Under the pieces are notes generated by a model. That model had not been told where the DNA came from and did no database searches. It saw only the letters and a list, made by a program, of their open reading frames with translations. DNA of 64,000 nucleotides from a virus (Duplodnaviria > Caudoviricetes), in the IMG/VR virus record IMGVR_UViG_3300028888_000053, positions 96,001-160,000 of that record; one strand, given 5' to 3'. A program made the position numbers and the translations under genes. Shown here piece after piece: positions 1 through 64,000 of the stretch. The first letter of the stretch is position 1. Every line of letters starts with the position of its first letter.

Positions 1-637
1 ATCCATTTATTTTATTCCCACTAACCTGAGTAGAAATATCATTTCCACTAGTATCAGACAAAGTGTGATATAAACTGCCATTATAATCGAAAAGGATATT
101 TTTGAAATCATAATTCGCAGAGTTTCCATTTTCATCCTCCATATAATAAATAACTCCCTTATCTCTTATTCCATCATCTAATATATTATATAATGGGTTG
201 TAATAAACTATCCAAGGTTGTACCTTATTATTCTCTATAACATATACCTAAGGTAATATCTGATCTTCAGTAATAGCTATAGAGAATAATTGATACACTT
301 TAGATGGATTTTTATTCAAACCCCATGTTATTTTCTAATTTGCCCCATTTAATTCAAATGAAGAATATATCGTCTAGTAATCATTAATAATATAAATATT
401 ACCAATTACTAATTTCTTCTATAACATTAACTCCATGAACTCTTCATGTGTAACTTCATGGGTCTTAACCTCAAGCTTAGAAATCTCTCTTGCTATATCA
501 TCAACACCAACAGCTCCTATATTCCTTCTAATATAAGACTACTCAATAGTAGTGAATCCAGCAAGATAATCTTTTCTACTAAGATAATTCTTCAGATCCT
601 CAAATAAGACATGCTAATAACAATGTGGATCTTTCAT
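1..637 (-). CDS. TAG-recoded late protein, probably virion/tail-associated; runs off the window start
   Basis: ATG at 637 (MKDPHCY*HVLFEDLKNYL...). The frame is open to position 1 apart from in-frame TAGs. Confidence 0.7.
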
Positions 638-804
638 AAGCTTAAGTATTTAGCTATAATGTATTCAGGGCGATCAAGATACTCTTTAATATCTAGCAGA
701 TTGATCATATCTAAAATATAATCATAATTATATGTATAACCGCTAAAATATGCTTTGAGCATCTTCTTATATTCATGAATTATTTTTCTTTTTAACGGCG
801 ACAT
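634..804 (-). CDS. small hypothetical protein (56 aa)
   Basis: MSPLKRKIIHEYKKML...KYLSL-TGA; overlaps both neighbours (ATGA coupling at 634-637). Confidence 0.5.
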   Translation of the reverse strand: MSPLKRKIIHEYKKMLKAYFSGYTYNYDYILDMINLLDIKEYLDRPEYIIAKYLSL

Positions 805-1580
805 CCACAATCTGCATTTTTAAGACCAGGCTCTCTAGTGTTTTCACAGAATGAGTTACACCCAGTCGTAAGTTCTAATACATTCTAAGCATCTATATAT
901 AAATGATCTTGTAGATAAAATAATATTACATTATAAGTCATCCAAACGAAATCTCTTTTAAATCTTAATTGACTATCAGCCTATTCACAACGATCAGGAC
1001 AATAATCAAATAATGCTTTAGATAATTTAATGTAACATTCTTTTAATTTAGCAGTACTAAATACATCAAAACTAGCTTTTGAAATAGTACCTCTATAATC
1101 GTCTGAATAACAATTATTTAATTCTACAATTTCTTTAATGTCAACTGGATATGCTGTACTAGTTTCTCTATTATACTTAAATACATCACATCCGTCACTG
1201 ACATAAATATGATTATATTGTGTAAGATTTTCGTCATCATAAACATCATTCTCCAACCAATCTAATGTAGGCAATATCAAATGATGTACTATATAATAAC
1301 CATCTTTATCAATAGGAATCCTAATAGAATCAGCTGTTTCGCTAGCAGATGGGAGTTTGTCATGTTTCGTATAAACAGTCTTGACAACCTCTTCACCTTT
1401 ACTAGATTCATAGAATAATGATGTTATTGAAACAGTTTTCGAATATTTGAATGTCTCAAATCCTCCGCTGAATTCAGGAGCGTCCTCATCCAAATATCTA
1501 TGAAACTCAGGATTCTTTGTGTAATCTGTGATGGCAATAGTTCCATCAAGATCCTATGTGATTTCAACAGATAATTCCAT
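792..1580 (-). CDS. crAss-like virion protein downstream of portal (TAG-recoded, 262 aa)
   Basis: Track ORF 981-1493 extends both ways through TAGs: MELSVEIT*DLDG...FKRDFVWMTYNVI...GCNSFC...ADCGCRR-TAA. Confidence 0.7.
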
Positions 1581-1597
1581 ATTCAATCCTTAATAAA

Positions 1598-3790
1598 TTA
1601 TTCATACTATCTTACTTTATCGTTATAGGGATTACCATCATGTAACTACATAATCTCAACATCAACTCTCTTCTGGTCGTTATCCATTTCACGATCTTTC
1701 CAAGTACGCTCAGTCTTAGCTTTATACCATGCTATTTCAGTGTCCATCTTGAGTTTTTGTTGTTCAAGTTGCATCTTAGCTTCATTAAGCTATTGAATTT
1801 TATTTTGAGCTTCTTGTAATTGTTTCTGAGCCTCTTTGAGCTATTGTTCCATCTATTGTCCCTATTGTGTGAGCTGCTATATTTGATTATTTTCTTCTTT
1901 CTGTTTAGCCATCGCTTTTTGAACTTTATATTTCAAATCACTTAAGCTCTTACATGTTAATGCTTCAAAAATAATATCCGGTGCCAAGGATCCAGATCTT
2001 ATAAAATCAGGTATAACAGCTTTTATCTATTCCATATCTTTCATTACGTCTGTACTAGTCGTAATGTGAATATCATAATCACTTAATGTAAAATGTTCTG
2101 GCAAAGCAGTAAAAATCCTCTAATACTTTTCACCTAAAACAATAGTTCCGGTTAATCCATTTTTATAAACAACTTTCGCTTCATTAAGTGCATCTAATAA
2201 GATTTCATTTGTGATTAAATCCATCTGTACAAAATATTGTTTTGTAACAATGAATGAATTATTAACACCTTGTTTTATATTTGTAACAGCATCTCTCTAT
2301 TCAATGCCATTAAGTCTTTCTCTAAATACTCCAGTAATTGAACTACAAGTATCTTCAATACTCTGGATTGCCATTTGAAATGCCTGAATGGTCTAACCTT
2401 TAATAGAATCATCATAACCATTAAAGATAGTATTCAATGGAGCCTATCCATTACCTACACGTCCTTCCTACGAACTATCCAAGAATGCGGTGCCAGCTTT
2501 TCTGTAAGCCATCCATTTTTGAATTCTCTCAGTTAAATCACCACCTAAGAACGACGGTAACAAACTAACATCCAAAAACTCACCAACTGTACCACTATTA
2601 GCAATAATACTATCTCTTAAGAAGAATAATACATTATATCTCATCTAAAGAGGAGCACATGCTAATACTAATGAATAAGGCTATTCTGTTCTATTTAAGA
2701 AATAAATACCATTAACACTTAATCCACAATAAGAAGGATTGTCAATACTTCTTCTTACATCCTCATCCTTTCCATGTAAAATGTAAATTGATTCTCCAAT
2801 TCTAACAGTTTTATATCTGAACATTACAAAGTCCTTATCTGTCTCCAACCATTCAACTTCGTATACAGGTATAAACTTTGCATATCTATCAAACTAGAAA
2901 TCTGTTGGATAACCAGGTACAACTTCTTGTCCAGCTAAAATACCATTCGTAGCAGGTAATCCATTGTGTGGAATGTTAACAATATAATGACTAGAATAAT
3001 CCTACATTGATACTGTCCATTCGTCTTCAATAGTTTTTAAATCCTCTTTACTTAATTCTCTACCATATTCATTTAATATTTGACTCTTAGTCATCCATTT
3101 TCTACAAACGACTCTATAAGAATCTCTAACATAAGGAGAATTAGGATTTCTATCAATAAATGTATTAAGTGGATTTAAAACTTCAATTTCAACATTATTC
3201 TTATTCGGCGTAGACTTTACTTTATAAAAACTATAACCAGTAATAAGAATATCCAATAACAAATGACGTAACTTGTTGATAATATCAGTACTTCTAGACT
3301 GCATGATATATTCAATAACATTCTAAGCAGCAATCTCATACTCAGATATAAAATTAGTATTTATATCTTCAATTAATTTATTTAATTGCTACTCTATATC
3401 ATGATCAACAATGTCTTTTCCATCCATGAAACCAAGAATGGAATTCTTTAATTTACCTTTAAGGAATTTAAAAACCTCCTCGGTAATTTTTAATTGCTTA
3501 TCTCGTTCTATGTTGGAAATAGTCCTGGAATCTTTACAAGAAACTTTAGGCAGAATAGGAGTTCCTAAATACTCACCAATTAAAGCATCAACGTGTTTCT
3601 TAATCAATGGTATAAACTCCACCTTTGTTGCATTTCCTATACCGCAATTCTCTTCTAGGTAACGGTAATCTTCCGTTCTTAATTTACCAGCATAATAATC
3701 ATAAGCCTTCTATAACTCGAGTTTAGGATATACTAATTCAGTTATCGCTTTATCAGTAAGATCCTGTAAACGTTCCTGTTCTTTAGTCAT
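1598..3790 (-). CDS. portal protein (TAG-recoded, 730 aa)
   Basis: One frame joins track ORFs 3389-3622 and 3002-3304. N-terminus has AYDYYAGK...YRYLEENCGIGNATKVEFIPLIKKHVDALIGEYL, C-terminus is a Q-rich coiled coil, and it lies downstream of terminase as in crAss-like phages. Confidence 0.85.
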
Positions 3791-3817
3791 AATTATACAT
3801 ATTTTTATTTTCGCAGA

Positions 3818-3846
3818 ATTATAACATATTTTAACGCTTTTATCAA
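3818..3846 (-). promoter_or_regulatory. putative promoter TTGATA-N17-TATAAT upstream of portal
   Basis: Exact 17-nt spacer; the same architecture recurs at 11.8, 18.0 and 35.35 kb. Confidence 0.6.
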
Positions 3847-3891
3847 CTATTTGGTAAAGTTTTGTAATTTATTGACTTTTATTAACAAATA

Positions 3892-3921
3892 AAGGTCAAC
3901 TATGATGAAATAGCTGACCTT
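3892..3921 (-). terminator. hairpin terminator after DUF4422 gene
   Basis: aaggtcaacta...tagctgacctt inverted repeat followed by a T-rich tract on the minus strand. Confidence 0.55.
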
Positions 3922-3932
3922 GCGAGTATATA

Positions 3933-4703
3933 TTATTCAGACTGATAGCTCATATCTCTGTCACCACATACAAGTAATTGAGCGACATAAGAGTTCTTAA
4001 ATTTTTTACGCTTGAATATATCCCAGAGATATTCACTTATAAAACCCTCCATCCTGACTTGCCACTTAAGAGAATCTTTATTCCAGTTAAATAATTTCTG
4101 TTTTTTAACAAGTAATTTTTTTAATGATTCGTCATCATGTACATTAAAATATTCATCAATCTTATCCAAAACACCAAAAACAAATTCGGCGCCTTCTAAG
4201 AAATCTTCTTTCTTCATGATGAACATATTACAGTACGAACAGTATTTATCATTTAAAAATGTTCTTAATAATTCAACATCATCAGGATAATATTCCTAAA
4301 AAACAGCAAGTAAAGCATGTACATATTCTTCAAAATGCTGTAACCTCATTATCAAATGATTAGGTAATCCACTACTCCAAGGCGTAGCAAATATAGCACC
4401 ATGAGAATCAATTATACTCTTTACATTAGAAGTATCATCCATAAACTCTTCAAAAAATCTTCTATAATGGCAAAAACCAACATACTGAGACAACTTTTCA
4501 GGATGTTTCCATAAATGACGAATTTGACAACATTCGCCATATCCTATCTTGTGCTTCTAAGTGAATTCATCATCCAACAATATTACAGGAAGCTCTGTAT
4601 TTGTGACATTCTCATTCTGCGCAGCAATAATGTACCCATCTCCTTTCGGAAGCTTATTATTAATTTTGTTGTGAGCACAGATGAATATATTCAAGTCATC
4701 CAT
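3933..4703 (-). CDS. DUF4422 (GT111-like) glycosyltransferase, TAG-recoded
   Basis: MDDLNIFICAHNK...YGECCQIRHLWKH...YVGFCHYRRFF...NMFIMKKEDF...RMEGFISE; joins track ORFs 4296-4493 and 3933-4226. Confidence 0.75.
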
Positions 4704-4852
4704 TAACATTTCTTATTAGTAATTATGTTTGCTATGGCATTCATAACAAAGTCTTTAACATCACTGGAACCCTGACTGATATAAGCTAATATCTGTTTTA
4801 ACATATAATTATTTTCTCTTAAAAGGTCCAGTATTTCATTCTCATTATTCAT
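4703..4852 (-). CDS. small hypothetical protein (49 aa)
   Basis: MNNENEILDLLRENNYMLKQIL...; overlaps both neighbours. Confidence 0.5.
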   Translation of the reverse strand: MNNENEILDLLRENNYMLKQILAYISQGSSDVKDFVMNAIANIITNKKC

Positions 4853-5157
4853 TTACAACACGCGTGATTGTGAGGTTCTCTGTGATAAGGCTAATCAAAT
4901 GCGTCATATTTATAACCGGTATAAAAATTAATATCACCCAAATGACGCCATCTCATTTCCTCACGAAAATACTTTAAAAATTTGTCATCATCTAATTCAA
5001 TAGCAATATGAATTGGACGTTCATCACAATCTAAACCAAGCTATACATCCCAACCTTCAGTTTTCAAAGGTACTATCTTTAAAGGACCAATATAACATTT
5101 CTTATATTGATTAAAAATAATATCTAGGATCGCTTGTCTTAACTAATCCATATCCAT
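4849..5157 (-). CDS. hypothetical protein downstream of terminase (TAG-recoded)
   Basis: MDMD*LRQAILDIIFNQYKKCYIGPLKI...LGLDCDERPIHI...; open except for TAGs. Confidence 0.65.
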
Positions 5158-7408
5158 AGTCGTCCATATTGAAATTGTTTGTAAAATTAACTTTAACTTC
5201 TCTCTTCTTCGGAATAGCACCCCAATGTTTTACTCCATTCTCATCATAATAGAAACCAATATCACGAAAATCATTATTGGCTTCTTGCTTTACAGCTTTA
5301 GGTACAACTCCAGATAATTCTTCGTCTGCCAACATTGCCATACCACATGCTGCGACACAGTCAAACTTTCTTTTAAATTCAAAAGTGTACTAACTAAGTT
5401 GTTCGATCATTTCTTCAAACCACATATTTTCTCCATACTCTTCAATGTAGTCTGCTATTAAATCATTCTAATGATTAATAATAGAAGTTGTGGCAGGGGT
5501 ACCATATGAGTTTGTTCTTTTTTTCGTTATGTCTGGATATGTAGCACTTGGACGATGCATAAAGTATCTTAAGAATTTATTAGATCTAGCAAAAGATAGT
5601 AATGAAATACGAGTCGCCTCTAAGTTAATCTGACAATTGTAATACATAGCCAAGGCAATTGCAGTCTAAAAAGCTTGTTTCAATTTTTCTGGTCTATCCT
5701 TATACATTGCTACAAACTAAGGAGGTTTCATTCCATATGCTCTTCTATAAATAACCATACAGAACTAAGATGCATCTCTTGTTTCAGAACTAGTATCTTC
5801 TTGTCCTAAGTCAATAGAGTCAATACCGGCAACATATAATGACTATTGCATTGGTATTACTTCTTTCTAGACTTCTTCTCGTTCTCCATTCTCGTTAACA
5901 ACAAAACTCTTCTATGGAATCCATAATGGATGTTCAAGAATCTATACTTTACCAGATCTTATATTCTACCAAATAACATCTGTAATATTAGCAGAATTAA
6001 ATTCATGATCGCCACTCTTATACTAAAATTTAAACATTCCTTCATCAATGTGTGGGCATTGATGCATTGCTCTAATTCTAGTTAACTAAGTTGCTAGTAT
6101 AGCTTTATTAAACTAGTTAACACCTTCTTTAGAAAATGCTTCTTCCAAAGTATAACAATACTCAGCACAATAATCTAATAATGCTTTTGGAGAAGAAGAA
6201 CGCTGTGCTCTTTCTTTGTCGTAATATTCCTTTGCTTTTACTTCGTCACAGTATCCTCTTTCGTCAATGTAGTTTTCTTGATATACAGCTTTATAACAAG
6301 GAATAAAGAATGCAGTATACATCACAGATCCATCTTCTGTATATGTATTTTTAAATGGCAATACATCATATACTTCTGGATTAAATGAAACAACTCTTAA
6401 TCCTTCTAGCATAGCTCCTTCATCACCACCAGTACCTCCTAATGAAATCAAACCGATCTTCTAAGCACCAAGAGTTACAAGGGCTGTTGCCTTCACTAAC
6501 TAAGTAAGTAATTCCTTATTATGTCCAGCCTCTTCCATTACAAATAAATCAGTACGTTGACCACGGACCTTACTACTTCTATCTGCAACGATAGCTGTAA
6601 TCTAAGATTTCCAACCAACCTCAACTTCCTGTCCATTTACTTTCTTTAAGAAAGAAGCTCGTTTCTAATATCTAGAATTAGATACCTGTGTTAGTTTTTT
6701 AAATCCACCATCTGTATTATCATTTAAAAACGATAAAGCATCCCATACTTTCTAAATGGTAGTATCAACATAATTCTACGTAGTTGCAGACAAAATCGTA
6801 TTACTTCCACGAAATGAATTATACTAGTTAGCCATTACAGCAGCATTAATTTCACTAAAGCCAATACCACGACTTTTCATTAATGCTACATTCTTTCTTA
6901 AATACTTACATAATTCATAGTAATGGAAATATTCATATTGATATACTAAAAATTGAGGGAATACTAAAGCTCTTGAGGTACCTGCCTTTTCTACATTTGG
7001 ATTAGGTAACTAATAAAAATTTAAAAAGAAATAATGATTACCAGTAATAGTATATCCATTTACTGTCATTCCATCCCTGCAATAGACATACTACTAATGC
7101 CAAAAATCTTTAAAAGCTTTAGTATTTTTCTTTGCTAAAGTATAATGTCCATTTTTTAAGAAACCATCCCTTGCTTCTGTAAACCAAGATGGATTAAAAT
7201 CAAGTCCATGATCTTGATTGATCGGTCTATATCCAGTTATTTCATAACTAAGTGTAGTATCAAAGAATGGGATAGGATCATCTTTTTTAACATCCCATTC
7301 TCCCTTGTGTAACTATTCAACTTGTTTTTTAATCTCCTTGAATTCATTTTCTTCTTTCTATTTCATTTCAGAAAGAATCTTCAATACTTCTTCTGGTAAC
7401 TATTCCAT
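5111..7408 (-). CDS. terL: terminase large subunit (TAG-recoded, 765 aa)
   Basis: Walker A MKSRGIGFSE, Walker B DLFVMEEAG, coupling motif GGTGG, nuclease YVAGIDSIDLG...KFDCVAACGMA. Track ORFs 6113-6451, 5468-5653 and 5111-5341 share the frame. Confidence 0.95.
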
Positions 7409-7414
7409 AATTCA

Positions 7415-8002
7415 TCACAAATCATCAGGTAAATAGCCATCTTCAGCATCACCACGAATACTAGATTTCTCGCTAATTTCCTTTTTAACTTGATCTTCCA
7501 GAATCAATAATTCTTCATGAACTTTATGAAGATTAGAAATTTGTTGTTGTAATTTTGTTACATCATATAATGGTTTTCCTGTCTAGTCATCTATTTCTGT
7601 TGGATCAACAAAATCAAAATAATCTATAAATTTATCGGCCATTCTTTGTGCAGCCTGAAGTAATCGAATACTTCTATTTGATTCTTGTAATTCTTTGAAT
7701 TTTCTACAGGCTGCACGAAAATCAGGATCATTGAACTCTTCTTCTGTCATATTAGCATCCTATAAGGCATACTCATGACGTTCGCGTTCAAACATATCTT
7801 TGTATGGACTTAGCCAATGTAAGGCTAAATAGATATATTTAAACTCTCGAAAAGCTCTTAATTTCTGTTTGCCAGTCTTATCTTCTGGACATTTATTTCT
7901 TTTAACATCTAATAATGCATCAAATTCTTTGATTAAAAGTACACCAGGATCTTCTAACTACACCTATCCAGTTGTATCATCATAAGAAAAAAAACTATTC
8001 AT
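7415..8002 (-). CDS. protein immediately upstream of terL; terminase small subunit candidate (TAG-recoded)
   Basis: MNSFFSYDDTTG*V*LEDPGVLLIKEF...AFREFKYIYL...IRGDAEDGYLPDDL; helical, 195 aa. The function call is positional only. Confidence 0.5.
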
Positions 8003-8031
8003 TTACTTATTATCATTAATCATTTATTTAA

Positions 8032-9435
8032 TCATTCAGATTTAATACCAATCTTTGCTAAGGCGTCTCTATTAAGTGATGGCGTTGTTTTTTTACTCGT
8101 TGTTTCTTTACTCTTTTTATATCTTTCATAATCGTCTTCACCCAAACTAGCTAATGTCCGATTCGCCTTCTAAATTCTTCTAAATTTTTCCATTGTCGGT
8201 TGTTTGTTAAAATCTAAGATCATAGAATCCAACTAATCCCAAGTATTTATAGATTGTCTACCTTTAGGATCTGCTACTACTTTACCATCTCCGTTGAAGT
8301 AATAATTAACACCATTAACTGTTTTTACTGGCTCTTCTCCATTTAATTGAGCTTTGGTGTATTGAGCAGTACCACCACCTTGATGTTTCTTCACTTTACC
8401 ACCACAAGCCATCTAAGCCTTAATGGCACTCATGACTTTACTACCACCACAATTCTTTGTGATCTTTTTTCCACATTTTGCCTATACTGGTTTATGAACC
8501 TTATTACATACTGGGCACATAGTTCCGCCTTGTTTCATATAAACTAATTCATAACCCTCAGGACAAATCTTCTTGAGCTCTTTAATATACTCTAACTTAG
8601 CACCACGTTTAGCACTTTGAACTCGTGCTGTTTGTTGTGCTGCTTGTTGCATAATACCTTTAATAGTACCTGGCTGTTGTAACTAAGCTAAAGCCTATGG
8701 CTCTTTTTGCTGAATAATACTAGCTCCCTTCTTTACTAACTATTCATTCTATACTAATTCTGCAAGAGAATTAGGATCTTGAATGTATGCGGGAATAACT
8801 GTTTGTAAGGCATCCTAAAGTGTTTTATCTGGATTGGCACCAATAAATGCACACATACCTAGTAAAACAACTTGTTCATCCTGGTCTAATTCAGCCTGAC
8901 CAGAAGTCAATTGGCCTCCTTGTTGATGTACTGGTTTAAAACTACTACTCTATCCTAATAACATGTCGTGTTCGTTATCATATAATTTTGTTGGATCATC
9001 TGGATCTACATATAAATATCTATCGTATTCAGGAAAATATGTACTTATTGTTTGTTGAGCATATGGATTTGGTGTCCAACTTAAAGAATAAGTATCAATT
9101 CCTTTTGCTGCTTGGTCCCAAATAAATTTTTTAGCCTAATTCTTAGCTGTATTAGACATATTAGATGGATCATATTCTGAACGAGCCTTGTCCCAATTTT
9201 TTCTACTCTAACGAACAAGGTTTTTCACCTCGCGTCTAGACCATCCGTTACTTCCATCCCATCCCTTTACACCATTATTTTGATTATTAGCGTAACTAAA
9301 CTTCTCTCCATCAAAATATGCAGTAGTTGGTGAAGCGTTTAATCTCTATCGTAAAAATTTACGATTTCTTCTACCTTTGTACTAAGCAGCATTTAATATC
9401 GCATCGTATGATTGATTAAAATCAAAATCTGCCAT
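8032..9435 (-). CDS. TAG-recoded 467-aa protein with repeated K-x-GG motifs; probable virion internal/cargo protein
   Basis: Continuous frame with TAG=Q; motifs HQQGGQL, AKRGAKL, MKQGGT, KNCGGSK, MACGGKVKKHQGGG; also CPEG...CPVC. Confidence 0.7.
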
Positions 9436-9437
9436 AA

Positions 9438-9677
9438 TCAGTCAATTTTAATTAAGTCTTTTGTATTAAATATTGCCTCCTATAGTTCCATTAAAGTATT
9501 AAACCACATACATTTAATACCTTTTAAAGCATTACTTTTCTAGTCAGACTAATGTTTAAAGACATTAGATACTTTCGACACTACAATCATAGTGGGAGAG
9601 TTCTCTATTTGCTATTTTAATTTTACTCTCTAACCAGGGAGAAAATAAATCTTATCATCTTCTTCTGTATAATTCAT
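9438..9677 (-). CDS. small SH3/YodC-like protein (TAG-recoded)
   Basis: FLPG*RVKLK...SPTMIV...GIKCMWFNT...*EAIFNTKDL. Confidence 0.55.
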
Positions 9678-9688
9678 TTCTTATCAAT

Positions 9689-10279
9689 TTAATTTTTAAT
9701 ACTTTCAAAACGCTCTGTTAATTTAGTATTAACAACAGCAATAACTCTATTCTCATTAATCATCTCAAAACCTTGTCTGAAAAATGGAACGTTAACCATA
9801 GAAGTGTTGGTATAAAAAATAGTATCACCAGGTCTTATATACTCAGTCTTAGGACCAACTTCTACAACTTCTGCAACCGTGATAATACTCTTCTCTTCTT
9901 CTGTTTCTCCAGTTTCATTACTCTTATATGTAGGTTTATAACCTTCAATATCATAAATGAAACCAGATGCGCTTTTCTTAATCCTTTGGAAAGGATTCTC
10001 TTTAAACGGGCGTACTAAGATATTATTATTAATAACCTTTAATTCAAGGTCTGGCATAATATCATTAAGTTTCTCAGAAAACTTCTTTACTACATTTTCA
10101 TTATCAGCTAGTTTAGAGGTCATTTCATCTACTTTCTGATTGAATTTTTCACGAGCCTCCATTTCAAATAATTCCTGACTCGATTTGCCATTTACCTCAA
10201 AATGCTTTGCGTCACTCTCAATACCAGTTACCATTCTGGCTAATTTTTCATTTGATGTCTACAAATTTCCTTTTTCCAT
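9689..10279 (-). CDS. GroES-like co-chaperonin
   Basis: NNNILVRP...KKSASGFIY...VAEVVEVGP...IRPGDTIFY; start extended through one TAG to ATG at 10279. Confidence 0.7.
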
Positions 10280-10307
10280 AATCATTATCATTTTTAATTG
10301 TTAAACA

Positions 10308-10577
10308 TTACCATTTACCGGCTGGACATACCTCATCAACAACTTTCGTTTTCCATGACAATTTACATCCACAACCTCTTTTCATTCCTCCTAAATTTTC
10401 TAAACTAACTTCACCCGTTTCTGGATTTAACCATAATTTACTATTGCACATTCCGTCAAACTTCTTAGAATATAAAGGACAGATTCTGCAAATCTACATT
10501 CTCTTTTCACTAATATCCATATTTAAATCGAGTGCGTCATTGACAATTCCTTTTACAATATGACCAACATTATACAT
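10308..10577 (-). CDS. Cys-rich zinc-finger-like protein (TAG-recoded)
   Basis: KRM*ICRICPL...MCNSKLWLNP...RGCGC...CPAGKW-TAA. Confidence 0.65.
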
Positions 10578-10580
10578 ATT

Positions 10581-11480
10581 TCAATAAACAATAGGTTTTC
10601 GTCTCTCTCGTTTTTGATCTCTGATTAATTTCTTCCTATAGAAATCCAATATTCTTTTTACATCATCTTTTAAATAATCACAATGATATAATGTATTATT
10701 ACCTTTATAATCATAATGATTAATCATTAAGTCTTTAATGTGATAATCTTCATTTTGACTCTCTATCATAAAGGCATAAAAACTCAATTGCAATTGATAC
10801 AAATTATAATTGCAATTATCTAAATGGTTTACAGGATATAACATTTTTTGTGTATTATGCAAACCTTGATCGTAATACCCTTTAGTCTTTATGTCTTTTG
10901 TGAATTTATGATCTATTATATAAATATCATTATTATCTTTAATTAACAAATCAGCCTGACCAGCTATATTAATCATCTTATCGTCTGACGAATAGTTTAT
11001 CAAATACTCAGGATAAACTCCATTCTGTAAATCTGAGGCAGTATTCTCCCTATGATAGGTTAATTTACCGCCAATACCAAATTTAGTTAAATTAATATCG
11101 GTATCGTAGAAAGAACGCTCGAGGTCCGCATGCATTTTTGTCCCACGTTCGCGTGCGGACCTGTTGCTTTCTTCCCACTCATCTAAAATTCGTTGTTGTT
11201 CTCGATTAAAATCATTCTCCGATATGTCATATAGATCCAAAATCTTCTTATCGAAACGCTTAGAAGACAGTAACGACTTTTTCTCCATCTGCCACCTGTC
11301 TTTCGGGATTAATAACTCCAAGGCTTTTAAAGCACTATAGAATTCTTTATTAAAAGGTTGTTCAAATGAGTGGATCAAAGTGGTTACTGATATATATTTT
11401 AAATCTTCATCATTAGCATTCCAATAACAATGATTTTCGTCATTGTAACATATATCTCCGTTCTTTTTCGTGATGTCCAT
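10581..11480 (-). CDS. PD-(D/E)XK superfamily exonuclease
   Basis: YISVTT, RGTKMH, PEYLI, IAGQADL, IIDHKF, YQLQLSFY motifs. Confidence 0.85.
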   Translation of the reverse strand: MDITKKNGDICYNDENHCYWNANDEDLKYISVTTLIHSFEQPFNKEFYSALKALELLIPKDRWQMEKKSLLSSKRFDKKILDLYDISENDFNREQQRILDEWEESNRSARERGTKMHADLERSFYDTDINLTKFGIGGKLTYHRENTASDLQNGVYPEYLINYSSDDKMINIAGQADLLIKDNNDIYIIDHKFTKDIKTKGYYDQGLHNTQKMLYPVNHLDNCNYNLYQLQLSFYAFMIESQNEDYHIKDLMINHYDYKGNNTLYHCDYLKDDVKRILDFYRKKLIRDQKRERRKPIVY

Positions 11481-11533
11481 AATACATATTCATTAACATG
11501 CTATGTAATCACAAAGAGCGGATTACATAGCGA

Positions 11534-11746
11534 TCATTTGTCTCTATATTTATATTTATAATGATAATCTATTCCGAGAATTGCACCAACAAAAGATAAT
11601 GCTTCTCCAAACGCTACAAGCACGGAACTATCTATGATTCCTAATGGAGGAGCAATAAAACCAAAAACAATTAAAAAACAACCTACTATCAACACCAATG
11701 AAGCTGATATCAGTTGAGCTTTAAATTGCAATTCAGTCTACTCCAT
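11534..11746 (-). CDS. two-TM membrane protein, holin-like (TAG at codon 3)
   Basis: ME*TELQFKAQLISASLVLIVGCFLIVFGFIAPPLGIIDSSVLVAFGE...; basic C-terminal tail. Confidence 0.55.
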
Positions 11747-11812
11747 GCAAACTCTAATTAATGTTAATATCTGTTATTAAATCTAAATAAAATAAAATAA
11801 TCTACAAATAAT

Positions 11813-11854
11813 TTGAATTACGGACATTATAATCTTATAATTCAGCAAAATCAA
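11813..11854. promoter_or_regulatory. overlapping divergent promoters (TTGAAT-N17-TATAAT on +, TTGATT-N17-TATAAT on -)
   Basis: + boxes at 11813-11818 and 11836-11841; - boxes at 11849-11854 and 11826-11831; lies between divergent genes. Confidence 0.6.
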
Positions 11855-11877
11855 ATATTTAATCTAATTAATTAATT

Positions 11878-12753
11878 ATGTACGAAAATCATGCATTAAA
11901 ACTCGTTCCGCGATACAAGAAAGGAAGTGGAATACATATAAAAGAATCTACTAAAGGAAGCTTTACCAAATACTGTAATGGTAAGGTTACTAATAAATGT
12001 ATATAGCGAGGCAAGAATAGTCCTGATCCAAAAATTAGAAAGAAGGCTATCTTTGCTTAGAATAGTAGAAAATGGAAACATTAGTTTGGTGGATTAATGT
12101 GGGCTGATGCTATGCAGTTTGATTATAATACCTTTTAGAAGTCAGGACTACCTGCTAGCCAACCTCATTCTACACAAATGGATATTGATGCTATAAATCA
12201 ATAGCTAGCTTAGAATATGGCTCAAAAACAAGCTGACATATAGACATAGAAATTAGAAGACCAAGCAATAAGCAAAGCTAATAACGAAAAAGCTGAAGGA
12301 TTAACTAATTCAATATTAGATGGAGGACAAAAAATTGCAATGTCATTTGCTAATGCTGCAGCAAATGCAAAACAGTTTAATAATCAAGCCGATCAAACAA
12401 AATTAGAAGAAACACTAAAAAATAAAGGCCTATTAGATAAATATAAAGCTGGAGAAATTACTGCCGCAGATGCTTATGCTAAAGCTGGAGGAACTAGGCT
12501 GAAGTTTAACTAGGATGGATCTTTACAATTACGCCAAATTAAACTTACTCCACAGCAACTCGCTCAACAGCAAAACGATCCAATGGCTTTGTTATAGCAA
12601 TTCATGCAATTTTATCAAGCTCAATCAGCTAAAAAAGGTGGAAAAATTAAAAATAAAAAAAGATTAATACCTAAAGTACATCAACCATTTGGACATGTAT
12701 CTGTACTTGACGATACTGGAGTTATTAATCCTAGAACTTTAAAATTAAAATAA
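11878..12753 (+). CDS. TAG-recoded basic/Q-rich protein with K-x-GG motifs; probable virion internal protein
   Basis: MYENHALKLVPRYKKGSGIHIKESTKGSFTKYC...KKAIFA*NSRKWKH*FGG...AKKGGKIKNKKRLIPKVHQPFG; absent from the ORF track because of TAGs. Confidence 0.75.
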
Positions 12754-12754
12754 T

Positions 12755-13489
12755 ATGGCATTTAATACATGGGATATCGTTAGTTCATATAATAATAATA
12801 CAAATGTACCATATTCAGTATACTAGCAAGCAAATGATCCTGTAAGACATGTTAGAACACAAAAAAGTTTTCTTGATAATACACTGAATGGTAATGATAA
12901 ATTAGATAGATTCCTAAATTTAATGAGTCAAAGATTGTATGATTCGACTTCAACATAGTCTGCATCTTCTACAAGCACATCAAGTACTGATGATGAAGAT
13001 GATAATGTTCAATTAGAATCTGTTTATAATCTTGGTACTTAGAGCGTAGAAGAGGACGAAGGAACTAACGACGATAATAAAAAAAAAGAGCAGACTCTAA
13101 AGTATAATACAGCAAGTCAATATTATAATATGCCACTCGATAAACTTTTACAAGTTACTGGGTTGGATTCTATTGTAAATATAACTAGTCATACACGTTC
13201 TGATAAACATAATGCTGAAGTGGGAGGAGCTCAACATAGTTGGCATTTACAATCAAGAGCTTCCGCATCTGGACATATGGGAGCATATGATATTGTTCCT
13301 AAAAATGGTGATTTCAAACAGATGTTTGATGCACTTACTTCTAATGAAGCGTTTGTAGAATGGGCCAAGGCAAATAATTATAATATCAATGACGAAACTA
13401 ATAGGTCTGGATATGGAGCGCATTTACATTTAGCGCCAGACTGGTTCGTAGCAGGTAGTACAAAGTATAGAAAGAAATATACATCATGA
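12755..13489 (+). CDS. M15-family (Hedgehog/DD-peptidase fold) peptidoglycan peptidase, endolysin-like (TAG-recoded N-terminus)
   Basis: TSHTRSDKHNAEVGGAQHSWHL...GAYDIV...AHLHL zinc motifs; frame extends through TAGs to ATG at 12755. Confidence 0.75.
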
Positions 13490-13734
13490 AAAAGTTTTTT
13501 AATGAACTGTTATCCTCTGGAATTACTCATCGTATTTCTTCTAAAAGAGTTTGTGGAATTCTTGGATGGTTAACAATATTAATATTAATTATATTATCAA
13601 CATTATATGGACTTGAAATTCCAAGTATAGCTGATACATTTTTATTCTGTTGTATGGGATTGCTTGGAATTGAGTCTGTAACAGCAATTTGGAATAAACC
13701 TAAAAATAATAATTTTAAAGACGAAGAACTATGA
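13486..13734 (+). CDS. two-TM membrane protein, holin-like
   Basis: ISSKRVCGILGW followed by two hydrophobic helices; coupled to the M15 gene. Confidence 0.55.
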   Translation: MKKFFNELLSSGITHRISSKRVCGILGWLTILILIILSTLYGLEIPSIADTFLFCCMGLLGIESVTAIWNKPKNNNFKDEEL

Positions 13735-13794
13735 GTAAATTTAGAGATGCCTATTGACAAATTATAAGTGGAGGCATTCAATATTAACATAATA

Positions 13795-13826
13795 AACCCC
13801 GACTTCAATAAAATGAGGCCGGGGTT
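13795..13826. terminator. bidirectional terminator between convergent units
   Basis: aaccccgacttca-ataaaa-tgaggccggggtt hairpin. Confidence 0.65.
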
Positions 13827-14227
13827 CTTTATTTAATTGACATTATGAAGAAAGTTGTTTTTCAAATTTTATTTTCCAATTCCATATGATTCATAATAAT
13901 ATACATTATTTAACGGAGCATAACAAATTTTTACTGCACTCTTTGCTTTGTCTTTAAATTCTTTTGGAATAAAAATTTTATTATACTGATAAAGTTCTTC
14001 CACATTAGGCTTTAATGCCTATTCTAAAGTTAACACTAAAACATTTTCCATATTACTTAACACTGATTTTATTTAATTCGTCCTGCCAATCAAGGAAATG
14101 CTGATCATTTTCAAACTCTAGCTATCTCGCAAAATTATCAATGAAGTTAGCTTCTTTTATACTTCGTTTAAATGCCTTACATAACATTTTAATCTTATGA
14201 CGGCGACGAATCAGTTTATACTTTTCT

Positions 14228-14802
14228 TTAATCTTCTTCAACATAAATCACTCCTGGTTCTCTAATGTCAATAGCTACAAAATCTCTAGCTTCACGCTCA
14301 TTCTTCATAACCATTTCTTGAGTTAAAATTTCTCCTGTATTGGAGTCAAAAATTTTTCTAATTACTTTGTTTCCAACTGCTCGCATATTCCATATATTCA
14401 TTAATCCAATGTAGCTCATTATCTCTTACATTATGTCCAATCTAAATAGCATAATTTAAAAAATCTGTTAAAGACATTAGTCCATTATATACAATTTCGG
14501 AAGGTACTAAATCATCAATTTTCATAAATCATCCAATCATTAATGTTAAAACCTTTTATCCCAATACCTAATTCATTATTATAAATCATATTATTTAAAT
14601 TATCATAAATAGATATTATAATTTCATTAGTGTATTTATTCTTAAAAAAATAATAAGGAATATCTTCTAATTCTTTTGGTTTTTGAGTTAAATCTTCATC
14701 ATACTCAATAATCTCAACATCTTCTAATGATATTCCAAGTTTTCTTAACTTTTTCTCCAAATGTACTGGAGAATATATTTTCCCTTTATATTTAAATTTC
14801 AT
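14228..14802 (-). CDS. two small hypothetical proteins (14228-14419, 14515-14802)
   Basis: Track ORFs co-oriented with the suppressor tRNA unit. Confidence 0.55.
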
Positions 14803-14814
14803 AAGCTTTTAATG

Positions 14815-14890
14815 TTGGGGTAGTGGGAGTCGAACCCACTTTAACACGGGGTTAGAGCCCGCTGCATGAGAACCGTAATGCTGCACCCCA
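14815..14890 (-). tRNA. amber suppressor tRNA, anticodon CUA, Gln-type acceptor stem
   Basis: TGGGGTG/TACCCCA acceptor, anticodon arm GCGGG-CT-CTA-AC-CCCGT, T arm GTGGG-TTCGACT-CCCAC; U1-A72, G2-C71, G3-C70 as in bacterial tRNA-Gln. Confidence 0.9.
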
Positions 14891-14899
14891 ATCACTATA

Positions 14900-15352
14900 T
14901 TAAACTTTTTGTATTTGCTTTCTTAACCCCTCAATTTTATTATCTATTACTGTATTGACGCATCGTTTAAATGTATCTGTTCCTCTTTTAATAAGTTTAA
15001 AATCAATCGCCTTATCAAAAGCTTTACTTAATTCATTTAAAGAAATAGGACTGTGTTTTGAATATAATTCACAAGTCTCTTGAAAGACTTCATCACTAAT
15101 AGCATCAATATCTTTCTTAAACTGTTCCACATGAGCATTAATAGCATTTTTAATTGCTACAGCTCTTTGTTCTGCACTATTCTATGTTTCTGGCTGATCT
15201 TTTAAACCAGATACTTCAGGAGTATATCCAGATGTCATCCGAATAGAATATCCATGATCAGTAATGTCATAATTAATTGTAGTATCACCAACTACCAACT
15301 AACCCTTACCAGGCTTTAACTGTTTTAACTGTTGTATTAATTCATGTATCAT
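14900..15352 (-). CDS. hypothetical protein (TAG-recoded, 150 aa)
   Basis: MIHELIQQLKQLKPGKG*LVVG... extends track ORF 14900-15130. Confidence 0.65.
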
Positions 15353-15398
15353 ATTAGTAAAATTTAACGTTATTAATTTGTTTATTTTATCTAATGCA

Positions 15399-15426
15399 AT
15401 TATAAACAAATTTTCAAAAAATGCAA
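15399..15426 (-). promoter_or_regulatory. putative promoter TTGCAT-N16-TATAAT for the suppressor-tRNA unit
   Basis: TATAATTGCA core identical to the 35.35-kb promoter. Confidence 0.5.
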
Positions 15427-15473
15427 GTTTAATATAGTTAAGAATTGTTAAAATGATTGTTAAAAAAGATTAA

Positions 15474-17141
15474 TCAATGTATGTTCTCAAGAAAATCGCT
15501 GTTTTCATCAATAATTCTTTTTATAAAAGCCATATAGTCTTTTTTAACTATTTGTAACTACTATTCTTTTACTTTAGGATCTCCATTAAAATTCTACCAT
15601 TTCCACTATCTTCTATTTAAATTGACATATTCTTTTTCCTACTATGACGTTAGACGGTTATTTTCTCTTATTAACTCAAATTTTTTCTAATTTGACAGTC
15701 CTTCTGGTCTTCCTCTTTTTGGCTTTGATGCATTCTAAACAGTTTCTTCATTTTTCAAGTCTTTATTAATACGCTGTTTTGTTATAGACTACAAATGTAA
15801 ATCATCATCAAATTTATCTTCTGGCTTTACTTTATATGAAGTTTCTACAACTTTAACAGTTCCCTAACCAGGTGTATACATTGTTGTTTCTGTTACTTGC
15901 TACTATGTAGGAGTAATCACTCTAATATTTGGATCAGCCTATGCATTTCCAAAATAAGGTCTTATCTTATGACCTTTTAAAACTTCATATTTTTTTCCAT
16001 TACGCTCAATAATACTTCCAACTGGAATTGCACTTGTTTGATTAGTTTTCGGAACTAAAGTAGGAATAGTAACTGGAGTTTCAGCAGCTCTTAAAGGCGT
16101 AACAATTGGTTCTGGCCGAGATCCAATAAGCTTTCTACCATCAATACTACCAATCATATCCAAATAAGCAGTTGATGCAGCAGGATCTTTTCCAATTAAT
16201 TCCATCATTTCTGGATCTTCTGCAATAAATTCAGACCATACTGGCTATTTTAATCCCTATTCTGCCAAAGACAAAGATGTATTATCTAATACTTCTTGCC
16301 TAGCAGGATTACCAAACCAATTGCGGAAATTATCAAAGTGACCAACAAGTCTTTGTAATACTGGTAATTCCGTAGCTCTTTCTGCAATTCTTTGCATTCC
16401 CTTCTTTGTTACAGCGCCAGCAGCTTTACGTACCAAACCACCAACCTAATATTTTCTTTTAAAATTATTAATTGGACCACCATGCTTTTTAGCTTCAATT
16501 CTTGGACGTAAAGATTCTGTTCTACCTCCATAGGTAACAGATGAAGGACTAATAACTGTGGCTGGAATATTACTTCCTGTTACATTTTTAACAGTTGGTT
16601 TTAAATAATATGGAATTTGTTTAATATTACGTACTATATTATTAAATCCTTTTCTCCAAGATTTACCAGCAATCCAAATTCCTGGATTGGTAAAATTTGC
16701 AACGATTGGATTAATATCAAGTTGTTCGCTAACAAATTCATTCCATGGTTTGCCAGTAACTTTTGTTGTAAGAGAATCCACACCAGCTCCAAGAATTTCA
16801 GCTTTAGCTAAAGGTTTTGCAACCCAGCCAATATTTTTCCCTAACTACATTACTCCATTTGTTAAACTAGACGCAGAAGTCAAACCTCTGCCCAATGGAT
16901 GTAATAAGCCAATTACAGTAGCAGCGCCCGCTGTGGCTAAAGGTAATGATACTGGCTATTCGCCACTAAGCTAAGATCCTATTGAACCAACTAATTCGTC
17001 GCTTTTTCTACGTATCCAACTACGATTTGCCGGTTCGATTTTTGCATCATGGTATTCTTCCGCATTAAACTTTGGATCAATATAAGTTGTAATATTAAGT
17101 ACTCCAGATGGATTCTAATGTTTTTTAATTAGTTTTTTCAT
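15474..17141 (-). CDS. leader-array protein A (555 aa, TAG-recoded)
   Basis: MKKLIKKH*NPSG leader; Gly/Ala-rich segment plus TGK...NPG module; internal KKHGGPINNFKRKY*VGG; joins track ORFs 16446-16781 and 15939-16208. Confidence 0.8.
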
Positions 17142-17164
17142 TTTTGTCATTATTTATATTGCAA

Positions 17165-17965
17165 TTATTTATTCTAAAAAGATTTATTACGTAGCTCTAA
17201 TACTTCTTGTAATTTTTGTAAACCAATTTGATTTCCACTCCTCTTTGCTCGTTCTACTGCTGTATCAATAGCTTCCTAAGGCATTTCCTTAACATTTTCT
17301 GGAGTTATAAATCCTGTATCCATTGTTTTAACATATCTAGCAAATGGCATTAAATCATACGGCTTTTCCATATGATGATATATAGCCTGTATAACATCTT
17401 CTGAAGCATCAGGAAAAACCTAACTTACTAAAGAAGCACCAATAGGACCATGCCCGTCGCCAGATAATAATTTGCCAGCATCATGTAATAATGATGCGGA
17501 TACAGCATCTTGCTTAGAATAACCATTAGGCTATGTTACCGCAAATGCGCGTTTTGTTACTAATTTGGAATGATCCCATGTCGTAGGATCATTAAAATGC
17601 CATGCTGGATTTTCTAATCTTAGCTAAGCAGGATATATACCAGTTTTACCATACTATGTCTACAAGCCACTAACCACTTCATTCATGATAGATCGTACTT
17701 TATATGGATTAACTATACCATTCTAGTCAACTATTTCAGAAATTGAATGAGTTGGCCCTGTATATGGTATATAAGTATTGCCAGAAGCTAATCTTGACTA
17801 TTCTACATTAAATGGCATATTACGTTTATGAATCGGTAACTTAGTTTCTCCAATAACTCGCATCATAGAATAAGGATATTGCTTTTTAAACATATATGCA
17901 AGAATTGGTTTACGAATTAACTTAGTTAAAAATCCAGTATAGCCTTTTCTAATTAATTTTTTCAT
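17165..17965 (-). CDS. leader-array protein B with HD-domain phosphohydrolase (TAG-recoded)
   Basis: MKKLIRKGYTG leader; WH...TWDHS...SLLHDAGK...GHGPIGA...IYHHM...KTMD. Confidence 0.75.
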
Positions 17966-18010
17966 AGTATTATTTTTAAAATATTTAATACATTATCGTT
18001 TATTTTACAC

Positions 18011-18056
18011 ATTATATATCTTATTATTTGAAAAATCAAGTATTTATATTTAAAAT
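18011..18056. promoter_or_regulatory. divergent promoters (TTGATT-N17-TATAAT on -, TTGAAA-N17-TAAAAT on +)
   Basis: - boxes at 18034-18039 and 18011-18016; + boxes at 18028-18033 and 18051-18056. Confidence 0.55.
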
Positions 18057-18099
18057 TGAATTTATTAAAATATAATACTCATTTTATAAAAATAACATA

Positions 18100-18426
18100 A
18101 TGGAAGAAGATATAAAATATAATTCAAAAGAATGGAATGACGCTTATTTAAATTCTAATATTCATCGATTATATTCTAAAGACAAGCCGCTATCTCCACA
18201 AGATCCATTAGTAATGGCGTTTCTACCATGGAAAAAACTTGGAAAACTAGGAGCTTTATTTGGAATTAAAAAACTATCAGATAATGCATATGATGCATAT
18301 CAAAAACGTTTGTAGGATAAAGAGGTCTCAGAATAGAAAAATAAAAAGAGGTTATTACCAAAAATAAAATTTTGGCAAGATGCTAATCTTTTAAAATATC
18401 CTATTACATATGAAATTAATTAGTAA
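18100..18426 (+). CDS. hypothetical protein (TAG-recoded) ending with a KNKKRLLPK motif
   Basis: Track ORF 18100-18315 reads through TAG to TAA at 18426. Confidence 0.6.
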
Positions 18427-18736
18427 AATAATACACTTCTTTAATTTTATTCCTAAACTTAATTATATAGAATACAATAACAACTTAGAAAAAGAATTAC
18501 AAGAATATTTTTTAAATGGGATAAAATACTCTGATTATATTCTAGACAAATTTTTACCTTATATATTATATAAATGTAAATTAAAAGGTCTCTATCCTAC
18601 AAGGCACGAAATTAGTAAATATTTAAAAAAAGAAATATCTTTTGATTAGATTAGAAGTAAATGGCAGGAATTTGAGTAGAGTAATCAAACAGCTGAAGAT
18701 TATAATCACATTATAATTAATGGATGTCATTATTAA
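18410..18736 (+). CDS. hypothetical protein (TAG-recoded)
   Basis: Track ORF 18410-18649 reads through two TAGs to TAA at 18736. Confidence 0.55.
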
Positions 18737-18755
18737 TTAGATAATAAAATAAAAA

Positions 18756-18793
18756 AAATAAAGCCAGGCTAAATTAATAGTCTGGCTTTATTT
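18756..18793. terminator. bidirectional terminator
   Basis: aaataaagccaggcta-aattaa-tagtctggctttattt between convergent genes. Confidence 0.75.
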
Positions 18794-18796
18794 GTA

Positions 18797-19318
18797 TTAT
18801 TTCTTAATAAAACTAGTTCCTTCAAATTCTCTAATCTCCCCTGTCTTACTATCTTTATATTGTAATACACCTTTACTACCAGGTATAAATCTTGGATCTC
18901 TACTTAACTTCTATAATCCAGCAACAGTTCCTCTTGTTGCATAATTACCAGGACCAGATTGTGGAAATAATATTTCAGCTCCTTCTGGTAATTCATCATA
19001 TAAAGCATCAAATAACTATTGCTTTTCCTCCTATGTAATTGTTGCTGGAACTTTATTCTACACATCATCCCAAGTTCTTATATGAACATAGAACTTATTA
19101 TTTCCTTGAGGTTCTAATACAATCTATCTTGGTTGTACATTAGTACTACCTGGTAAAGATAATCTTATCTTTCCATTACTCTATACTTGTTTTGTTACAG
19201 CTGACTTAGGAGTTGATTTAATTAACTTTGGTAATTCTTTAGCAACCTTAGGAGTAATGCGGTTTATGATTTCACCAATAATTTTACCGCGTTGATTCTT
19301 TGGAATTAAGTGTTTCAT
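18797..19318 (-). CDS. leader-array protein C (173 aa, TAG-recoded)
   Basis: MKHLIPKNQRGKII leader followed by a globular domain of unknown function. Confidence 0.8.
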
Positions 19319-19839
19319 TATCGAATAAGATCAATTTCAACATTTGGGTCATTTATGCGTTCTGGGTGGTTTGTATATATATACCTAGGTATTTTGTAGC
19401 CATTCCGGATCTATAATGATGGATAAGGCTAAATTGGAGTCAATGGAATAACATCTCCAATTTCAGTTTGTGGTATATCTATCCACTCAGGAACATTATC
19501 AAGTTGAGTTGTACGTAATGTTTTATAAAGATTTTCTGTATATGGTAATAACACCATATCGTTGTCCAAAGATACTGGGCCAACAATACCAAAAGTTTCA
19601 GTTTGCGGCTACTCTATTGATTTTACATATCGAAATGATTGATATGGAGCAGTTTTAGAAACAACAGCGTCAGTTGCCTATACAACAGCTTTTGGATTGT
19701 TTGATTTTGGAGTTTTCGACGCACGGGCTAGGATATATTTAATTACCTTCTATGCCGTTGGTGCCAATTCTTTGCTTACAATTGGAGCAGCCTTTCGTAC
19801 GATAGCTCCTGCTTGATGTTTTGGAATTAATTTTTTCAT
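19318..19839 (-). CDS. leader-array protein D (173 aa, TAG-recoded)
   Basis: MKKLIPKHQAGAIVRKAA leader; TAATG and ATGA overlaps with neighbours. Confidence 0.8.
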
Positions 19840-22800
19840 TGTTCTTGATTTTTTAAATAACGTGGATCATAATATCTATAAAGTGTTCTCCAATCTTTAT
19901 CTGCGATTAAATTTCTAACTGTAGGATTTGATAAATCATATCCTTCATCTACTAAATGTTTGATGTTTTCTCGTTTATTCTTATTAGACATATAAGCCAT
20001 AAAATTAGCAAGTGTTAATCCAACTCCAGCTAATCCCCAACCTAATCGTTTATTCATAATTTTATTTTGATTATACCAAGATTCTATATTGTTGTTACTT
20101 AGCTGGAGATTATTCTCACTAATAGCATCCCTCGTTTCGCTATCCTATTTTCTAATTTCGTCTCTGCGTTTTTTGTAATGCTGTAATGATTTTTTTGCAT
20201 CTGAACTATTTTTCTATAATAAATATCGTTTTGTTGATACTTCTTTATGTGCTTTTTTAATTTTTTGTCCGATCTCAGTTAATTCGGATAAAATTTTTTT
20301 CTGTTCTTCGAGAAATTCAGCAGAAGTATAATTATCGCTATTCGCTCTTAAATAATGTAATTGTTCTAACAGGTCATATCTGCGTTCAGTCAATTTGCTA
20401 TATCCGTCGATATAACGGAATGGACTCGGCATACTATATGGTCTACGTCTTATAGTCAAAGTTTGAAATGGATCCTAATTCAGTTCATCAATGAAATAAG
20501 CCTCTCCTCTTAACCATTTTCTATACTGTTCTTTTGGAATCTTATGATATCTATCTAATAATGCTTCAAGTTTAGATAACACTTCTTGTTTTACACTTGG
20601 AGGAGCTTCAATAAGGCGAACGCTATCATTATTTCCAGTCGATTCAGATATTGCTTTTAATAAAGATCCTAATTCTGGATGATTTTTCCGAGAAACAATT
20701 CTAGCACCCGATGCAATAGGTTCTGCAAATCCGCCAGAATATCCCATGTCATACAGTCCCATCTATAATGTTACTGGAACATTCTGTTCTTTAGATTTAT
20801 TTCTTAAATCGTCAATTACTTTATGTTTATATGTTATTGAGTTGGTCTTATCAATCGGAAAATCAGCTAAATCTCCATGGTAAAATTCTGGGCTCAAGCT
20901 TTTCTAAAGATGTTTAACCTATTCAACCAAACTATATGGAGTCGTTATTTTTTCTGGCTTATATGTTAATGGACGCTAAGTAATAGCGGCTACATTTCTG
21001 TAATAACCAGTTGCGCTTTGCCCTGGACGCCATCCTCCATATGGGTTTAATAAAGCAGTATTTATTCCTGCACCAGAACCTGTTCCTCCAGAAAATGCTC
21101 CATCGCCAGTAAATAGTTCTATTTTAGCATTATGATATGGTAAACCACTTGCAGTTTTTTCTGCTACTACATCGTTACCAACCATCCTTACTCCAGTAGA
21201 CATTTCAAAATTGTATGTATTAAATACATTACGCATCAACTATTCATCTGTAGCAAATTTTTTAGCTTCTTCTTCACTAATATTTAGAACTTCTTGTAAA
21301 AATTTTGCATTTGCTTCATAGTCTTTAAAACTTAAATTAGGATATAATTCAGTACCCAATTTAAACTAAGATCCTAAATTTGTTTTACCTAGATTCTACA
21401 ATGCCTACGAGTAGGACTACTAAACTTTCGGATCGGTATTTAATAAAACATTGAACTATCGTATTTTATGCTTCACATTATCTGGCTTTGTAAATGTTTC
21501 TGCAGAGACCATATCACTTAATAAATGTCTTTGCATGTTTTCTGGATTTCTTAACAACTAAAATAAATCTTCAGCTTTAATTGGTAATGGTAAATTTTCT
21601 AGATCATCAATTAAGAACTACTGACCTTTATAGTTTGATGGATTCATAGTATAATCATAGGCCAATTTACTATATTCCTCAGGAAATAGAGATCTATAAA
21701 TCTAATGAGCTAGTTTACCAGTAGCAAAGCCATCAGCATTTTCATCAATAAGATTAATTTCAGTATCAACATTGAGATGGTCTAAATCATGTGCTCTAAA
21801 TGTATAAGGAGAAGTTCCTTTCTATCCGCCAATACTATTATTTCGATACTATTTGAATTCTAATTTTTTCTTTAAAGACTCTAGACGTGGTCTAGTTGTG
21901 TAAATTTCAGTATCAGCAGGACCAATTAACTTGTCAGATTTATCTAAACTTCCTTTTATAAGTCCATTTCTATAACTTACCAAAGATCCAGCAACAACAC
22001 CATCGCCTCCCATTTTATTTTCTAATTCAGTAATGTATTTACCAATAGATTCCTAAATAGGTGCAGTATCTCCAGTTATAATCGGAAACCCACCTGTCGT
22101 CCTGGTAGTTTCTAAGGCCGAGATATCTCCAGTATGCTGCCATTGTGCTTTATTTATAACTTTCTCCAGTGTTCGATTAGATCTTTGTACTGTAGCAGAT
22201 TTCCCTAAAACAGAAAGTGTCTACGCATCATTTGCAGAATGGGCGTCTAAAATTATTGGCTATTTTAATGATACCTAGAAGGACTCAATTGGAGGTAACT
22301 ATTTCTAATAAACTTTACTCCTAGTAATTTGTCGACTTTTTGCATCTCTTTTTTGTTCAGACAAAACTCTCCAATCAACAGATCTACTATCTCTATTAAG
22401 CTTTATCTTCTCACTCTCTATTTCATTTATTTTATCATATAAATCATTTATCTTACCCTGTACCGTTGCAGACTATACCTTTAATGCGTCTTGCATCGTT
22501 TCTAAAGCGTCTTCCTCTTTTTGTAATTCAGCTTTCTTAGCTTTAAGAGATCTTCTTTTACGCAAAGCATCTCTAAGTCCAAAATTCTTCGCACCTAGCG
22601 CAAATCCAGGATTAAAAAACGAAGCTACTGTTTCTGGAATATCAAACATAGGTGCTACATATTCTCCAAAATTTTTACCAGTAGCAATCTTCATACCACT
22701 ATCAACTGCTTCTCCTCCTATAGCTCCTTTTACAAGAGCCGCACCAAAATCTAATGCTTTATCTTTAATGAGCTATGGATTAGTACGTACTGTATTATAA

Positions 22801-23189
22801 ACAGTTTTTACAGCTCCAGGAATTGCTTTTATCACTGCTGGAGTTCCTTGTACTACCGTCTTAGCTTTTGATACTGGGAATGCTATGGATAAAGCTGGTA
22901 CGAACGTTCGTTTTATACCAACCAGCGGATTGGTATTATTTTCCATACTCGCTATCCATCTATCTCTAAATCCAGTAGGAGACCAATAATCCTAATTTCT
23001 TCTGTCTGAAGTTCGCATATCAATAGATGGTTCACCCTCCAATTCGGTTAATTCATCACTAACTTCATAAGTATCATTGCCAGTAGCTTTATCCCATATA
23101 CTTCGTATTAAACCAATAGGAGTTGTTGGATATTCTTTTTGTCTAATAATTTTACCACTGTGCTAAAATTTCTATACTAATTTTTTCAT
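19836..23189 (-). CDS. leader-array protein E (1117 aa, TAG-recoded) with nucleotidyltransferase-like domain
   Basis: MKKLV*KF*HSGKII leader; five track ORFs share one frame; GVVAGSLVSY...PADTEIY...VDTEINL resembles the pol-beta NTase motif. Confidence 0.7.
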
Positions 23190-23195
23190 AATCAA

Positions 23196-24350
23196 TTATG
23201 GAATAACAGCTCCTCTTAGAGCGCTTTCTAAATGATCTGGATTATTCTCTAATGTCCATAACCATTGATCATTTAAACCATTTTTTACTAAATATTCTAT
23301 TTGCTAGTCTCTATTTAAAGATTTTAAATAATCAACATGAGAAGTAGGAGAAATATTTAAATCCTAAAGTTTTTCATATCCTTTTCCAGTGTGATACTTG
23401 TAAAAATCAAACTAAGAAATAGGAGCTTTATTATATTCTCCATTATATTTTGGCGTTACAACTAATCCTTTTACAGTCTCCCATTCTAAAGGAGCATCTT
23501 CTTTAGGTACAATCCATATATCCCCATCTACTTGTGTTGTTAATCGGTGTGTAGATGGCTATCCTTTAGAAAACATAGGAACAGAATATCGTGAACCAGA
23601 TCCTTCCTAAGTAATAACACCATACTTCTTATATGATGGTAGCGCTTTTGCAGTAACCTATCTATAAAATTTTGCTTTAGGTAATTTGGATAAAAATTTT
23701 ATTACTGTTCCAACCTGTCCCTTTGGAATTAACCTTCCACCAGAAGCTCTCTTATAATAAGATCCCCCTAAAGCCTCAACAATCCTATTAGATCTATTTA
23801 GACCACTAGCAGCAGATAACGCAGATTCTAACTTACTATGTAATCCACTTTTTAACGCATCAAGAATAGAATTAGTATGCTTACCTAAACGATATAGTTT
23901 ATACCGAGTAGAAGCTACTGCAGCTAAAGCAGAAGGAGTAATCGTATCACCTGGAGTCGGATTTGACTTAGTTCCAAAACGTTCATTATAAGCGTCTTTA
24001 ACTGCTTTTACACCTTCCTGCATTTTATTATACGTCCAATCATCCACTTCTTTTGCTGGAATTGGTTTTCCACTAAACCAATGTTTAGGAGCATCTGAAG
24101 TTTCAGCTACTCCATCACCAAGTGTCATAGTACCCCTACCAAGCTATGGATTATATACTCCATCTGAATAAGCTGTATAATAACGGCCATCTTTGGAAAC
24201 ACCTTTATTAATATTATTTTCAGCAGCATGAATAACAGTTTTAGATAATGCTGGATCTAAAACTTCTTCACCTCCACCATATTTCAAAACATGGCCTTGC
24301 TTATATTTATTTATATTAAGTAACTTTTTCATTAAATTGCTTTTTTGCAT
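23196..24350 (-). CDS. leader-array protein F: T4-type lysozyme domain plus second leader plus C-terminal ART-like domain (TAG-recoded)
   Basis: MKKLLNINKYKQG; AAEN...YTAYSD...GTMTLGDG...ALAAVASTRY...NRSNRIVEAL; junction KRASGGRLIPKGQVG; then KFYR*V...YGVI...PMFSKG. Confidence 0.7.
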
Positions 24351-24462
24351 ATAATATTAATTCTTTTCTTATGTTATAATACTTGACATCATCATATTTA
24401 ATTTGATTTATTATTGACATATTTTAATAATTCATCAACTCTTGCGTACAATTATATAATTT

Positions 24463-25062
24463 TTATTCTAATATAATGCGTTTTGGAACTTTTATATCCT
24501 CAAACTACCACTGTCCATTTACCTTCTACCAACTCCTAATCTAAGTCGGTAATTTATCACCAGGAAAGAAAGCAATAGAAGACTCTTCTGGAAACCATAG
24601 AGATCCTGTATTCTAATAATCACTAATACTGCCAGGATGAACGGACGTAGATTTAACAGGAGCACTATAATGACCACCACTCCCAATTCTTACCATTAGA
24701 TTGTCATCTACAGGAGTAGTTAAATATACTGGATTATCAACCATAGAACCATTTCTCTATGATAACATTTTGCGTTCAACGTAACTTCCAGGCTAATAAA
24801 AAGGAGAACCAACACGCCAACCATACGCTTCATGATTTCCTGTATTTGGACGTATTACAAAAGTTCCATCCTCTAACATAGAAACTTCTTTTGGAGTTGT
24901 AGTTCTATAAATAACACCCTTGTCATATAACTAAGGATGTAGACCATTTTTTACAACTTTGTCTAATGCCTTAGCTACAGATCGACCACGAATGGCTCGC
25001 TATGTCATCTACAATAATTTTAATAAGCCTCCAATCTAAGCTTTTGAAATTAATTGTTTCAT
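24463..25062 (-). CDS. leader-array protein G (199 aa, TAG-recoded), possible ART-like domain
   Basis: MKQLISKA*IGGLL leader; VIYRTT...GWRVGSPFY. The CDS is well supported, the domain call is weak. Confidence 0.7.
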
Positions 25063-26150
25063 TTTAATTTACCTCCATGTTTCAGCCCTCTTCCAAAGAC
25101 TGGTTTGAATTTTGCAATATTTTCACTAGTAGCAGGAAATGCTATATACTAATCAGATATACTCACTGGATCTTTAAATGGCACCGTAAAAACCATATGA
25201 GTGTAATTTAAATCAGTATTAGGAATATATCTTGATGGAACTTGACCGAACCCCGATGGGAATGGAATAGGATCCATGGTTTTTGTTAGATATTTATACG
25301 GAATATTTAATAAATTCTAATCACCTAAAGCATCCAATAAACCATGAGTATGTATTCCTGCTGGATTTATTTTTATAGATGATTCATGAAAATCCGGAAA
25401 TCTAGAAGACCAATCAGATGATTCAAACTTTGGCATATAAATGTATGCCTCGTTTCCGTAATGCATACTTGGATCATTAACAACCACAGGACTGCCAACA
25501 TCCATTCGCCCATTTCTAATAGTTAAAAAATCCTCTTCAGTAAACGGTTTCCCACGCATTGCGCCAGAACGCTAATTAGCATTCATACGTCGCATAAAAG
25601 TATTTCCATTCTTAACTAATTCGGCAATATATGAATCAACATCACTAGTTTTTCCAGATTTAATATCAGCGTAAACCTAACTAGTATATTGAGGACTCTA
25701 CTATACCACATCAAATAACCTAGGATCGGTATCCTAGATTAATTTTATTTTGTCCCAGTAAGACTGTTTTATACGCTCAGCATTATCCAACTATTGTGGT
25801 AATGAGTTAATTGAACTCCAAGCTTTATCTGAAGTCCAATAATTATTAAATGCCCTATCAACATCGTTATGTTGCAATCCTAATGCAAAAAAATTATTCA
25901 TCATTTTACGCATAAGCGCAGGATGGATATCTGGAGCTTTACCTTGATTATATCGCCACATAAAATCATTAGCTACTTCAGGATCTGTTAAAGATGCAGC
26001 CAATTTTTCACGTATATATGGATTCTTTAATCCAGTACCAGCTTTATTATATGCTTTTACTAAACTAGTAGTAGCTTTCGGAGCTTTTACTAAACCTTTT
26101 GCCAATCTAAATAATAAACCAGCCTATCCTTTTTTAATTAATTTCTTCAT
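25059..26150 (-). CDS. leader-array protein H (363 aa, TAG-recoded)
   Basis: MKKLIKKG*AGLL leader; joins track ORFs 25791-26105 and 25317-25559; ends LKHGGKLK-TGA. Confidence 0.8.
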
Positions 26151-27151
26151 TTCTATTTATTGTTTTTATCCTAATTCTACATTAATGTAATACCACCAGC
26201 TACTGGTAACGCATAGCCTCCTACATACATCATAGCCTTCCTAAACTAATCAGCCTTCTCAGGAGTTAATTTTCCATTCTTCTTTAAATACTCAATGTAA
26301 CGCCTACCATAACCATTAGCGTTTTTAACAGCAGCAAAAATCTCTTCATCAGAAGCATCATCTATCACAGCATTCTAACCATCTATCATATCTGGTATGC
26401 CCTTAGATAAAGGATCCTAACTATATTTAACACTATTAGTGGGAACTTCATTCCAAGAAAACTATAATAAGTAATCCCTAGCATCCCTATTAGTAGTGAC
26501 CCTCTCCCTGTCCATATGCTTATAACCTTTTAATCCTTCATCTGAATTGTTAGGTAAATTTATAAAGTCATCATCATAAGCGTCACTTAAATACTTATGT
26601 AACTCATTAGGCATATCAGACCTATAATCAATCATATGCCTACCTTCATGCTTTAAAATCTAAGAGGGAGTAAAACGCTTTGAATCCTTGTTAACACTAA
26701 TGAAAAACTTATCATCATTATAAAAACCTTCAAAATCAACACCAGCAGCAGAGTAAGTCTAACCACTATACTAACCAACTTTAACTTTATGCATTAATTC
26801 ATTCAAATGCTACTTATACTGTTCAATCGCTCTTTCACTATAACCAGCATTCCTCATCGCTCTAATATTCCTCTCAATAGTGTTCTCAGATAAATGAGTA
26901 ATAATATTATCAGGTAAACCAGTAGTCACATTATTCATCTTTAAACCAAAGTCGTTACCACTAATCTACTGACTAGCAAAATATTTAGTTAAAAAATCCT
27001 TTGTGTCTTTATCACTCCACTTAAAATCACCAGTTTTTAATATGGATTTTTTGGGGAGGATTTTAGAAGACTTAATAATAGATCTTAATAATTTTAAACC
27101 TAACTAACCTTTAGGTAATAATTTCTTCTAATGATAATCTTTATTAATCAT
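26147..27151 (-). CDS. leader-array protein I with zincin metallopeptidase domain (TAG-recoded)
   Basis: MINKDYH*KKLLPKG*LGLKLL leader; EGFYN...FISVN...ILKHEGRHMID; hydrophobic C-terminal tail. Confidence 0.75.
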
Positions 27152-28371
27152 TCTACACTATTAAATATATCATGTAAATATTGCTTATAATCTTTTACAA
27201 AACCACTCGGAGTAGGAACCATCTCCAAAACAGTATTCTTAATGTAAAACTTAGGATCAGACTAACCATTAGACTTAAACCACATATAATTCGCAAAAGT
27301 CTCTTCAGGATCACGTCCGTGACTATTTAATGTCGCATTAAAATACTTAGAGTATTTCTTAGCTATAGGATGTTTAGGATTTGGAACAAAATACTTATTA
27401 GGAAACCAACCCCAACGCTTACCCTAATATTTATTTAATGAAGGTGTGCCAAATGTCCTTTGTAACCAGTGTTCATAAGCATGAGTCTATTCATGAGCAG
27501 CAATACCTTTTAATAAATCTTTATCTATAATATTACTATTATAAGGAGAAAGCTACATATTAATCTATCCAGACCATGGATGATAAGCACCAGCAGACTC
27601 TAATTTAGACTTTAATACAACATTATTTGGTTCAGGAAAAAGTGTTCCAGTAATATCCTCATACTACTTTCTTGCAAAATTCTAACCCTCTGATATGGCT
27701 CCTCTGGCCTACTATACGGCACGCCTCAATGATGCCAAATCTTTAATATAAGTACCATTACGTAATCCCTTAACAACATCTAATGGCTATCTCAAAATAT
27801 CACCAAAAGCTCTAGCATGCCACTGATATCGCTTTGGAACAATACTATCAAATTCCCTTGTCGTAAACTCTAAACCATGACCTTCTAATCGACCAATAGG
27901 ATAGCCAATTAAACCACCTAAAAAACCATTAGGTAAATGAAACTTATTATTGGTCTTTTCGTTGAAACGCTTAGTAAAACCGTTATTCTAATCAACGTAA
28001 TGACCCATATTACTAAATACAGCACCTGTAACATTACGTATAGGATGACTTAATATATCCTTAACAGCCGAAGAAGTCAAACTAGAAATAGACTAACCTA
28101 ACATCGGATTAGTTAATAATAAAGGAGTACCAATACCAACCTAAGCTAACTTCATTAAATCCTCACCATAATGAGACTAAGATAAAGACTTTGCCTCAAT
28201 ATTCTTAATGTTATCACGCTCCATCTCAGGAGTGTTATAACCCATACTCTAACGCCTGTCAGTAGTGTATACAGGATTACCATTACTATCATAATGAGAT
28301 ATGTACTTGCGAGAAGCATCAATAGTAACCTCTGGCAAAGTACCACCTTCGTAAATCTTTTCGTCTTCCAT
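27148..28371 (-). CDS. array protein J with zincin metallopeptidase domain (407 aa, TAG-recoded)
   Basis: MEDEKIYEGGTLPEVTI...; AGAYHP...INM...GIAAHE*THAY...PEETFANY (TAG inside the HExxH motif). Confidence 0.75.
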
Positions 28372-28698
28372 ATGTTATATTATATTTATAGTTAATAAAA
28401 ATTACCCCTCATAGGGGATAAGGGAAATATAAGAAAAATATGAAAGAAAATCAAATATTTAAGAGAGAAAAGAAAATTTTAAAGATATAGGGTTAAAAAA
28501 TATCCCCCCCTGGGGTGTTGAGGGGAAATGAGAGGGGAGGGGGGGAAGAATGGAACGTAAGTGAGCGTTAGTGAAACGTAGAGTGGAACGTAGAGTTGAG
28601 AAAATATGGAAGGGGTGGAGATGAGGGTACACAACCTTCTTAGTCCCCCCACCACCTTGAGTTATAAAACAAATACTAACCATTAAAATTTACACACA
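28372..28698. other. strand and genetic-code switch region; candidate genome terminus or packaging site
   Basis: Non-coding; G- and C-homopolymer runs; gtg(a/g)aacgtaga tandem repeat; divergent gene orientation on either side. Confidence 0.45.
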
Positions 28699-29112
28699 AT
28701 GAAAAAGTATTCTGAAATCAGGGAAACTAAAGAGTTCGCAGAAGCCACCACGAACAAGAAGTTCAAAAGCGTACAGAAAGGCTTTCCCGAAGGAAGCCAC
28801 AACGTGATTGTTCTCGGCAGTGACGAGGATTTTACCTTCAAGCGTGACGGTAAAGACCAAGCCGTCGGTATGGTTAAGGTTCTCGTGTTGCCACAGGACG
28901 CCACCACACTCACGGACGACACTCCTTGCGAGGTGAACCGCGTGGTTCAGGCCTCGTTGGCCAGTGCTATCGGCTGTTACAGTGACAGCGAGTGGACGAA
29001 AGCCGCTGAAGATGGCACTATCTTCCCTATCGAGGCACACCGTATGGCTCCCGCGACGGAAGACGAGTACAAGCGTGGCAAGGGTAAGATGAAGTTTACC
29101 CGCCGCGGCTAA
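28699..29112 (+). CDS. first early protein, hypothetical
   Basis: 137-aa ORF, visibly more GC-rich than the late arm, followed by a strong terminator. Confidence 0.8.
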   Translation: MKKYSEIRETKEFAEATTNKKFKSVQKGFPEGSHNVIVLGSDEDFTFKRDGKDQAVGMVKVLVLPQDATTLTDDTPCEVNRVVQASLASAIGCYSDSEWTKAAEDGTIFPIEAHRMAPATEDEYKRGKGKMKFTRRG

Positions 29113-29150
29113 AATAAGTAAGGGGCTTTCGCCCCTACTTATTTTTTTTG
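29113..29150 (+). terminator. rho-independent terminator
   Basis: aaataagtaaggggc-tttc-gcccctacttatttttttt. Confidence 0.85.
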
Positions 29151-29178
29151 TCCACTATATATATAGTGGTGTACGAGT

Positions 29179-29946
29179 ATGGGGATTACAACCATTAAAC
29201 TGATTAAGCAGGGAACTTTTTTCTATCGTGAAGACACAGGTGAACAATACTTGATGTTTCCAGAGAATTTTCATTTGAGTGATGGTGTATATTATGCCAA
29301 CATTTCTGGTGAAGAGAGATATGGTGACAAAGTGTTTCATATCTGTTGTCGATTGCAAAAGAGTTCTTTGTAAATTAAGCCCGTGAACACTAAAGTGTTG
29401 TGTAGAGTGATACTACCACGGGTAACTAGTATTAGTGTTGTTTTTAAGTGGACCCAGTACGTGAGTATAGGGTCCGCTGCTTGTTTTTTTTAAAACCTCT
29501 CACTAGTGGTTAAGTGTCGGAAAAAGATGAAAGAAGAGATAAAAGACGCAATTAAAGATCTCGCAATGTTAGTCCTGCCCATTCTGGGTTTACCAATAAT
29601 GCTTGGTCTTTATGTGCATCAAGTTTCTGAGAAGGAACCTGTAGGGCACGAAATGCCCTATTGCGAGTTGCCTGACTCTGTGACGGAGGTATGGGTGCAA
29701 ATTACAGCCTATCACTATAAAGGTCAGAGATTCAGATTTCCAAATAAGCGAAACATATATATACCAGCAGAAATGAAGATGAGAATTGTAGATAATAAAG
29801 TTGTCAATGATCACTTCAGAATGGTTGGTGATGCCAATGAACAGATATATCAATTTCGTGGCAAAAGGTTGTTTTGCTTTGGAAATAAACTCATTAAGAC
29901 TGATGATGCAGACATTCTTACGATCATGAATGAAATATCAAATTGA
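29179..29946 (+). CDS. two early hypothetical proteins (29179-29373; 29527-29946 with N-terminal TM)
   Basis: Track ORFs on the coding strand. Confidence 0.6.
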
Positions 29947-30007
29947 AGTCATTTTGCTCTCAGGTGGGCTTTGTACGCGAGTATAGAGTCCACCGTTTTC
30001 TTTTAAA

Positions 30008-30289
30008 ATGAAGACATTTTTATTGAATGCCTTCTCGTTGCAGATGGTAGACGTGCCATGCTGTGTAAAGTTTGAGGAAGTTGACGAACTTCCAGATGGA
30101 CTAACCTCTGCAATTGGTCATCAAGATACAGCTAACGTTCTTGGTGTTCCAATGAACAGGATTAATGTTCATCTCTCTCAGGGTGATATTGCCTATGTAG
30201 CTCAGCTGCAAGGTGGTAGACTTCCTGAAGGGTCAACAACCTTACCTGAAGGGTTCTCCTTCAAGTACATCAAGGTTGTAGTAGACTAG
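30008..30289 (+). CDS. DUF1874 / AcrIII-1-family viral ring nuclease (anti-type III CRISPR)
   Basis: LLNAFSLQM...SAIGHQDTA...NRINVHLSQGD...YVAQLQGGRLPEG matches the family signature including the catalytic GH. Confidence 0.85.
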   Translation: MKTFLLNAFSLQMVDVPCCVKFEEVDELPDGLTSAIGHQDTANVLGVPMNRINVHLSQGDIAYVAQLQGGRLPEGSTTLPEGFSFKYIKVVVD

Positions 30290-30404
30290 CGAGAAGACAT
30301 TGTTGGGTTCATCCTATACCCAACGCGTAGACAAAATGGGGTTGACTTGAGAGGGGTTCAAATAGAAATTCCTCACAGTACTAATCTATTCAATAAAACA
30401 AAGG

Positions 30405-31240
30405 ATGGATAAGTACATGTTAAAATTCAATGGCTGTTTGAAATTCCTTGGTAGTTTTGAAGACTGTCAACGGAAGTTGAAAGAGATATACCCTGACAGA
30501 ATGAGTCAGAGATATTGCAGGATTGAGCGCTTCGATGAGAATCAACAACCAACAATGAAACATCCTCTTCGTGGAGTATTACCAACACCACGTCGTAGTC
30601 GTAGTTTCAGCTCAGACGGAGACGTTGAATACTATGATTAATTAATATACGTGAATACCCTCGCGATGGTGGCTAATCGCTAAAAAGAGATGTATACAAT
30701 TCAAAAGCAAATCGGCAATCAGTGGCAGTATGTATTAGATATATTGACTTCTTCTTATGAGAAGGAAATCATATCGTTTATGAAGTCAATTACTACTGCT
30801 GGGGAAACTCTGCGTCTAGTAAAAGACGGTCGTGTGATATATCTTTATACGGTTATGGATACCAAACAATCCTGTGATGGGATTGGTAGTGAGTCAAAAA
30901 CTGCATTAAGAATCAATAAACGATGAAACTTCAGCTAAAATACAAGGATTACGGTACCTCAGAAATGGGGTATCCGTACCTTGAAGACGAAGTTTGGTGG
31001 GAGAAGGAAGTATCCTGCCAAGCGGAACTTGAGGTCGCCAAACAGGAACTCTACGCGTATGTACGTAAGGAGTTCTCCATTGACTGGTTGGTTGACTCTC
31101 TAGAAGAGAAATCAGAGAAGTCATACACTCTCAATCACCTTCGTTGTGAAGTGGTGAATTTTGGGAGTGTGATTGATTGTTGGGAACTTCGAAAGAGTGA
31201 ATTCATCTTCAACCAAGACGTGGTTGAAGTGTTAGAATAA
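30405..31240 (+). CDS. three early hypothetical proteins (30405-30641, 30690-30926, 30923-31240)
   Basis: Track ORFs with ATG starts, co-oriented. Confidence 0.65.
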
Positions 31241-31289
31241 GATGGTTTGTTGTTCTAGGATTGTCAGTACGTGATGTATAGACAATCCA

Positions 31290-32150
31290 CCCTATGGCCT
31301 CATGTGTAAGCGTTTCCGTCGCGAGGCTATAAGTAGGTTACATACCGAAACTAATTACACATATCAAATCCAATGTGGGTAACCCATTGGCGGCAGGCTT
31401 CTTGTCGTAGGATAAACTCGTGAGAGTATAAAGTATACCCCTTAAGAAAGGGTGTGCGTTGGAGTAATCCAATCCGAAAGAAAGCAATGATAATCAAGTG
31501 GTATCTGTAGTATCCTCGGGCAGAGGAGAACGGGTATTACGGAGGCTCTAACCAAGCTTCCTTGGGTGGTAACACCGACAATGATTAGCATTAAGTAACT
31601 CCTGAAGATTGCCAGTCTTAAAGAGTTACTAATCTGTACTGAAAGACCTATGGACAGCCAATGTCCGGTTGTGTGTGGCAACGCATCTCAGAAATGATAG
31701 GTTAGTAGTAAGTATAGAAGTAAGTAGTCGTGGCAGACGAAAGCAGAAAGGCGTTGGGATATACGTTGGTCAAAAGCCAGTAAGTTCACAAGCAGGACTA
31801 CGTCTTTCGGGTTGGTTCTTTTATTATTAGTAATAATTATTAATTTTAAAAGTACAAAAGCAAAAATGTTCTGCACTCGGGACTAACAATCCAGTTGTTC
31901 TTCTGTAATACGAAGACTATCAAAAGTACCGCAAGGAAATTGGTAGAAATGAAACGAGTAATCAATTGGTAAGAGGAGGCATCCTCTGTATCCGCAAGAG
32001 CCAAGGGTGAAAGGAGTATTTTACAAGGTTTCGAGTAGTGTTTGCAAGTTTTCTAAACTTGTCTGGATGTTGCCTACTTCTGGAGACAGGAGTGTGTTTA
32101 TTGGCGATAGTCAAGAAAATGGTAATCGGTGTTGGTCAAGACTCAGCCAC
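31290..32150 (+). ncRNA. large structured non-coding RNA (GOLLD/ROOL-like class, unassigned)
   Basis: About 860 nt with no plus-strand ORF; dense short hairpins with GNRA-like loops; two structured halves separated by an AU-rich linker at about 31815-31865. Confidence 0.6.
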
Positions 32151-32249
32151 ACGGTCAGGCTTCTCGTGAGGGAGTGATGGGTTCGAATCCCACAAGCCTA
32201 CAACAAACTTTTAAAACCTAGTCCTGTAGAGGTTAAGGCTCGAGAAAAG

Positions 32250-32995
32250 ATGAAAATGACAATTGAAGAAGTGCGTAGAGGAATGGCTGGTAGTGATTTC
32301 GACATCGATAAGAATCGATATTACGATGAAGAAGAGGAACAACATCTCTGCCAACAAAAAGAGACAGAAGATAAGTGGAGTGATAGATTTCCGAACATTA
32401 CGTTTTGGATTGTCGAACTTCAATATCGAAGTGCTGATTTACCTCCATATATATGGGCATTGTGCCGTGTATTCTTAAGTAAATCGCAAGCAATTGCGTT
32501 TGCAAAGGAATTAAAGAACAAGTACAATGACATTCGTATTCGTTGCCAGAAGAACTTGAGACAACCAAAAACTGTATACAAGGTTCTGGATGACGGAACT
32601 GTAGAAAAAATAAAGGAGGCCTGATTAGGTCTCCTTTTTTTTAAATAATTTCAAATCAAACAAAAAAAACAATGGAAAAGAAGAACAAGCAAAAATTGTT
32701 GTTCGTGGTTAGGAATCACGGAAACAGCGTGGACGTGTACAACCGTTCAATTTTGGGAGTATTCAGTACTGCTGAAAAGGCAGCTGAAGCAACAAAACGA
32801 CAGATGAAAATCGCCAAAAAGGGTGGACATGAGATCTACCCTGAGGTGAAGGTTTGTCGCCTGAACCTCGGTGGTTACATGGGTTGTTCTGCATTCTCTA
32901 TTAAAGAGATGCTTGAAGACCCTAAGGCCTTCACTAAGAAGGTAAGAGAGTGGAATACCTGGAACTGTGAAATCTTTGACAAGTTTCAGTTATGA
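32250..32995 (+). CDS. two early hypothetical proteins (32250-32624, 32672-32995)
   Basis: Track ORFs; terminator-like hairpin at 32615-32642 between them. Confidence 0.7.
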
Positions 32996-33294
32996 AGATT
33001 TCCATTCCACAACAGATGCTTCAAATTCCTCAGGAAAAAGAAGCGTTCGTGATGGGTCTCCTCAAGGCCCAAGGTATTGAATTTTATGTTGAGAAGAAAG
33101 TAAAGTATCTCAAAGAGATACCATTTTCTACTCGCGTAAAATATATCCTTCGTGAACTCCAGTTGGATCAAATTCGTGTTGTTGATTTCGTGGCTGTTAT
33201 GCCTCGAAAGAACTTCCGTAAGATTCGAATGGCTGGACCGAAGTCAGAAAAAGAGATCGAGAACTACTTAAAGCTGTTAGGCTATGAGTGGTGA
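32992..33294 (+). CDS. RNA polymerase alpha-CTD-like domain protein
   Basis: FSTRVKYILREL...VVDFV...NFRKIRMAGPKSEKEIENYL parallels the alpha-CTD pattern LSVR..N.L...DLV...LLK..NLG.KS..EI. Confidence 0.65.
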   Translation: MKISIPQQMLQIPQEKEAFVMGLLKAQGIEFYVEKKVKYLKEIPFSTRVKYILRELQLDQIRVVDFVAVMPRKNFRKIRMAGPKSEKEIENYLKLLGYEW

Positions 33295-33417
33295 TCTTTT
33301 TATAGACCATAGTTAGATGGGTTAAGTTAAGTGGTTTGCCGATCCTGTTACTAATTAGTCGCAATACAGGACTATATTCCTAAAAACGTGAGAGGAATAT
33401 TTTTTTGCACCATTTAG

Positions 33418-33550
33418 TATTATTTTTGGTAATTTTTGCCTGAGATGACATTATTTTAAGTGGTTTTTGCCTGAAATGATATTATTTTTTAATATTCGTG
33501 CCTGAGGGAACATTATTTTGGGTAATTTTTGCCTGAGGGAACATTATTTT
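33418..33550. repeat. iteron-like tandem repeats, period 31 bp, about 4.3 copies
   Basis: GCCTGA at 33438, 33469, 33500 and 33531, each followed by (C/T)ATTATTTT. Confidence 0.85.
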
Positions 33551-33553
33551 AAA

Positions 33554-35311
33554 TCAAATTGTTAATGCTAAGTTGTAACCACGTACAGTTTTATTTGCTA
33601 TTTTTTTAACAACTTGTTCAACCTTATACTCATGACATTCTTCTATTAAGGCTGCTTTTGGTTTTAATATCTGTATATTATGTCGTCTAAATGCATTAGC
33701 AAAAATTGTTTTTAAAGTAGAAGTTGCAACAAAACCTTCTTTGAAGATTTCTCTAAAGATAGTTGGTAATAGTCTTTTTTCATTTAATAACTATAACAAT
33801 TTATCTTTATTGTAATCTAAGGTTTCCATTTCTCCTGTAGTTACGTATTTACAAAGATCTTCGAACTCTGGATAATCTTCTAAAAATGATTCATCTTTAG
33901 TTCTTATGTATTCTTTAAGTAAAGTACTATAACTAACGCTTCTTGCTCTTTTTAAAGCGACTTCAAAGCTATCCCAATAGTGTTGCTTTAGTACATTAAA
34001 TTTAGAAGATCTCTTATAAGCATCTGTTATATGTAATCCATTCATATATGATTCACGTAACTTTTGTTTGTAAATTAAATATTGCTTTTTAAGCTCATTG
34101 TATTTAATTCCATCTTCTTCCATAGAAACAATGTCTGCTTCTAAGTCAAGACGCTTAGCAAGTAAAGCTAATTGCTTTTTTGTCATTTTAGCAGACATAT
34201 CAATTAATGTGTGAGCATCATCTTCTTTCTCTGCCATTTGTTCTTCAAACTCTTCTTTAGAAGGTAATATGGCATTGGTAGAGTATAAATGAATAAGTCT
34301 ATCTCTAAAGATATTTTGATGCTTTTCATTAAAGCGAATTCTACCTGCGATTTGTTCCATTGTGGTTGATACATCTACTAAAGTATATGTTTTCTTTGCA
34401 TCTGACACTACTATCATTAATCCGTTGTCAGTAAATAGATTACAACCTTGGAAACACTTTTTAGTAAAGAAATTCAATGTCTTATTTGGAGCTGAAACAG
34501 ATTCTATTTCATATCCATTTAATAAGTATCGATTATAAGATTTATCTGCACAACAAATTTTTACTAAGTCTGGATCTAATTTTAATGTATCACAGACTTG
34601 ACGAATACTCTTAACAGAATTAAAGAAAATATATAATTCTCTTACGTTGTGCTGTTTTCCATCTACTCCTTGTAAAGATAAACCATGTTCTAAAAATTGT
34701 TCAATTATCTTTGCTAAAGTACCAGTGACATTCGGAACTTTATAACGCATTGGTGTTAATTTAATGGTATTATCCCATTTTATTCTATAGTGTGGTAATT
34801 TATTTAGAAATTCTATTTCTAAAGTATCATCAATAGGAGTTGCAGATAAAAAAGTATAATGATTGTAACGTGATACAGTATTCATTAAACTTTCAATGGC
34901 TGATTGACGAAAATCCATATCTTCTAAAATAAGATGGTATTCGTCTATTAGTACTTTATATTCTAATATTTCAGAACCAAGCCATTTAGTAAGTTTTTCG
35001 AAACTATCATAAGTAACTGCAATTTTACGCATGCCAGGATTCATTTCTAGATAGTAATTCAATTCGAATTTTTTAAAGCCTTTATAACCTTTAAAAACTT
35101 CATACTTATTATTCTTATCTTCCGCAATACTATCTATTAAATCAACAAACGGACATACTATAATGTATTTACAATCACAATTGGCAGCTAAATAAGTTGC
35201 ACCAACATCGGTTTTGACTTTATTTAATACTCCATGAGGAAGTCCATGTTCAAAACCATGAATTTCGCTAACATAACGAGCACCTTTCGAATCAATTTCT
35301 CTATATTCCAT
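33554..35311 (-). CDS. SF2 helicase-like / origin-binding replication protein (585 aa with one in-frame TAG)
   Basis: Degenerate Walker A KVKTDVGAT, VLIDEYH, FLSATP, FQGCNL, EQIAGRIR; frame stays open 78 codons past the TAG at 33791 to TGA at 33554. Confidence 0.7.
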
Positions 35312-35345
35312 ATTACATTAAAATTAAATTATTAATACTAGTGCA

Positions 35346-35374
35346 ATTATAATATAGAGATATATAGAAATCAA
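35346..35374 (-). promoter_or_regulatory. promoter TTGATT-N17-TATAAT of the helicase-like gene
   Basis: Exact match to the recurring motif. Confidence 0.6.
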
Positions 35375-35398
35375 ATAAATTAAAGAAATAGTAAAAAA

Positions 35399-35782
35399 GT
35401 TACATTTTTTTGTTCGTATAGTGAAAAATTTCCGTAAAAATGTAACCTTGGCTTTTAATTCATTTATTTTAAATTAGTTATAACACAGACCTAATTTTGC
35501 TGAAAAAAGGTTACATTTTTTTGTTCGTATAGTGAAAAGTTTCCGTAAAAATGTAACCTATATTTCAATGATTGATTTTATAAATATTAAACTTTATATC
35601 TTATTTATTTAATAATAAAAAAGGTAACATTTTTTTGTTCGTATAGTGAAAAATTTCCGTAAAAATGTTACACATACTATTAATTACTTGGTTTTTAGGT
35701 ATTTATACTAAGAATGTAATTTTGCTGAAAAAGGTTACATTTTTTTAACCGTATAAGTAAATTTATCCGTAAAAATGTAACC
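35399..35782. repeat. four ~49-bp palindrome-bounded repeats at ~111-bp spacing; candidate replication origin
   Basis: GTTACATTTTTTTGTTCGTATAGTGAAAAATTTCCGTAAAAATGTAAC at about 35399, 35510, 35624 and 35734, with AT-rich spacers. Confidence 0.85.
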
Positions 35783-35794
35783 ATCAATATATAT

Positions 35795-35868
35795 CGCGGA
35801 GTGGAGCAGTGGTAGCTCGCTTGTCTCATAAGCAAGAGGTCGTGGGTTCGAGTCCCACCCTTCCGCAA
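35795..35868 (+). tRNA. tRNA-Met(CAT), initiator-like
   Basis: CGCGGAG start with C1-A72 mismatch; anticodon loop CT-CAT-AA; GGTTCGAGTCC. Confidence 0.85.
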
Positions 35869-35872
35869 CTAT

Positions 35873-36016
35873 AGAGGAGTAGCTCAACTGATAGAGCGTA
35901 GCATTTTAAATTATACAAATAGTGTCGAAGCCAGACATCAGTACTATTGTAACAAAATATCATGTAGATGTGATAAGTTAATGCTAAGGTTATAGGTTTG
36001 AATCCTATCTCTTCAA
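35873..36016 (+). pseudogene. degenerate tRNA-Lys(TTT) with a 71-nt insertion (35907-35977) after position 34
   Basis: Exons rebuild TAGCA-TT-T|TT-AA-TGCTA; T loop TTTGAAT and D loop are degenerate; insert starts TAAA and ends GTGATAAG. Confidence 0.65.
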
Positions 36017-36020
36017 CTAT

Positions 36021-36093
36021 AGAGTAGTAGTTCAGTTGGTAGAATGCTTGGTTTGGGACCAAGTGGTCGCCCGTTCGAGTCGGGTCTACTCTA
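36021..36093 (+). tRNA. tRNA-Pro(TGG)
   Basis: CTTGG-TT-TGG-GA-CCAAG anticodon arm; AGAGTAG/CTACTCT acceptor. Confidence 0.9.
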
Positions 36094-36217
36094 CGTGTCC
36101 TATTGTTTTTTTTGTTTATTTATTATTTACTATGTTGTTAAACTTGCCTTCTACAGTCTGAGAGAGATAGTAGAAGGTTTCTTTAGAAACTATTTATTAA
36201 CCCAAAATACAAACAAA

Positions 36218-36903
36218 ATGGAAAAGTTAAAGAGCAAGCCCATACTCGTAGCAATACGTAAGGGTACCTGCGTCTTTGAAGGCGCAGAAGGCGAAACTTA
36301 TTTCGCAACATCACGTGTAGCTAATGACATCGTTAACGGAGTAAAAGACATCTTCGTTAATCGTAATGTCGAAGTAAATGGTCACTCTATAGGTGACTGG
36401 TTAGCAACTCCTTCACGGTTCTAATCATGGATAAGGTATCATCCTCACTGATTCTCGCGTTCTTTGTATTGTGTACACTACTCCAAGTGTATGCAATCAA
36501 AGACAACGAGAGTTGGTTCCTTCGCGCTTGGATAGGCGTAGAAGTAATATGCGAAATAATTATGGCCATCCTAATCATTATAGCATGAGCTGGAAATTTG
36601 TAGTATTTGGTATCATAGCTATACTTTGGGCTATTTACCGAGAAGATCATACATCCGATGAAGAGCGTAGAAATATCTGGCGTTAAATGCGTATATTATA
36701 TTAATAAGGTAAGCGACTTATCTTATGATATTAATATATGTGTTTCTCATAAACCGGAAGAACGTGTGGAATTTCACACCGAAGCACCACATCATATGAG
36801 AGAATTTAAAGGGAAGACCATGATTTACATCACTAAGGTGATTAAACAATGGGAAATTGATTCCTGGGTAAGAAAACAAGTGTTGAAAAAGTTTAAAAAT
36901 TGA
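36218..36903 (+). CDS. small hypothetical proteins (36218-36424, 36658-36903)
   Basis: ATG starts preceded by A-rich leaders. Confidence 0.55.
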
Positions 36904-37536
36904 TAAATTAGGTTGAAAAATTAATAAATTAGGTTTTTAATTTTGCTTGAAGAAGGGAAAGAGGGAAGTGGTCAAACATCCCTCAATCCCTTTATTCATG
37001 CGGGTTTCAAGCATTTCTCCTCACCTTGTGTGACCGCCGCGCCCGCCGCGTTTTTTTTAACCTCCTATTTTTTCAAAATTTGACTTTTTAATATCTCGCC
37101 TAGAACCTATACTTCTGGCTGAAACTCATCATTAATTTTCCCTCGTTTTCTCTATTATCTTATCAGATATCTTCGAATTTCACCCTTCAACTACATTGAA
37201 CTTCCAATCCATTTGAAACCGAAAATTTTCGAAAATTTTTGAATTTTTTGACATGTTTTTTGAACAAATCATTAAGTATATCATTAAATTTTAAGAATTA
37301 TCTCGAATAATTTGGTTTATAATACTATTAGGATTATAATTATGAATTTTTTTGAAATTTTGCAAAACCACGTTGAATATATAGGTGAACACGTTTTTGT
37401 ACCTATTTTAGTGATATTAGCAATTATAGTAGGATTTCTATTGTCTTTAGCTTTAGCGTGGTTTCTTTTATTTCGTGTATACTGTATATTTAGCGGTGTT
37501 TGGAATTGGTTAAAAGATCAATAACATTTTAACATT

Positions 37537-38661
37537 ATGTTTAAAAAGATAACTAACAAGAAGGCTTTTCTCTGGTCTCCGACATTAGAAATGAATGAAG
37601 ATCAGATTAAAAGTTCGAAAGTAGACGATATAATCATTGCTGGTAATCATTTCAAGATGTACCACGATGACTGGAAGCATCACATACACATTAAATGTAC
37701 AGACAGATGTGACAGTAATTGTTCTTTTTGTATTGAGAAGAGTGAGAGGGATAATCCTCAAAACGTTAAGAATCTTTTAGAATCTTCTAAATTTATTCTC
37801 AAGACTTTGAATAATCAAGGCATGTTACGTACTGTTTCGATTACTGGTGGTGAGCCTATGATTTTTCCAAAGATTAACGAATTGATTGACATTATCAAGT
37901 CTTATAACATAATGTTATTGAGCATTAATACTAATGGTTATAACATTAACAAGTTACAGGATTTTGATGGTTGGATAAACATTTCCAAACATGCTATAGA
38001 TGATCGTGATGTCTTTAAGCGTGATTTTGTGATTACTCCTAAATACTTAATGCGGTTTAGGAAGACTCATCCTCATATAAAGATTAGGCTTCAATGCGTA
38101 TTAGGTACGAGTAATATATCCACCATCAATGATGTTTTCAAATTCATTGATTATTTTAAAGGTTATGTAGATGATTTTTCTTTTAGAAATTTGATCATAG
38201 ATGGTAAGGAGTCTTGTATTAACGATACGCTTTTAAGCTTGCGATATATATTATTTACATATCATGAGTTTGTTGAGCAAGTTATTCAGGACTATTATGT
38301 ATATGAAACATATATATATAATGGTATTCCTATTACCATTTCCTGGTCAAACATGAAAGAATTAATGAATTACAATGAGTCTCACAACAGTAATTTTCTT
38401 GAAGAGATTATAGTTCATCCTGATGGTATCATTTCTGGTTCTTGGAACAAGAAGTCATTAGTGATATACACTCCTAGTGATACTAAAGGCAATGAATATA
38501 TACCATGTTTAGGCAAGAATTGTGCTCAGAAGGAAAGCTGTCGTAGATATTGTGGTAATCAAGCGAAAAAGATTACTACAAAGCGTAAAAAACCAGTAGT
38601 AATACCGGCTGATTCTTGTCATTCAGCTGATAAACATTGGGGTGGTTCATCATGTTGGTAA
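37537..38661 (+). CDS. radical SAM enzyme with Cys-rich C-terminal tail
   Basis: CDSNCSFC (CxxxCxxC), ITGGEP, INTNG. Confidence 0.9.
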   Translation: MFKKITNKKAFLWSPTLEMNEDQIKSSKVDDIIIAGNHFKMYHDDWKHHIHIKCTDRCDSNCSFCIEKSERDNPQNVKNLLESSKFILKTLNNQGMLRTVSITGGEPMIFPKINELIDIIKSYNIMLLSINTNGYNINKLQDFDGWINISKHAIDDRDVFKRDFVITPKYLMRFRKTHPHIKIRLQCVLGTSNISTINDVFKFIDYFKGYVDDFSFRNLIIDGKESCINDTLLSLRYILFTYHEFVEQVIQDYYVYETYIYNGIPITISWSNMKELMNYNESHNSNFLEEIIVHPDGIISGSWNKKSLVIYTPSDTKGNEYIPCLGKNCAQKESCRRYCGNQAKKITTKRKKPVVIPADSCHSADKHWGGSSCW

Positions 38662-38718
38662 TGATTATTTAACTTCTACTATTGATTCCTGTAATTTTTA
38701 AATTGATTTTTAAAAAAA

Positions 38719-39965
38719 ATGAAGAAGTTACTATTTTTCCTCTGTTTAGTATTTACCAGTTGTACTTCTTTTAAGGATATAACAATAGATTCTTGTGAAT
38801 ATCGTTATCGGTATGAAGAGAATTCACATCACAGTGAAGTCTATTTACTTCACAAGAAGAGTTGTAAGTATTGTGCTCAGAAGCGTCAGAAAGCATTACA
38901 AACATTAAAAAAGCAGTTATGATACTTAACATATTTCTCATTACGATCCTAGTTATAATTTACTTATTTTTTGTAAGTTACATTGTAACTGGTTTGTTCA
39001 CTGGTAATGACTCGTGTCTTGACATTGCGGGTTATTTGATTTGCGGTTTATTATTTGGTATCATTTTAGGTCCTATGGCTTTAGCTATAGACATAAGGGA
39101 TAAGTTATGGCAAGTTTAAAGGATGTATTATATCAAATGGCGCTTTTCAGTCTAATGTCTAATGACGTTTCTAATCGAAGAGAAGAAGTTGAGCGTCAAA
39201 ACGAACGACTGAAAGCATGGAAAAAAGCTCAGAATTTACGGATTCAAAAGCTTAACAAAGATCATAGACCGAAACAAGTATTTTCCATACATGGCATTAA
39301 AATTGAGGCGAAGAGTCGTAAGGATGCCATAAAGATTTACATGTTTCAGTTGAAACAATAATAGTGATAATGTTAATTAGCTCTTTTGGGGGCTAATGCC
39401 CCCGTTGTCTTTTAAATCATAAAAGATAATTTTAAAGTTTTTGGGAAGGTTCGTTGTGATAACGAGCCTTCTTTTTTTTACTATTATGGAGAAATATTTT
39501 ATTATTCGTGCAAACGAATGGTGTCTATATTGGATTAAAGGCACAATAAAAGATTTGGAGTTATTTTTAAAGTCTTTAAATATTAATATTAAGACTTATA
39601 AAAGTATTAACTATCATGATATGCATTTGATTTATAATCAAAAGATTATCACTGAGGTTACTGCTTTGGGTTATAATTCCGATTTGTATGAAGAGTTGAA
39701 AAAAGAAATCTCAACAAGATTGATTAATATAAATAGGGAGGCTTATAGCTGGCATAAAGACAAGTTAGAAGATACTTTGCATGCTGTTTGCGATCATGTT
39801 CCTGTTAAGTCTAATAGAATTGATATTTTAGTTAGTGATGGTAAGGAATATGAATTACCTCCTAATCATTTTTGTGGTAGAAGAACATTCATAAAATTCT
39901 CTGACGTTGATTTAGCTGAGTTTAAAAGACGTGTTAGAGATGTTGGTTATATAGAATTATGTTAA
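38719..39965 (+). CDS. cluster of small hypothetical proteins, including a lipoprotein-like ORF (38719-38922) and a membrane protein
   Basis: Track ORFs 38719-38922 (FTSC lipobox-like), 38871-39119, 39107-39361, 39441-39965. Confidence 0.6.
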
Positions 39966-41250
39966 AAGTTGGTGATAAAGTCAAAATCAAGGATCGTGAA
40001 TCACTTATAGAATTACGAAATTCTGGTTTTCCGATACCTATCTCTATGTTAAGACATAGCGGTAAAACGTATACTATTACAGAACGTGGTAAACAAAGAC
40101 AGACACGATTTGGAGATGGTTATTGCTATGTTTTAGACACTCCATTAAGATGGTTTTGGAGTAATGTATGTTTTGAAGATCCACAAGAATCATTAATAAT
40201 AAATTTTGTATGAAAGTAGGAGATAAAGTCAGGATTAAGGATCTAGAAGCCTTATATAATGGTAATATTGCCATTCCTTTCGGTATTAATCCTGAAATGT
40301 TTCAATATTCTGGTCAGATTGCAACCATTACAAATATTGCTGAGAACACATATCATCCAGAAGATTTTTCATCAGAATTACAATCTGATGGTTGTTTCTA
40401 TTATTTAAGTTTTGGTAGAAATTGGTCTTGGTCAAATCCAATGTTTGAATTAGTTGATTCGGATGAAGATTCTATCAAGGAAACTAAACCGAAACAAATA
40501 ACTATTAATTTTGTATGATGGACATTGGTGATAAAGTAAAAGTTAAGGACTTACATGAAGTATATCATGGTTTTAATTTATCTGATTGGTTTTCGTCTTT
40601 ATCAGGTACCATCGGAGAAATTGAAGAAGAATATATTTTTGGTGAAGACAAAGTTTATAAGCTTAGTGGTTTAAATTGTTATTTTCCAGAAAGAGCATTA
40701 GAACCAATAGAAGCTAAACAATCATTAATATCATTTGTATGAGAAAATTTAATATTGGTGATAAAGTAAGGATTAAAGATCTATGTGAAGTATATCGTGA
40801 TTATGTTTTTCCTGAGCAACTGTTACCATGTTCTGGTATGTGTGGAGAAATTTCAAACATTGTTACTTCTTATGGAATAAGTCTTTATAAACTTGAAGGA
40901 ATTGATTATTATTGGCAGGAATACGCCTTAGAACTTGCTGATCCTCCAGAAAAAGTTGATCCTTCATTAATATCGTTTGTATGAATCAATTTAAAGAAGG
41001 TGATTTAGTTCACATTAAGAACCTACCATTTCTTCCAAGAGACACTGTTGTAGCTGTTTCACCCACTCTGTATTCATTATTTGATAAAACTGGTATAATT
41101 GAAGATTGTATCCAGAATGCTTATGATTCTTCTCGTTTTCCGGATGCAGATGGTTGCGCGTATTTAGTTAATGGTTTTTACTTTAATAATATGGCCTTAG
41201 AAAAGGTAGAAAAGGATTCAAATGAATTATTAACCATAAATTTTAAGTAG
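39959..41250 (+). CDS. five tandem paralogous KOW/SH3-like small proteins
   Basis: N-terminal (K/I)(V/I/E)GDKV(K/R)IKDL and C-terminal (L/I)xI(N/S)F(V/K); GTATGA stop-start overlaps. Confidence 0.8.
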
Positions 41251-41251
41251 T

Positions 41252-42014
41252 ATGCTAGTAACAATTGACATTCCTGAAGGTTACGAAATTGACCTCAAGA
41301 AGAGTACAGTAACAAATATTTTACTCAAGAAGAAAGAAGAAAAAACATCATGGAGATATGATCCATATAGTATATTTGATGGATATTATATAGATACACA
41401 GTCAAATATATTAAGAACATCAGCATGTGGAAACGATCATTCAAATCATAATGTGTTTGCCACTAGGGATCAAGCCATATCTGCACTTGCTATGGCTCGT
41501 ATTAGTCAAATAATTGCTAACGACAATAGATTTGGTGGTCCTATCACTGATGAAGAATGGGCAAATGATCTAATTAATAAATTCGTTATAATTAGAAGTC
41601 TTTATGGTAATATAATGACTGAACAATCATTTACCCGTTATCATTTTCTTGCTTTTCACACTAAAGAACAACGTGATCTTTTCCTAAAAGAAAACGAAGA
41701 TCTTATCAAAGATTATTTTATGATTACTAATGATGAGTAAACTAACACAACTTGGTTGGAAATTCGTTACCAATTGGAACAATAGAAACATCTACAAGTT
41801 AGGTAATCAAAGAGTTTTCGAACATAATGGTAGAATAGGCATCGTTCAAGGTTATGATCTCATTTACTGTGATTTGACTGATGAAGATTTGGAAGAGTTT
41901 ACTGATTTAGCTAAAAAGGAAGTTGAGATTAAGCAAAATCCAGATAAGTATACTGTTCAGGAATATTTCAGCATTAATAAACAGATTAAGAATTTCATTC
42001 ATAAAATGAAGTAA
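41252..42014 (+). CDS. two hypothetical proteins (41252-41740, 41730-42014)
   Basis: Track ORFs; IPEGYEID...FLAFHTKEQRDLFLKEN motif. Confidence 0.7.
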
Positions 42015-42015
42015 T

Positions 42016-42879
42016 ATGAAAACAATTAAGTTATTAGATATTAATGGTAATATCCTCTTTGAACACATAGAAGAGAACAATACTATTAAACGTACTGTTG
42101 AGGCTGCTATTAAGGCTGGCGCATCTCTTAAAAGAATTAATTTGCGTGGAGCTGATCTAACAAATATAACATTAGAGAATGTAGACTTAACACAGGCGAA
42201 CTTCACAGGGGCAAGTCTCTCATGGGCTACTATATCACATGTAAAGTGTACAGCTGCATTATTCACTAATGCTAAGTTGGTATCATCAATAATTTCACAT
42301 TCATATTTTACTGGTGCTTGTTTTAATGGTGCAGAACTTATAAAGGTACAGTATAAATATACAAGTTTAAGACATGCCCGTTTTACTACAGCTAAATTAA
42401 ATAGTACTATATTTAAACTTTGTGATTGTGACCATAGTACTTTTGACAATGTAGATCTTCGTCATACTGGCTTCTTTAGGACAGATTTAGATGAAGTTGA
42501 TTTTTCTAAAGCAAAATATGAGCCATATATTCCTATGGCTTGTCCATCATATGGAGCTTTTATTGGATGGAAGAATATTCATGATCATAAGTTAGAACGT
42601 AGTTATCTTGTTCAGTTGTTAATTCCAGAAGATGCCAAGCGTTGTTCTGCTGCTAGCAATAAGTGCCGTTGTGATAAAGCTAAGGTCTTGTCTATTGAGA
42701 GTTTGCAAACTCACGAGTTAATAAATTCTGTGACTAATAGGAATCAACCACATGTACTTACTTATAAAGTAGGCGAAATGGTATATCCTGACAGCTTTGA
42801 TGACAATCGTTGGAACGAATGCTCTCACGGCATTCATTTCTTCATAAACAAACAAGAAGCGATTAACTATAACATTTAA
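42016..42879 (+). CDS. pentapeptide-repeat protein with DUF5758-like C-terminal domain
   Basis: A(D/N)L/F repeats; CPSYGAFIGWK...KCRCDKAKV...[16 protein letters not shown]. Confidence 0.85.
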   Translation: MKTIKLLDINGNILFEHIEENNTIKRTVEAAIKAGASLKRINLRGADLTNITLENVDLTQANFTGASLSWATISHVKCTAALFTNAKLVSSIISHSYFTGACFNGAELIKVQYKYTSLRHARFTTAKLNSTIFKLCDCDHSTFDNVDLRHTGFFRTDLDEVDFSKAKYEPYIPMACPSYGAFIGWKNIHDHKLERSYLVQLLIPEDAKRCSAASNKCRCDKAKVLSIESLQTHELINSVTNRNQPHVLTYKVGEMVYPDSFDDNRWNECSHGIHFFINKQEAINYNI

Positions 42880-42884
42880 TTATT

Positions 42885-43964
42885 ATGTATGATTATATTA
42901 TTGTAGGCTCAGGTTTAATGGGTTCTGTCTTAGCTTATCGTGCTAAACAGCAAGGAAAAAGATGTTTAGTTTTGGAAAAACGAACCCATGTTGGTGGTAA
43001 TGTATATCTTGAGAATATACAAGGTATCAATATTCACAAGTATGGGCCTCATATTTTTCATACTAATAATAAAGAAGTGTGGGAATTCGTATCGCGGTTT
43101 ATTACTTTGAATCGTTTTACGAATTCCCCTTTGGCATATTATAAGGGTAGGTTGTATAACTTACCCTTTAACATGAATACTTTTCATCAATTATGGGGCG
43201 TTACAACTCCCAATGAAGCAAAAACCATTATTAGCGAACAGTCTTATGTTAAGGAGATTCAGAACCTTGAAGATCAAGCAATAAGTTTGGTCGGAAAGGA
43301 CATTTATAATATTCTTATCAAAGGTTATACTGAAAAACAATGGGGAAGATCTTGTAAAGAATTACCTCCTTTTATCATTAAAAGATTACCATTAAGATTT
43401 ACTTATGATAATAATTATTTCAATGATTTGTATCAAGGAGTAGGAGATTATAACGAGCTAATTACTCAATTACTAGCTGGTATAGAAGTTATCACTGGTA
43501 TTGATTATCTAGAAGATCGTAATCAGTTTCAATCTGGAAAAGTTATATATACTGGCCCTATTGATGCTTATTTTGATTATAAGTTAGGTAGGTTAGAATA
43601 CAGAACTGTAAAGTTTGAAACTAAAGTTTTACCAACTCCTAATTTTCAAGGGAACGCCGTCATTAATTATACAGATGAAGAGATTCCTTTTACTCGAATC
43701 ATTGAGCATAAACATTTTGAATCTTTTGGTGATTCTGTTTACGATAATCCAAATACTGTTATTAGTAAAGAGTTTAGTTGTGAATGGAGACCAGGTTTAG
43801 AACCTTATTATCCTATTAACAATGAAAGGAACAACACTTTATTTGAAGCTTACAATCAATTAGCAAAAAGCGAAAAGAACGTTATTTTTGCTGGTAGATT
43901 AGCCGAGTATAAGTATTATAATATGGACCAAATAATCGAAAAAGCACTATGTATAACATTATGA
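42885..43964 (+). CDS. glf: UDP-galactopyranose mutase
   Basis: IIVGSGLMG FAD motif, HKYGPHIFHT, GYTEKQWG, RFTYDNNYF, EPYYP, GRLAEYKYYNMD. Confidence 0.97.
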   Translation: MYDYIIVGSGLMGSVLAYRAKQQGKRCLVLEKRTHVGGNVYLENIQGINIHKYGPHIFHTNNKEVWEFVSRFITLNRFTNSPLAYYKGRLYNLPFNMNTFHQLWGVTTPNEAKTIISEQSYVKEIQNLEDQAISLVGKDIYNILIKGYTEKQWGRSCKELPPFIIKRLPLRFTYDNNYFNDLYQGVGDYNELITQLLAGIEVITGIDYLEDRNQFQSGKVIYTGPIDAYFDYKLGRLEYRTVKFETKVLPTPNFQGNAVINYTDEEIPFTRIIEHKHFESFGDSVYDNPNTVISKEFSCEWRPGLEPYYPINNERNNTLFEAYNQLAKSEKNVIFAGRLAEYKYYNMDQIIEKALCITL

Positions 43965-44288
43965 CGAGTATACTATTAACAGTATATGTTATTTGTTTGA
44001 TAGTATTGATTTGCTGTATGAATAATACAGTATATTGCTTTATTTTTCAATACAAAGAATGGAAAATATGGAAAAAGATGATTGCAATGGCTGATGAATT
44101 TGAATTGGAATTTAATGTTAATAACAATTATCATTTTGTTGAGCCAAGCAAAACATTCATTGTATCAGTGTGGGATGGCGAACGAGCATCTATTCATCTG
44201 TTGAGTAATAGCAATTGTATTTGTAGTACATTTGATACTTATCATTCAAAAAAGTTAGCAAAACTCCTAATGAATAAAATAGCTTAAT

Positions 44289-44576
44289 ATGGAACCAATA
44301 TTTCAAAAAGGTGAAAAGGTTCGTGTTGTTGATTTAAGACAACTTGATGAAAACGAAGTTCCATTTGGACTCAATAAAGATATGCTATCATATATTGGGC
44401 AAATTGTCACTATCAAATCATTTGAAGATGCTTATAGCCCAAAACGCTCTCGCAAATATAAGTGTGATGGATATAGATATATATTATCTGGAATTCCTTG
44501 GGCTTGGTCTAATCCTATGTTAGAAAAGATAGAAGGAGAAACAGAACCTCACGAACGTATTATTGAATTCGTATGA
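44289..44576 (+). CDS. sixth KOW/SH3-like paralog
   Basis: FQKGEKVRVVDL...PFGLN...DGYRY...WAWSNPMLE...IIEFV; closest to 40210-40518. Confidence 0.75.
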   Translation: MEPIFQKGEKVRVVDLRQLDENEVPFGLNKDMLSYIGQIVTIKSFEDAYSPKRSRKYKCDGYRYILSGIPWAWSNPMLEKIEGETEPHERIIEFV

Positions 44577-44712
44577 ACAATATTGTATTTAAAGGTGATC
44601 CTATTATTGTAAATGACCAAAAATATTGGTTTAATTATACAGAATGGGAGAAGCTTCACAAATGGAGAAAGAAAAGGGAGAATAATTTTTCACGTTTTTA
44701 ATATAAAAAATT

Positions 44713-45315
44713 ATGGAAAAAAAGATTCAGATTAAAAGTAGGTTGGGTTGTATTCTTTTTACATTCGAGGATGAAAATGCAACTATCAAATATGCTGTAG
44801 AACAAGCTGTAAGAGAACGTGTAGACCTTAGTGAAGCAAATCTCCATAAAGCAGACCTATCTGGAGCAAACCTTCGTGGAGCAAATCTTCGTAGGGCGAA
44901 TCTCAGTGGAGCGAACCTCCGTGAAACAGATCTCTATGGAGTAAATCTCTATGGAGCAAACCTTCGTGGAGCAAAGAATATTCCGTATATTCCTATGGCT
45001 TGTCCGTCTGACGGAGCATTCATAGGGTGGAAGAAAGTAGATAACCACCTTATTAAGTTGTTAATTCCAAAAGATGCCAAGAGAAGTTCTGCAACAACAA
45101 ACAAATGCCGTTGTGACAAGGCAAAGGTGTTATCTATTACTGATTTGGATGGGGCTAATCCAATAAAGGAAATAGAAAATACTTCACAACAGCACCATGT
45201 AGTATATAAGGTTGGCGAAATGGTTTACCCTGATTTTTTCGATGAAGACAGATGGAATGAGTGTTCTCATGGTATCCACTTCTTCATAAATAAGATAGAA
45301 GCGATTGATTATTGA
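44713..45315 (+). CDS. pentapeptide-repeat protein with DUF5758-like domain (paralog of 42016-42879)
   Basis: ANLxG repeats; shared IPMACPS.GAFIGWK...[14 protein letters not shown]. Confidence 0.85.
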
Positions 45316-45379
45316 CCCTAATAGTTAGACAATACCAGTAACCACACTGGGGAGTGAGTGGAAGCCTCACATTTTTTTT

Positions 45380-45452
45380 GGCTTATTAGTTTAAACGGAA
45401 AAACATTATAATCATTAGATGTAATATTTTGGTTCGAATCCAGAATAAGTCA
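45380..45452 (+). pseudogene. degenerate tRNA-like sequence
   Basis: GGCTTAT/ATAAGTC acceptor and TTTGG-TTCGAAT-CCAGA T arm; irregular anticodon arm. Confidence 0.5.
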
Positions 45453-45474
45453 CAATTAAAAAAAAATAATTATT

Positions 45475-48400
45475 ATGAAAGCAGTTCCAGAAATAGGAAA
45501 ATATTATCACTTTTGGGATGATGGTAAATCATCTCCAAGTAGACATTATATTTGTCGAGTAGAAAGAATTATAACTCCAGAAGAAGCAAAATCTATTAAA
45601 GTTATAGTGCCAGAATGGAATTATGATAATAAGACGATTGGATATGTAGAAACAACTTTATATGATCATTGGTATCATAATAAGTTAAATCACGATTGGT
45701 TATATTCAGAAGATACTGATTATTTTATAGAAGCATCCTGTCCTAAGTATGATGAACATAATTTATGGTTTGTTCGTACAAAAGGTGGAGGTTGGTTTTC
45801 TATGGATATACAATCTTCATGGCAAGGGGGTGAACTTGATGTAGATGGTAGTATTTATAAGTATAATACCAAATATTATCAAGAATTTTCTAAATGTACT
45901 GACAAAGAACTTTTACAATATTATCCAAAAGCAATTAAAGATAATTGGAAATCATGACAAAAATCTTTGGATTTACTTATAATCGAGTTAACAATTTTGT
46001 AATTGGATTTGGTAAAAAATGTCTTTGCTTTAATATTTATATGGCCAAAGTTCCTAAAAGAAGATTAAAAGGATATTGGTATATAATTGATACGAAAGAT
46101 GTTGTTTGGCATTCTATACATAATTATGATAAATTATTTGTAATTGGATATATATCCATTGACAAAAAGGATTTTTATGATTTAGAAGATTAATATTATG
46201 AGACAAAAAGATGCAAAAGCAGATACATGGTATATATGTTTAAAATCATTTGGTGAGTTTAAACAAGGTCAAGCATATTTATCACATTGGCGTGGAATAA
46301 ACTCTGATCGTCATTATGGTCAAACAGCATGGTTTAGTGATCAAAATACATATAAATACTTTAGACTTGCTAAAGAAAACGAACGACCAAGGATAACGAA
46401 GGGATCATATTGGAAAGCTACTAAAGATATATATTATGGTTTAGGAAAAGAATTTCTTAAAAATCATATTTATGAATCACCACTTAATTATTACTTGTAT
46501 CCATTTGGAAGTAATGTTCCATGTAAAATTATGGATTTCAATTTGTCATATCACGATTTTATTCCAGCTACTACAGAAGAAATAAAAGAAATAAATAAAT
46601 GAGACAAGAAAATAGTATATGGGATAATGTTCCAAATGGCTGGTGTATTTGTGGAGGTATGATAATTCCTTCACCTAACCACAGAAAATTTGTTAAGTTA
46701 TGAAAGTAAAAATAAAAGCAACAGGTGAAATAGTTAATTTGGCTGATTATGCAAAAATTACGCTTGACCAATATGATTCTTATGGAAATCCAATTGAAAT
46801 GAAACCAGAAGAAGTTGAATTAATTCAAGAACCAACAGAAGAAGCTCATTGGCAAGATGTCAGAGAACATGCTGCTATTGCTGCTATGCAAGGTATGTTA
46901 GCTAATCCCGAACTCATTATGAATGGTAGTTCTATATGTTACAGATTAAGTGTTGAATTTGTAGCTGTTGATTACGCAAATAAACTTGTAGAACGGCTTA
47001 AAAAGAAATAACTATGATACAACAAGATAAAGAACTTTCGCTTAAGGATCTTTGCGCAAGGTTACCGTATAGGCCAAAAGTATTTTATGAATATGTAGAT
47101 GACTTAGATAAAAAAACTTATGGATATGGCTTAACTTTAAATACTTGGTGTATAGATCAGTTGGAAGCAGAAAAAGCAATTGTTAAGCCATATCTTCGTC
47201 CAATGTCCTCTATGACTGACGAAGAAATGAAACAATATGGAGAACTTTGTGATGAAGACATACGTCAATTAACTTCTGTTCCAATTCTTCATCCTGGGCT
47301 TAAATATAAAACATCATGTCACCGTTCTATTATTTGGCTTCTTAAAAATCATTTTGACTTTATGGGCTTAATTCCAAAAGGATTGGCTATTGCTGTAACG
47401 GAAGAAAATAATCCTTATAGGGAATCAAATCATGTTTAAAAAGCATTTTAAAATAGTAAAGGAAGAAAGAGTAACAGGAACTCTTCCATACAGAATACTT
47501 GAAAGATACACCATATTCTTTTTTATTCATTGGTGGAGTACACCAGAATTTGCTCCACCACACTTACATCAAACTTATAAGGAGGCGTATGATTACATTA
47601 AAGAAATGTGCTCCAATGCAATAATAGAAACCTCCTTAAGAGATAAGTGTGTTTTACAGTATGGAGAGCATTTTGGTGAATTGTATGATAAAAGTTGTAG
47701 AGGTGAATCTATTGGCAATTTTACACAAACTAAGTGGTTTTTAGAAGCACTCGAAACAGTTAGAAGATATGAGTAGATGAAGTCAATGTTAAATAAATAA
47801 AGAAAAATAAAATTATGGATTTTTTTAACGTTTGTTTAGCAATATGCCTATGCGTAGGGATAATGGGTATGGGAATTGCTATGTTCTTTGGTATAATAAT
47901 ACGCCCGATCTGTAATTATATTATTTCACAAAAAAAAGATTGCGATCTTGAATGGAAATGTATAGAAACGGATGAGTCCAAGGAGAAATTCCTCAATGGG
48001 GAAATTGATTATCATTTCTGTGCGGTCAAATATCGAATCAATCCAGGTCAACTTAATGCGTTCGTAAAGATATTTGGCAATAACAATTGGACTGAGTTTA
48101 CTTGGGAACGGCTCAAATTCAAGGAGAGAGAAGACTTTGTCAAATATGTTTCAAACTTCCTAAAACTTCGTGACGTTTACGAGTATAATAAGAAAGAAAA
48201 TTCGTTATGGCGTTGGCCCTAATATTCAAGATTAGACAATTATATGGATAAAATTTGTACCACAATAGAATAATCCAAGAAACTCTTGGAATTAGGAATT
48301 GAAAAAGACTTAAATGTAAATGAATATCAAAGTAATACAATGTGTCGAAACGGGTAAATATCTTGAAGATTATTATGAAGAAGCAGTTGAAACAGCATTA

Positions 48401-48633
48401 AAATACGTACTTGAAAATCTAATTTGATTATGGCACAGTACAGAATAGTAAGAAGAGAATATCCTAATGGACAAATAGATTATGAAGTTCAGAAAAAGAT
48501 ATTAGGCTTATTTTGGTGGAATTTTGAAAGTATAGATGCCATTACAACGGGGCATTATTCTAATCTTCATGACGCTGAAATGGCAATTAAAATGCACAAA
48601 GAAAAACCAAAAGTAACAATTATTAAAGTATGA
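45475..48633 (+). CDS. cluster of small hypothetical phage proteins
   Basis: Contiguous track ORFs 45475-45957, 45945-46193, 46198-46602, 46700-47011, 47014-47439, 47432-47776, 47815-48222, 48424-48633. Confidence 0.7.
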
Positions 48634-49946
48634 AAGAACTTACTATAGAAGAAAAAGCAAAAGCCTATAACAAAGTGCGTGAAAAGATTGCAATACGATT
48701 TGGTTCAAATGTTGCAGACGAAATCTTTTCAGAGTACGAAGAGAGCGAGGATGAGAAGATAAGGAAAGAAATTATGGATTTTATTGATACTAAAACAATA
48801 GACTCCGACGAAAGACGTAATAGGTGGTTTTCTTATCTTGAAAAACATAAACCTGTTTCCTTTACTTCATTAGAGGATACAAAGATAAAAATGTCTTTAA
48901 TACAATATATATCAGAATTAAATCAAGACGTTGTTCATCTGCATCCAGGTATTGAAACTTGTAACGAGTGGATTGCTTGGCTTGAAAAGCAGGGTGAACA
49001 AAAGCCTGTTATTTTCAAAGCGAAAGATTGGTATGTAAGTAAAGTTGACGGTAAAATACATAATATGATGTATAATCCTGCTGATAAGAAAGAACAGAAG
49101 GAGATTGATAACTATTGCCGAGAACACTGTAAAGGATTTCAAGAAACAGGTAAATGTTTTTTCGACGATAAATGCGAGGCCTATAAAACTTATAAGCAGA
49201 AGTTTGCTGAGAAGGTTGAACCAAAGTTTCATGAAGGTGAGTGGGTAGTATATGAATGTGGTGACGAAACGGCAACGTTACAAATAACAAGAATTGCTGG
49301 AGAAACTTATGTATTCTCAGATGATTCAACTCTTGGTGTAGTTGATGAAGATACATTGAGATTGTGGGATATTACCAAAGATGCAAAGGATGGTGATGTG
49401 CTTGCAACTGACTCATGGTTATATATGTTTAAATATACTAATAATAAGAATTTAATACAATTTCATTGCAATTTTCCTATAAATGAAAAATCTTATAAAT
49501 GGTGTATTTTACCTAATGATAGCTATCTTGACATTTATATAGATGCAAATATACATCCAGCTACTAAAGAGCAGCGTGACCTTTTATTCCAAAAGATGAA
49601 AGAAGCAGGCTATGTGTGGAATTCTGAAAAGAAAGAATTGAAGAAGATGGAATCAACAGAACATGAATCTGAAGAAGAACTGTCTGATTTTGAAGCTGCT
49701 CTATTTTCTGCATTTAGTGATGGCTGGCAGCAATATCTTAACGGAAAAGAAATAGATTTTGCACAATGGGCTAAAGAACACTCTGCTGAACTTTTGGAAG
49801 CAGCAAATCAGAATCATATTGCTTGGAGTGAAGAGGATGAAACAAACCTTAGACGAGTTGAATTTGCTTGTATGAAATTCTTTGGTGGGGATACTTCGCT
49901 TATAGGATGGTTGAGAAAAACTCTTAAAAGACGATTGTCATCTTAA
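48630..49946 (+). CDS. mosaic multi-module hypothetical protein (438 aa)
   Basis: Repeated ED.KI...W..(W/Y)LEK modules, KFHEGEWVV, DAKDGDVL, HPATKEQRDLLF, WSEEDE. Confidence 0.75.
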   Translation: MKELTIEEKAKAYNKVREKIAIRFGSNVADEIFSEYEESEDEKIRKEIMDFIDTKTIDSDERRNRWFSYLEKHKPVSFTSLEDTKIKMSLIQYISELNQDVVHLHPGIETCNEWIAWLEKQGEQKPVIFKAKDWYVSKVDGKIHNMMYNPADKKEQKEIDNYCREHCKGFQETGKCFFDDKCEAYKTYKQKFAEKVEPKFHEGEWVVYECGDETATLQITRIAGETYVFSDDSTLGVVDEDTLRLWDITKDAKDGDVLATDSWLYMFKYTNNKNLIQFHCNFPINEKSYKWCILPNDSYLDIYIDANIHPATKEQRDLLFQKMKEAGYVWNSEKKELKKMESTEHESEEELSDFEAALFSAFSDGWQQYLNGKEIDFAQWAKEHSAELLEAANQNHIAWSEEDETNLRRVEFACMKFFGGDTSLIGWLRKTLKRRLSS

Positions 49947-50134
49947 CAGAATTTAATTTAAAATAATGCAAAAAGTTCAATGGAATAAAAAAGACAAAGA
50001 AATATTACAACGATTATATAATATTTGTCGTATGGCAGCTAAAAGTCACTCTTTAGCGGATTATACCACAGAAGGATATGAAGAAGCTTTAGAGTGGCTT
50101 AAATCTCTTAAACAAAGAATAGGAGGATAAAGTT

Positions 50135-50981
50135 ATGGATGTAATAATGTGTATTGGAATATTATTGGTGTATTATTTCCTTGGTGCAATCATTAATGGT
50201 CTTATGCACAGATATGACCCAGTTTGGTTTTCTAATGATTCCATGAATGTTAGTTTTGTTGTACAGATGTGGATAATAGTAGTTCCATTCTATTGGTTTG
50301 CCATTTTTTGTGATAGATGCATATGTTGGTTTGAAAAGAAAGAATAGAAGAATAAAGTTATGAAAAAGTACGAATTGATGGTTATGGATTGGGTGTATTC
50401 TCCTACTCCAACAACTCCAAAAGCTATTCAAATAATGTATGGATGGCAAATAGAAGAATATGAGACACAAGGCTTTGAACCTATTCCTCTTACACCAGAG
50501 ATTCTTGAAAAGAATGGATTTGTCCTAAAACCAGATGGTTGGCTATGGTGTAAGGAAAAAGGCATCGAAGATAAGAATTATATCTTTATACAGTTTAGGA
50601 AAAATTGTGAAGAAGTAAGGCTGATAGAGTTGAATTTTATAAATAAGGTGCTTGCAAAATACGAACACATGCACTATGTACATGAACTTCAGCATGCTTT
50701 GCGACTTTGTGGAATTGAAAAAGAAATAGTACTTTAAAATTATGGAACAATTTTTATTGAACTTAAGCAATCATCAAATACAAGATATTTTGCAAGAGAT
50801 TGGGATGCTTGAAGATGGTAATTGTTCTTATACTGCAGAGGAAATATTTAAGGCAGGAATGGAATATGCTATTAACAAAGGAATATTGTGGCTAAATGAG
50901 AATATAGACTTTGAGCATAATTATCCATCAACAAAAGAGGAGTTAATTAAAGATTTTTGTAAGGCTCAGACAGAAGGTTAA
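50135..50981 (+). CDS. three small proteins including a YopX-like ORF (50360-50737)
   Basis: PIPLTPEILEKNGF...YVHELQHALRLCG. Confidence 0.65.
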
Positions 50982-50985
50982 AATT

Positions 50986-52090
50986 ATGGTACAGTTAATA
51001 GACAAAGACGCTTTAGCAGCGGAGATAAAAAAATTAAAAAGTGTTTTTGTAAACGAACGTGATGGTTTTGAAAAAGGCTATCACTATAGTTTAAATTTAC
51101 TTATTTCTTTTCTCGATACACTTGAAATAAAAGATACAGACTTGAAGAAAGAAATTCATGAAACAGCCGAAGCATTTGCAAAAATAATCAGAGCAAATTT
51201 AACAGGAATAGATAAAGATGTTCAATATCAGTTTGAACAACTTTATAAAGAAATTACTGGTGAGAGAATGTATCAAGGATATAGTGATTAAAAAATAATA
51301 ACTTATGGAACTGATAGACAAATCCACTTTAGTAGCGGAAATAGAAAAATTAAAAGATGAAGCAGAGATATATCCGTCAGATTTTTATTGTGGTAGATTA
51401 TCTCTTTGTAAAGAACTGATTAATTTTCTCGATACTCTTGAAGTGAAGGTGATGGATTTGGAAAAGGAGTTTAATGAATACATGCGGTCTATTACTATCA
51501 AAGATATAAAAGATAAGCCATTCACGCAATTATTTGCTTGTGCCAAGTATTTCTTTGAACTCGGATTGCAATCAAAAGAAGAATAGTTATGAAATACATT
51601 GACGCAGAACGCATAAAAAAAGAAATAAGAAAATTGGCAGATTGGTACCAAAACATATTGACTGATGACTTGTGCGATAAACTTATTGATTTCGTTGATG
51701 CTGCCATGCCATTTATTCCACCACAAAACTCTCTACAAGAAGAAGCGGACTTAGAACGAGAAATTACACGAGTATCAAAAAATGAGTATTTTGATTTTAC
51801 TGATTGGAAATCTATTGCTCGACATTTCTATGAATTTGGATTAACACAGAAAGGTGAATAATATGACAAAGGAAAAAACTATGCCTAAACTTATTGATAA
51901 AGATAAATTAGTGTCAAAAATAGTCAAAAGGATAGAATTCGATCAAGAAATAATTGATAATTGTAAGCAAAACAATTTTCATCCAAATTTACAATACTTT
52001 TACAAAGGTAGAAAAGATGGTTATGAGCGAATTCTTGAGATTATTGATAAAATAAGTTTCAATGATGATAATGTAGTTAATTTTAAATAA
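50986..52090 (+). CDS. four tandem paralogs with an (L/Y)ID(K/A)xxL..EI N-terminus
   Basis: LIDKDALAAEI, LIDKSTLVAEI, YIDAERIKKEI, LIDKDKLVSKI. Confidence 0.75.
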
Positions 52091-52862
52091 TATGACACAA
52101 CAGGAAAAACAAACGGTTAAAGATTTTCATCGTCATTGTATGACATATCTTTTTGGAGAATTTTCTTGTAAAAAATGCAAGAAACTTATTAAACCAAGTG
52201 ATTGTATTGGGTGTCCCATTAAAAATAGTTAGTTATGAAATACATTGAACAATATCTACAAGACGTTGTTAAAATTAAACCATTAGGTAAAATTACAACG
52301 AAAGAAGATGAACTTAATGGTTTTTCAGGTGAAATGGTATATATCGATGGAAAATGTTCTGATATATTTATTTCTCATGCAGATTATGCCAATTATTTAG
52401 AAAGTGTGATTAATGAATACGTAGAATGGGAAAACGAAAAACAGTAGTACAAGAATATCTTGATTCATTAACTAAAGATGATTTATTAGCGATCATAAAG
52501 TATGGTCTTCGTGGTTCTAACGCTCCATTAGATGTTGATGTTGAAGACATTTTTACTTGTATCGGTTGTAAATACATTGAAGAAGGATGATTTACTTAAA
52601 AAGAATTTTGAATTTATTCCTGTGGCTAATAAGAATTGTCGCAGGAATTGCAATTATCATGGTTATTTATCCACTTGATTTGTTAGCCATCCCTATTTAC
52701 TACGTCAAGACTGGACGTAATTATTTGTTAGACTTTAGACCGTTAGGATTTGCTATAGTGCGTTGGATTTGTGGATGCGATTTTGAATGGAAAGATAATT
52801 AATATTAAATAATAATTTAAACAGAATCTCTTGGTAGCTCAATTGGATAGAGCAACAGTCTT

Positions 52863-53479
52863 TAATATTTGGAGCTTTTATGTGGGAAATTGAGAAATTA
52901 ATCAAGAAGGGTGATTATATGTATGCTTTAGTACCTGAACACCCTCATGCTACTAAAAATGGTTACGTGTTACACCATCGAATTGTTGTAGAAAACCATA
53001 TAGGTAGATTACTCAATGCTGATGAAGTTGTTCATCATAAAAACCATAATAAATTTGATAACAGAATTGAAAATCTCGAAGTGTTGAATTATAAAGAGCA
53101 TGTTAGAAAGCATAGCTTAGAACAGGGAAGGAAATGGGCTGTACTCAAATGCCCTATATGTGGAAAAGTGTTTGAGATGCCTTATAACAAAACTGTATAT
53201 CAAAAATATCCTAACGATTCTAATAAAGCACAATGTTGTTGTAGAGCGTGTGGGTGTAAGTTAGGTAGATTGAAACAACTGAACAGAATAACTCATGAAA
53301 TGGAGATTGCTATATCGGGGAATCTCCTATCTGTATACAAAAAATATACAGAGGACAACCCCGAGGTAACCTTAGATTAAGAGGGTACCGTAGAGACTAT
53401 ACGCAATCCGCCTGAAATGGCGAAGGGATAGTCCAGACTACAACATTTCATAATGGCTATAGTAATATAGAGTAGTAAG
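52863..53479 (+). mobile_element. group I intron carrying an HNH homing endonuclease
   Basis: Follows an exon U and ends in G; core motifs CCGTAGAGACTATACG and GATAGTCCA. Confidence 0.88.
52880..53380 (+). CDS. HNH homing endonuclease (intron-encoded)
   Basis: YVLHHRIVVE...EVVHHKNHNKFDNRIENLE...H; C-terminal CPICGK...CCCRAC zinc finger. Confidence 0.92.
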   Translation: MWEIEKLIKKGDYMYALVPEHPHATKNGYVLHHRIVVENHIGRLLNADEVVHHKNHNKFDNRIENLEVLNYKEHVRKHSLEQGRKWAVLKCPICGKVFEMPYNKTVYQKYPNDSNKAQCCCRACGCKLGRLKQLNRITHEMEIAISGNLLSVYKKYTEDNPEVTLD

Positions 53480-53536
53480 CTAAACTGTGGGTCTTGGGTT
53501 CGAGTCCCAACCAGGAGACTAAAAATATATAACAAT

Positions 53537-55138
53537 ATGATATCAATAATAATTCCAATTTATAATAGAGAATTATTCTTAGAGAAATGTTTGAATTCTG
53601 TACAAAGACAAACATTTGTTGACTTTGAATGTATTCTTGTTGATAATAATTCTACTGATCATAGTGTAGAAATTTGTCAATCATTTTTATCCGATGATAG
53701 ATTCAAACTTATTCATTGTCAAGAACAAGGAGTTAGTCATGCCAGAAATAAAGGTATAGAATATGCTTCTGGAGATTGGATAATGTTTATTGATTCTGAT
53801 GATTACATAGCAGATAATTTTGTAGAAATGCTCTATAAAACTATGCTAGATCATCCTGGGTATAAATGTTATACGTGTGAATCTATTACTTTACAACATA
53901 CAAATATTTCTATTTGGAACGACTTGCCAGAAGGTGAGAGAACAAAAGATGATGTTACCAATTTTAATATTTGGAAAAGATGGGCAACAGTTTGGAATGC
54001 TCTTTGGGCAAAAGAAGTATTTGATCATATTAAATTTAATACCAATGTTAAATTAGGAGAAGATGAATTAGTTGACATTGAATACTGGATGAGATATGGA
54101 AAATTATATCATATTAAATATCGTGGTTATTTCCATTATGTAAACCCATCGAGTATTAGTGTTGATCAGAATAATTATAAACATAGTACAATGTTATTAT
54201 TGTGCCTTGTTGAAAATTTAATTCATAAATACGATAATTTAACCAAAGAAATTGAGAATGCTATTAGATACATTTATAATGTAAAGTATAGTGATAAGTA
54301 TCCAGGAATTGATTATGTTGTACCTTATACTAATGCAACGAAAGATAAGATAAAAGCATTAATGCAATTCTATAACTATGAAGGAATGGTTGATGATGAT
54401 GAAGAATTAGCAAAAAGATATAATGCTGAAGATACAATCTTTAATATGTCAATACGGTCTGTTGCTAAAAATTTACCATTTATCAGATTAATTCATCTTA
54501 TTGTAGAAGATGAAACACACATTCCCGATTGGATAGATATTGAGAAGGTGCATATTGTTTATCATAAGGATTTTATGGAAGATTACCCAAGTTATAATCC
54601 TTGTTGTATAGAATATTGTCTGGGAAATATACCATTTCTATCAGAGAAATTTTTATATGCAAACTCAGATTATATTGCTACAAAAGAATTATCGGCAGAT
54701 GATTTCTTTGATGAAGATAAAACTAGAAATCGCTTTCGAACAGCAGCACAATCTGATAAACAATGTGATATTATCTTTAACAATTCGTATCATTTAATAT
54801 TTGATGAAGGCACACCTATATCACCAATAAAACATTTCTTTACTCCAATGGTAACAAAACGAGTAAAAGAAGTACAAGAGCTTTATAAAGATAAGTTAGT
54901 ATATACTAAGTTTAGGAGTAGTGCAAATTACAATCAATATATTTATCCTTTATATGATCTTAAAATTGGTGCGATTAGTGAGTCAACTTTAATTTGTTAT
55001 ACAACAGAAGGTGAGTTTAATATTCAAAAATGGCAAAGAGCAGATGTTGTGTGCTTAGAGAATATTGATGATACAAATCCTTTAATAACAGTATTTGGTC
55101 ATTTCTTCCGTTTTGAAAAATGTAAATACGAAAAATGA
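53537..55138 (+). CDS. GT2 glycosyltransferase fused to a Stealth-family hexose-1-phosphate transferase domain
   Basis: ISIIIPIYN...LVDNNSTD...GVSHARNKG...FIDSDD; then IDYVVPY, SIRSVAKNLPFIRLIHLIV, IVYHKDF...PSYNP..IE, KFRSSANYNQY. Confidence 0.85.
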   Translation: MISIIIPIYNRELFLEKCLNSVQRQTFVDFECILVDNNSTDHSVEICQSFLSDDRFKLIHCQEQGVSHARNKGIEYASGDWIMFIDSDDYIADNFVEMLYKTMLDHPGYKCYTCESITLQHTNISIWNDLPEGERTKDDVTNFNIWKRWATVWNALWAKEVFDHIKFNTNVKLGEDELVDIEYWMRYGKLYHIKYRGYFHYVNPSSISVDQNNYKHSTMLLLCLVENLIHKYDNLTKEIENAIRYIYNVKYSDKYPGIDYVVPYTNATKDKIKALMQFYNYEGMVDDDEELAKRYNAEDTIFNMSIRSVAKNLPFIRLIHLIVEDETHIPDWIDIEKVHIVYHKDFMEDYPSYNPCCIEYCLGNIPFLSEKFLYANSDYIATKELSADDFFDEDKTRNRFRTAAQSDKQCDIIFNNSYHLIFDEGTPISPIKHFFTPMVTKRVKEVQELYKDKLVYTKFRSSANYNQYIYPLYDLKIGAISESTLICYTTEGEFNIQKWQRADVVCLENIDDTNPLITVFGHFFRFEKCKYEK

Positions 55139-55354
55139 TAACAACTATTTATTTTGTTGGAGTTGTTTTAGCTTTTATTGTTAACACAATTCATCTTTAT
55201 GTTTTCTTTAAAGATGTTCGGAATAAACCGTATAGTACTTATAATAAAGTATTAGTAGCAATTTATAGTTCTATAATCATTGGATTTTTATCTTGGATAG
55301 GACTATTCTTTGTTTCTGTTTCTTTATTTTATAGACTCAAAAACCCTCAAGAAT

Positions 55355-55918
55355 ATGACAGTAATATATTCTAATGCTGAAGATGCAGATACTATAATTC
55401 TGCAAGAAATTTGGAGAGGTATTCCAGACGTTACTGTAATAGAAATTACATCTAATACAGTTGGGTGGGAAGACGTTGTTAATGATGCTATTGACAATGA
55501 AGATGATACATTAATCTTTGCTGGGCATGGTACTATACATGGATTATTAGCACCATTAAACTATTCATCAGAAGAATACATATTACATAAATTTAATGTG
55601 AACTTAATACACGCTAAAAGAAGTATATGTATTTGGTGTATGGCATCTACATTCTGTTTTAATCATAGATTTGAATCACTTGCTACCTCTATGTTTATTT
55701 CTAATCCAAGAGAAGCCTTCGAGAATGGATGTTGTGATGTTACAAGAGATGATATTGAACGACAAAATATATTATTTTATCGTGACTTGAATTACTTGTT
55801 ACAAAGCGATATCCCATTTAGAGATTGGAGAATGAAATTAAAAGTGAATGTTGATATGTACGACGACGTCGATGTGTTTAATAGAAATGGATTATGTTAC
55901 ATTTTATCTAATAAGTAA
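55355..55918 (+). CDS. hypothetical protein, possible caspase/gingipain-like His-Cys fold
   Basis: TLIFAGHGT..GL followed by SICIWCMAS. Confidence 0.45.
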   Translation: MTVIYSNAEDADTIILQEIWRGIPDVTVIEITSNTVGWEDVVNDAIDNEDDTLIFAGHGTIHGLLAPLNYSSEEYILHKFNVNLIHAKRSICIWCMASTFCFNHRFESLATSMFISNPREAFENGCCDVTRDDIERQNILFYRDLNYLLQSDIPFRDWRMKLKVNVDMYDDVDVFNRNGLCYILSNK

Positions 55919-55924
55919 AGTTTT

Positions 55925-57098
55925 ATGATAATGTTTATTAGTATATATTTAGGAATAGCGTTATATCTAATTGTATTGGCCTTGTTATACTGCATAGTAA
56001 GACACTATTCTGGACCAGATTCTCCGGCGTTGTTATTACCTTTAATGTGGCCTGCACTTCTATTTCTATTGCCTGTTTTATTAATATGTTTTGTTATATT
56101 AAAATTATGCGATAAAATATGGCCGCAATAGATAAATTGTACGTTGATTCATATTATGAATATAATAATCTCAGAACATGGGCTATAGCCTATTATCCTG
56201 AATTATTATTTTATTTCTATGATATCACAGTTGATTATTCCACATTTGAGAAGAGAAGACAAGAATGGATTAGAAAATTTAAAACACAAGTAAGAAATAC
56301 GTTTACAAGATTTGGTAAGTTTAATACAGCAGAAGAAGCTGTTAATAATCTTATCAAATATTATAAACGAACTGCAGGTTATGATTGTTCTAGAGAGCAA
56401 GCTGAAGATGAATTTAAGTATTGGTCTCATCAAATGGAAATAATAGAAAGTGATTCACTTTTAGAATTAGAATATAAATTTCCAGTAATGAACACACCAT
56501 TATCTGTAGATAAAAAACTAAAGTGGATTTGTCCAATTCCTTGTATTAGAAAGTATCTTGAAGAACAATGTGGATATAAAACTCACTGGTATCATAAGTT
56601 ATTTTGGAAAGGTAAAAAACATTTTTAATTACAATGTATTATTCTTAAATAAAAATGAATAACGGAATTATTCCATATAAAAATAAAATTAAACCTATAT
56701 TTATAGATAGTGATAAATCTGTAAGATGTATAGATTGTATTTATTTTTCTTCGTTTGAAGGTTATTATAATGATTCGTGTGATGAATCAGATTGGTTTTG
56801 TGTTGAATATTGCCCGCTACGAAAGATTAGGCTTAAAGATCCTTTTAATAAAATTTGCTGTGACCAATTTGTTGCACAAGACAAACATATTAACTGTGAA
56901 AATTGCAAGTTTTGTGTTCGAGATTACTCGTCTTATCAATGTCAAAAACGCAATCTAATAGAAACTACTTCACACTATCGTTGTTCTGAATTTAAATATA
57001 GAAATGAAAATAATCCAGTTTCTAATGAAGAAATTTGTACTTTTTTATGTGGTTTAATCATTGTAACAACGTTTGTTTGTTTATGTGCATTTTGTTAA
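55925..57098 (+). CDS. three hypothetical proteins (55925-56131 membrane, 56119-56628, 56655-57098 Cys-rich)
   Basis: Track ORFs. Confidence 0.65.
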
Positions 57099-57159
57099 CA
57101 TAACCTATGGCTAGTATAATAATTGCTTATTTATACTTCAATGGTAATTAATTAAAGTT

Positions 57160-57231
57160 GCTCCAATAATTAAACGGATATAACATGAATCCTCTAAGTT
57201 TCTATTTCGGGTTCGATTCCTGGGTAGGGCA
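57160..57231 (+). pseudogene. degenerate tRNA, Arg-like D loop
   Basis: CGGATATAAC D loop and GGTTCGATTCC T loop; poorly paired acceptor and anticodon stems. Confidence 0.45.
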
Positions 57232-57380
57232 CTATTAACATTTTTAATATGGGATTATTTGGAAATGTAATTCGAGAAGTTAGAGATACAGTCAAAGATT
57301 CTTTAGAAGAATGTGGCTGTAAATCTGTAATATCAGAAGTCAAAGATGTTTTTAAAGCATTAATTGGCAAATAAAGTGTA

Positions 57381-57943
57381 GATTCCGTAGCTCAGTTGGT
57401 AGAGCACAGCACTTTAAACTAAAAGAAGAGTGCATAGGCGAGAAATCCCTATGTAGAATCTCCTAAATTCGGTGGAAATCCTTAGCCTACTAGATACAAT
57501 ACTGTTATGGGATGGCTACAGTACATTAAACAATAATGTGTAAGGACTATACCGAGCGAAAATAGTATCTCAGATAAGTCTAATTAACTTATATCGTAAG
57601 AACTGAGCAGGCGTTAAAAGTAGAGCAAATCAGATATGTCTACATACTATAATCGTGTAGAGGCCAAACGGGAGATATCTAAGTTGGAATTGTATTCCTC
57701 AATGGTAATGAGGTATCTAGCAATCGTACTAGGTAGGTGTTCAAATCACCAATACTCTTGCAAGAATTCCAATAAGATAAAGAGATGGTCCAGATCACAA
57801 CAGACACAAGTCTTTAGGCAACCTCTCTAAGAGCAGCATAAGACTATAGAGGTGATAGTGCAAGAATTCTAAAGTGTTTGGCTATGGTAACATAGTGTGA
57901 TAGGTTAATGCTGGGGTCACGAGTTCGAATCTCGTCGGAATCA
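57381..57943 (+). tRNA. tRNA-Lys(TTT) split by a group I intron; exons 57381-57414 and 57905-57943
   Basis: Spliced arm CAGCA-CT-T|TT-AA-TGCTG; GATTCCG/CGGAATC acceptor. Confidence 0.9.
57415..57904 (+). mobile_element. group I intron (490 nt, no homing ORF)
   Basis: P1 GCACTT/GAGTGC; core CGTGTAGAGGCCAAACG and GATGGTCCA; terminal G. Confidence 0.85.
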
Positions 57944-57971
57944 CTATTAACAATTTTTAATATAATTTTAC

Positions 57972-58002
57972 TTGAAATTTGGTCAAAATAGTATTATATT
58001 TG
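57972..58002 (+). promoter_or_regulatory. putative promoter TTGAAA-N17-TATATTTG
   Basis: Fits both the TTGA-N17-TATAAT motif and the Bacteroidota TAnnTTTG -7 element. Confidence 0.5.
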
Positions 58003-58157
58003 CAATCGGGATGAGGAAAGCAGCTCGTAGTTTGATTTGAATTAACAGTTTTTTTGCTTTTTTGTTTTCATATTGATTCAAATTAAACCTATGAGCTGCT
58101 GTTTTTCAGATTATATTACGCTTTAGATGTTGAATGTTAATTTAAATTATTTAATTT

Positions 58158-58748
58158 ATGAAGAAATTCATTTTTGCCGTTATGGCATTGTTGTGCATGG
58201 TTGCATGTAATCCAAAGAAGAGTGAAACTGTTCCTGTTCAAGAGGAAACACCCGTAGAATTGATCGTTGGTAATACAATCTCAACTGATCGTCAGTACAT
58301 GTTTATGAATTATGGAGGTGATTATCGTTGGTATGAGACTTGTATTACTCTTGATGATTATCTTGATAGTGAGAACTGCAACGGCTCAATTGAAAGTATT
58401 TCTAATGTTTTCCAAGTAGTTAAAGGTGATAGTACTTCTTTTGATCCATATGTAATCATGTCATCTTATACTCGTACATCAAGTAATACTGAAGTTATAT
58501 CTGGATTTTGGGTTGGTGATGAGCCTATGAATGAAGAGGAAATTAATTTAACTTTTAAAGATGCTTATGAATTCTTAATGGAAGCTAATTGTCCTAAACC
58601 TCATTCAAGACATTGTGTTCTTAGAAAAGAACTTGGACCTAAAATAGATGTGGCACCACAATACATTTTTGGCAATCAACAGTATCAAGTGTATGTTGAT
58701 GCCTTTGATGGTATTGTAACGGATCATAATCCGGCTTTTAATGAGTAA
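58158..58748 (+). CDS. lipoprotein
   Basis: MKKFIFAVMALLCMVAC signal peptide II; C-terminal VYVDAFDG. Confidence 0.75.
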   Translation: MKKFIFAVMALLCMVACNPKKSETVPVQEETPVELIVGNTISTDRQYMFMNYGGDYRWYETCITLDDYLDSENCNGSIESISNVFQVVKGDSTSFDPYVIMSSYTRTSSNTEVISGFWVGDEPMNEEEINLTFKDAYEFLMEANCPKPHSRHCVLRKELGPKIDVAPQYIFGNQQYQVYVDAFDGIVTDHNPAFNE

Positions 58749-58905
58749 TCACTTTGTTCATTAGCATAAGAGCCCTGTAGCGCGCAGGGACGTGCAGATA
58801 CATCATTGAATGTATAGTAAATCGTAACGTTACCTATCCCTTGATCTCTGAGATAGCTGCGGTTCAGTAGTTTTCCTGAAAATACGAAGAGATTATTTTT
58901 TATTT

Positions 58906-59240
58906 GCCTAGGTGATGAAAAGGTAAACATTCCAGACTTGCATGTAACTAATTTAATATCAGTTACTTAGAGTGCATTTAATCGAAAGGTTTAATGTAGA
59001 ATCTCGCTAACAAACAGAAACCTTGAATATGGTGACATATTCTTTGGCGATGGCTCACTAAATGGATATTATATCCTAAATGGCGTAGAGACTATATACG
59101 AGACACCTAAACGATAACGTATGGTGATGAAATAGTCCAGACTACAACATCTCAAGTTAGATGGCTTATTTAAAAGTAAGAGTAGTAAGAAAATCTGGTG
59201 GAACGTAGGTTCCTTGGGGGTTCGAGTCCCCTCCTGGGCA
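58906..59240 (+). tRNA. tRNA-Leu(TAA) split by a group I intron; exons 58906-58939 and 59190-59240
   Basis: Spliced arm CCAGA-CT-T|AA-AA-TCTGG; long variable arm GGAAC-GTAG-GTTCC; GCCTAGG/CCTGGGC acceptor. Confidence 0.9.
58940..59189 (+). mobile_element. group I intron (250 nt)
   Basis: Core CGTAGAGACTATATACG and AATAGTCCAGACTACAAC; ends AGAGTAGTAAG like the Arg intron. Confidence 0.88.
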
Positions 59241-59262
59241 CTATCTAATAAATACAAAGTAA

Positions 59263-59886
59263 ATGTCTACTATAAACGATATAATTAATTATTTTAATAA
59301 TCTTCCACCATTTAAATGTGTAGATGACATACCTGATATTCCATTTTTTAAGGATCGAGAATTGTACACAAATGTAATAGTTAAAAATTTAATACGTTGT
59401 GGTGCGATTCCAAAGAAAGATCTTAAAATTGGTAAAACATATCAAGGATCATGTAGAAATACAAATAAAGCTATATGGAATGGTACGGAATTTGAATATG
59501 AAAGATATAAGTTTGGTTACTTATACGAAGATGCAGTTAATCATTTTGAAGATGATGATGGTTACGATGTTTTTGTGCCGTTAAAAGAAGACTTTTAAGT
59601 TTTTCTCATAGAGAAATGTTATCATAGTTTAAATTTAAGGTGGGCTAGTCTGCGAAGATAGGCCCATCTGCTTTTTAATACATTAGATATGAAAATAAGA
59701 AAAGATCCATTCGACAATCCAGAGATTGTCATCGGCAAATTAATCCTTACATTTACAAAGAAATTGCCAAAATACAAAGAAGCATGGTATAAGAAGTGGT
59801 TTTATACTGGTAAAAACCCTCAATCATATTACGGTAGGATCATGTGGTTTACTTGGTATTATGATAAGAAAAGTTTATATGTATGA
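59263..59886 (+). CDS. two hypothetical proteins (59263-59598, 59689-59886)
   Basis: Track ORFs. Confidence 0.65.
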
Positions 59887-60025
59887 TTAAGTTTGCACAA
59901 AGAGTTTTATTGGATGTTCTTGCCCAAACAGAAAGAGCATCTAATCAGTCTGACTATTACCAAGGAAAGATTGATGGTATTAAGAGTTGTATAGCAGCCT
60001 TAGGTCGTATTGTAATTAAAAATTA

Positions 60026-60098
60026 GCCTCTTTAGCTTAGTTGGTAGAGCAACTGATTTGTACTCAGTAGGTCGTGGGTTCAACTCCTACAAGAGGCT
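60026..60098 (+). tRNA. tRNA-Thr(TGT)
   Basis: ACTGA-TT-TGT-AC-TCAGT arm; GCCTCTT/AAGAGGC acceptor. Confidence 0.9.
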
Positions 60099-60179
60099 CA
60101 TTTTATTTCTTTTTCTTTTTGTTTGATTAGAAAGGTGTCTTGATTTTAATTGGGACACCTTTCACTTTTTATTAAGATT

Positions 60180-60758
60180 ATGTCAGAAGAATTTATAAAG
60201 TTAATTCAAGAGTTAAATAGAGATAATACAGACAAGTTATTAACTACTATTAAAAAATTAGGTTTCTTTGAAGCTCCGGCTAGTGCTAATCATCACTTGA
60301 ATAAGTTTAGTGGTTTGGTAGAACATTCTATTTCTGTGTATAATTGTGCTTTGCATTTAAAAGTTATGATACAATCTATTGATCCATTTTGGAAAGCTCC
60401 AGAAGATGATTCAATACGAGTTGCAGCATTACTTCACGATGTATGTAAAGCAGATACGTATTATACAACAGTAAAGAGACAGAGAATGCAAGATGGAACA
60501 TGGAAAGATGTTCCTACTTATGGAGTTGATTATTCTCAATTACCATTAGGTCATGGAGAAAAGTCTATTTCCATTATCTTGCAATGTGGTTATCCATTAA
60601 CTAGAGAAGAGATGTTGGCTATTCGTTGGCATATGTCTTCTTTTAAATTGAATCCGTTTGATATGGAAGAGATGGGTAACTTTCGTTGTGCTTCGATAGA
60701 ACCATTGGTTTATTTAATTCAAGCAGCAGATCAATTATCAACACACTTAAACAAATAA
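60180..60758 (+). CDS. HD-domain phosphohydrolase
   Basis: FFEAPASANHH...GLVEHS...ALLHDVCK...GHGEKS...AIRWHM...QAAD. Confidence 0.9.
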   Translation: MSEEFIKLIQELNRDNTDKLLTTIKKLGFFEAPASANHHLNKFSGLVEHSISVYNCALHLKVMIQSIDPFWKAPEDDSIRVAALLHDVCKADTYYTTVKRQRMQDGTWKDVPTYGVDYSQLPLGHGEKSISIILQCGYPLTREEMLAIRWHMSSFKLNPFDMEEMGNFRCASIEPLVYLIQAADQLSTHLNK

Positions 60759-60762
60759 TATT

Positions 60763-62415
60763 ATGAACAGTAGAGTATCTAGAAGAGTTAAGTTGTATCC
60801 TGAAAAGGGAAATGGTAAACATTCTGATTTTAACTTCCATAAAGAATATGGAAATTATCAGGAGACACCTGATCGTATGACACCATCAGCTCATACGTTG
60901 TTGGTAAATCGTGCAAAAGCATTTCTTAAACATGCTGGTAGTAAAACTGTTAAACAATTGCATCTTGCAGTAGCATGAACCGAAAATCATTAAAATCCAA
61001 GTCAAAAAATCATTTGATTGGATTGATTTATGCTAAGACAGCAGAATCAAAGAAATGGTTGAAGTTATACAATCAAGCATCTAGCGAATATAATGCAGTA
61101 CTTGAAAAGTATACTGATTATCGTAAAAAATTAAACGATAAAAAACGCAAAATACAATTGTTAGAGGAAGATATTGATGATCTTAAAGCTGAAAAACGTA
61201 ATCTTCTATCAAATAGTATTAACTACAAAGCTGGGTTCTACATAATGAGTATTGCAGCACTCATATTTTTAGCTATTATTATATTTTAACTGTACTGGTG
61301 ATCTGTTATGGGTCACCAGTATTTAAATAATCAAATATGAAAAGAAAAGAAATAGATTTAGCACAATTGACTATTAGGTTTAATCATCTTCGTAGAATTA
61401 GTTTAGGAAAGAAATATTCCAATGAAGAGATGGTTAATTTATTAAAAGACGTAGGATTTGTTTATCCAACAATTGTCTTCATGTTTTTGAAGCAAGGAGG
61501 ATTTATAGACAAATATAATGTTCAGAATAGAAAACTGAATATATTTACAAGTTTAGAAATTACTCCTACTCAGTTGGCTCAGACGATTGAAAAAGCTCGT
61601 CTTTATCAAAAAGCAGCTCAGCATCCAGAGCAAGTACAACCATCGCAATGGATTTCAGTAGAATCCTTTATGCAGATATTGGCTGAAAAACTTAAAAATG
61701 CTGGAGCAGCAAGAATTGGTATCATTAGAAGTGATATCGATATCAAAGCAGTATTAACTGCATGCGGCGTTAAAGCACAAAAGATTCAATATTCATATCA
61801 GGATTTATAATCCTAAGCCTCTTGCTTATTCTCTTATGATGAAGTATAGTAATCATTGGTTAAGAATGAGATATTGACAGTAGAAACTGTAATTTCTATC
61901 TTCCCACTTATAAGATAAAGTGGATATACTTATGATTAACTTTCGTGCATTGCAGAAGAATCTTAAGTGTCAGTATGTGAATGTCGTTCTTAAAGGTGAA
62001 AAGACACGTATCGAACTATCAATAGATCGTGGTGGTCGTATCATTGATTGTACACGCGTTGGTCGCTTGTTTGATCGTATCCAGGGACGTCAACTCTTGT
62101 CCGTAATGAATGGAGTCAATAACCAAGTAATTGAGGAGATCAATGACGAGGTCAATATCATTAATGGACTACATTTCATCCCGACAATTTAAACTGCCGG
62201 ATGAATTCGTTGTTAACGTGCGCTTATATAAAGATATAATTCTAAGAATTGATTTTATAAATTTTGGAAGAGGAAGAACTCTACCAGAAGAGATTATTAA
62301 ATCATTAGGACTAGACTTATATCATATAGCGCACGTTAAAGATCAAGTCAGGTTACACTTCTTTGAATGTGATTGTTCATATGATAAGAAGAATAAACTT
62401 ATAGTTAAACATTAA
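60763..62415 (+). CDS. cluster of hypothetical proteins (60763-60978, 60975-61289 coiled coil plus C-terminal TM, 61337-61810, 61920-62192, 62131-62415)
   Basis: Track ORFs. Confidence 0.6.
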
Positions 62416-62455
62416 TGGGTCAGAGGAGTTTTTCTCCTCTGGCTTTCTATTTATT

Positions 62456-63232
62456 ATGAGACAAATTAAATTTACAAACGGTTTTTATACTAAAGGAGAG
62501 GAGTCTTTATTCCGTTATTTTACTGATGTAAGACATCTTTCTAAAAGTATCGAAGACAAGCCAGTAGAAGAAAGAACTCCAGACGAGCTTATTAAAACAC
62601 ATTTAAAATTTGCTGTTTCGGTTGCAAAAAAGTATATGCATCTTGGTATTCCTGTTGAGGATTTGGTTCAAGATGCTAACATAGCGTTAATTAATGCAGC
62701 TCATAAATTTGATCCGAGTAAGGGATTTCAATTTACATCGTATTGTGTACTTGCAATTCGTCAGTATCTTATTGATGAAATAAGACGTAATAAGTCAGGT
62801 ATCAAGTTTGGTGCTGATATGAGAAAAAAGATGAATGATTTACGTGAATTGTGTGATGACTTGACACAACGTGATGAGTATATGTATACAATTGACGAAA
62901 TTAAATCATTATATCCCGAACTATTTACAGAAGGTTTATATCGTGCATTAAACTCTGAGAACCAAATACCATCAGATAGTATAGATACTGATTTTGCAAG
63001 TGAGCCTGATAATGTTGATCAACATATTGATCAAGAATATATCAAGAAAAAATTGCATCAGCTATTACACATTCTTACTCAGAAACAACAAGAAGTAATT
63101 AAAAAGTTGTATTTCGAAGAGAAAAGTATCGAAGTTGTTGCAGGTGAACTTAACTGTACAAGAGAAAATGTTCGTATGACAAGAGAAAACGCATTACGAA
63201 CATTAAGAAAACATAAACAATTTTTAATATGA
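62456..63232 (+). CDS. sigma-70 family RNA polymerase sigma factor
   Basis: Region 2 HLKFAVSVAKKY...EDLVQDANIALINAAHKFDPSKGFQFTSY; region 4 LTQKQQEVI...VAGELNCTRENVR....ALRTLR. Confidence 0.92.
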   Translation: MRQIKFTNGFYTKGEESLFRYFTDVRHLSKSIEDKPVEERTPDELIKTHLKFAVSVAKKYMHLGIPVEDLVQDANIALINAAHKFDPSKGFQFTSYCVLAIRQYLIDEIRRNKSGIKFGADMRKKMNDLRELCDDLTQRDEYMYTIDEIKSLYPELFTEGLYRALNSENQIPSDSIDTDFASEPDNVDQHIDQEYIKKKLHQLLHILTQKQQEVIKKLYFEEKSIEVVAGELNCTRENVRMTRENALRTLRKHKQFLI

Positions 63233-63652
63233 CAATTAAAGTTTTAACTTTTAGTCGTGCTTCTGGATTATCTGAGATGGCATGTATAGAGAGTTCCGCT
63301 CAAGATGGATTTCAAATAAAAGATGCAATTAGAAGATTGGTCAATGATGATGAATTGATCCAGGAAGACGCTCCAGTAATAATTGGTACACATTCTTATG
63401 TTAGATTTATATCTGACAATTGGATTGTTACAGTAACAACGTAAGATTATGAAAGCAACAGAAATGGTTGATCAGTTACTTCAGTTAATAGATCATCATG
63501 GCGATTTTGAAGTAGTTCCTCAGGACATTACAATGGAGCCTGATGAAGAAACTGGCGTTTTTGAAGATATTGCAAGTGTAGAATCTGTAGAATATGTGGA
63601 ATTACCTATTGAAGAAGGAGTTTTTCCATGTTTTCTAATAAAAATTCAGTAA
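63229..63652 (+). CDS. two small hypothetical proteins
   Basis: Track ORFs 63229-63444 and 63449-63652. Confidence 0.6.
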
Positions 63653-64000
63653 TATGAAAATTTTTAAAAGGTATGAATTTACTGGTCCTCAGGGTAAACG
63701 TTGGACCGAATGGTTTGAATTTGATACAGCCTTAACTGTTGACGAGGCAAACATGAAAATTGAGGAAGCTAAGAGTTTGAATGCGGGAAGAAATGAAGAA
63801 TATGTAATACGATGATTAAGTTTGTTGTCATTATATCATTACTCATTTTCTTTGCACTTTTAGCATTAATTATTCATTATTATGGTCGCCAATAGTGTAT
63901 ATGTTGTAAAAGTATGGGGTAAGTATGTAATGCAATTTACTCCTGCTTTTATAACATTAGATTTTGAGAAAGCATTAGATTATTACTCTAACTTTATCTT

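Follow-up and report, generated by a model that had tools for sequence, protein, structure and literature searches.

The internal proteins IPI, IPII and IPIII of phage T4, together with Alt, share a capsid targeting sequence that ends in an (L/I)-x-E site cut by the gp21 prohead protease, and the ip loci of the T-even phages are polymorphic. In encapsulins, the cargo-loading peptides are short and linear, lie mostly at the C-terminus and attach directly to the shell protein; the cargo is not ejected. In crAss001, a phage of the same virus order as the one studied here, the cargo protein gp45 is present in both capsid and tail, and its ejection is believed to begin with the N-terminus (PMC10172136). 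In the structural work on gp45 (PDB 7QOG, 7QOI, 7QOJ, 7QOL and 8CKB; Bayfield et al. 2023, PMC10172136), the portal-bound resolved domain starts at residue 425, on a motif of the KAFGG/NAFGG type, and the protein is described as one continuous chain running from tail to capsid across two such joints. For the polyvalent proteins of phages and conjugative elements, delivery with the DNA, sometimes with processing, has been proposed (Iyer et al. 2017, PMC5512222).

The window analysed here is a 64,000-nucleotide stretch of the 212-kb genome of an uncultured, gut-type jumbo crassvirus with Pfam matches to muzzle, capsid and ring families. The nearest GenBank records to its clade are two unannotated contigs. 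When TAG is read as glutamine, window positions 15474-28371 on the minus strand hold ten co-oriented ORFs, from 173 to 1119 aa long, most of which overlap a neighbour by 1 to 4 nt, whereas table 11 yields fragments of at most 156 aa; the proposal that recoding hides this array is thus confirmed. Recoded TAG occurs in every array gene, as in the structural genes. Two 108-aa ORFs on the plus strand (18100..18736, from the ORF list) interrupt the array; in relatives this position is taken by a larger block, one gene of which, 298 or 395 aa long, begins MTQIIN.FKRKYQ.GG. The array lies within the late minus-strand block that contains the portal, terminase, capsid, ring and muzzle genes. The gene order array, exonuclease, GroES-like gene and TerL recurs in the relatives L003/L010 and L017, with the portal gene as well in L017.

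Nine of the ten genes begin with a shared leader where the sequence-only reading had placed it, the exception being g407 (27148-28371). The consensus is M-K-K-L-I-x-K-x-Q-x-G, 11 residues, with the core L-I-x-K-x-Q-x-G(G). A strict regular expression, L[ILV].K.[QY].{1,2}G within the first 25 aa, matches 7 of the 204 non-overlapping ORFs of the 212-kb genome, every one in the array; 5000 composition shuffles give 0.07 matches on average and never more than 2. A looser pattern, scanned in six frames over the whole genome, gives one open-frame match outside the array, at window position 12658 (+) in the neighbouring ORF o291, and one stop-interrupted match upstream of the window. The looser motif is modestly enriched in late proteins (6 against 0.8; 17 against 7.2), which we count against a cargo role for the array. 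It might be supposed that the leader is an effect of chance or composition, MKKLI being a frequent start that favours translation in AT-rich genomes; G+C content here is 31.5%, and the leader is written in the commonest codons. Yet the genome has just five MK.L[ILV] starts, all of them in array genes, composition predicts the tail.K.[QY].{1,2}G with a probability near 0.001 for any one gene, internal copies exist, and the motif recurs in other lineages. The genome-wide scan and the shuffles refute this idea, to which we give practically no credence.

The conserved Gln is encoded by TAG in five leaders and by CAA in three (g266 has Tyr), and the Gly codons vary among GGA, GGT and GGC, which indicates conservation and selection at the protein level. 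The peptide is genuine and under selection, and the payloads that bear it are unrelated. It had been suggested that the array is missed because TAG often falls inside the leader; TAG does lie inside five of the nine leaders, but it makes up 63% of all Gln codons in the array genes, so the leaders show no special enrichment.

The genes, all on the minus strand, are as follows. The first, g407 (27148..28371; 407 aa), which has no leader and no Pfam match, contains HEQTH, an HExxH motif; in the near-identical phage L001 its position is occupied by an unrelated 245-aa gene. The next, g334 (26147..27151; 334 aa), contains HEGRH and has weak, sub-threshold Pfam matches to DUF6782, a putative metallopeptidase family, and to Lysozyme_like; its AF2 model (pLDDT 34) is unusable. 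Its leader, QKKLLPKGQLG at 27098-27130, begins seven codons past the ATG, with the first residue at 27130, and the L001 counterpart carries MTKKLLPKGQLG at the very start. In g363 (25059..26150; 363 aa, C-terminus ...LKHGGKLK) the leader is MKKLIKKGQAG at 26118-26150, and the orthologues P0001 (85% identity) and P0002 (60% identity) keep its core. The leader of g199 (24463..25062; 199 aa) is MKQLISKAQIGG at 25027-25062, and that of its L001 orthologue is MKKLIPKAQIGG. The two-module protein g384 (23196..24350), again lacking a Pfam match, has the divergent leader MKKLLNINKYKQG at 24294-24332, and its N-module looks lysozyme-like by eye. Of the leaders as first described, all nine stand, although that of g384 is divergent and that of g334 is displaced.

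The largest member, g1119 (19836..23195), has the leader MKKLVQKFQHSG at 23154-23189; next come a conserved EGEPS..D.R segment and one rich in Gly and Ala. Two 173-aa proteins follow, g173b (19318..19839; MKKLIPKHQAG at 19807-19839) and g173a (18797..19318; MKHLIPKNQRG at 19286-19318). The HD-domain phosphohydrolase g266 (17165..17965; MKKLIRKGYTG at 17933-17965) matches Pfam HD at E 8e-8, above the curated cut-off. The last member, g558 (15474..17150), has a Gly/Ala-rich segment and the leader MKKLIKKHQNPSG at 17103-17141. By BLASTP, the payloads are mutually unrelated, as had been claimed, except for a 61-aa Gly/Ala-rich segment common to g558 and g1119. Among the payload types named earlier, only HD is borne out by Pfam, zincin is suggested by HExxH motifs and sub-threshold matches, and ART is a weak lead in one relative only. 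Most payloads have no recognisable function, which counts against a cargo role. Beyond the array, the last gene of the row, o169 (14900..15409, minus strand), may, by eye only, carry a degenerate leader, ..KQLKPGKGQLVVG; the leader profile finds no match in it.

Copies of the leader absent from the earlier list occur inside g384 (GGRLIPKGQVG at 23709-23741), inside g558 (INNFKRKYQVGG at 16437-16472, containing FKRKYQVGG) and near the C-terminus of o291 (KKRLIPKVHQPFG at 12655-12693). The core is preceded by Met at gene starts and by Gly-Gly inside fused proteins. The description of the leader as N-terminal therefore holds for nine gene starts, but comparison of these proteins indicates that the motif is a module-joint motif, not a purely N-terminal one. 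Among relatives, leader genes that are neighbours in one phage correspond in another to one fused protein. The MT835470 leader protein of 981 aa, to which g1119 residues 47-205 are 32% identical, consists of a first part equivalent to the 450-aa module of L003, then KKRIKKAQQG, a middle domain, AGGIIKYQEP and the C-terminal module of the L003 340-aa protein. P0068 has three motif copies, and the wording of the g558 leader is found internally, as GGKLKKFQNPSG, in a 395-aa protein of L015, another near-identical phage. The late protein o467 (8032..9435, minus strand), whose gene separates the terminase genes from the GroES-like gene, contains K/H-Q-x-GG several times (HQQGG, KKHQGGG); genes in this terminase-adjoining position in L003, L017 and MT835470 carry Q-x-GG/KGG copies, a likeness of position and motif.

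The joints lead to gp45. Residues 14-82 of o291 (11878..12753, plus strand; 291 aa) match part of gp45: a PDB sequence search returns 7QOG chain M, Cargo protein 1 gp45, at E 6.3e-16, and BLASTP gives 57% identity over 61 aa. This shared module of 60 to 70 residues ends KHQFGG in o291. A second gp45 relative, P0046, occupies the C1 cargo position of another crassvirus, after the Ring2, Ring1 and muzzle genes and ahead of a giant protein of 3980 aa. P0046 shares 54% identity with residues 261-335 of gp45, another gp45 module, and it has nine Q.GG motifs against 1.0 expected. Its module joints carry K-x-Q-x-G-G, and three of its modules are copies (identity up to 86%) of what in L003 is a separate leader protein of 150 aa. 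Two gp45 modules end KAFGG and NAFGG where proteins of the P0046/o291 type have K.Q.GG. The basic N-terminus, Gly/Ala-rich segment and GGK-rich C-terminus of gp45 are features also found in g1119, g558 and g363. Since the leader peptide also stands at the joints of known virion-carried crassvirus cargo proteins, the array genes are probably packaged cargo. Against this, no array protein is detectably homologous to gp45 or gp46, the neighbour o291 alone being so; crAss001 virion proteins have no shared N-terminal leader, only degenerate aromatic-GG joints. In addition, the gp45 gene directly follows the muzzle gene and encodes a single long protein, whereas here there are ten separate genes, which adjoin the end of the late block where terminase and portal lie, some 70 kb away from the muzzle gene and the genes in the cargo position.

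The same joints could mark a proteolytic processing site, with polyproteins or propeptide-bearing precursors cut at or near Q-x-G-G by an array HExxH protein or a host peptidase and with N-terminal copies as short propeptides. The motif stands exactly at the joints of fused proteins and at the gene starts of split ones, C-termini often lie just past GG-K-L/I (g363, P0002, the L003 450-aa protein), and the array has two HExxH proteins. In another lineage, a leader protein matches MPTase-PolyVal below threshold (E 0.003), and for P1 DdrB, a packaged polyvalent protein, autoproteolytic processing has been put forward (PMC5512222). But no head-protease family is detectable, the residues after the Gln are highly variable, with bulky ones included, which is unusual for a cleavage site, and gp45 is described as continuous across two such joints. 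Moreover, a free-standing gene needs no cleavage site, yet it has the full motif at a fixed distance from Met. We regard cleavage as unlikely to be the main role of the motif, although it is compatible with docking.

Gene content varies between near-identical phages, as the sequence-only reading anticipated. L015, with 98.8% TerL identity, lacks g173b and has an extra 281-aa gene; L001 has an extra 396-aa gene besides the replacement of g407. These changes bear on the view that the leader is an inherited joint that does little by itself, a flexible linker remaining at gene starts after fission and kept as the only DNA common to the cassettes, hence mediating recombination and shuffling. The g173b deletion joint in L015 falls inside the 27-nt leader, leaving the g173a body with the hybrid leader MKRLIPKHQSG, the window and L001 become homologous again precisely at the g334 leader, and fusion and fission occur at the motif. 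However, most array indels end in intergenic DNA, not leaders; what is conserved is the amino-acid sequence, with synonymous codons varying freely; and Met always lies three residues before L-I. The core is also kept in L003, L017 and MT835470, whose terminases are only 37 to 47% identical, and survives in orthologue pairs just 27 to 32% identical overall. A functionless remnant consequently appears improbable to us.

We rate just as low the notion that the array proteins are unpackaged, late intracellular factors directed by the basic leader and the stretch after it to DNA, membrane or an assembly or lysis site. Most members do have a strongly basic stretch after the leader, and in six of the nine leader proteins the first 40 residues have a net charge of +8 to +10; the array adjoins a putative M15 cell-wall peptidase gene, and the by-eye lysozyme-like module would fit. 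But the array proteins all lack hydrophobic stretches strong enough for a signal peptide or a transmembrane segment, the motif is common to the gp45-related cargo-position protein and the gene matching a gp45 module, and whole-gene turnover is typical of host-directed, conflict-type genes, not assembly or lysis genes.

How, then, does the array compare with the other systems? Like the T4 internal proteins, it places a short common N-terminal peptide on the unrelated products of clustered genes, and its gene content, like that of the ip loci, differs between close relatives; head loading and delivery with the DNA are here proposed. The array motif differs in being basic, in ending Q-x-G(G) without an (L/I)-x-E end, and in working also as an internal joint. 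A search for head-maturation and prohead protease families found none, so the leader is not a cleaved capsid-targeting sequence of the T4 type, and the analogy drawn earlier fails on two defining points, the (L/I)-x-E end and the protease. With encapsulins the proposed likeness is a short linear peptide that would address unrelated enzymes to the interior of an HK97-fold shell, but the tags do not resemble the leader in sequence. Polyvalent proteins (PMC5512222) resemble the array in having mixed enzymatic domains (peptidase, lysozyme, nuclease-like) among late or virion genes, and relatives of this phage fuse several modules in one chain; the modules here are mostly separate genes linked only by the shared peptide. 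No PolyVal Pfam family is above threshold, the MPTase-PolyVal match being the only one, and the word "linker" is absent from the text of Iyer et al. 2017 (PMC5512222).

The explanation that we favour, tentatively and at somewhat short of even confidence, is that the array genes code for separate cargo modules that have a docking handle in common. The leader would be a linear docking element on each module, recruiting it into the cargo zones of the virion during assembly and perhaps serving also as a processing site. The payloads, which comprise an HD phosphohydrolase, a pair of HExxH proteins, a module of lysozyme-like appearance, large proteins rich in Gly and Ala, and several orphans, would enter the host with or ahead of the DNA. 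New here are the sequence link from a leader-array neighbour to the proven virion cargo protein gp45, the presence of the motif inside proteins at module joints with leader genes fused in relatives, and whole-gene gain and loss among phages with 98.8% identical terminase, once by recombination within the leader. Judged from such comparisons, the array genes are probably a swappable set of packaged, injected proteins; the set evolves by whole-gene gain and loss together with fusion and fission at the motif.

Under the standard code, window positions 14000–30000 yield short fragments only. When TAG is read as Gln, ten co-oriented genes appear on the minus strand, running from 28371 down to 15474, most of them overlapping by 1 to 4 nt; as a sequence-only reading had claimed, the array is hidden from standard gene calling. 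The products are, in order, 407, 334, 363, 199, 384, 1119, 173, 173, 266 and 558 aa long, and the genes are called here g407, g334, g363, g199, g384, g1119, g173b, g173a, g266 and g558. Nine of the ten carry a common leader of 11 to 13 residues, approximately M-K-K-L-I-x-K-x-Q-x-G, located where that reading had placed it. All nine listed copies are present, although the g384 copy is divergent and the g334 copy is not at an ATG here: it begins seven codons past the ATG in this genome and at the very start of the protein in the related contig L001. The payloads beyond the leader are mutually unrelated by BLASTP, also as proposed.

The leader is enriched well above random N-termini. Of 204 non-overlapping ORFs in the 212-kb genome, 7 match a strict form of the leader, L-[ILV]-x-K-x-[QY]-x(1,2)-G, in their first 25 residues, and all 7 belong to the array; 5000 composition shuffles give a mean of 0.07 matches and a maximum of 2. 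A chance origin is thus excluded. With a looser pattern, a six-frame scan of the genome finds one open-frame match outside the array, at window position 12658 (+), and, upstream of the window, another that a stop interrupts. Since all five MK.L[ILV] starts in the genome belong to array genes, the leader is not an ordinary AT-rich ‘MKKL’ start.

TAG falls within five of the nine leaders; the conserved Gln codon is TAG in five and CAA in three, and the Gly codon is GGA, GGT or GGC. Because the Gln and Gly codons vary, conservation lies in the protein, and the variation at synonymous sites rules out a DNA-level repeat. A special role for TAG within the leader is likewise ruled out, as TAG is simply the main Gln codon, accounting for 63% of all Gln codons in the array genes. 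Among orthologues, positions 2 and 3 of the leader drift (K, N, H, Y, R, Q, T), and the L-I, K, Q and G are fixed. In most of the proteins the leader is followed by a strongly basic stretch (in six of the nine, the first 40 residues have a net charge of +8 to +10), compared with a net charge of −3 over the first 40 residues of the leaderless g407. None of the array proteins contains a segment hydrophobic enough for a signal peptide or a transmembrane helix, and, for want of a hydrophobic core, a signal peptide or lipoprotein signal is ruled out.

The motif is not confined to N-termini. It lies between the two halves of g384 (GGRLIPKGQVG), mid-chain in g558 (FKRKYQVGG), and at the C-terminal end of o291, a 291-aa ORF near the array (11878–12753, +), as KKGGKIKNKKRLIPKVHQPFG. 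These internal copies have Gly-Gly where the N-terminal copies have Met-Lys. Looser K-x-Q-x-GG copies occur in the late protein o467 (8032–9435, −), in a 163-aa protein, and in proteins of 105, 1649 and 638 aa encoded downstream of the muzzle gene. Overall, [KR].Q.GG is modestly enriched in late proteins (6 against 0.8 expected) and shows no enrichment in early proteins (0 against 0.2).

The window covers bases 96001–160000 of a virus record that is 212,277 bp long, is rated complete and has 31.5% G+C. By its family matches the phage is a crassvirus: Pfam detects crAss_MUZ (E 2e-19), Crass_capsid (E 2e-12) and, weakly, CrAss_Ring_2, and the portal and terminase match crassvirus PHROGs. Its TerL shares 28% identity with those of named Crassvirales and 43 to 46% with those of two unannotated GenBank contigs. 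All late genes are TAG-recoded and occupy the minus strand between about 0.8 and 124.4 kb of the genome; the early block, on the plus strand from 125.5 kb, has almost no TAG. The array forms the promoter-proximal end of the late block and adjoins the exonuclease, GroES-like, terminase and portal genes. The order array, exonuclease, GroES-like gene and TerL recurs in the related contigs L003 and L010 and in the 172-kb contig L017, where the portal also takes part. The GroES-like (Cpn10) gene itself, at window 9689–10291 between the array and the terminase genes, is kept in at least three lineages, including those of L010 and L017.

The array lies about 70 kb from the muzzle gene and so is not in the position of cargo protein 1 (C1), which follows the ring and muzzle genes directly and precedes the giant RNA-polymerase-like genes. 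That position here holds proteins of 409, 105, 1649 and 638 aa, of which the last three have related N-termini, ..Q/S-GG. Between the muzzle and cargo-position genes, at genome positions 36252–38679 (8252–10679 of contig L013), are a gene of the zinc alcohol-dehydrogenase family and one for a DUF192 protein, which a virion module would not usually contain.

Three further features of the genome are recorded here. Where the late block gives way to the early one, some 5 kb (window 28400–33400) have 38 to 48% G+C against a genome mean of 31%, contain almost no credible ORFs and give no Rfam match at gathering thresholds; a structured RNA may be encoded there. Among the tRNAs that ARAGORN predicts in the whole 212-kb genome, none has a CUA anticodon, yet in-frame TAG codons in the late genes number more than a thousand; the TAG suppressor may be intron-bearing or supplied otherwise. 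Finally, a 144-nt Rfam tRNA match at window 35873–36016, between two normal tRNAs, is consistent with an intron-containing tRNA.

Among the domains that the sequence-only reading had associated with such payloads, HD is found: g266 has a Pfam HD match (E 8e-8), the sole solid family assignment in the array. For a zincin payload the leads are HExxH motifs in g334 and g407 and sub-threshold family matches. Pfam gives metallopeptidase and lysozyme-like matches of this kind for g334, and MPTase-PolyVal (E 0.003) appears in a leader protein of contig L020, from another lineage. For an ART payload there is a weak lead to ART families (ART-PolyVal; Atlas feature score 0.77) in an extra 396-aa gene of L001. 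As judged by these searches, the other array payloads are orphans. No PHROG matches any of the ten proteins, Pfam finds only the HD domain in them even at E ≤ 5 (the g334 leads apart), and searches of PDB sequences with g334, g407 and g1119 give no match. An AlphaFold2 model of g334, made with its only orthologue, has a pLDDT of 34.

A leader profile recovers 66 proteins among 5.8 billion. An exhaustive profile search of 1.84 billion representatives returns just 7 cluster representatives at E ≤ 0.001, a small number attributable to the shortness of the motif. DNA pattern scans add further low-GC contigs with leader genes, and L017 has three in succession (MAKLIPKFQQG, MKKLIPKYQTG and MKKLISKHQQG). 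Samples with close relatives are represented by the runs or assemblies DRR595518, DRR595543 and ERZ27291679. With g1119, tblastn against GenBank phages gives one short match and the related-locus search gives none.

The proposed variability of the array is evident from contigs almost identical to the window, which differ from it by whole genes. L015, whose TerL is 98.8% identical, lacks g173b and has an extra 281-aa gene. The leader of its single 173-aa gene, 27 nt long, can be aligned with each of the two window leaders, and the encoded protein is a hybrid, so g173b was lost by recombination within the leader. L001 and L002 have the additional 396-aa gene together with a 68-aa ORF, and in L001 g407 is replaced, homology to the window resuming exactly at the g334 leader. 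Genes have also been fused and split at the motif. What L003 encodes as two neighbouring leader genes, of 450 and 340 aa, matches the two ends of a single 981-aa protein of the GenBank relative MT835470, which has KKRIKKAQQG and AGGIIKYQEP at internal joints. Inside a 395-aa protein of L015, the wording of the g558 leader is found again. The motif might be taken for a vestigial or recombination joint, which would fit the one deletion joint; this is at odds with the deep conservation at the protein level, and we hold it to be distinctly unlikely.

Small, very basic proteins of a widespread family (P0013–P0066 in our searches) start MA-x-VKKAQ-x-G and have a Cys/His-rich C-terminal module, ..WIQKAVNPKHKGYCTPMTK.TCTP.RKA..; no Pfam family covers these proteins. 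About five such genes stand in a row at 8043–10858 of L009, a 223-kb metagenome contig, and the module occurs three times inside P0046, a protein of another crassvirus. Two small basic leader proteins, P0010 and P0069, have no tblastn match among GenBank phages.

A connection to known cargo comes through gp45, the C1 of Bacteroides phage crAss001. According to the cargo passages of the structure paper, crAss001 virions carry gp45, gp46 (C2) and three giant polymerase-related proteins; gp45 residues 214–245 are bound to the tail rings and 425–552 to the portal, and ejection of gp45 from N- to C-terminus is proposed (PMC10172136). The models deposited for crAss001 are 7QOG, 7QOI, 7QOJ, 7QOL and 8CKB. 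Next to the array, o291 matches gp45 in PDB entry 7QOG (‘Cargo protein 1 gp45’; E 6.3e-16, 57% identity over 61 residues). P0046, a 1626-aa protein found by the leader profile, is encoded after Ring2, Ring1 and muzzle genes and before that of a 3980-aa giant protein. It is 54% identical to gp45 residues 261–335, contains nine Q.GG against 1.0 expected, and its three Cys/His-rich modules correspond, at up to 86% identity, to a free-standing 150-aa leader protein of L003. Modules end on K-x-Q-x-GG in o291 and P0046, as against KAFGG (331–335) and NAFGG (424–428) in gp45, and the resolved portal-bound domain of gp45 begins on NAFGG. Among the ten array proteins, sequence comparison finds no homology to gp45; it is found in the neighbouring o291 and, elsewhere, in P0046. 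A leader in the crAss001 virion module is ruled out, as none of its virion proteins shares one at the N-terminus. Among the proteins compared here, presence in purified virions is documented for crAss001 gp45 only (PMC10172136).

The loading of unrelated proteins into a phage head by a short tag is known from T4. The likeness to T4 capsid targeting lies in a short common N-terminal peptide on clustered, unrelated proteins, nine of ten in this case. The T4 leader ends in (L/I)-x-E, a prohead-protease site, whereas the array leaders end in Q-x-G(G) without Glu. No head-maturation protease (Peptidase_S77, S78, S49, CLP_protease, Trypsin_2 or C48) is detected at E ≤ 1 in six frames of the complete 212-kb record, a search that could miss a divergent enzyme. 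On these two defining features the analogy drawn in the sequence-only reading fails. The same results bear on the possibility that the motif is a proteolytic processing site, which would fit its presence at joints and the HExxH genes of the array; with no protease found, and with the retention of the whole motif by free genes left unexplained, we regard this as unlikely. The words protease, scaffold and cleavage are absent from the crAss001 structure paper, which says nothing of a common address peptide in its cargo passages (PMC10172136). We found no paper that describes a common leader or joint motif for the cargo of crassviruses.

The array differs from the gp45 family in sequence homology and in its position away from the ring and muzzle genes. 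In content and context it is like the polyvalent proteins (PMC5512222) but is mostly split into single genes, and no PolyVal Pfam family is found above threshold. Polyvalent proteins combine, in one chain, at least two effector domains of a typical set that includes MPTase, ART and ParB-like domains. Multi-module proteins do occur, with two modules each in g384 and g558 and at least three in the MT835470 protein.

We suggest, with confidence somewhat short of even, that the array is a set of free-standing cargo modules sharing a per-module handle, most likely a docking peptide for virion entry. The handle would be a linear peptide that brings each module into a cargo zone of the capsid or tail, and the payloads would then enter the host with the DNA. 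The link to cargo is through a neighbouring gene and a common short motif, not through homology of the array proteins. That the array proteins instead have a non-packaged intracellular role appears improbable. It is tempting to go further and propose a crassvirus linear code, basic-x-(Gln or aromatic)-x-Gly-Gly, marking every protein unit bound for cargo zones, although we consider this doubtful. A single peptide would then join the modules of the long C1 cargo proteins and also, at the N-terminus, give an address to free-standing effector genes that are rapidly exchanged. The idea is partly testable at the bench because degenerate joints (KAFGG, NAFGG) are present in crAss001, which can be grown on Bacteroides intestinalis.

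No phages are more abundant in the human gut than crassviruses, whose particles contain unusually large zones of protein cargo. A conserved peptide linking a hypervariable array to gp45-type joints is a concrete, mutable candidate for the signal by which proteins are chosen for these zones. The array, which standard gene calling hides entirely in TAG-recoded phages, also points to proteins that vary from strain to strain and may be injected into Bacteroidota hosts. If the linear code is true, crassvirus cargo would be plug-and-play, and addition of the tag could in principle load foreign proteins.

Follow-up and report, generated by a model that had tools for sequence, protein, structure and literature searches.

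What fills the gap that opens between two small genes in the early arm of this phage? The genome is a 212,277-bp IMG/VR virus record (IMGVR_UViG_3300028888_000053), a phage with terminase and portal genes, of which we analyzed positions 96,001 to 160,000; this 64,000-nt stretch is called the window here, and all coordinates refer to it. A first-pass annotation, made from the letters alone, had proposed that the gap holds an ornate noncoding RNA of about 860 nt, either a member of GOLLD or ROOL or a new class. GOLLD RNA reportedly goes back to Weinberg et al. 2009. The same annotation named an Infernal search of Rfam and a covariation analysis of homologs as the ways to check the proposal and a strong Rfam hit as the outcome that would remove its novelty. 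The evidence set out below makes us confident that 31387-32149 on the plus strand encodes a GOLLD RNA, some 760 nt long, which belongs to a divergent lineage and is carried by a 212-kb, TAG-recoded phage.

The gap extends from the stop of a 105-aa ORF at 31240 to the start of a plus-strand 124-aa ORF of unknown function at 32250, for which we found no relatives in IMG/VR. Neither the standard code nor a reading of TAG as Gln yields a credible ORF in the stretch between these flanking ORFs (31241-32249); the second reading was checked because the phage genome is recoded. Each plus-strand frame contains 15-25 stops, which bears out the first-pass description of an ORF-free gap in a coding arm, and the longest stop-to-stop frames span 81 codons (code 11), 110 codons (TAG as Gln), and 146 codons (TGA as Trp), all of them on the minus strand and opposed to the local direction of transcription. 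TAG recoding in the late genes of this phage lends some encouragement to the idea of a protein gene concealed on the opposite strand or by a nonstandard code, but the size and orientation of these frames, together with substitutions among relatives that keep base pairs and not codons, leave it effectively refuted. What the gap does contain is structure. The fold of 31290-31750 on the plus strand has a z score of -5.03 relative to shuffled sequences (0/100 shuffles as good), and the same region on the minus strand gives z -0.96, so that folding is strand-specific. All seven hairpins that the first-pass annotation had listed are present where it placed them, and five of them coincide with helices supported by covariation.

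When the locus is searched with Infernal against Rfam, the GOLLD model (RF02032) matches 31746-32149 end to end (model positions 1-416) with 84.8 bits and E 3.4e-22; a search of the whole genome returns the same match at E 1.3e-23 as the single copy in the 212 kb. It is the only significant Rfam match at the locus, with no match at E <= 10 to ROOL (RF03087), group I/II introns, RNase P, or tmRNA in 31100-32400. The score lies below the curated Rfam gathering cut-off of 150 bits for RF02032, which is a curation threshold and not a biological feature. With gathering thresholds applied, Rfam reports only tRNAs in the window, and GOLLD appears once E-value reporting is used; routine annotation would miss this GOLLD because its score is below the cut-off. 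A published GOLLD survey accepted cmsearch matches with E < 1e-5 (PMC12286853), a bound under which the window match falls. The proposal of a large RNA of the GOLLD or ROOL type is thus supported, on the GOLLD side, by a full-model match, by homologs, and by covariation. Judged by what the first-pass annotation had set down, the match also takes away most of the novelty.

To collect homologs, we scanned IMG/VR, JGI/ENA metagenomes, and GTDB genomes with patterns and passed the output through an nhmmer filter. About 30 align from ~31387 to 32148, covering both halves of the RNA, and their contigs are of viral, metagenome, or rumen Prevotellaceae MAG origin; L311, L340, L213, L211, L134, L072, and L136 are nearest to the window copy. 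Six homologs are on MAG contigs, five of these labeled rumen Prevotellaceae/Prevotella and one a goat-ileum Clostridia bin. No similar DNA was found by blastn in GenBank phages. Ten clade and related copies that we tested, some of them tRNA-flanked, give full-model alignments of 69-104 bits, as against 254-325 bits for nine canonical GOLLDs that this sample of IMG/VR also contains, and a sequence-only profile of the clade does not detect the canonical GOLLDs even at E <= 10. These low scores and the failure of the profile on canonical copies therefore place the lineage well apart from the Rfam seed and leave it invisible at the Rfam cut-off. RF02032 searches with lossy filters recovered only the seed genome among 141 genomes of a Prevotellaceae MAG's family and nothing among 151 genomes of a lactobacillus family. 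The literature that we searched holds no mention of GOLLD together with crAss-like, Prevotella, rumen, jumbo, or recoding. In the more distant members L083 and L077, GOLLD has the classic setting of the family and lies between a tRNA-Met and another tRNA; the env-38 GOLLD is likewise downstream of a Met-tRNA (PMC12286853). Two further features were observed in the contigs of relatives: L128 has its GOLLD at 942-1349 on the minus strand, followed by a same-strand tRNA array (tRNAs at 361-2077) and a tmRNA gene (119.7 bits), and L072 has a near-threshold type III hammerhead ribozyme match at 2074-2132 on the plus strand (43.4 bits, cut-off 48.5), ~900 nt upstream of GOLLD.

Directly upstream of its conserved 3' domain, a GOLLD is expected to have a structured, less conserved 5' domain of ~350-420 nt, and at this locus such a domain occupies 359 nt (31387-31745, plus strand), supported by nhmmer homology and by covariation in an alignment of ten sequences (A2). 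Its nhmmer homologs include L134, L072, L136, L128, L113, L311, L340, L213, and L211, among others. The domain opens with the hairpin CGGCAGG/CUUGUCG at 31391-31407, continues with ACUC-GUGA-GAGU at 31416-31427 and the spacer AUAAAG, and goes on to more hairpins; the motifs CGGGCAGAG, GAUUGCCAG, AGAAAUGAUAGG, and UGGCAG are conserved. RNAalifold assigns 65 pairs in A2, 41 of them with compensatory changes, and 95.1% of the alignment cells are paired versus 38-46% with the partners displaced by sliding. Covariation scores 0.615 (<=0.118 in controls), with 0/500 shuffles as high. Two of the listed hairpins, GGTG-GTAA-CACC and AGTAACTC...GAGTTACT, are among the supported helices. At its start, four hairpins and the AUAAAC/AUAAAG spacers match the canonical copies L048, L042, and L050 (278-321 bits) element by element: the GGCAG hairpin is followed by AUAAAC and a GNRA hairpin, then by AUAAAG and a longer hairpin, and lastly by UGCG and a second GNRA hairpin. 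The rest of the 5' domain could not be aligned by sequence to canonical copies. A candidate closing helix (31350-31357/31723-30) has 7/8 pairs in the window and every pair in L044, but other relatives do not keep it consistently.

The conserved 3' domain (31746-32149, plus strand) rests on the full RF02032 alignment and on covariation in a second alignment (A3, 14 sequences), in which 38 of 57 pairs show compensatory changes and 95.2% of the cells are paired versus 37-44% with the partners slid. Together with the homologs, the covariation analysis confirms a structured RNA. Three more of the listed hairpins, AGAGGA-GGCA-TCCTCT, CC-GCAA-GG, and CTTCTG-GAGA-CAGGAG, are covariation-supported in A3. 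The hallmarks of the family are kept throughout the domain: the UCAAAAG loop at 31770-31776, the AAAGCAAAA junction at 31857-31865, CGCAA and other GNRA loops, a large internal helix that is intact in 10/10 pairs (31875-31884/32027-32036), and a terminal hairpin that ends in CUCAGCC (32142-32148). The first-pass annotation had described two structured halves joined by an AU-rich linker. The two domains are there and the AU-rich stretch is real, but it is located inside the 3' domain, after the first hairpin of that domain, and not between the domains. This linker (~31809-31856, plus strand) aligns to unpaired, low-confidence model positions ~65-117 and varies among relatives in length and sequence. 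In the env-38 GOLLD, an internal linker (nt 497-538) is disordered and located inside the cage (PMC12286853), and the AU-rich stretch is the counterpart of this variable internal linker of GOLLD.

The large internal helix is crossed by a pseudoknot, AUCCAG (31889-31894) with CUGGAU (32053-32058), both on the plus strand and together constituting helix 4 of A3; it links the junction that follows the first strand of the large helix to the one preceding the last multi-helix block. Four of its six pairs show compensatory changes, and it is 100% paired in 14/14 A3 sequences. The Rfam consensus likewise has complementary sequences at these junctions (gugaC/Gucac), yet the model marks them as unpaired; the pseudoknot evidence is independent of the model score because RF02032 treats both junctions in this way. 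The agreement of the first 5' hairpins with canonical copies likewise does not depend on the Rfam score. The hairpin AGAGGA-GGCA-UCCUCU (31972-31987, plus strand) is a putative counterpart of GOLLD L21a, judging from its model position relative to env-38 numbering. In L21a, a self-complementary GC makes the kissing contact that closes the cage, and the GC dinucleotide in the loop of the 31972-31987 hairpin is kept in 13/14 clade members.

The ~860-nt span proposed at first pass (31290-32150) agrees with our result at its 3' end; at the 5' end, the conserved part begins near 31387. We obtained no alignment with any relative upstream of ~31387, and the first ~100 nt of the proposed span (31290-31386, plus strand) are therefore a lineage-specific leader outside the conserved GOLLD core. 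Its minimum free energy fold has two hairpins (~31296-31336 and 31371-31391), and the listed hairpin CCAATGTGG-GTAA-CCCATTGG falls within the leader. A promoter or a 5' processing site might be located in this leader; a scan upstream for sigma-70-type promoters gave nothing convincing, and a Bacteroidota-type motif was not found by eye. Ten relatives (L128, L140, L147, L192, L334, L180, L211, L213, L285, and L286) have a boxA-like GTTCTTTGAAA or GATCTTTGAAC just upstream of GOLLD, with a second boxA-like copy downstream of GOLLD in L192 and L334; neither form of the motif precedes the GOLLD of the window. A different 5' extension, TAAGYACACAWTGTTGTT...ATACTCATGGCGTRTGCGTTAAG...AACAACAGG, is common to more distant clade members (L105, L165/L044, L035, L084, L161, L113, and L168), where it is situated ~85 nt upstream of the GGYCAG core and includes a long-range helix that the window lacks.

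The minus-strand late structural genes (window 1-28371) contain 14-30 in-frame TAG codons each, including 26 in the terminase gene (5111-7408), 20 in the portal gene (1598-3790), and 15 in the last late gene, and the early ORFs around GOLLD (28699-33294, plus strand) contain none. GOLLD is part of a 5-kb island (28.4-33.3 kb) with a GC content of 37-52%, compared with 27-34% for the genome, and is accompanied there by ten small ORFs that are nearly all unannotatable. Homologs of the ten island ORFs or of the late genes were not found beside any other GOLLD locus, and helicase-related phages have no GOLLD near the helicase gene. The island may have been acquired horizontally; the GC shift, the unshared neighbors, and the GOLLD-free helicase relatives are consistent with such an origin, rather than proof of it. 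A tRNA cluster (35795-36094) lies 3.6 kb downstream of GOLLD, so that the phage location near tRNA genes, a trait of the family, is found here as well. One island ORF (30008-30289) is STIV B116-like (Pfam PF08960, E 2.6e-8), and codon 507 is the only in-frame TAG of a helicase-like gene (33554-35311). A tRNA at 14815-14890 on the minus strand, detected by Rfam at 38.7 bits and missed by ARAGORN, has the anticodon loop CUCUAAC with anticodon CUA; it is an amber suppressor and fits recoding of TAG to Gln in the late genes. Another tRNA (45380-45453, plus strand) has an ambiguous anticodon loop that ARAGORN reads as ATT (Asn), or as CTA with a 2-nt insert, and could be a second suppressor candidate.

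Two other explanations of the structured RNA deserve weighing. The locus could belong to a new class of large ornate RNA that merely resembles GOLLD, with a few common motifs and a different fold and assembly. This would accord with the sub-threshold 84.8 bits against 254-325 for canonical copies, with a clade profile that detects no sequence-level similarity to canonical GOLLDs, and with the fact that most 5'-domain motifs (CGGGCAGAG, GAUUGCCA, UGGCAG) are missing from those copies. We nevertheless consider a new class very improbable, given that all 416 positions of the model are aligned, at E 3e-22, and that the 10-bp internal helix is unbroken, that a pseudoknot outside the model is common to both groups, as are the opening four hairpins of the 5' domain, and that clade members occur in the same tRNA-flanked context; the published survey cut-off of E < 1e-5 would also admit this copy (PMC12286853).

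Alternatively, the sequence could be a decaying, nonfunctional GOLLD relic in a recently acquired GC-rich island, beside an equally decayed tRNA. The compositional contrast of the 5-kb island with the rest of the genome, the truncation of the neighboring tRNA (described below), the helicase-related phages without GOLLD nearby, and the missing boxA-like leader can all be read in this way. A relic would scarcely be expected to align to the model end to end, without truncation, with UCAAAAG, AAAGCAAAA, CGCAA, and CUCAGCC all kept, nor to combine an exceptional plus-strand fold with a sequence that fits the covarying pairs of its clade in both domains, and we give decay as little credence as we give a new class. 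The locus is a genuine, apparently intact GOLLD, and it belongs to a family known already and not to a new class.

As a GOLLD, the window copy shares with other members its size (~760-800 nt), the succession of a less conserved 5' domain and a conserved 3' domain, the variable AU-rich internal linker, the pseudoknot, the UCAAAAG, AAAGCAAAA, GNRA, and CUCAGCC elements, and a position in a phage close to tRNA genes, a tRNA-derived element coming immediately after the 3' end. It differs from canonical copies in its score and in a 5' domain that is for the most part unalignable to theirs by sequence, in its carrier (a TAG-recoded 212-kb phage, with relatives from rumen/gut Prevotellaceae material), in the lack of a boxA-like leader, and in a 3' neighbor that is a truncated and not a whole tRNA. 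ROOL (RF03087), a large ornate RNA of phages and prophages near tRNA islands, also forms an RNA-only cage (PMC12286853). The window RNA resembles it as a large ornate phage RNA near tRNAs, with a predicted cage, and differs from it in the absence of any match at E <= 10, in unrelated sequence, and in having separate 5' and 3' regions where those of ROOL are intertwined.

The truncated tRNA begins 7 nt after the 3' end of GOLLD. This minihelix of 44 nt (32157-32200, plus strand), which we read from the sequence, has an acceptor stem of 6 bp (32157-32162/32194-32199) and a canonical T arm (32177-32193) with the loop UUCGAAU, which resembles the T arms of real tRNAs in the window; only 14 nt replace the D and anticodon arms. 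It falls short of a cloverleaf, is not called by ARAGORN, and has no match to the Rfam tRNA model (RF00005) at E <= 10, and its fold energy is unremarkable (z -0.18). The minihelix is unique to this phage and was found in none of the relatives; in L014, L047, L080, L118, and L091, the element that follows GOLLD, at a distance of 9-10 nt, is a full tRNA. There is no terminator between GOLLD and the 124-aa ORF, the first strong intrinsic-terminator-like hairpin downstream (32612-32637 plus a T run, plus strand) following that ORF; ORF and hairpin together take up 32250-32645. Several other readings of this region were rejected. A split or permuted tRNA around GOLLD would call for a second acceptor-strand copy or a distant 5' half, and neither occurs in the window; an attP reading of the remnant fails since the genome is without a tyrosine integrase and the remnant has its own 5' acceptor strand; and a candidate rRNA-style leader-trailer stem (31241-31390 with 32149-32260) does not outperform shuffled sequences.

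RNase P and RNase Z cut at tRNAs in rRNA operons, and the MALAT1-mascRNA pair of mammals is a further case. The layout at this locus is similar, in that a tRNA-shaped element directly follows a long stable RNA and no terminator separates the two, and different, in that the element lacks the D and anticodon arms and that cleavage is here only proposed. With more doubt than conviction, we suggest that the truncated tRNA could be a working minimal RNase P/RNase Z handle, which would free GOLLD from a longer early transcript as whole tRNAs do in other phages. It may instead be a decaying tRNA relic without a role.

A possible course of events can be outlined. Judging from the local layout, GOLLD would be transcribed rightward with the early, standard-code genes, and its 3' end would be released by an RNase P cut at the truncated tRNA 7 nt downstream; the absence of a terminator before 32612 and the full tRNAs 9-10 nt past GOLLD in five other loci argue for such processing. 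By analogy with env-38, the RNA would then need no protein to fold into its two domains, the 5' cap and the 3' ring, and its copies would self-assemble into a closed, multimeric cage of RNA whose interior holds the AU-rich linker (PMC12286853). The env-38 cage, determined by cryo-EM, consists of 14 copies (Kretsch et al. 2025, PMC12286853). The cage-forming contacts of the family are the L20-J13/15 and L21a/L21b kissing contacts. We infer cage assembly for the window copy as well, with the putative L21a loop that keeps its GC as an indirect hint. A GOLLD would further be expected to accumulate as a stable RNA whose level rises in lytic growth. As to function, our best guess is a role in the tRNA or translation economy of the phage during infection, which is speculation.

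Few natural RNAs are known to assemble into a cage without protein, and GOLLD is among them. These results leave the understanding of what GOLLD is unchanged. They add a whole GOLLD lineage that scores below the Rfam cut-off and is missed by routine annotation, in rumen/gut Prevotellaceae material and a TAG-recoding phage; ~30 sequences that extend the 5'-domain alignment; and a pseudoknot confirmed by covariation. The truncated tRNA, in turn, suggests a simple and testable idea for how the end of GOLLD is formed. If that idea is true, GOLLD maturation would generally rely on tRNA-processing machinery, and the handle would explain the long-noted adjacency of GOLLD and tRNAs and supply structural and functional studies with a defined 3' end.
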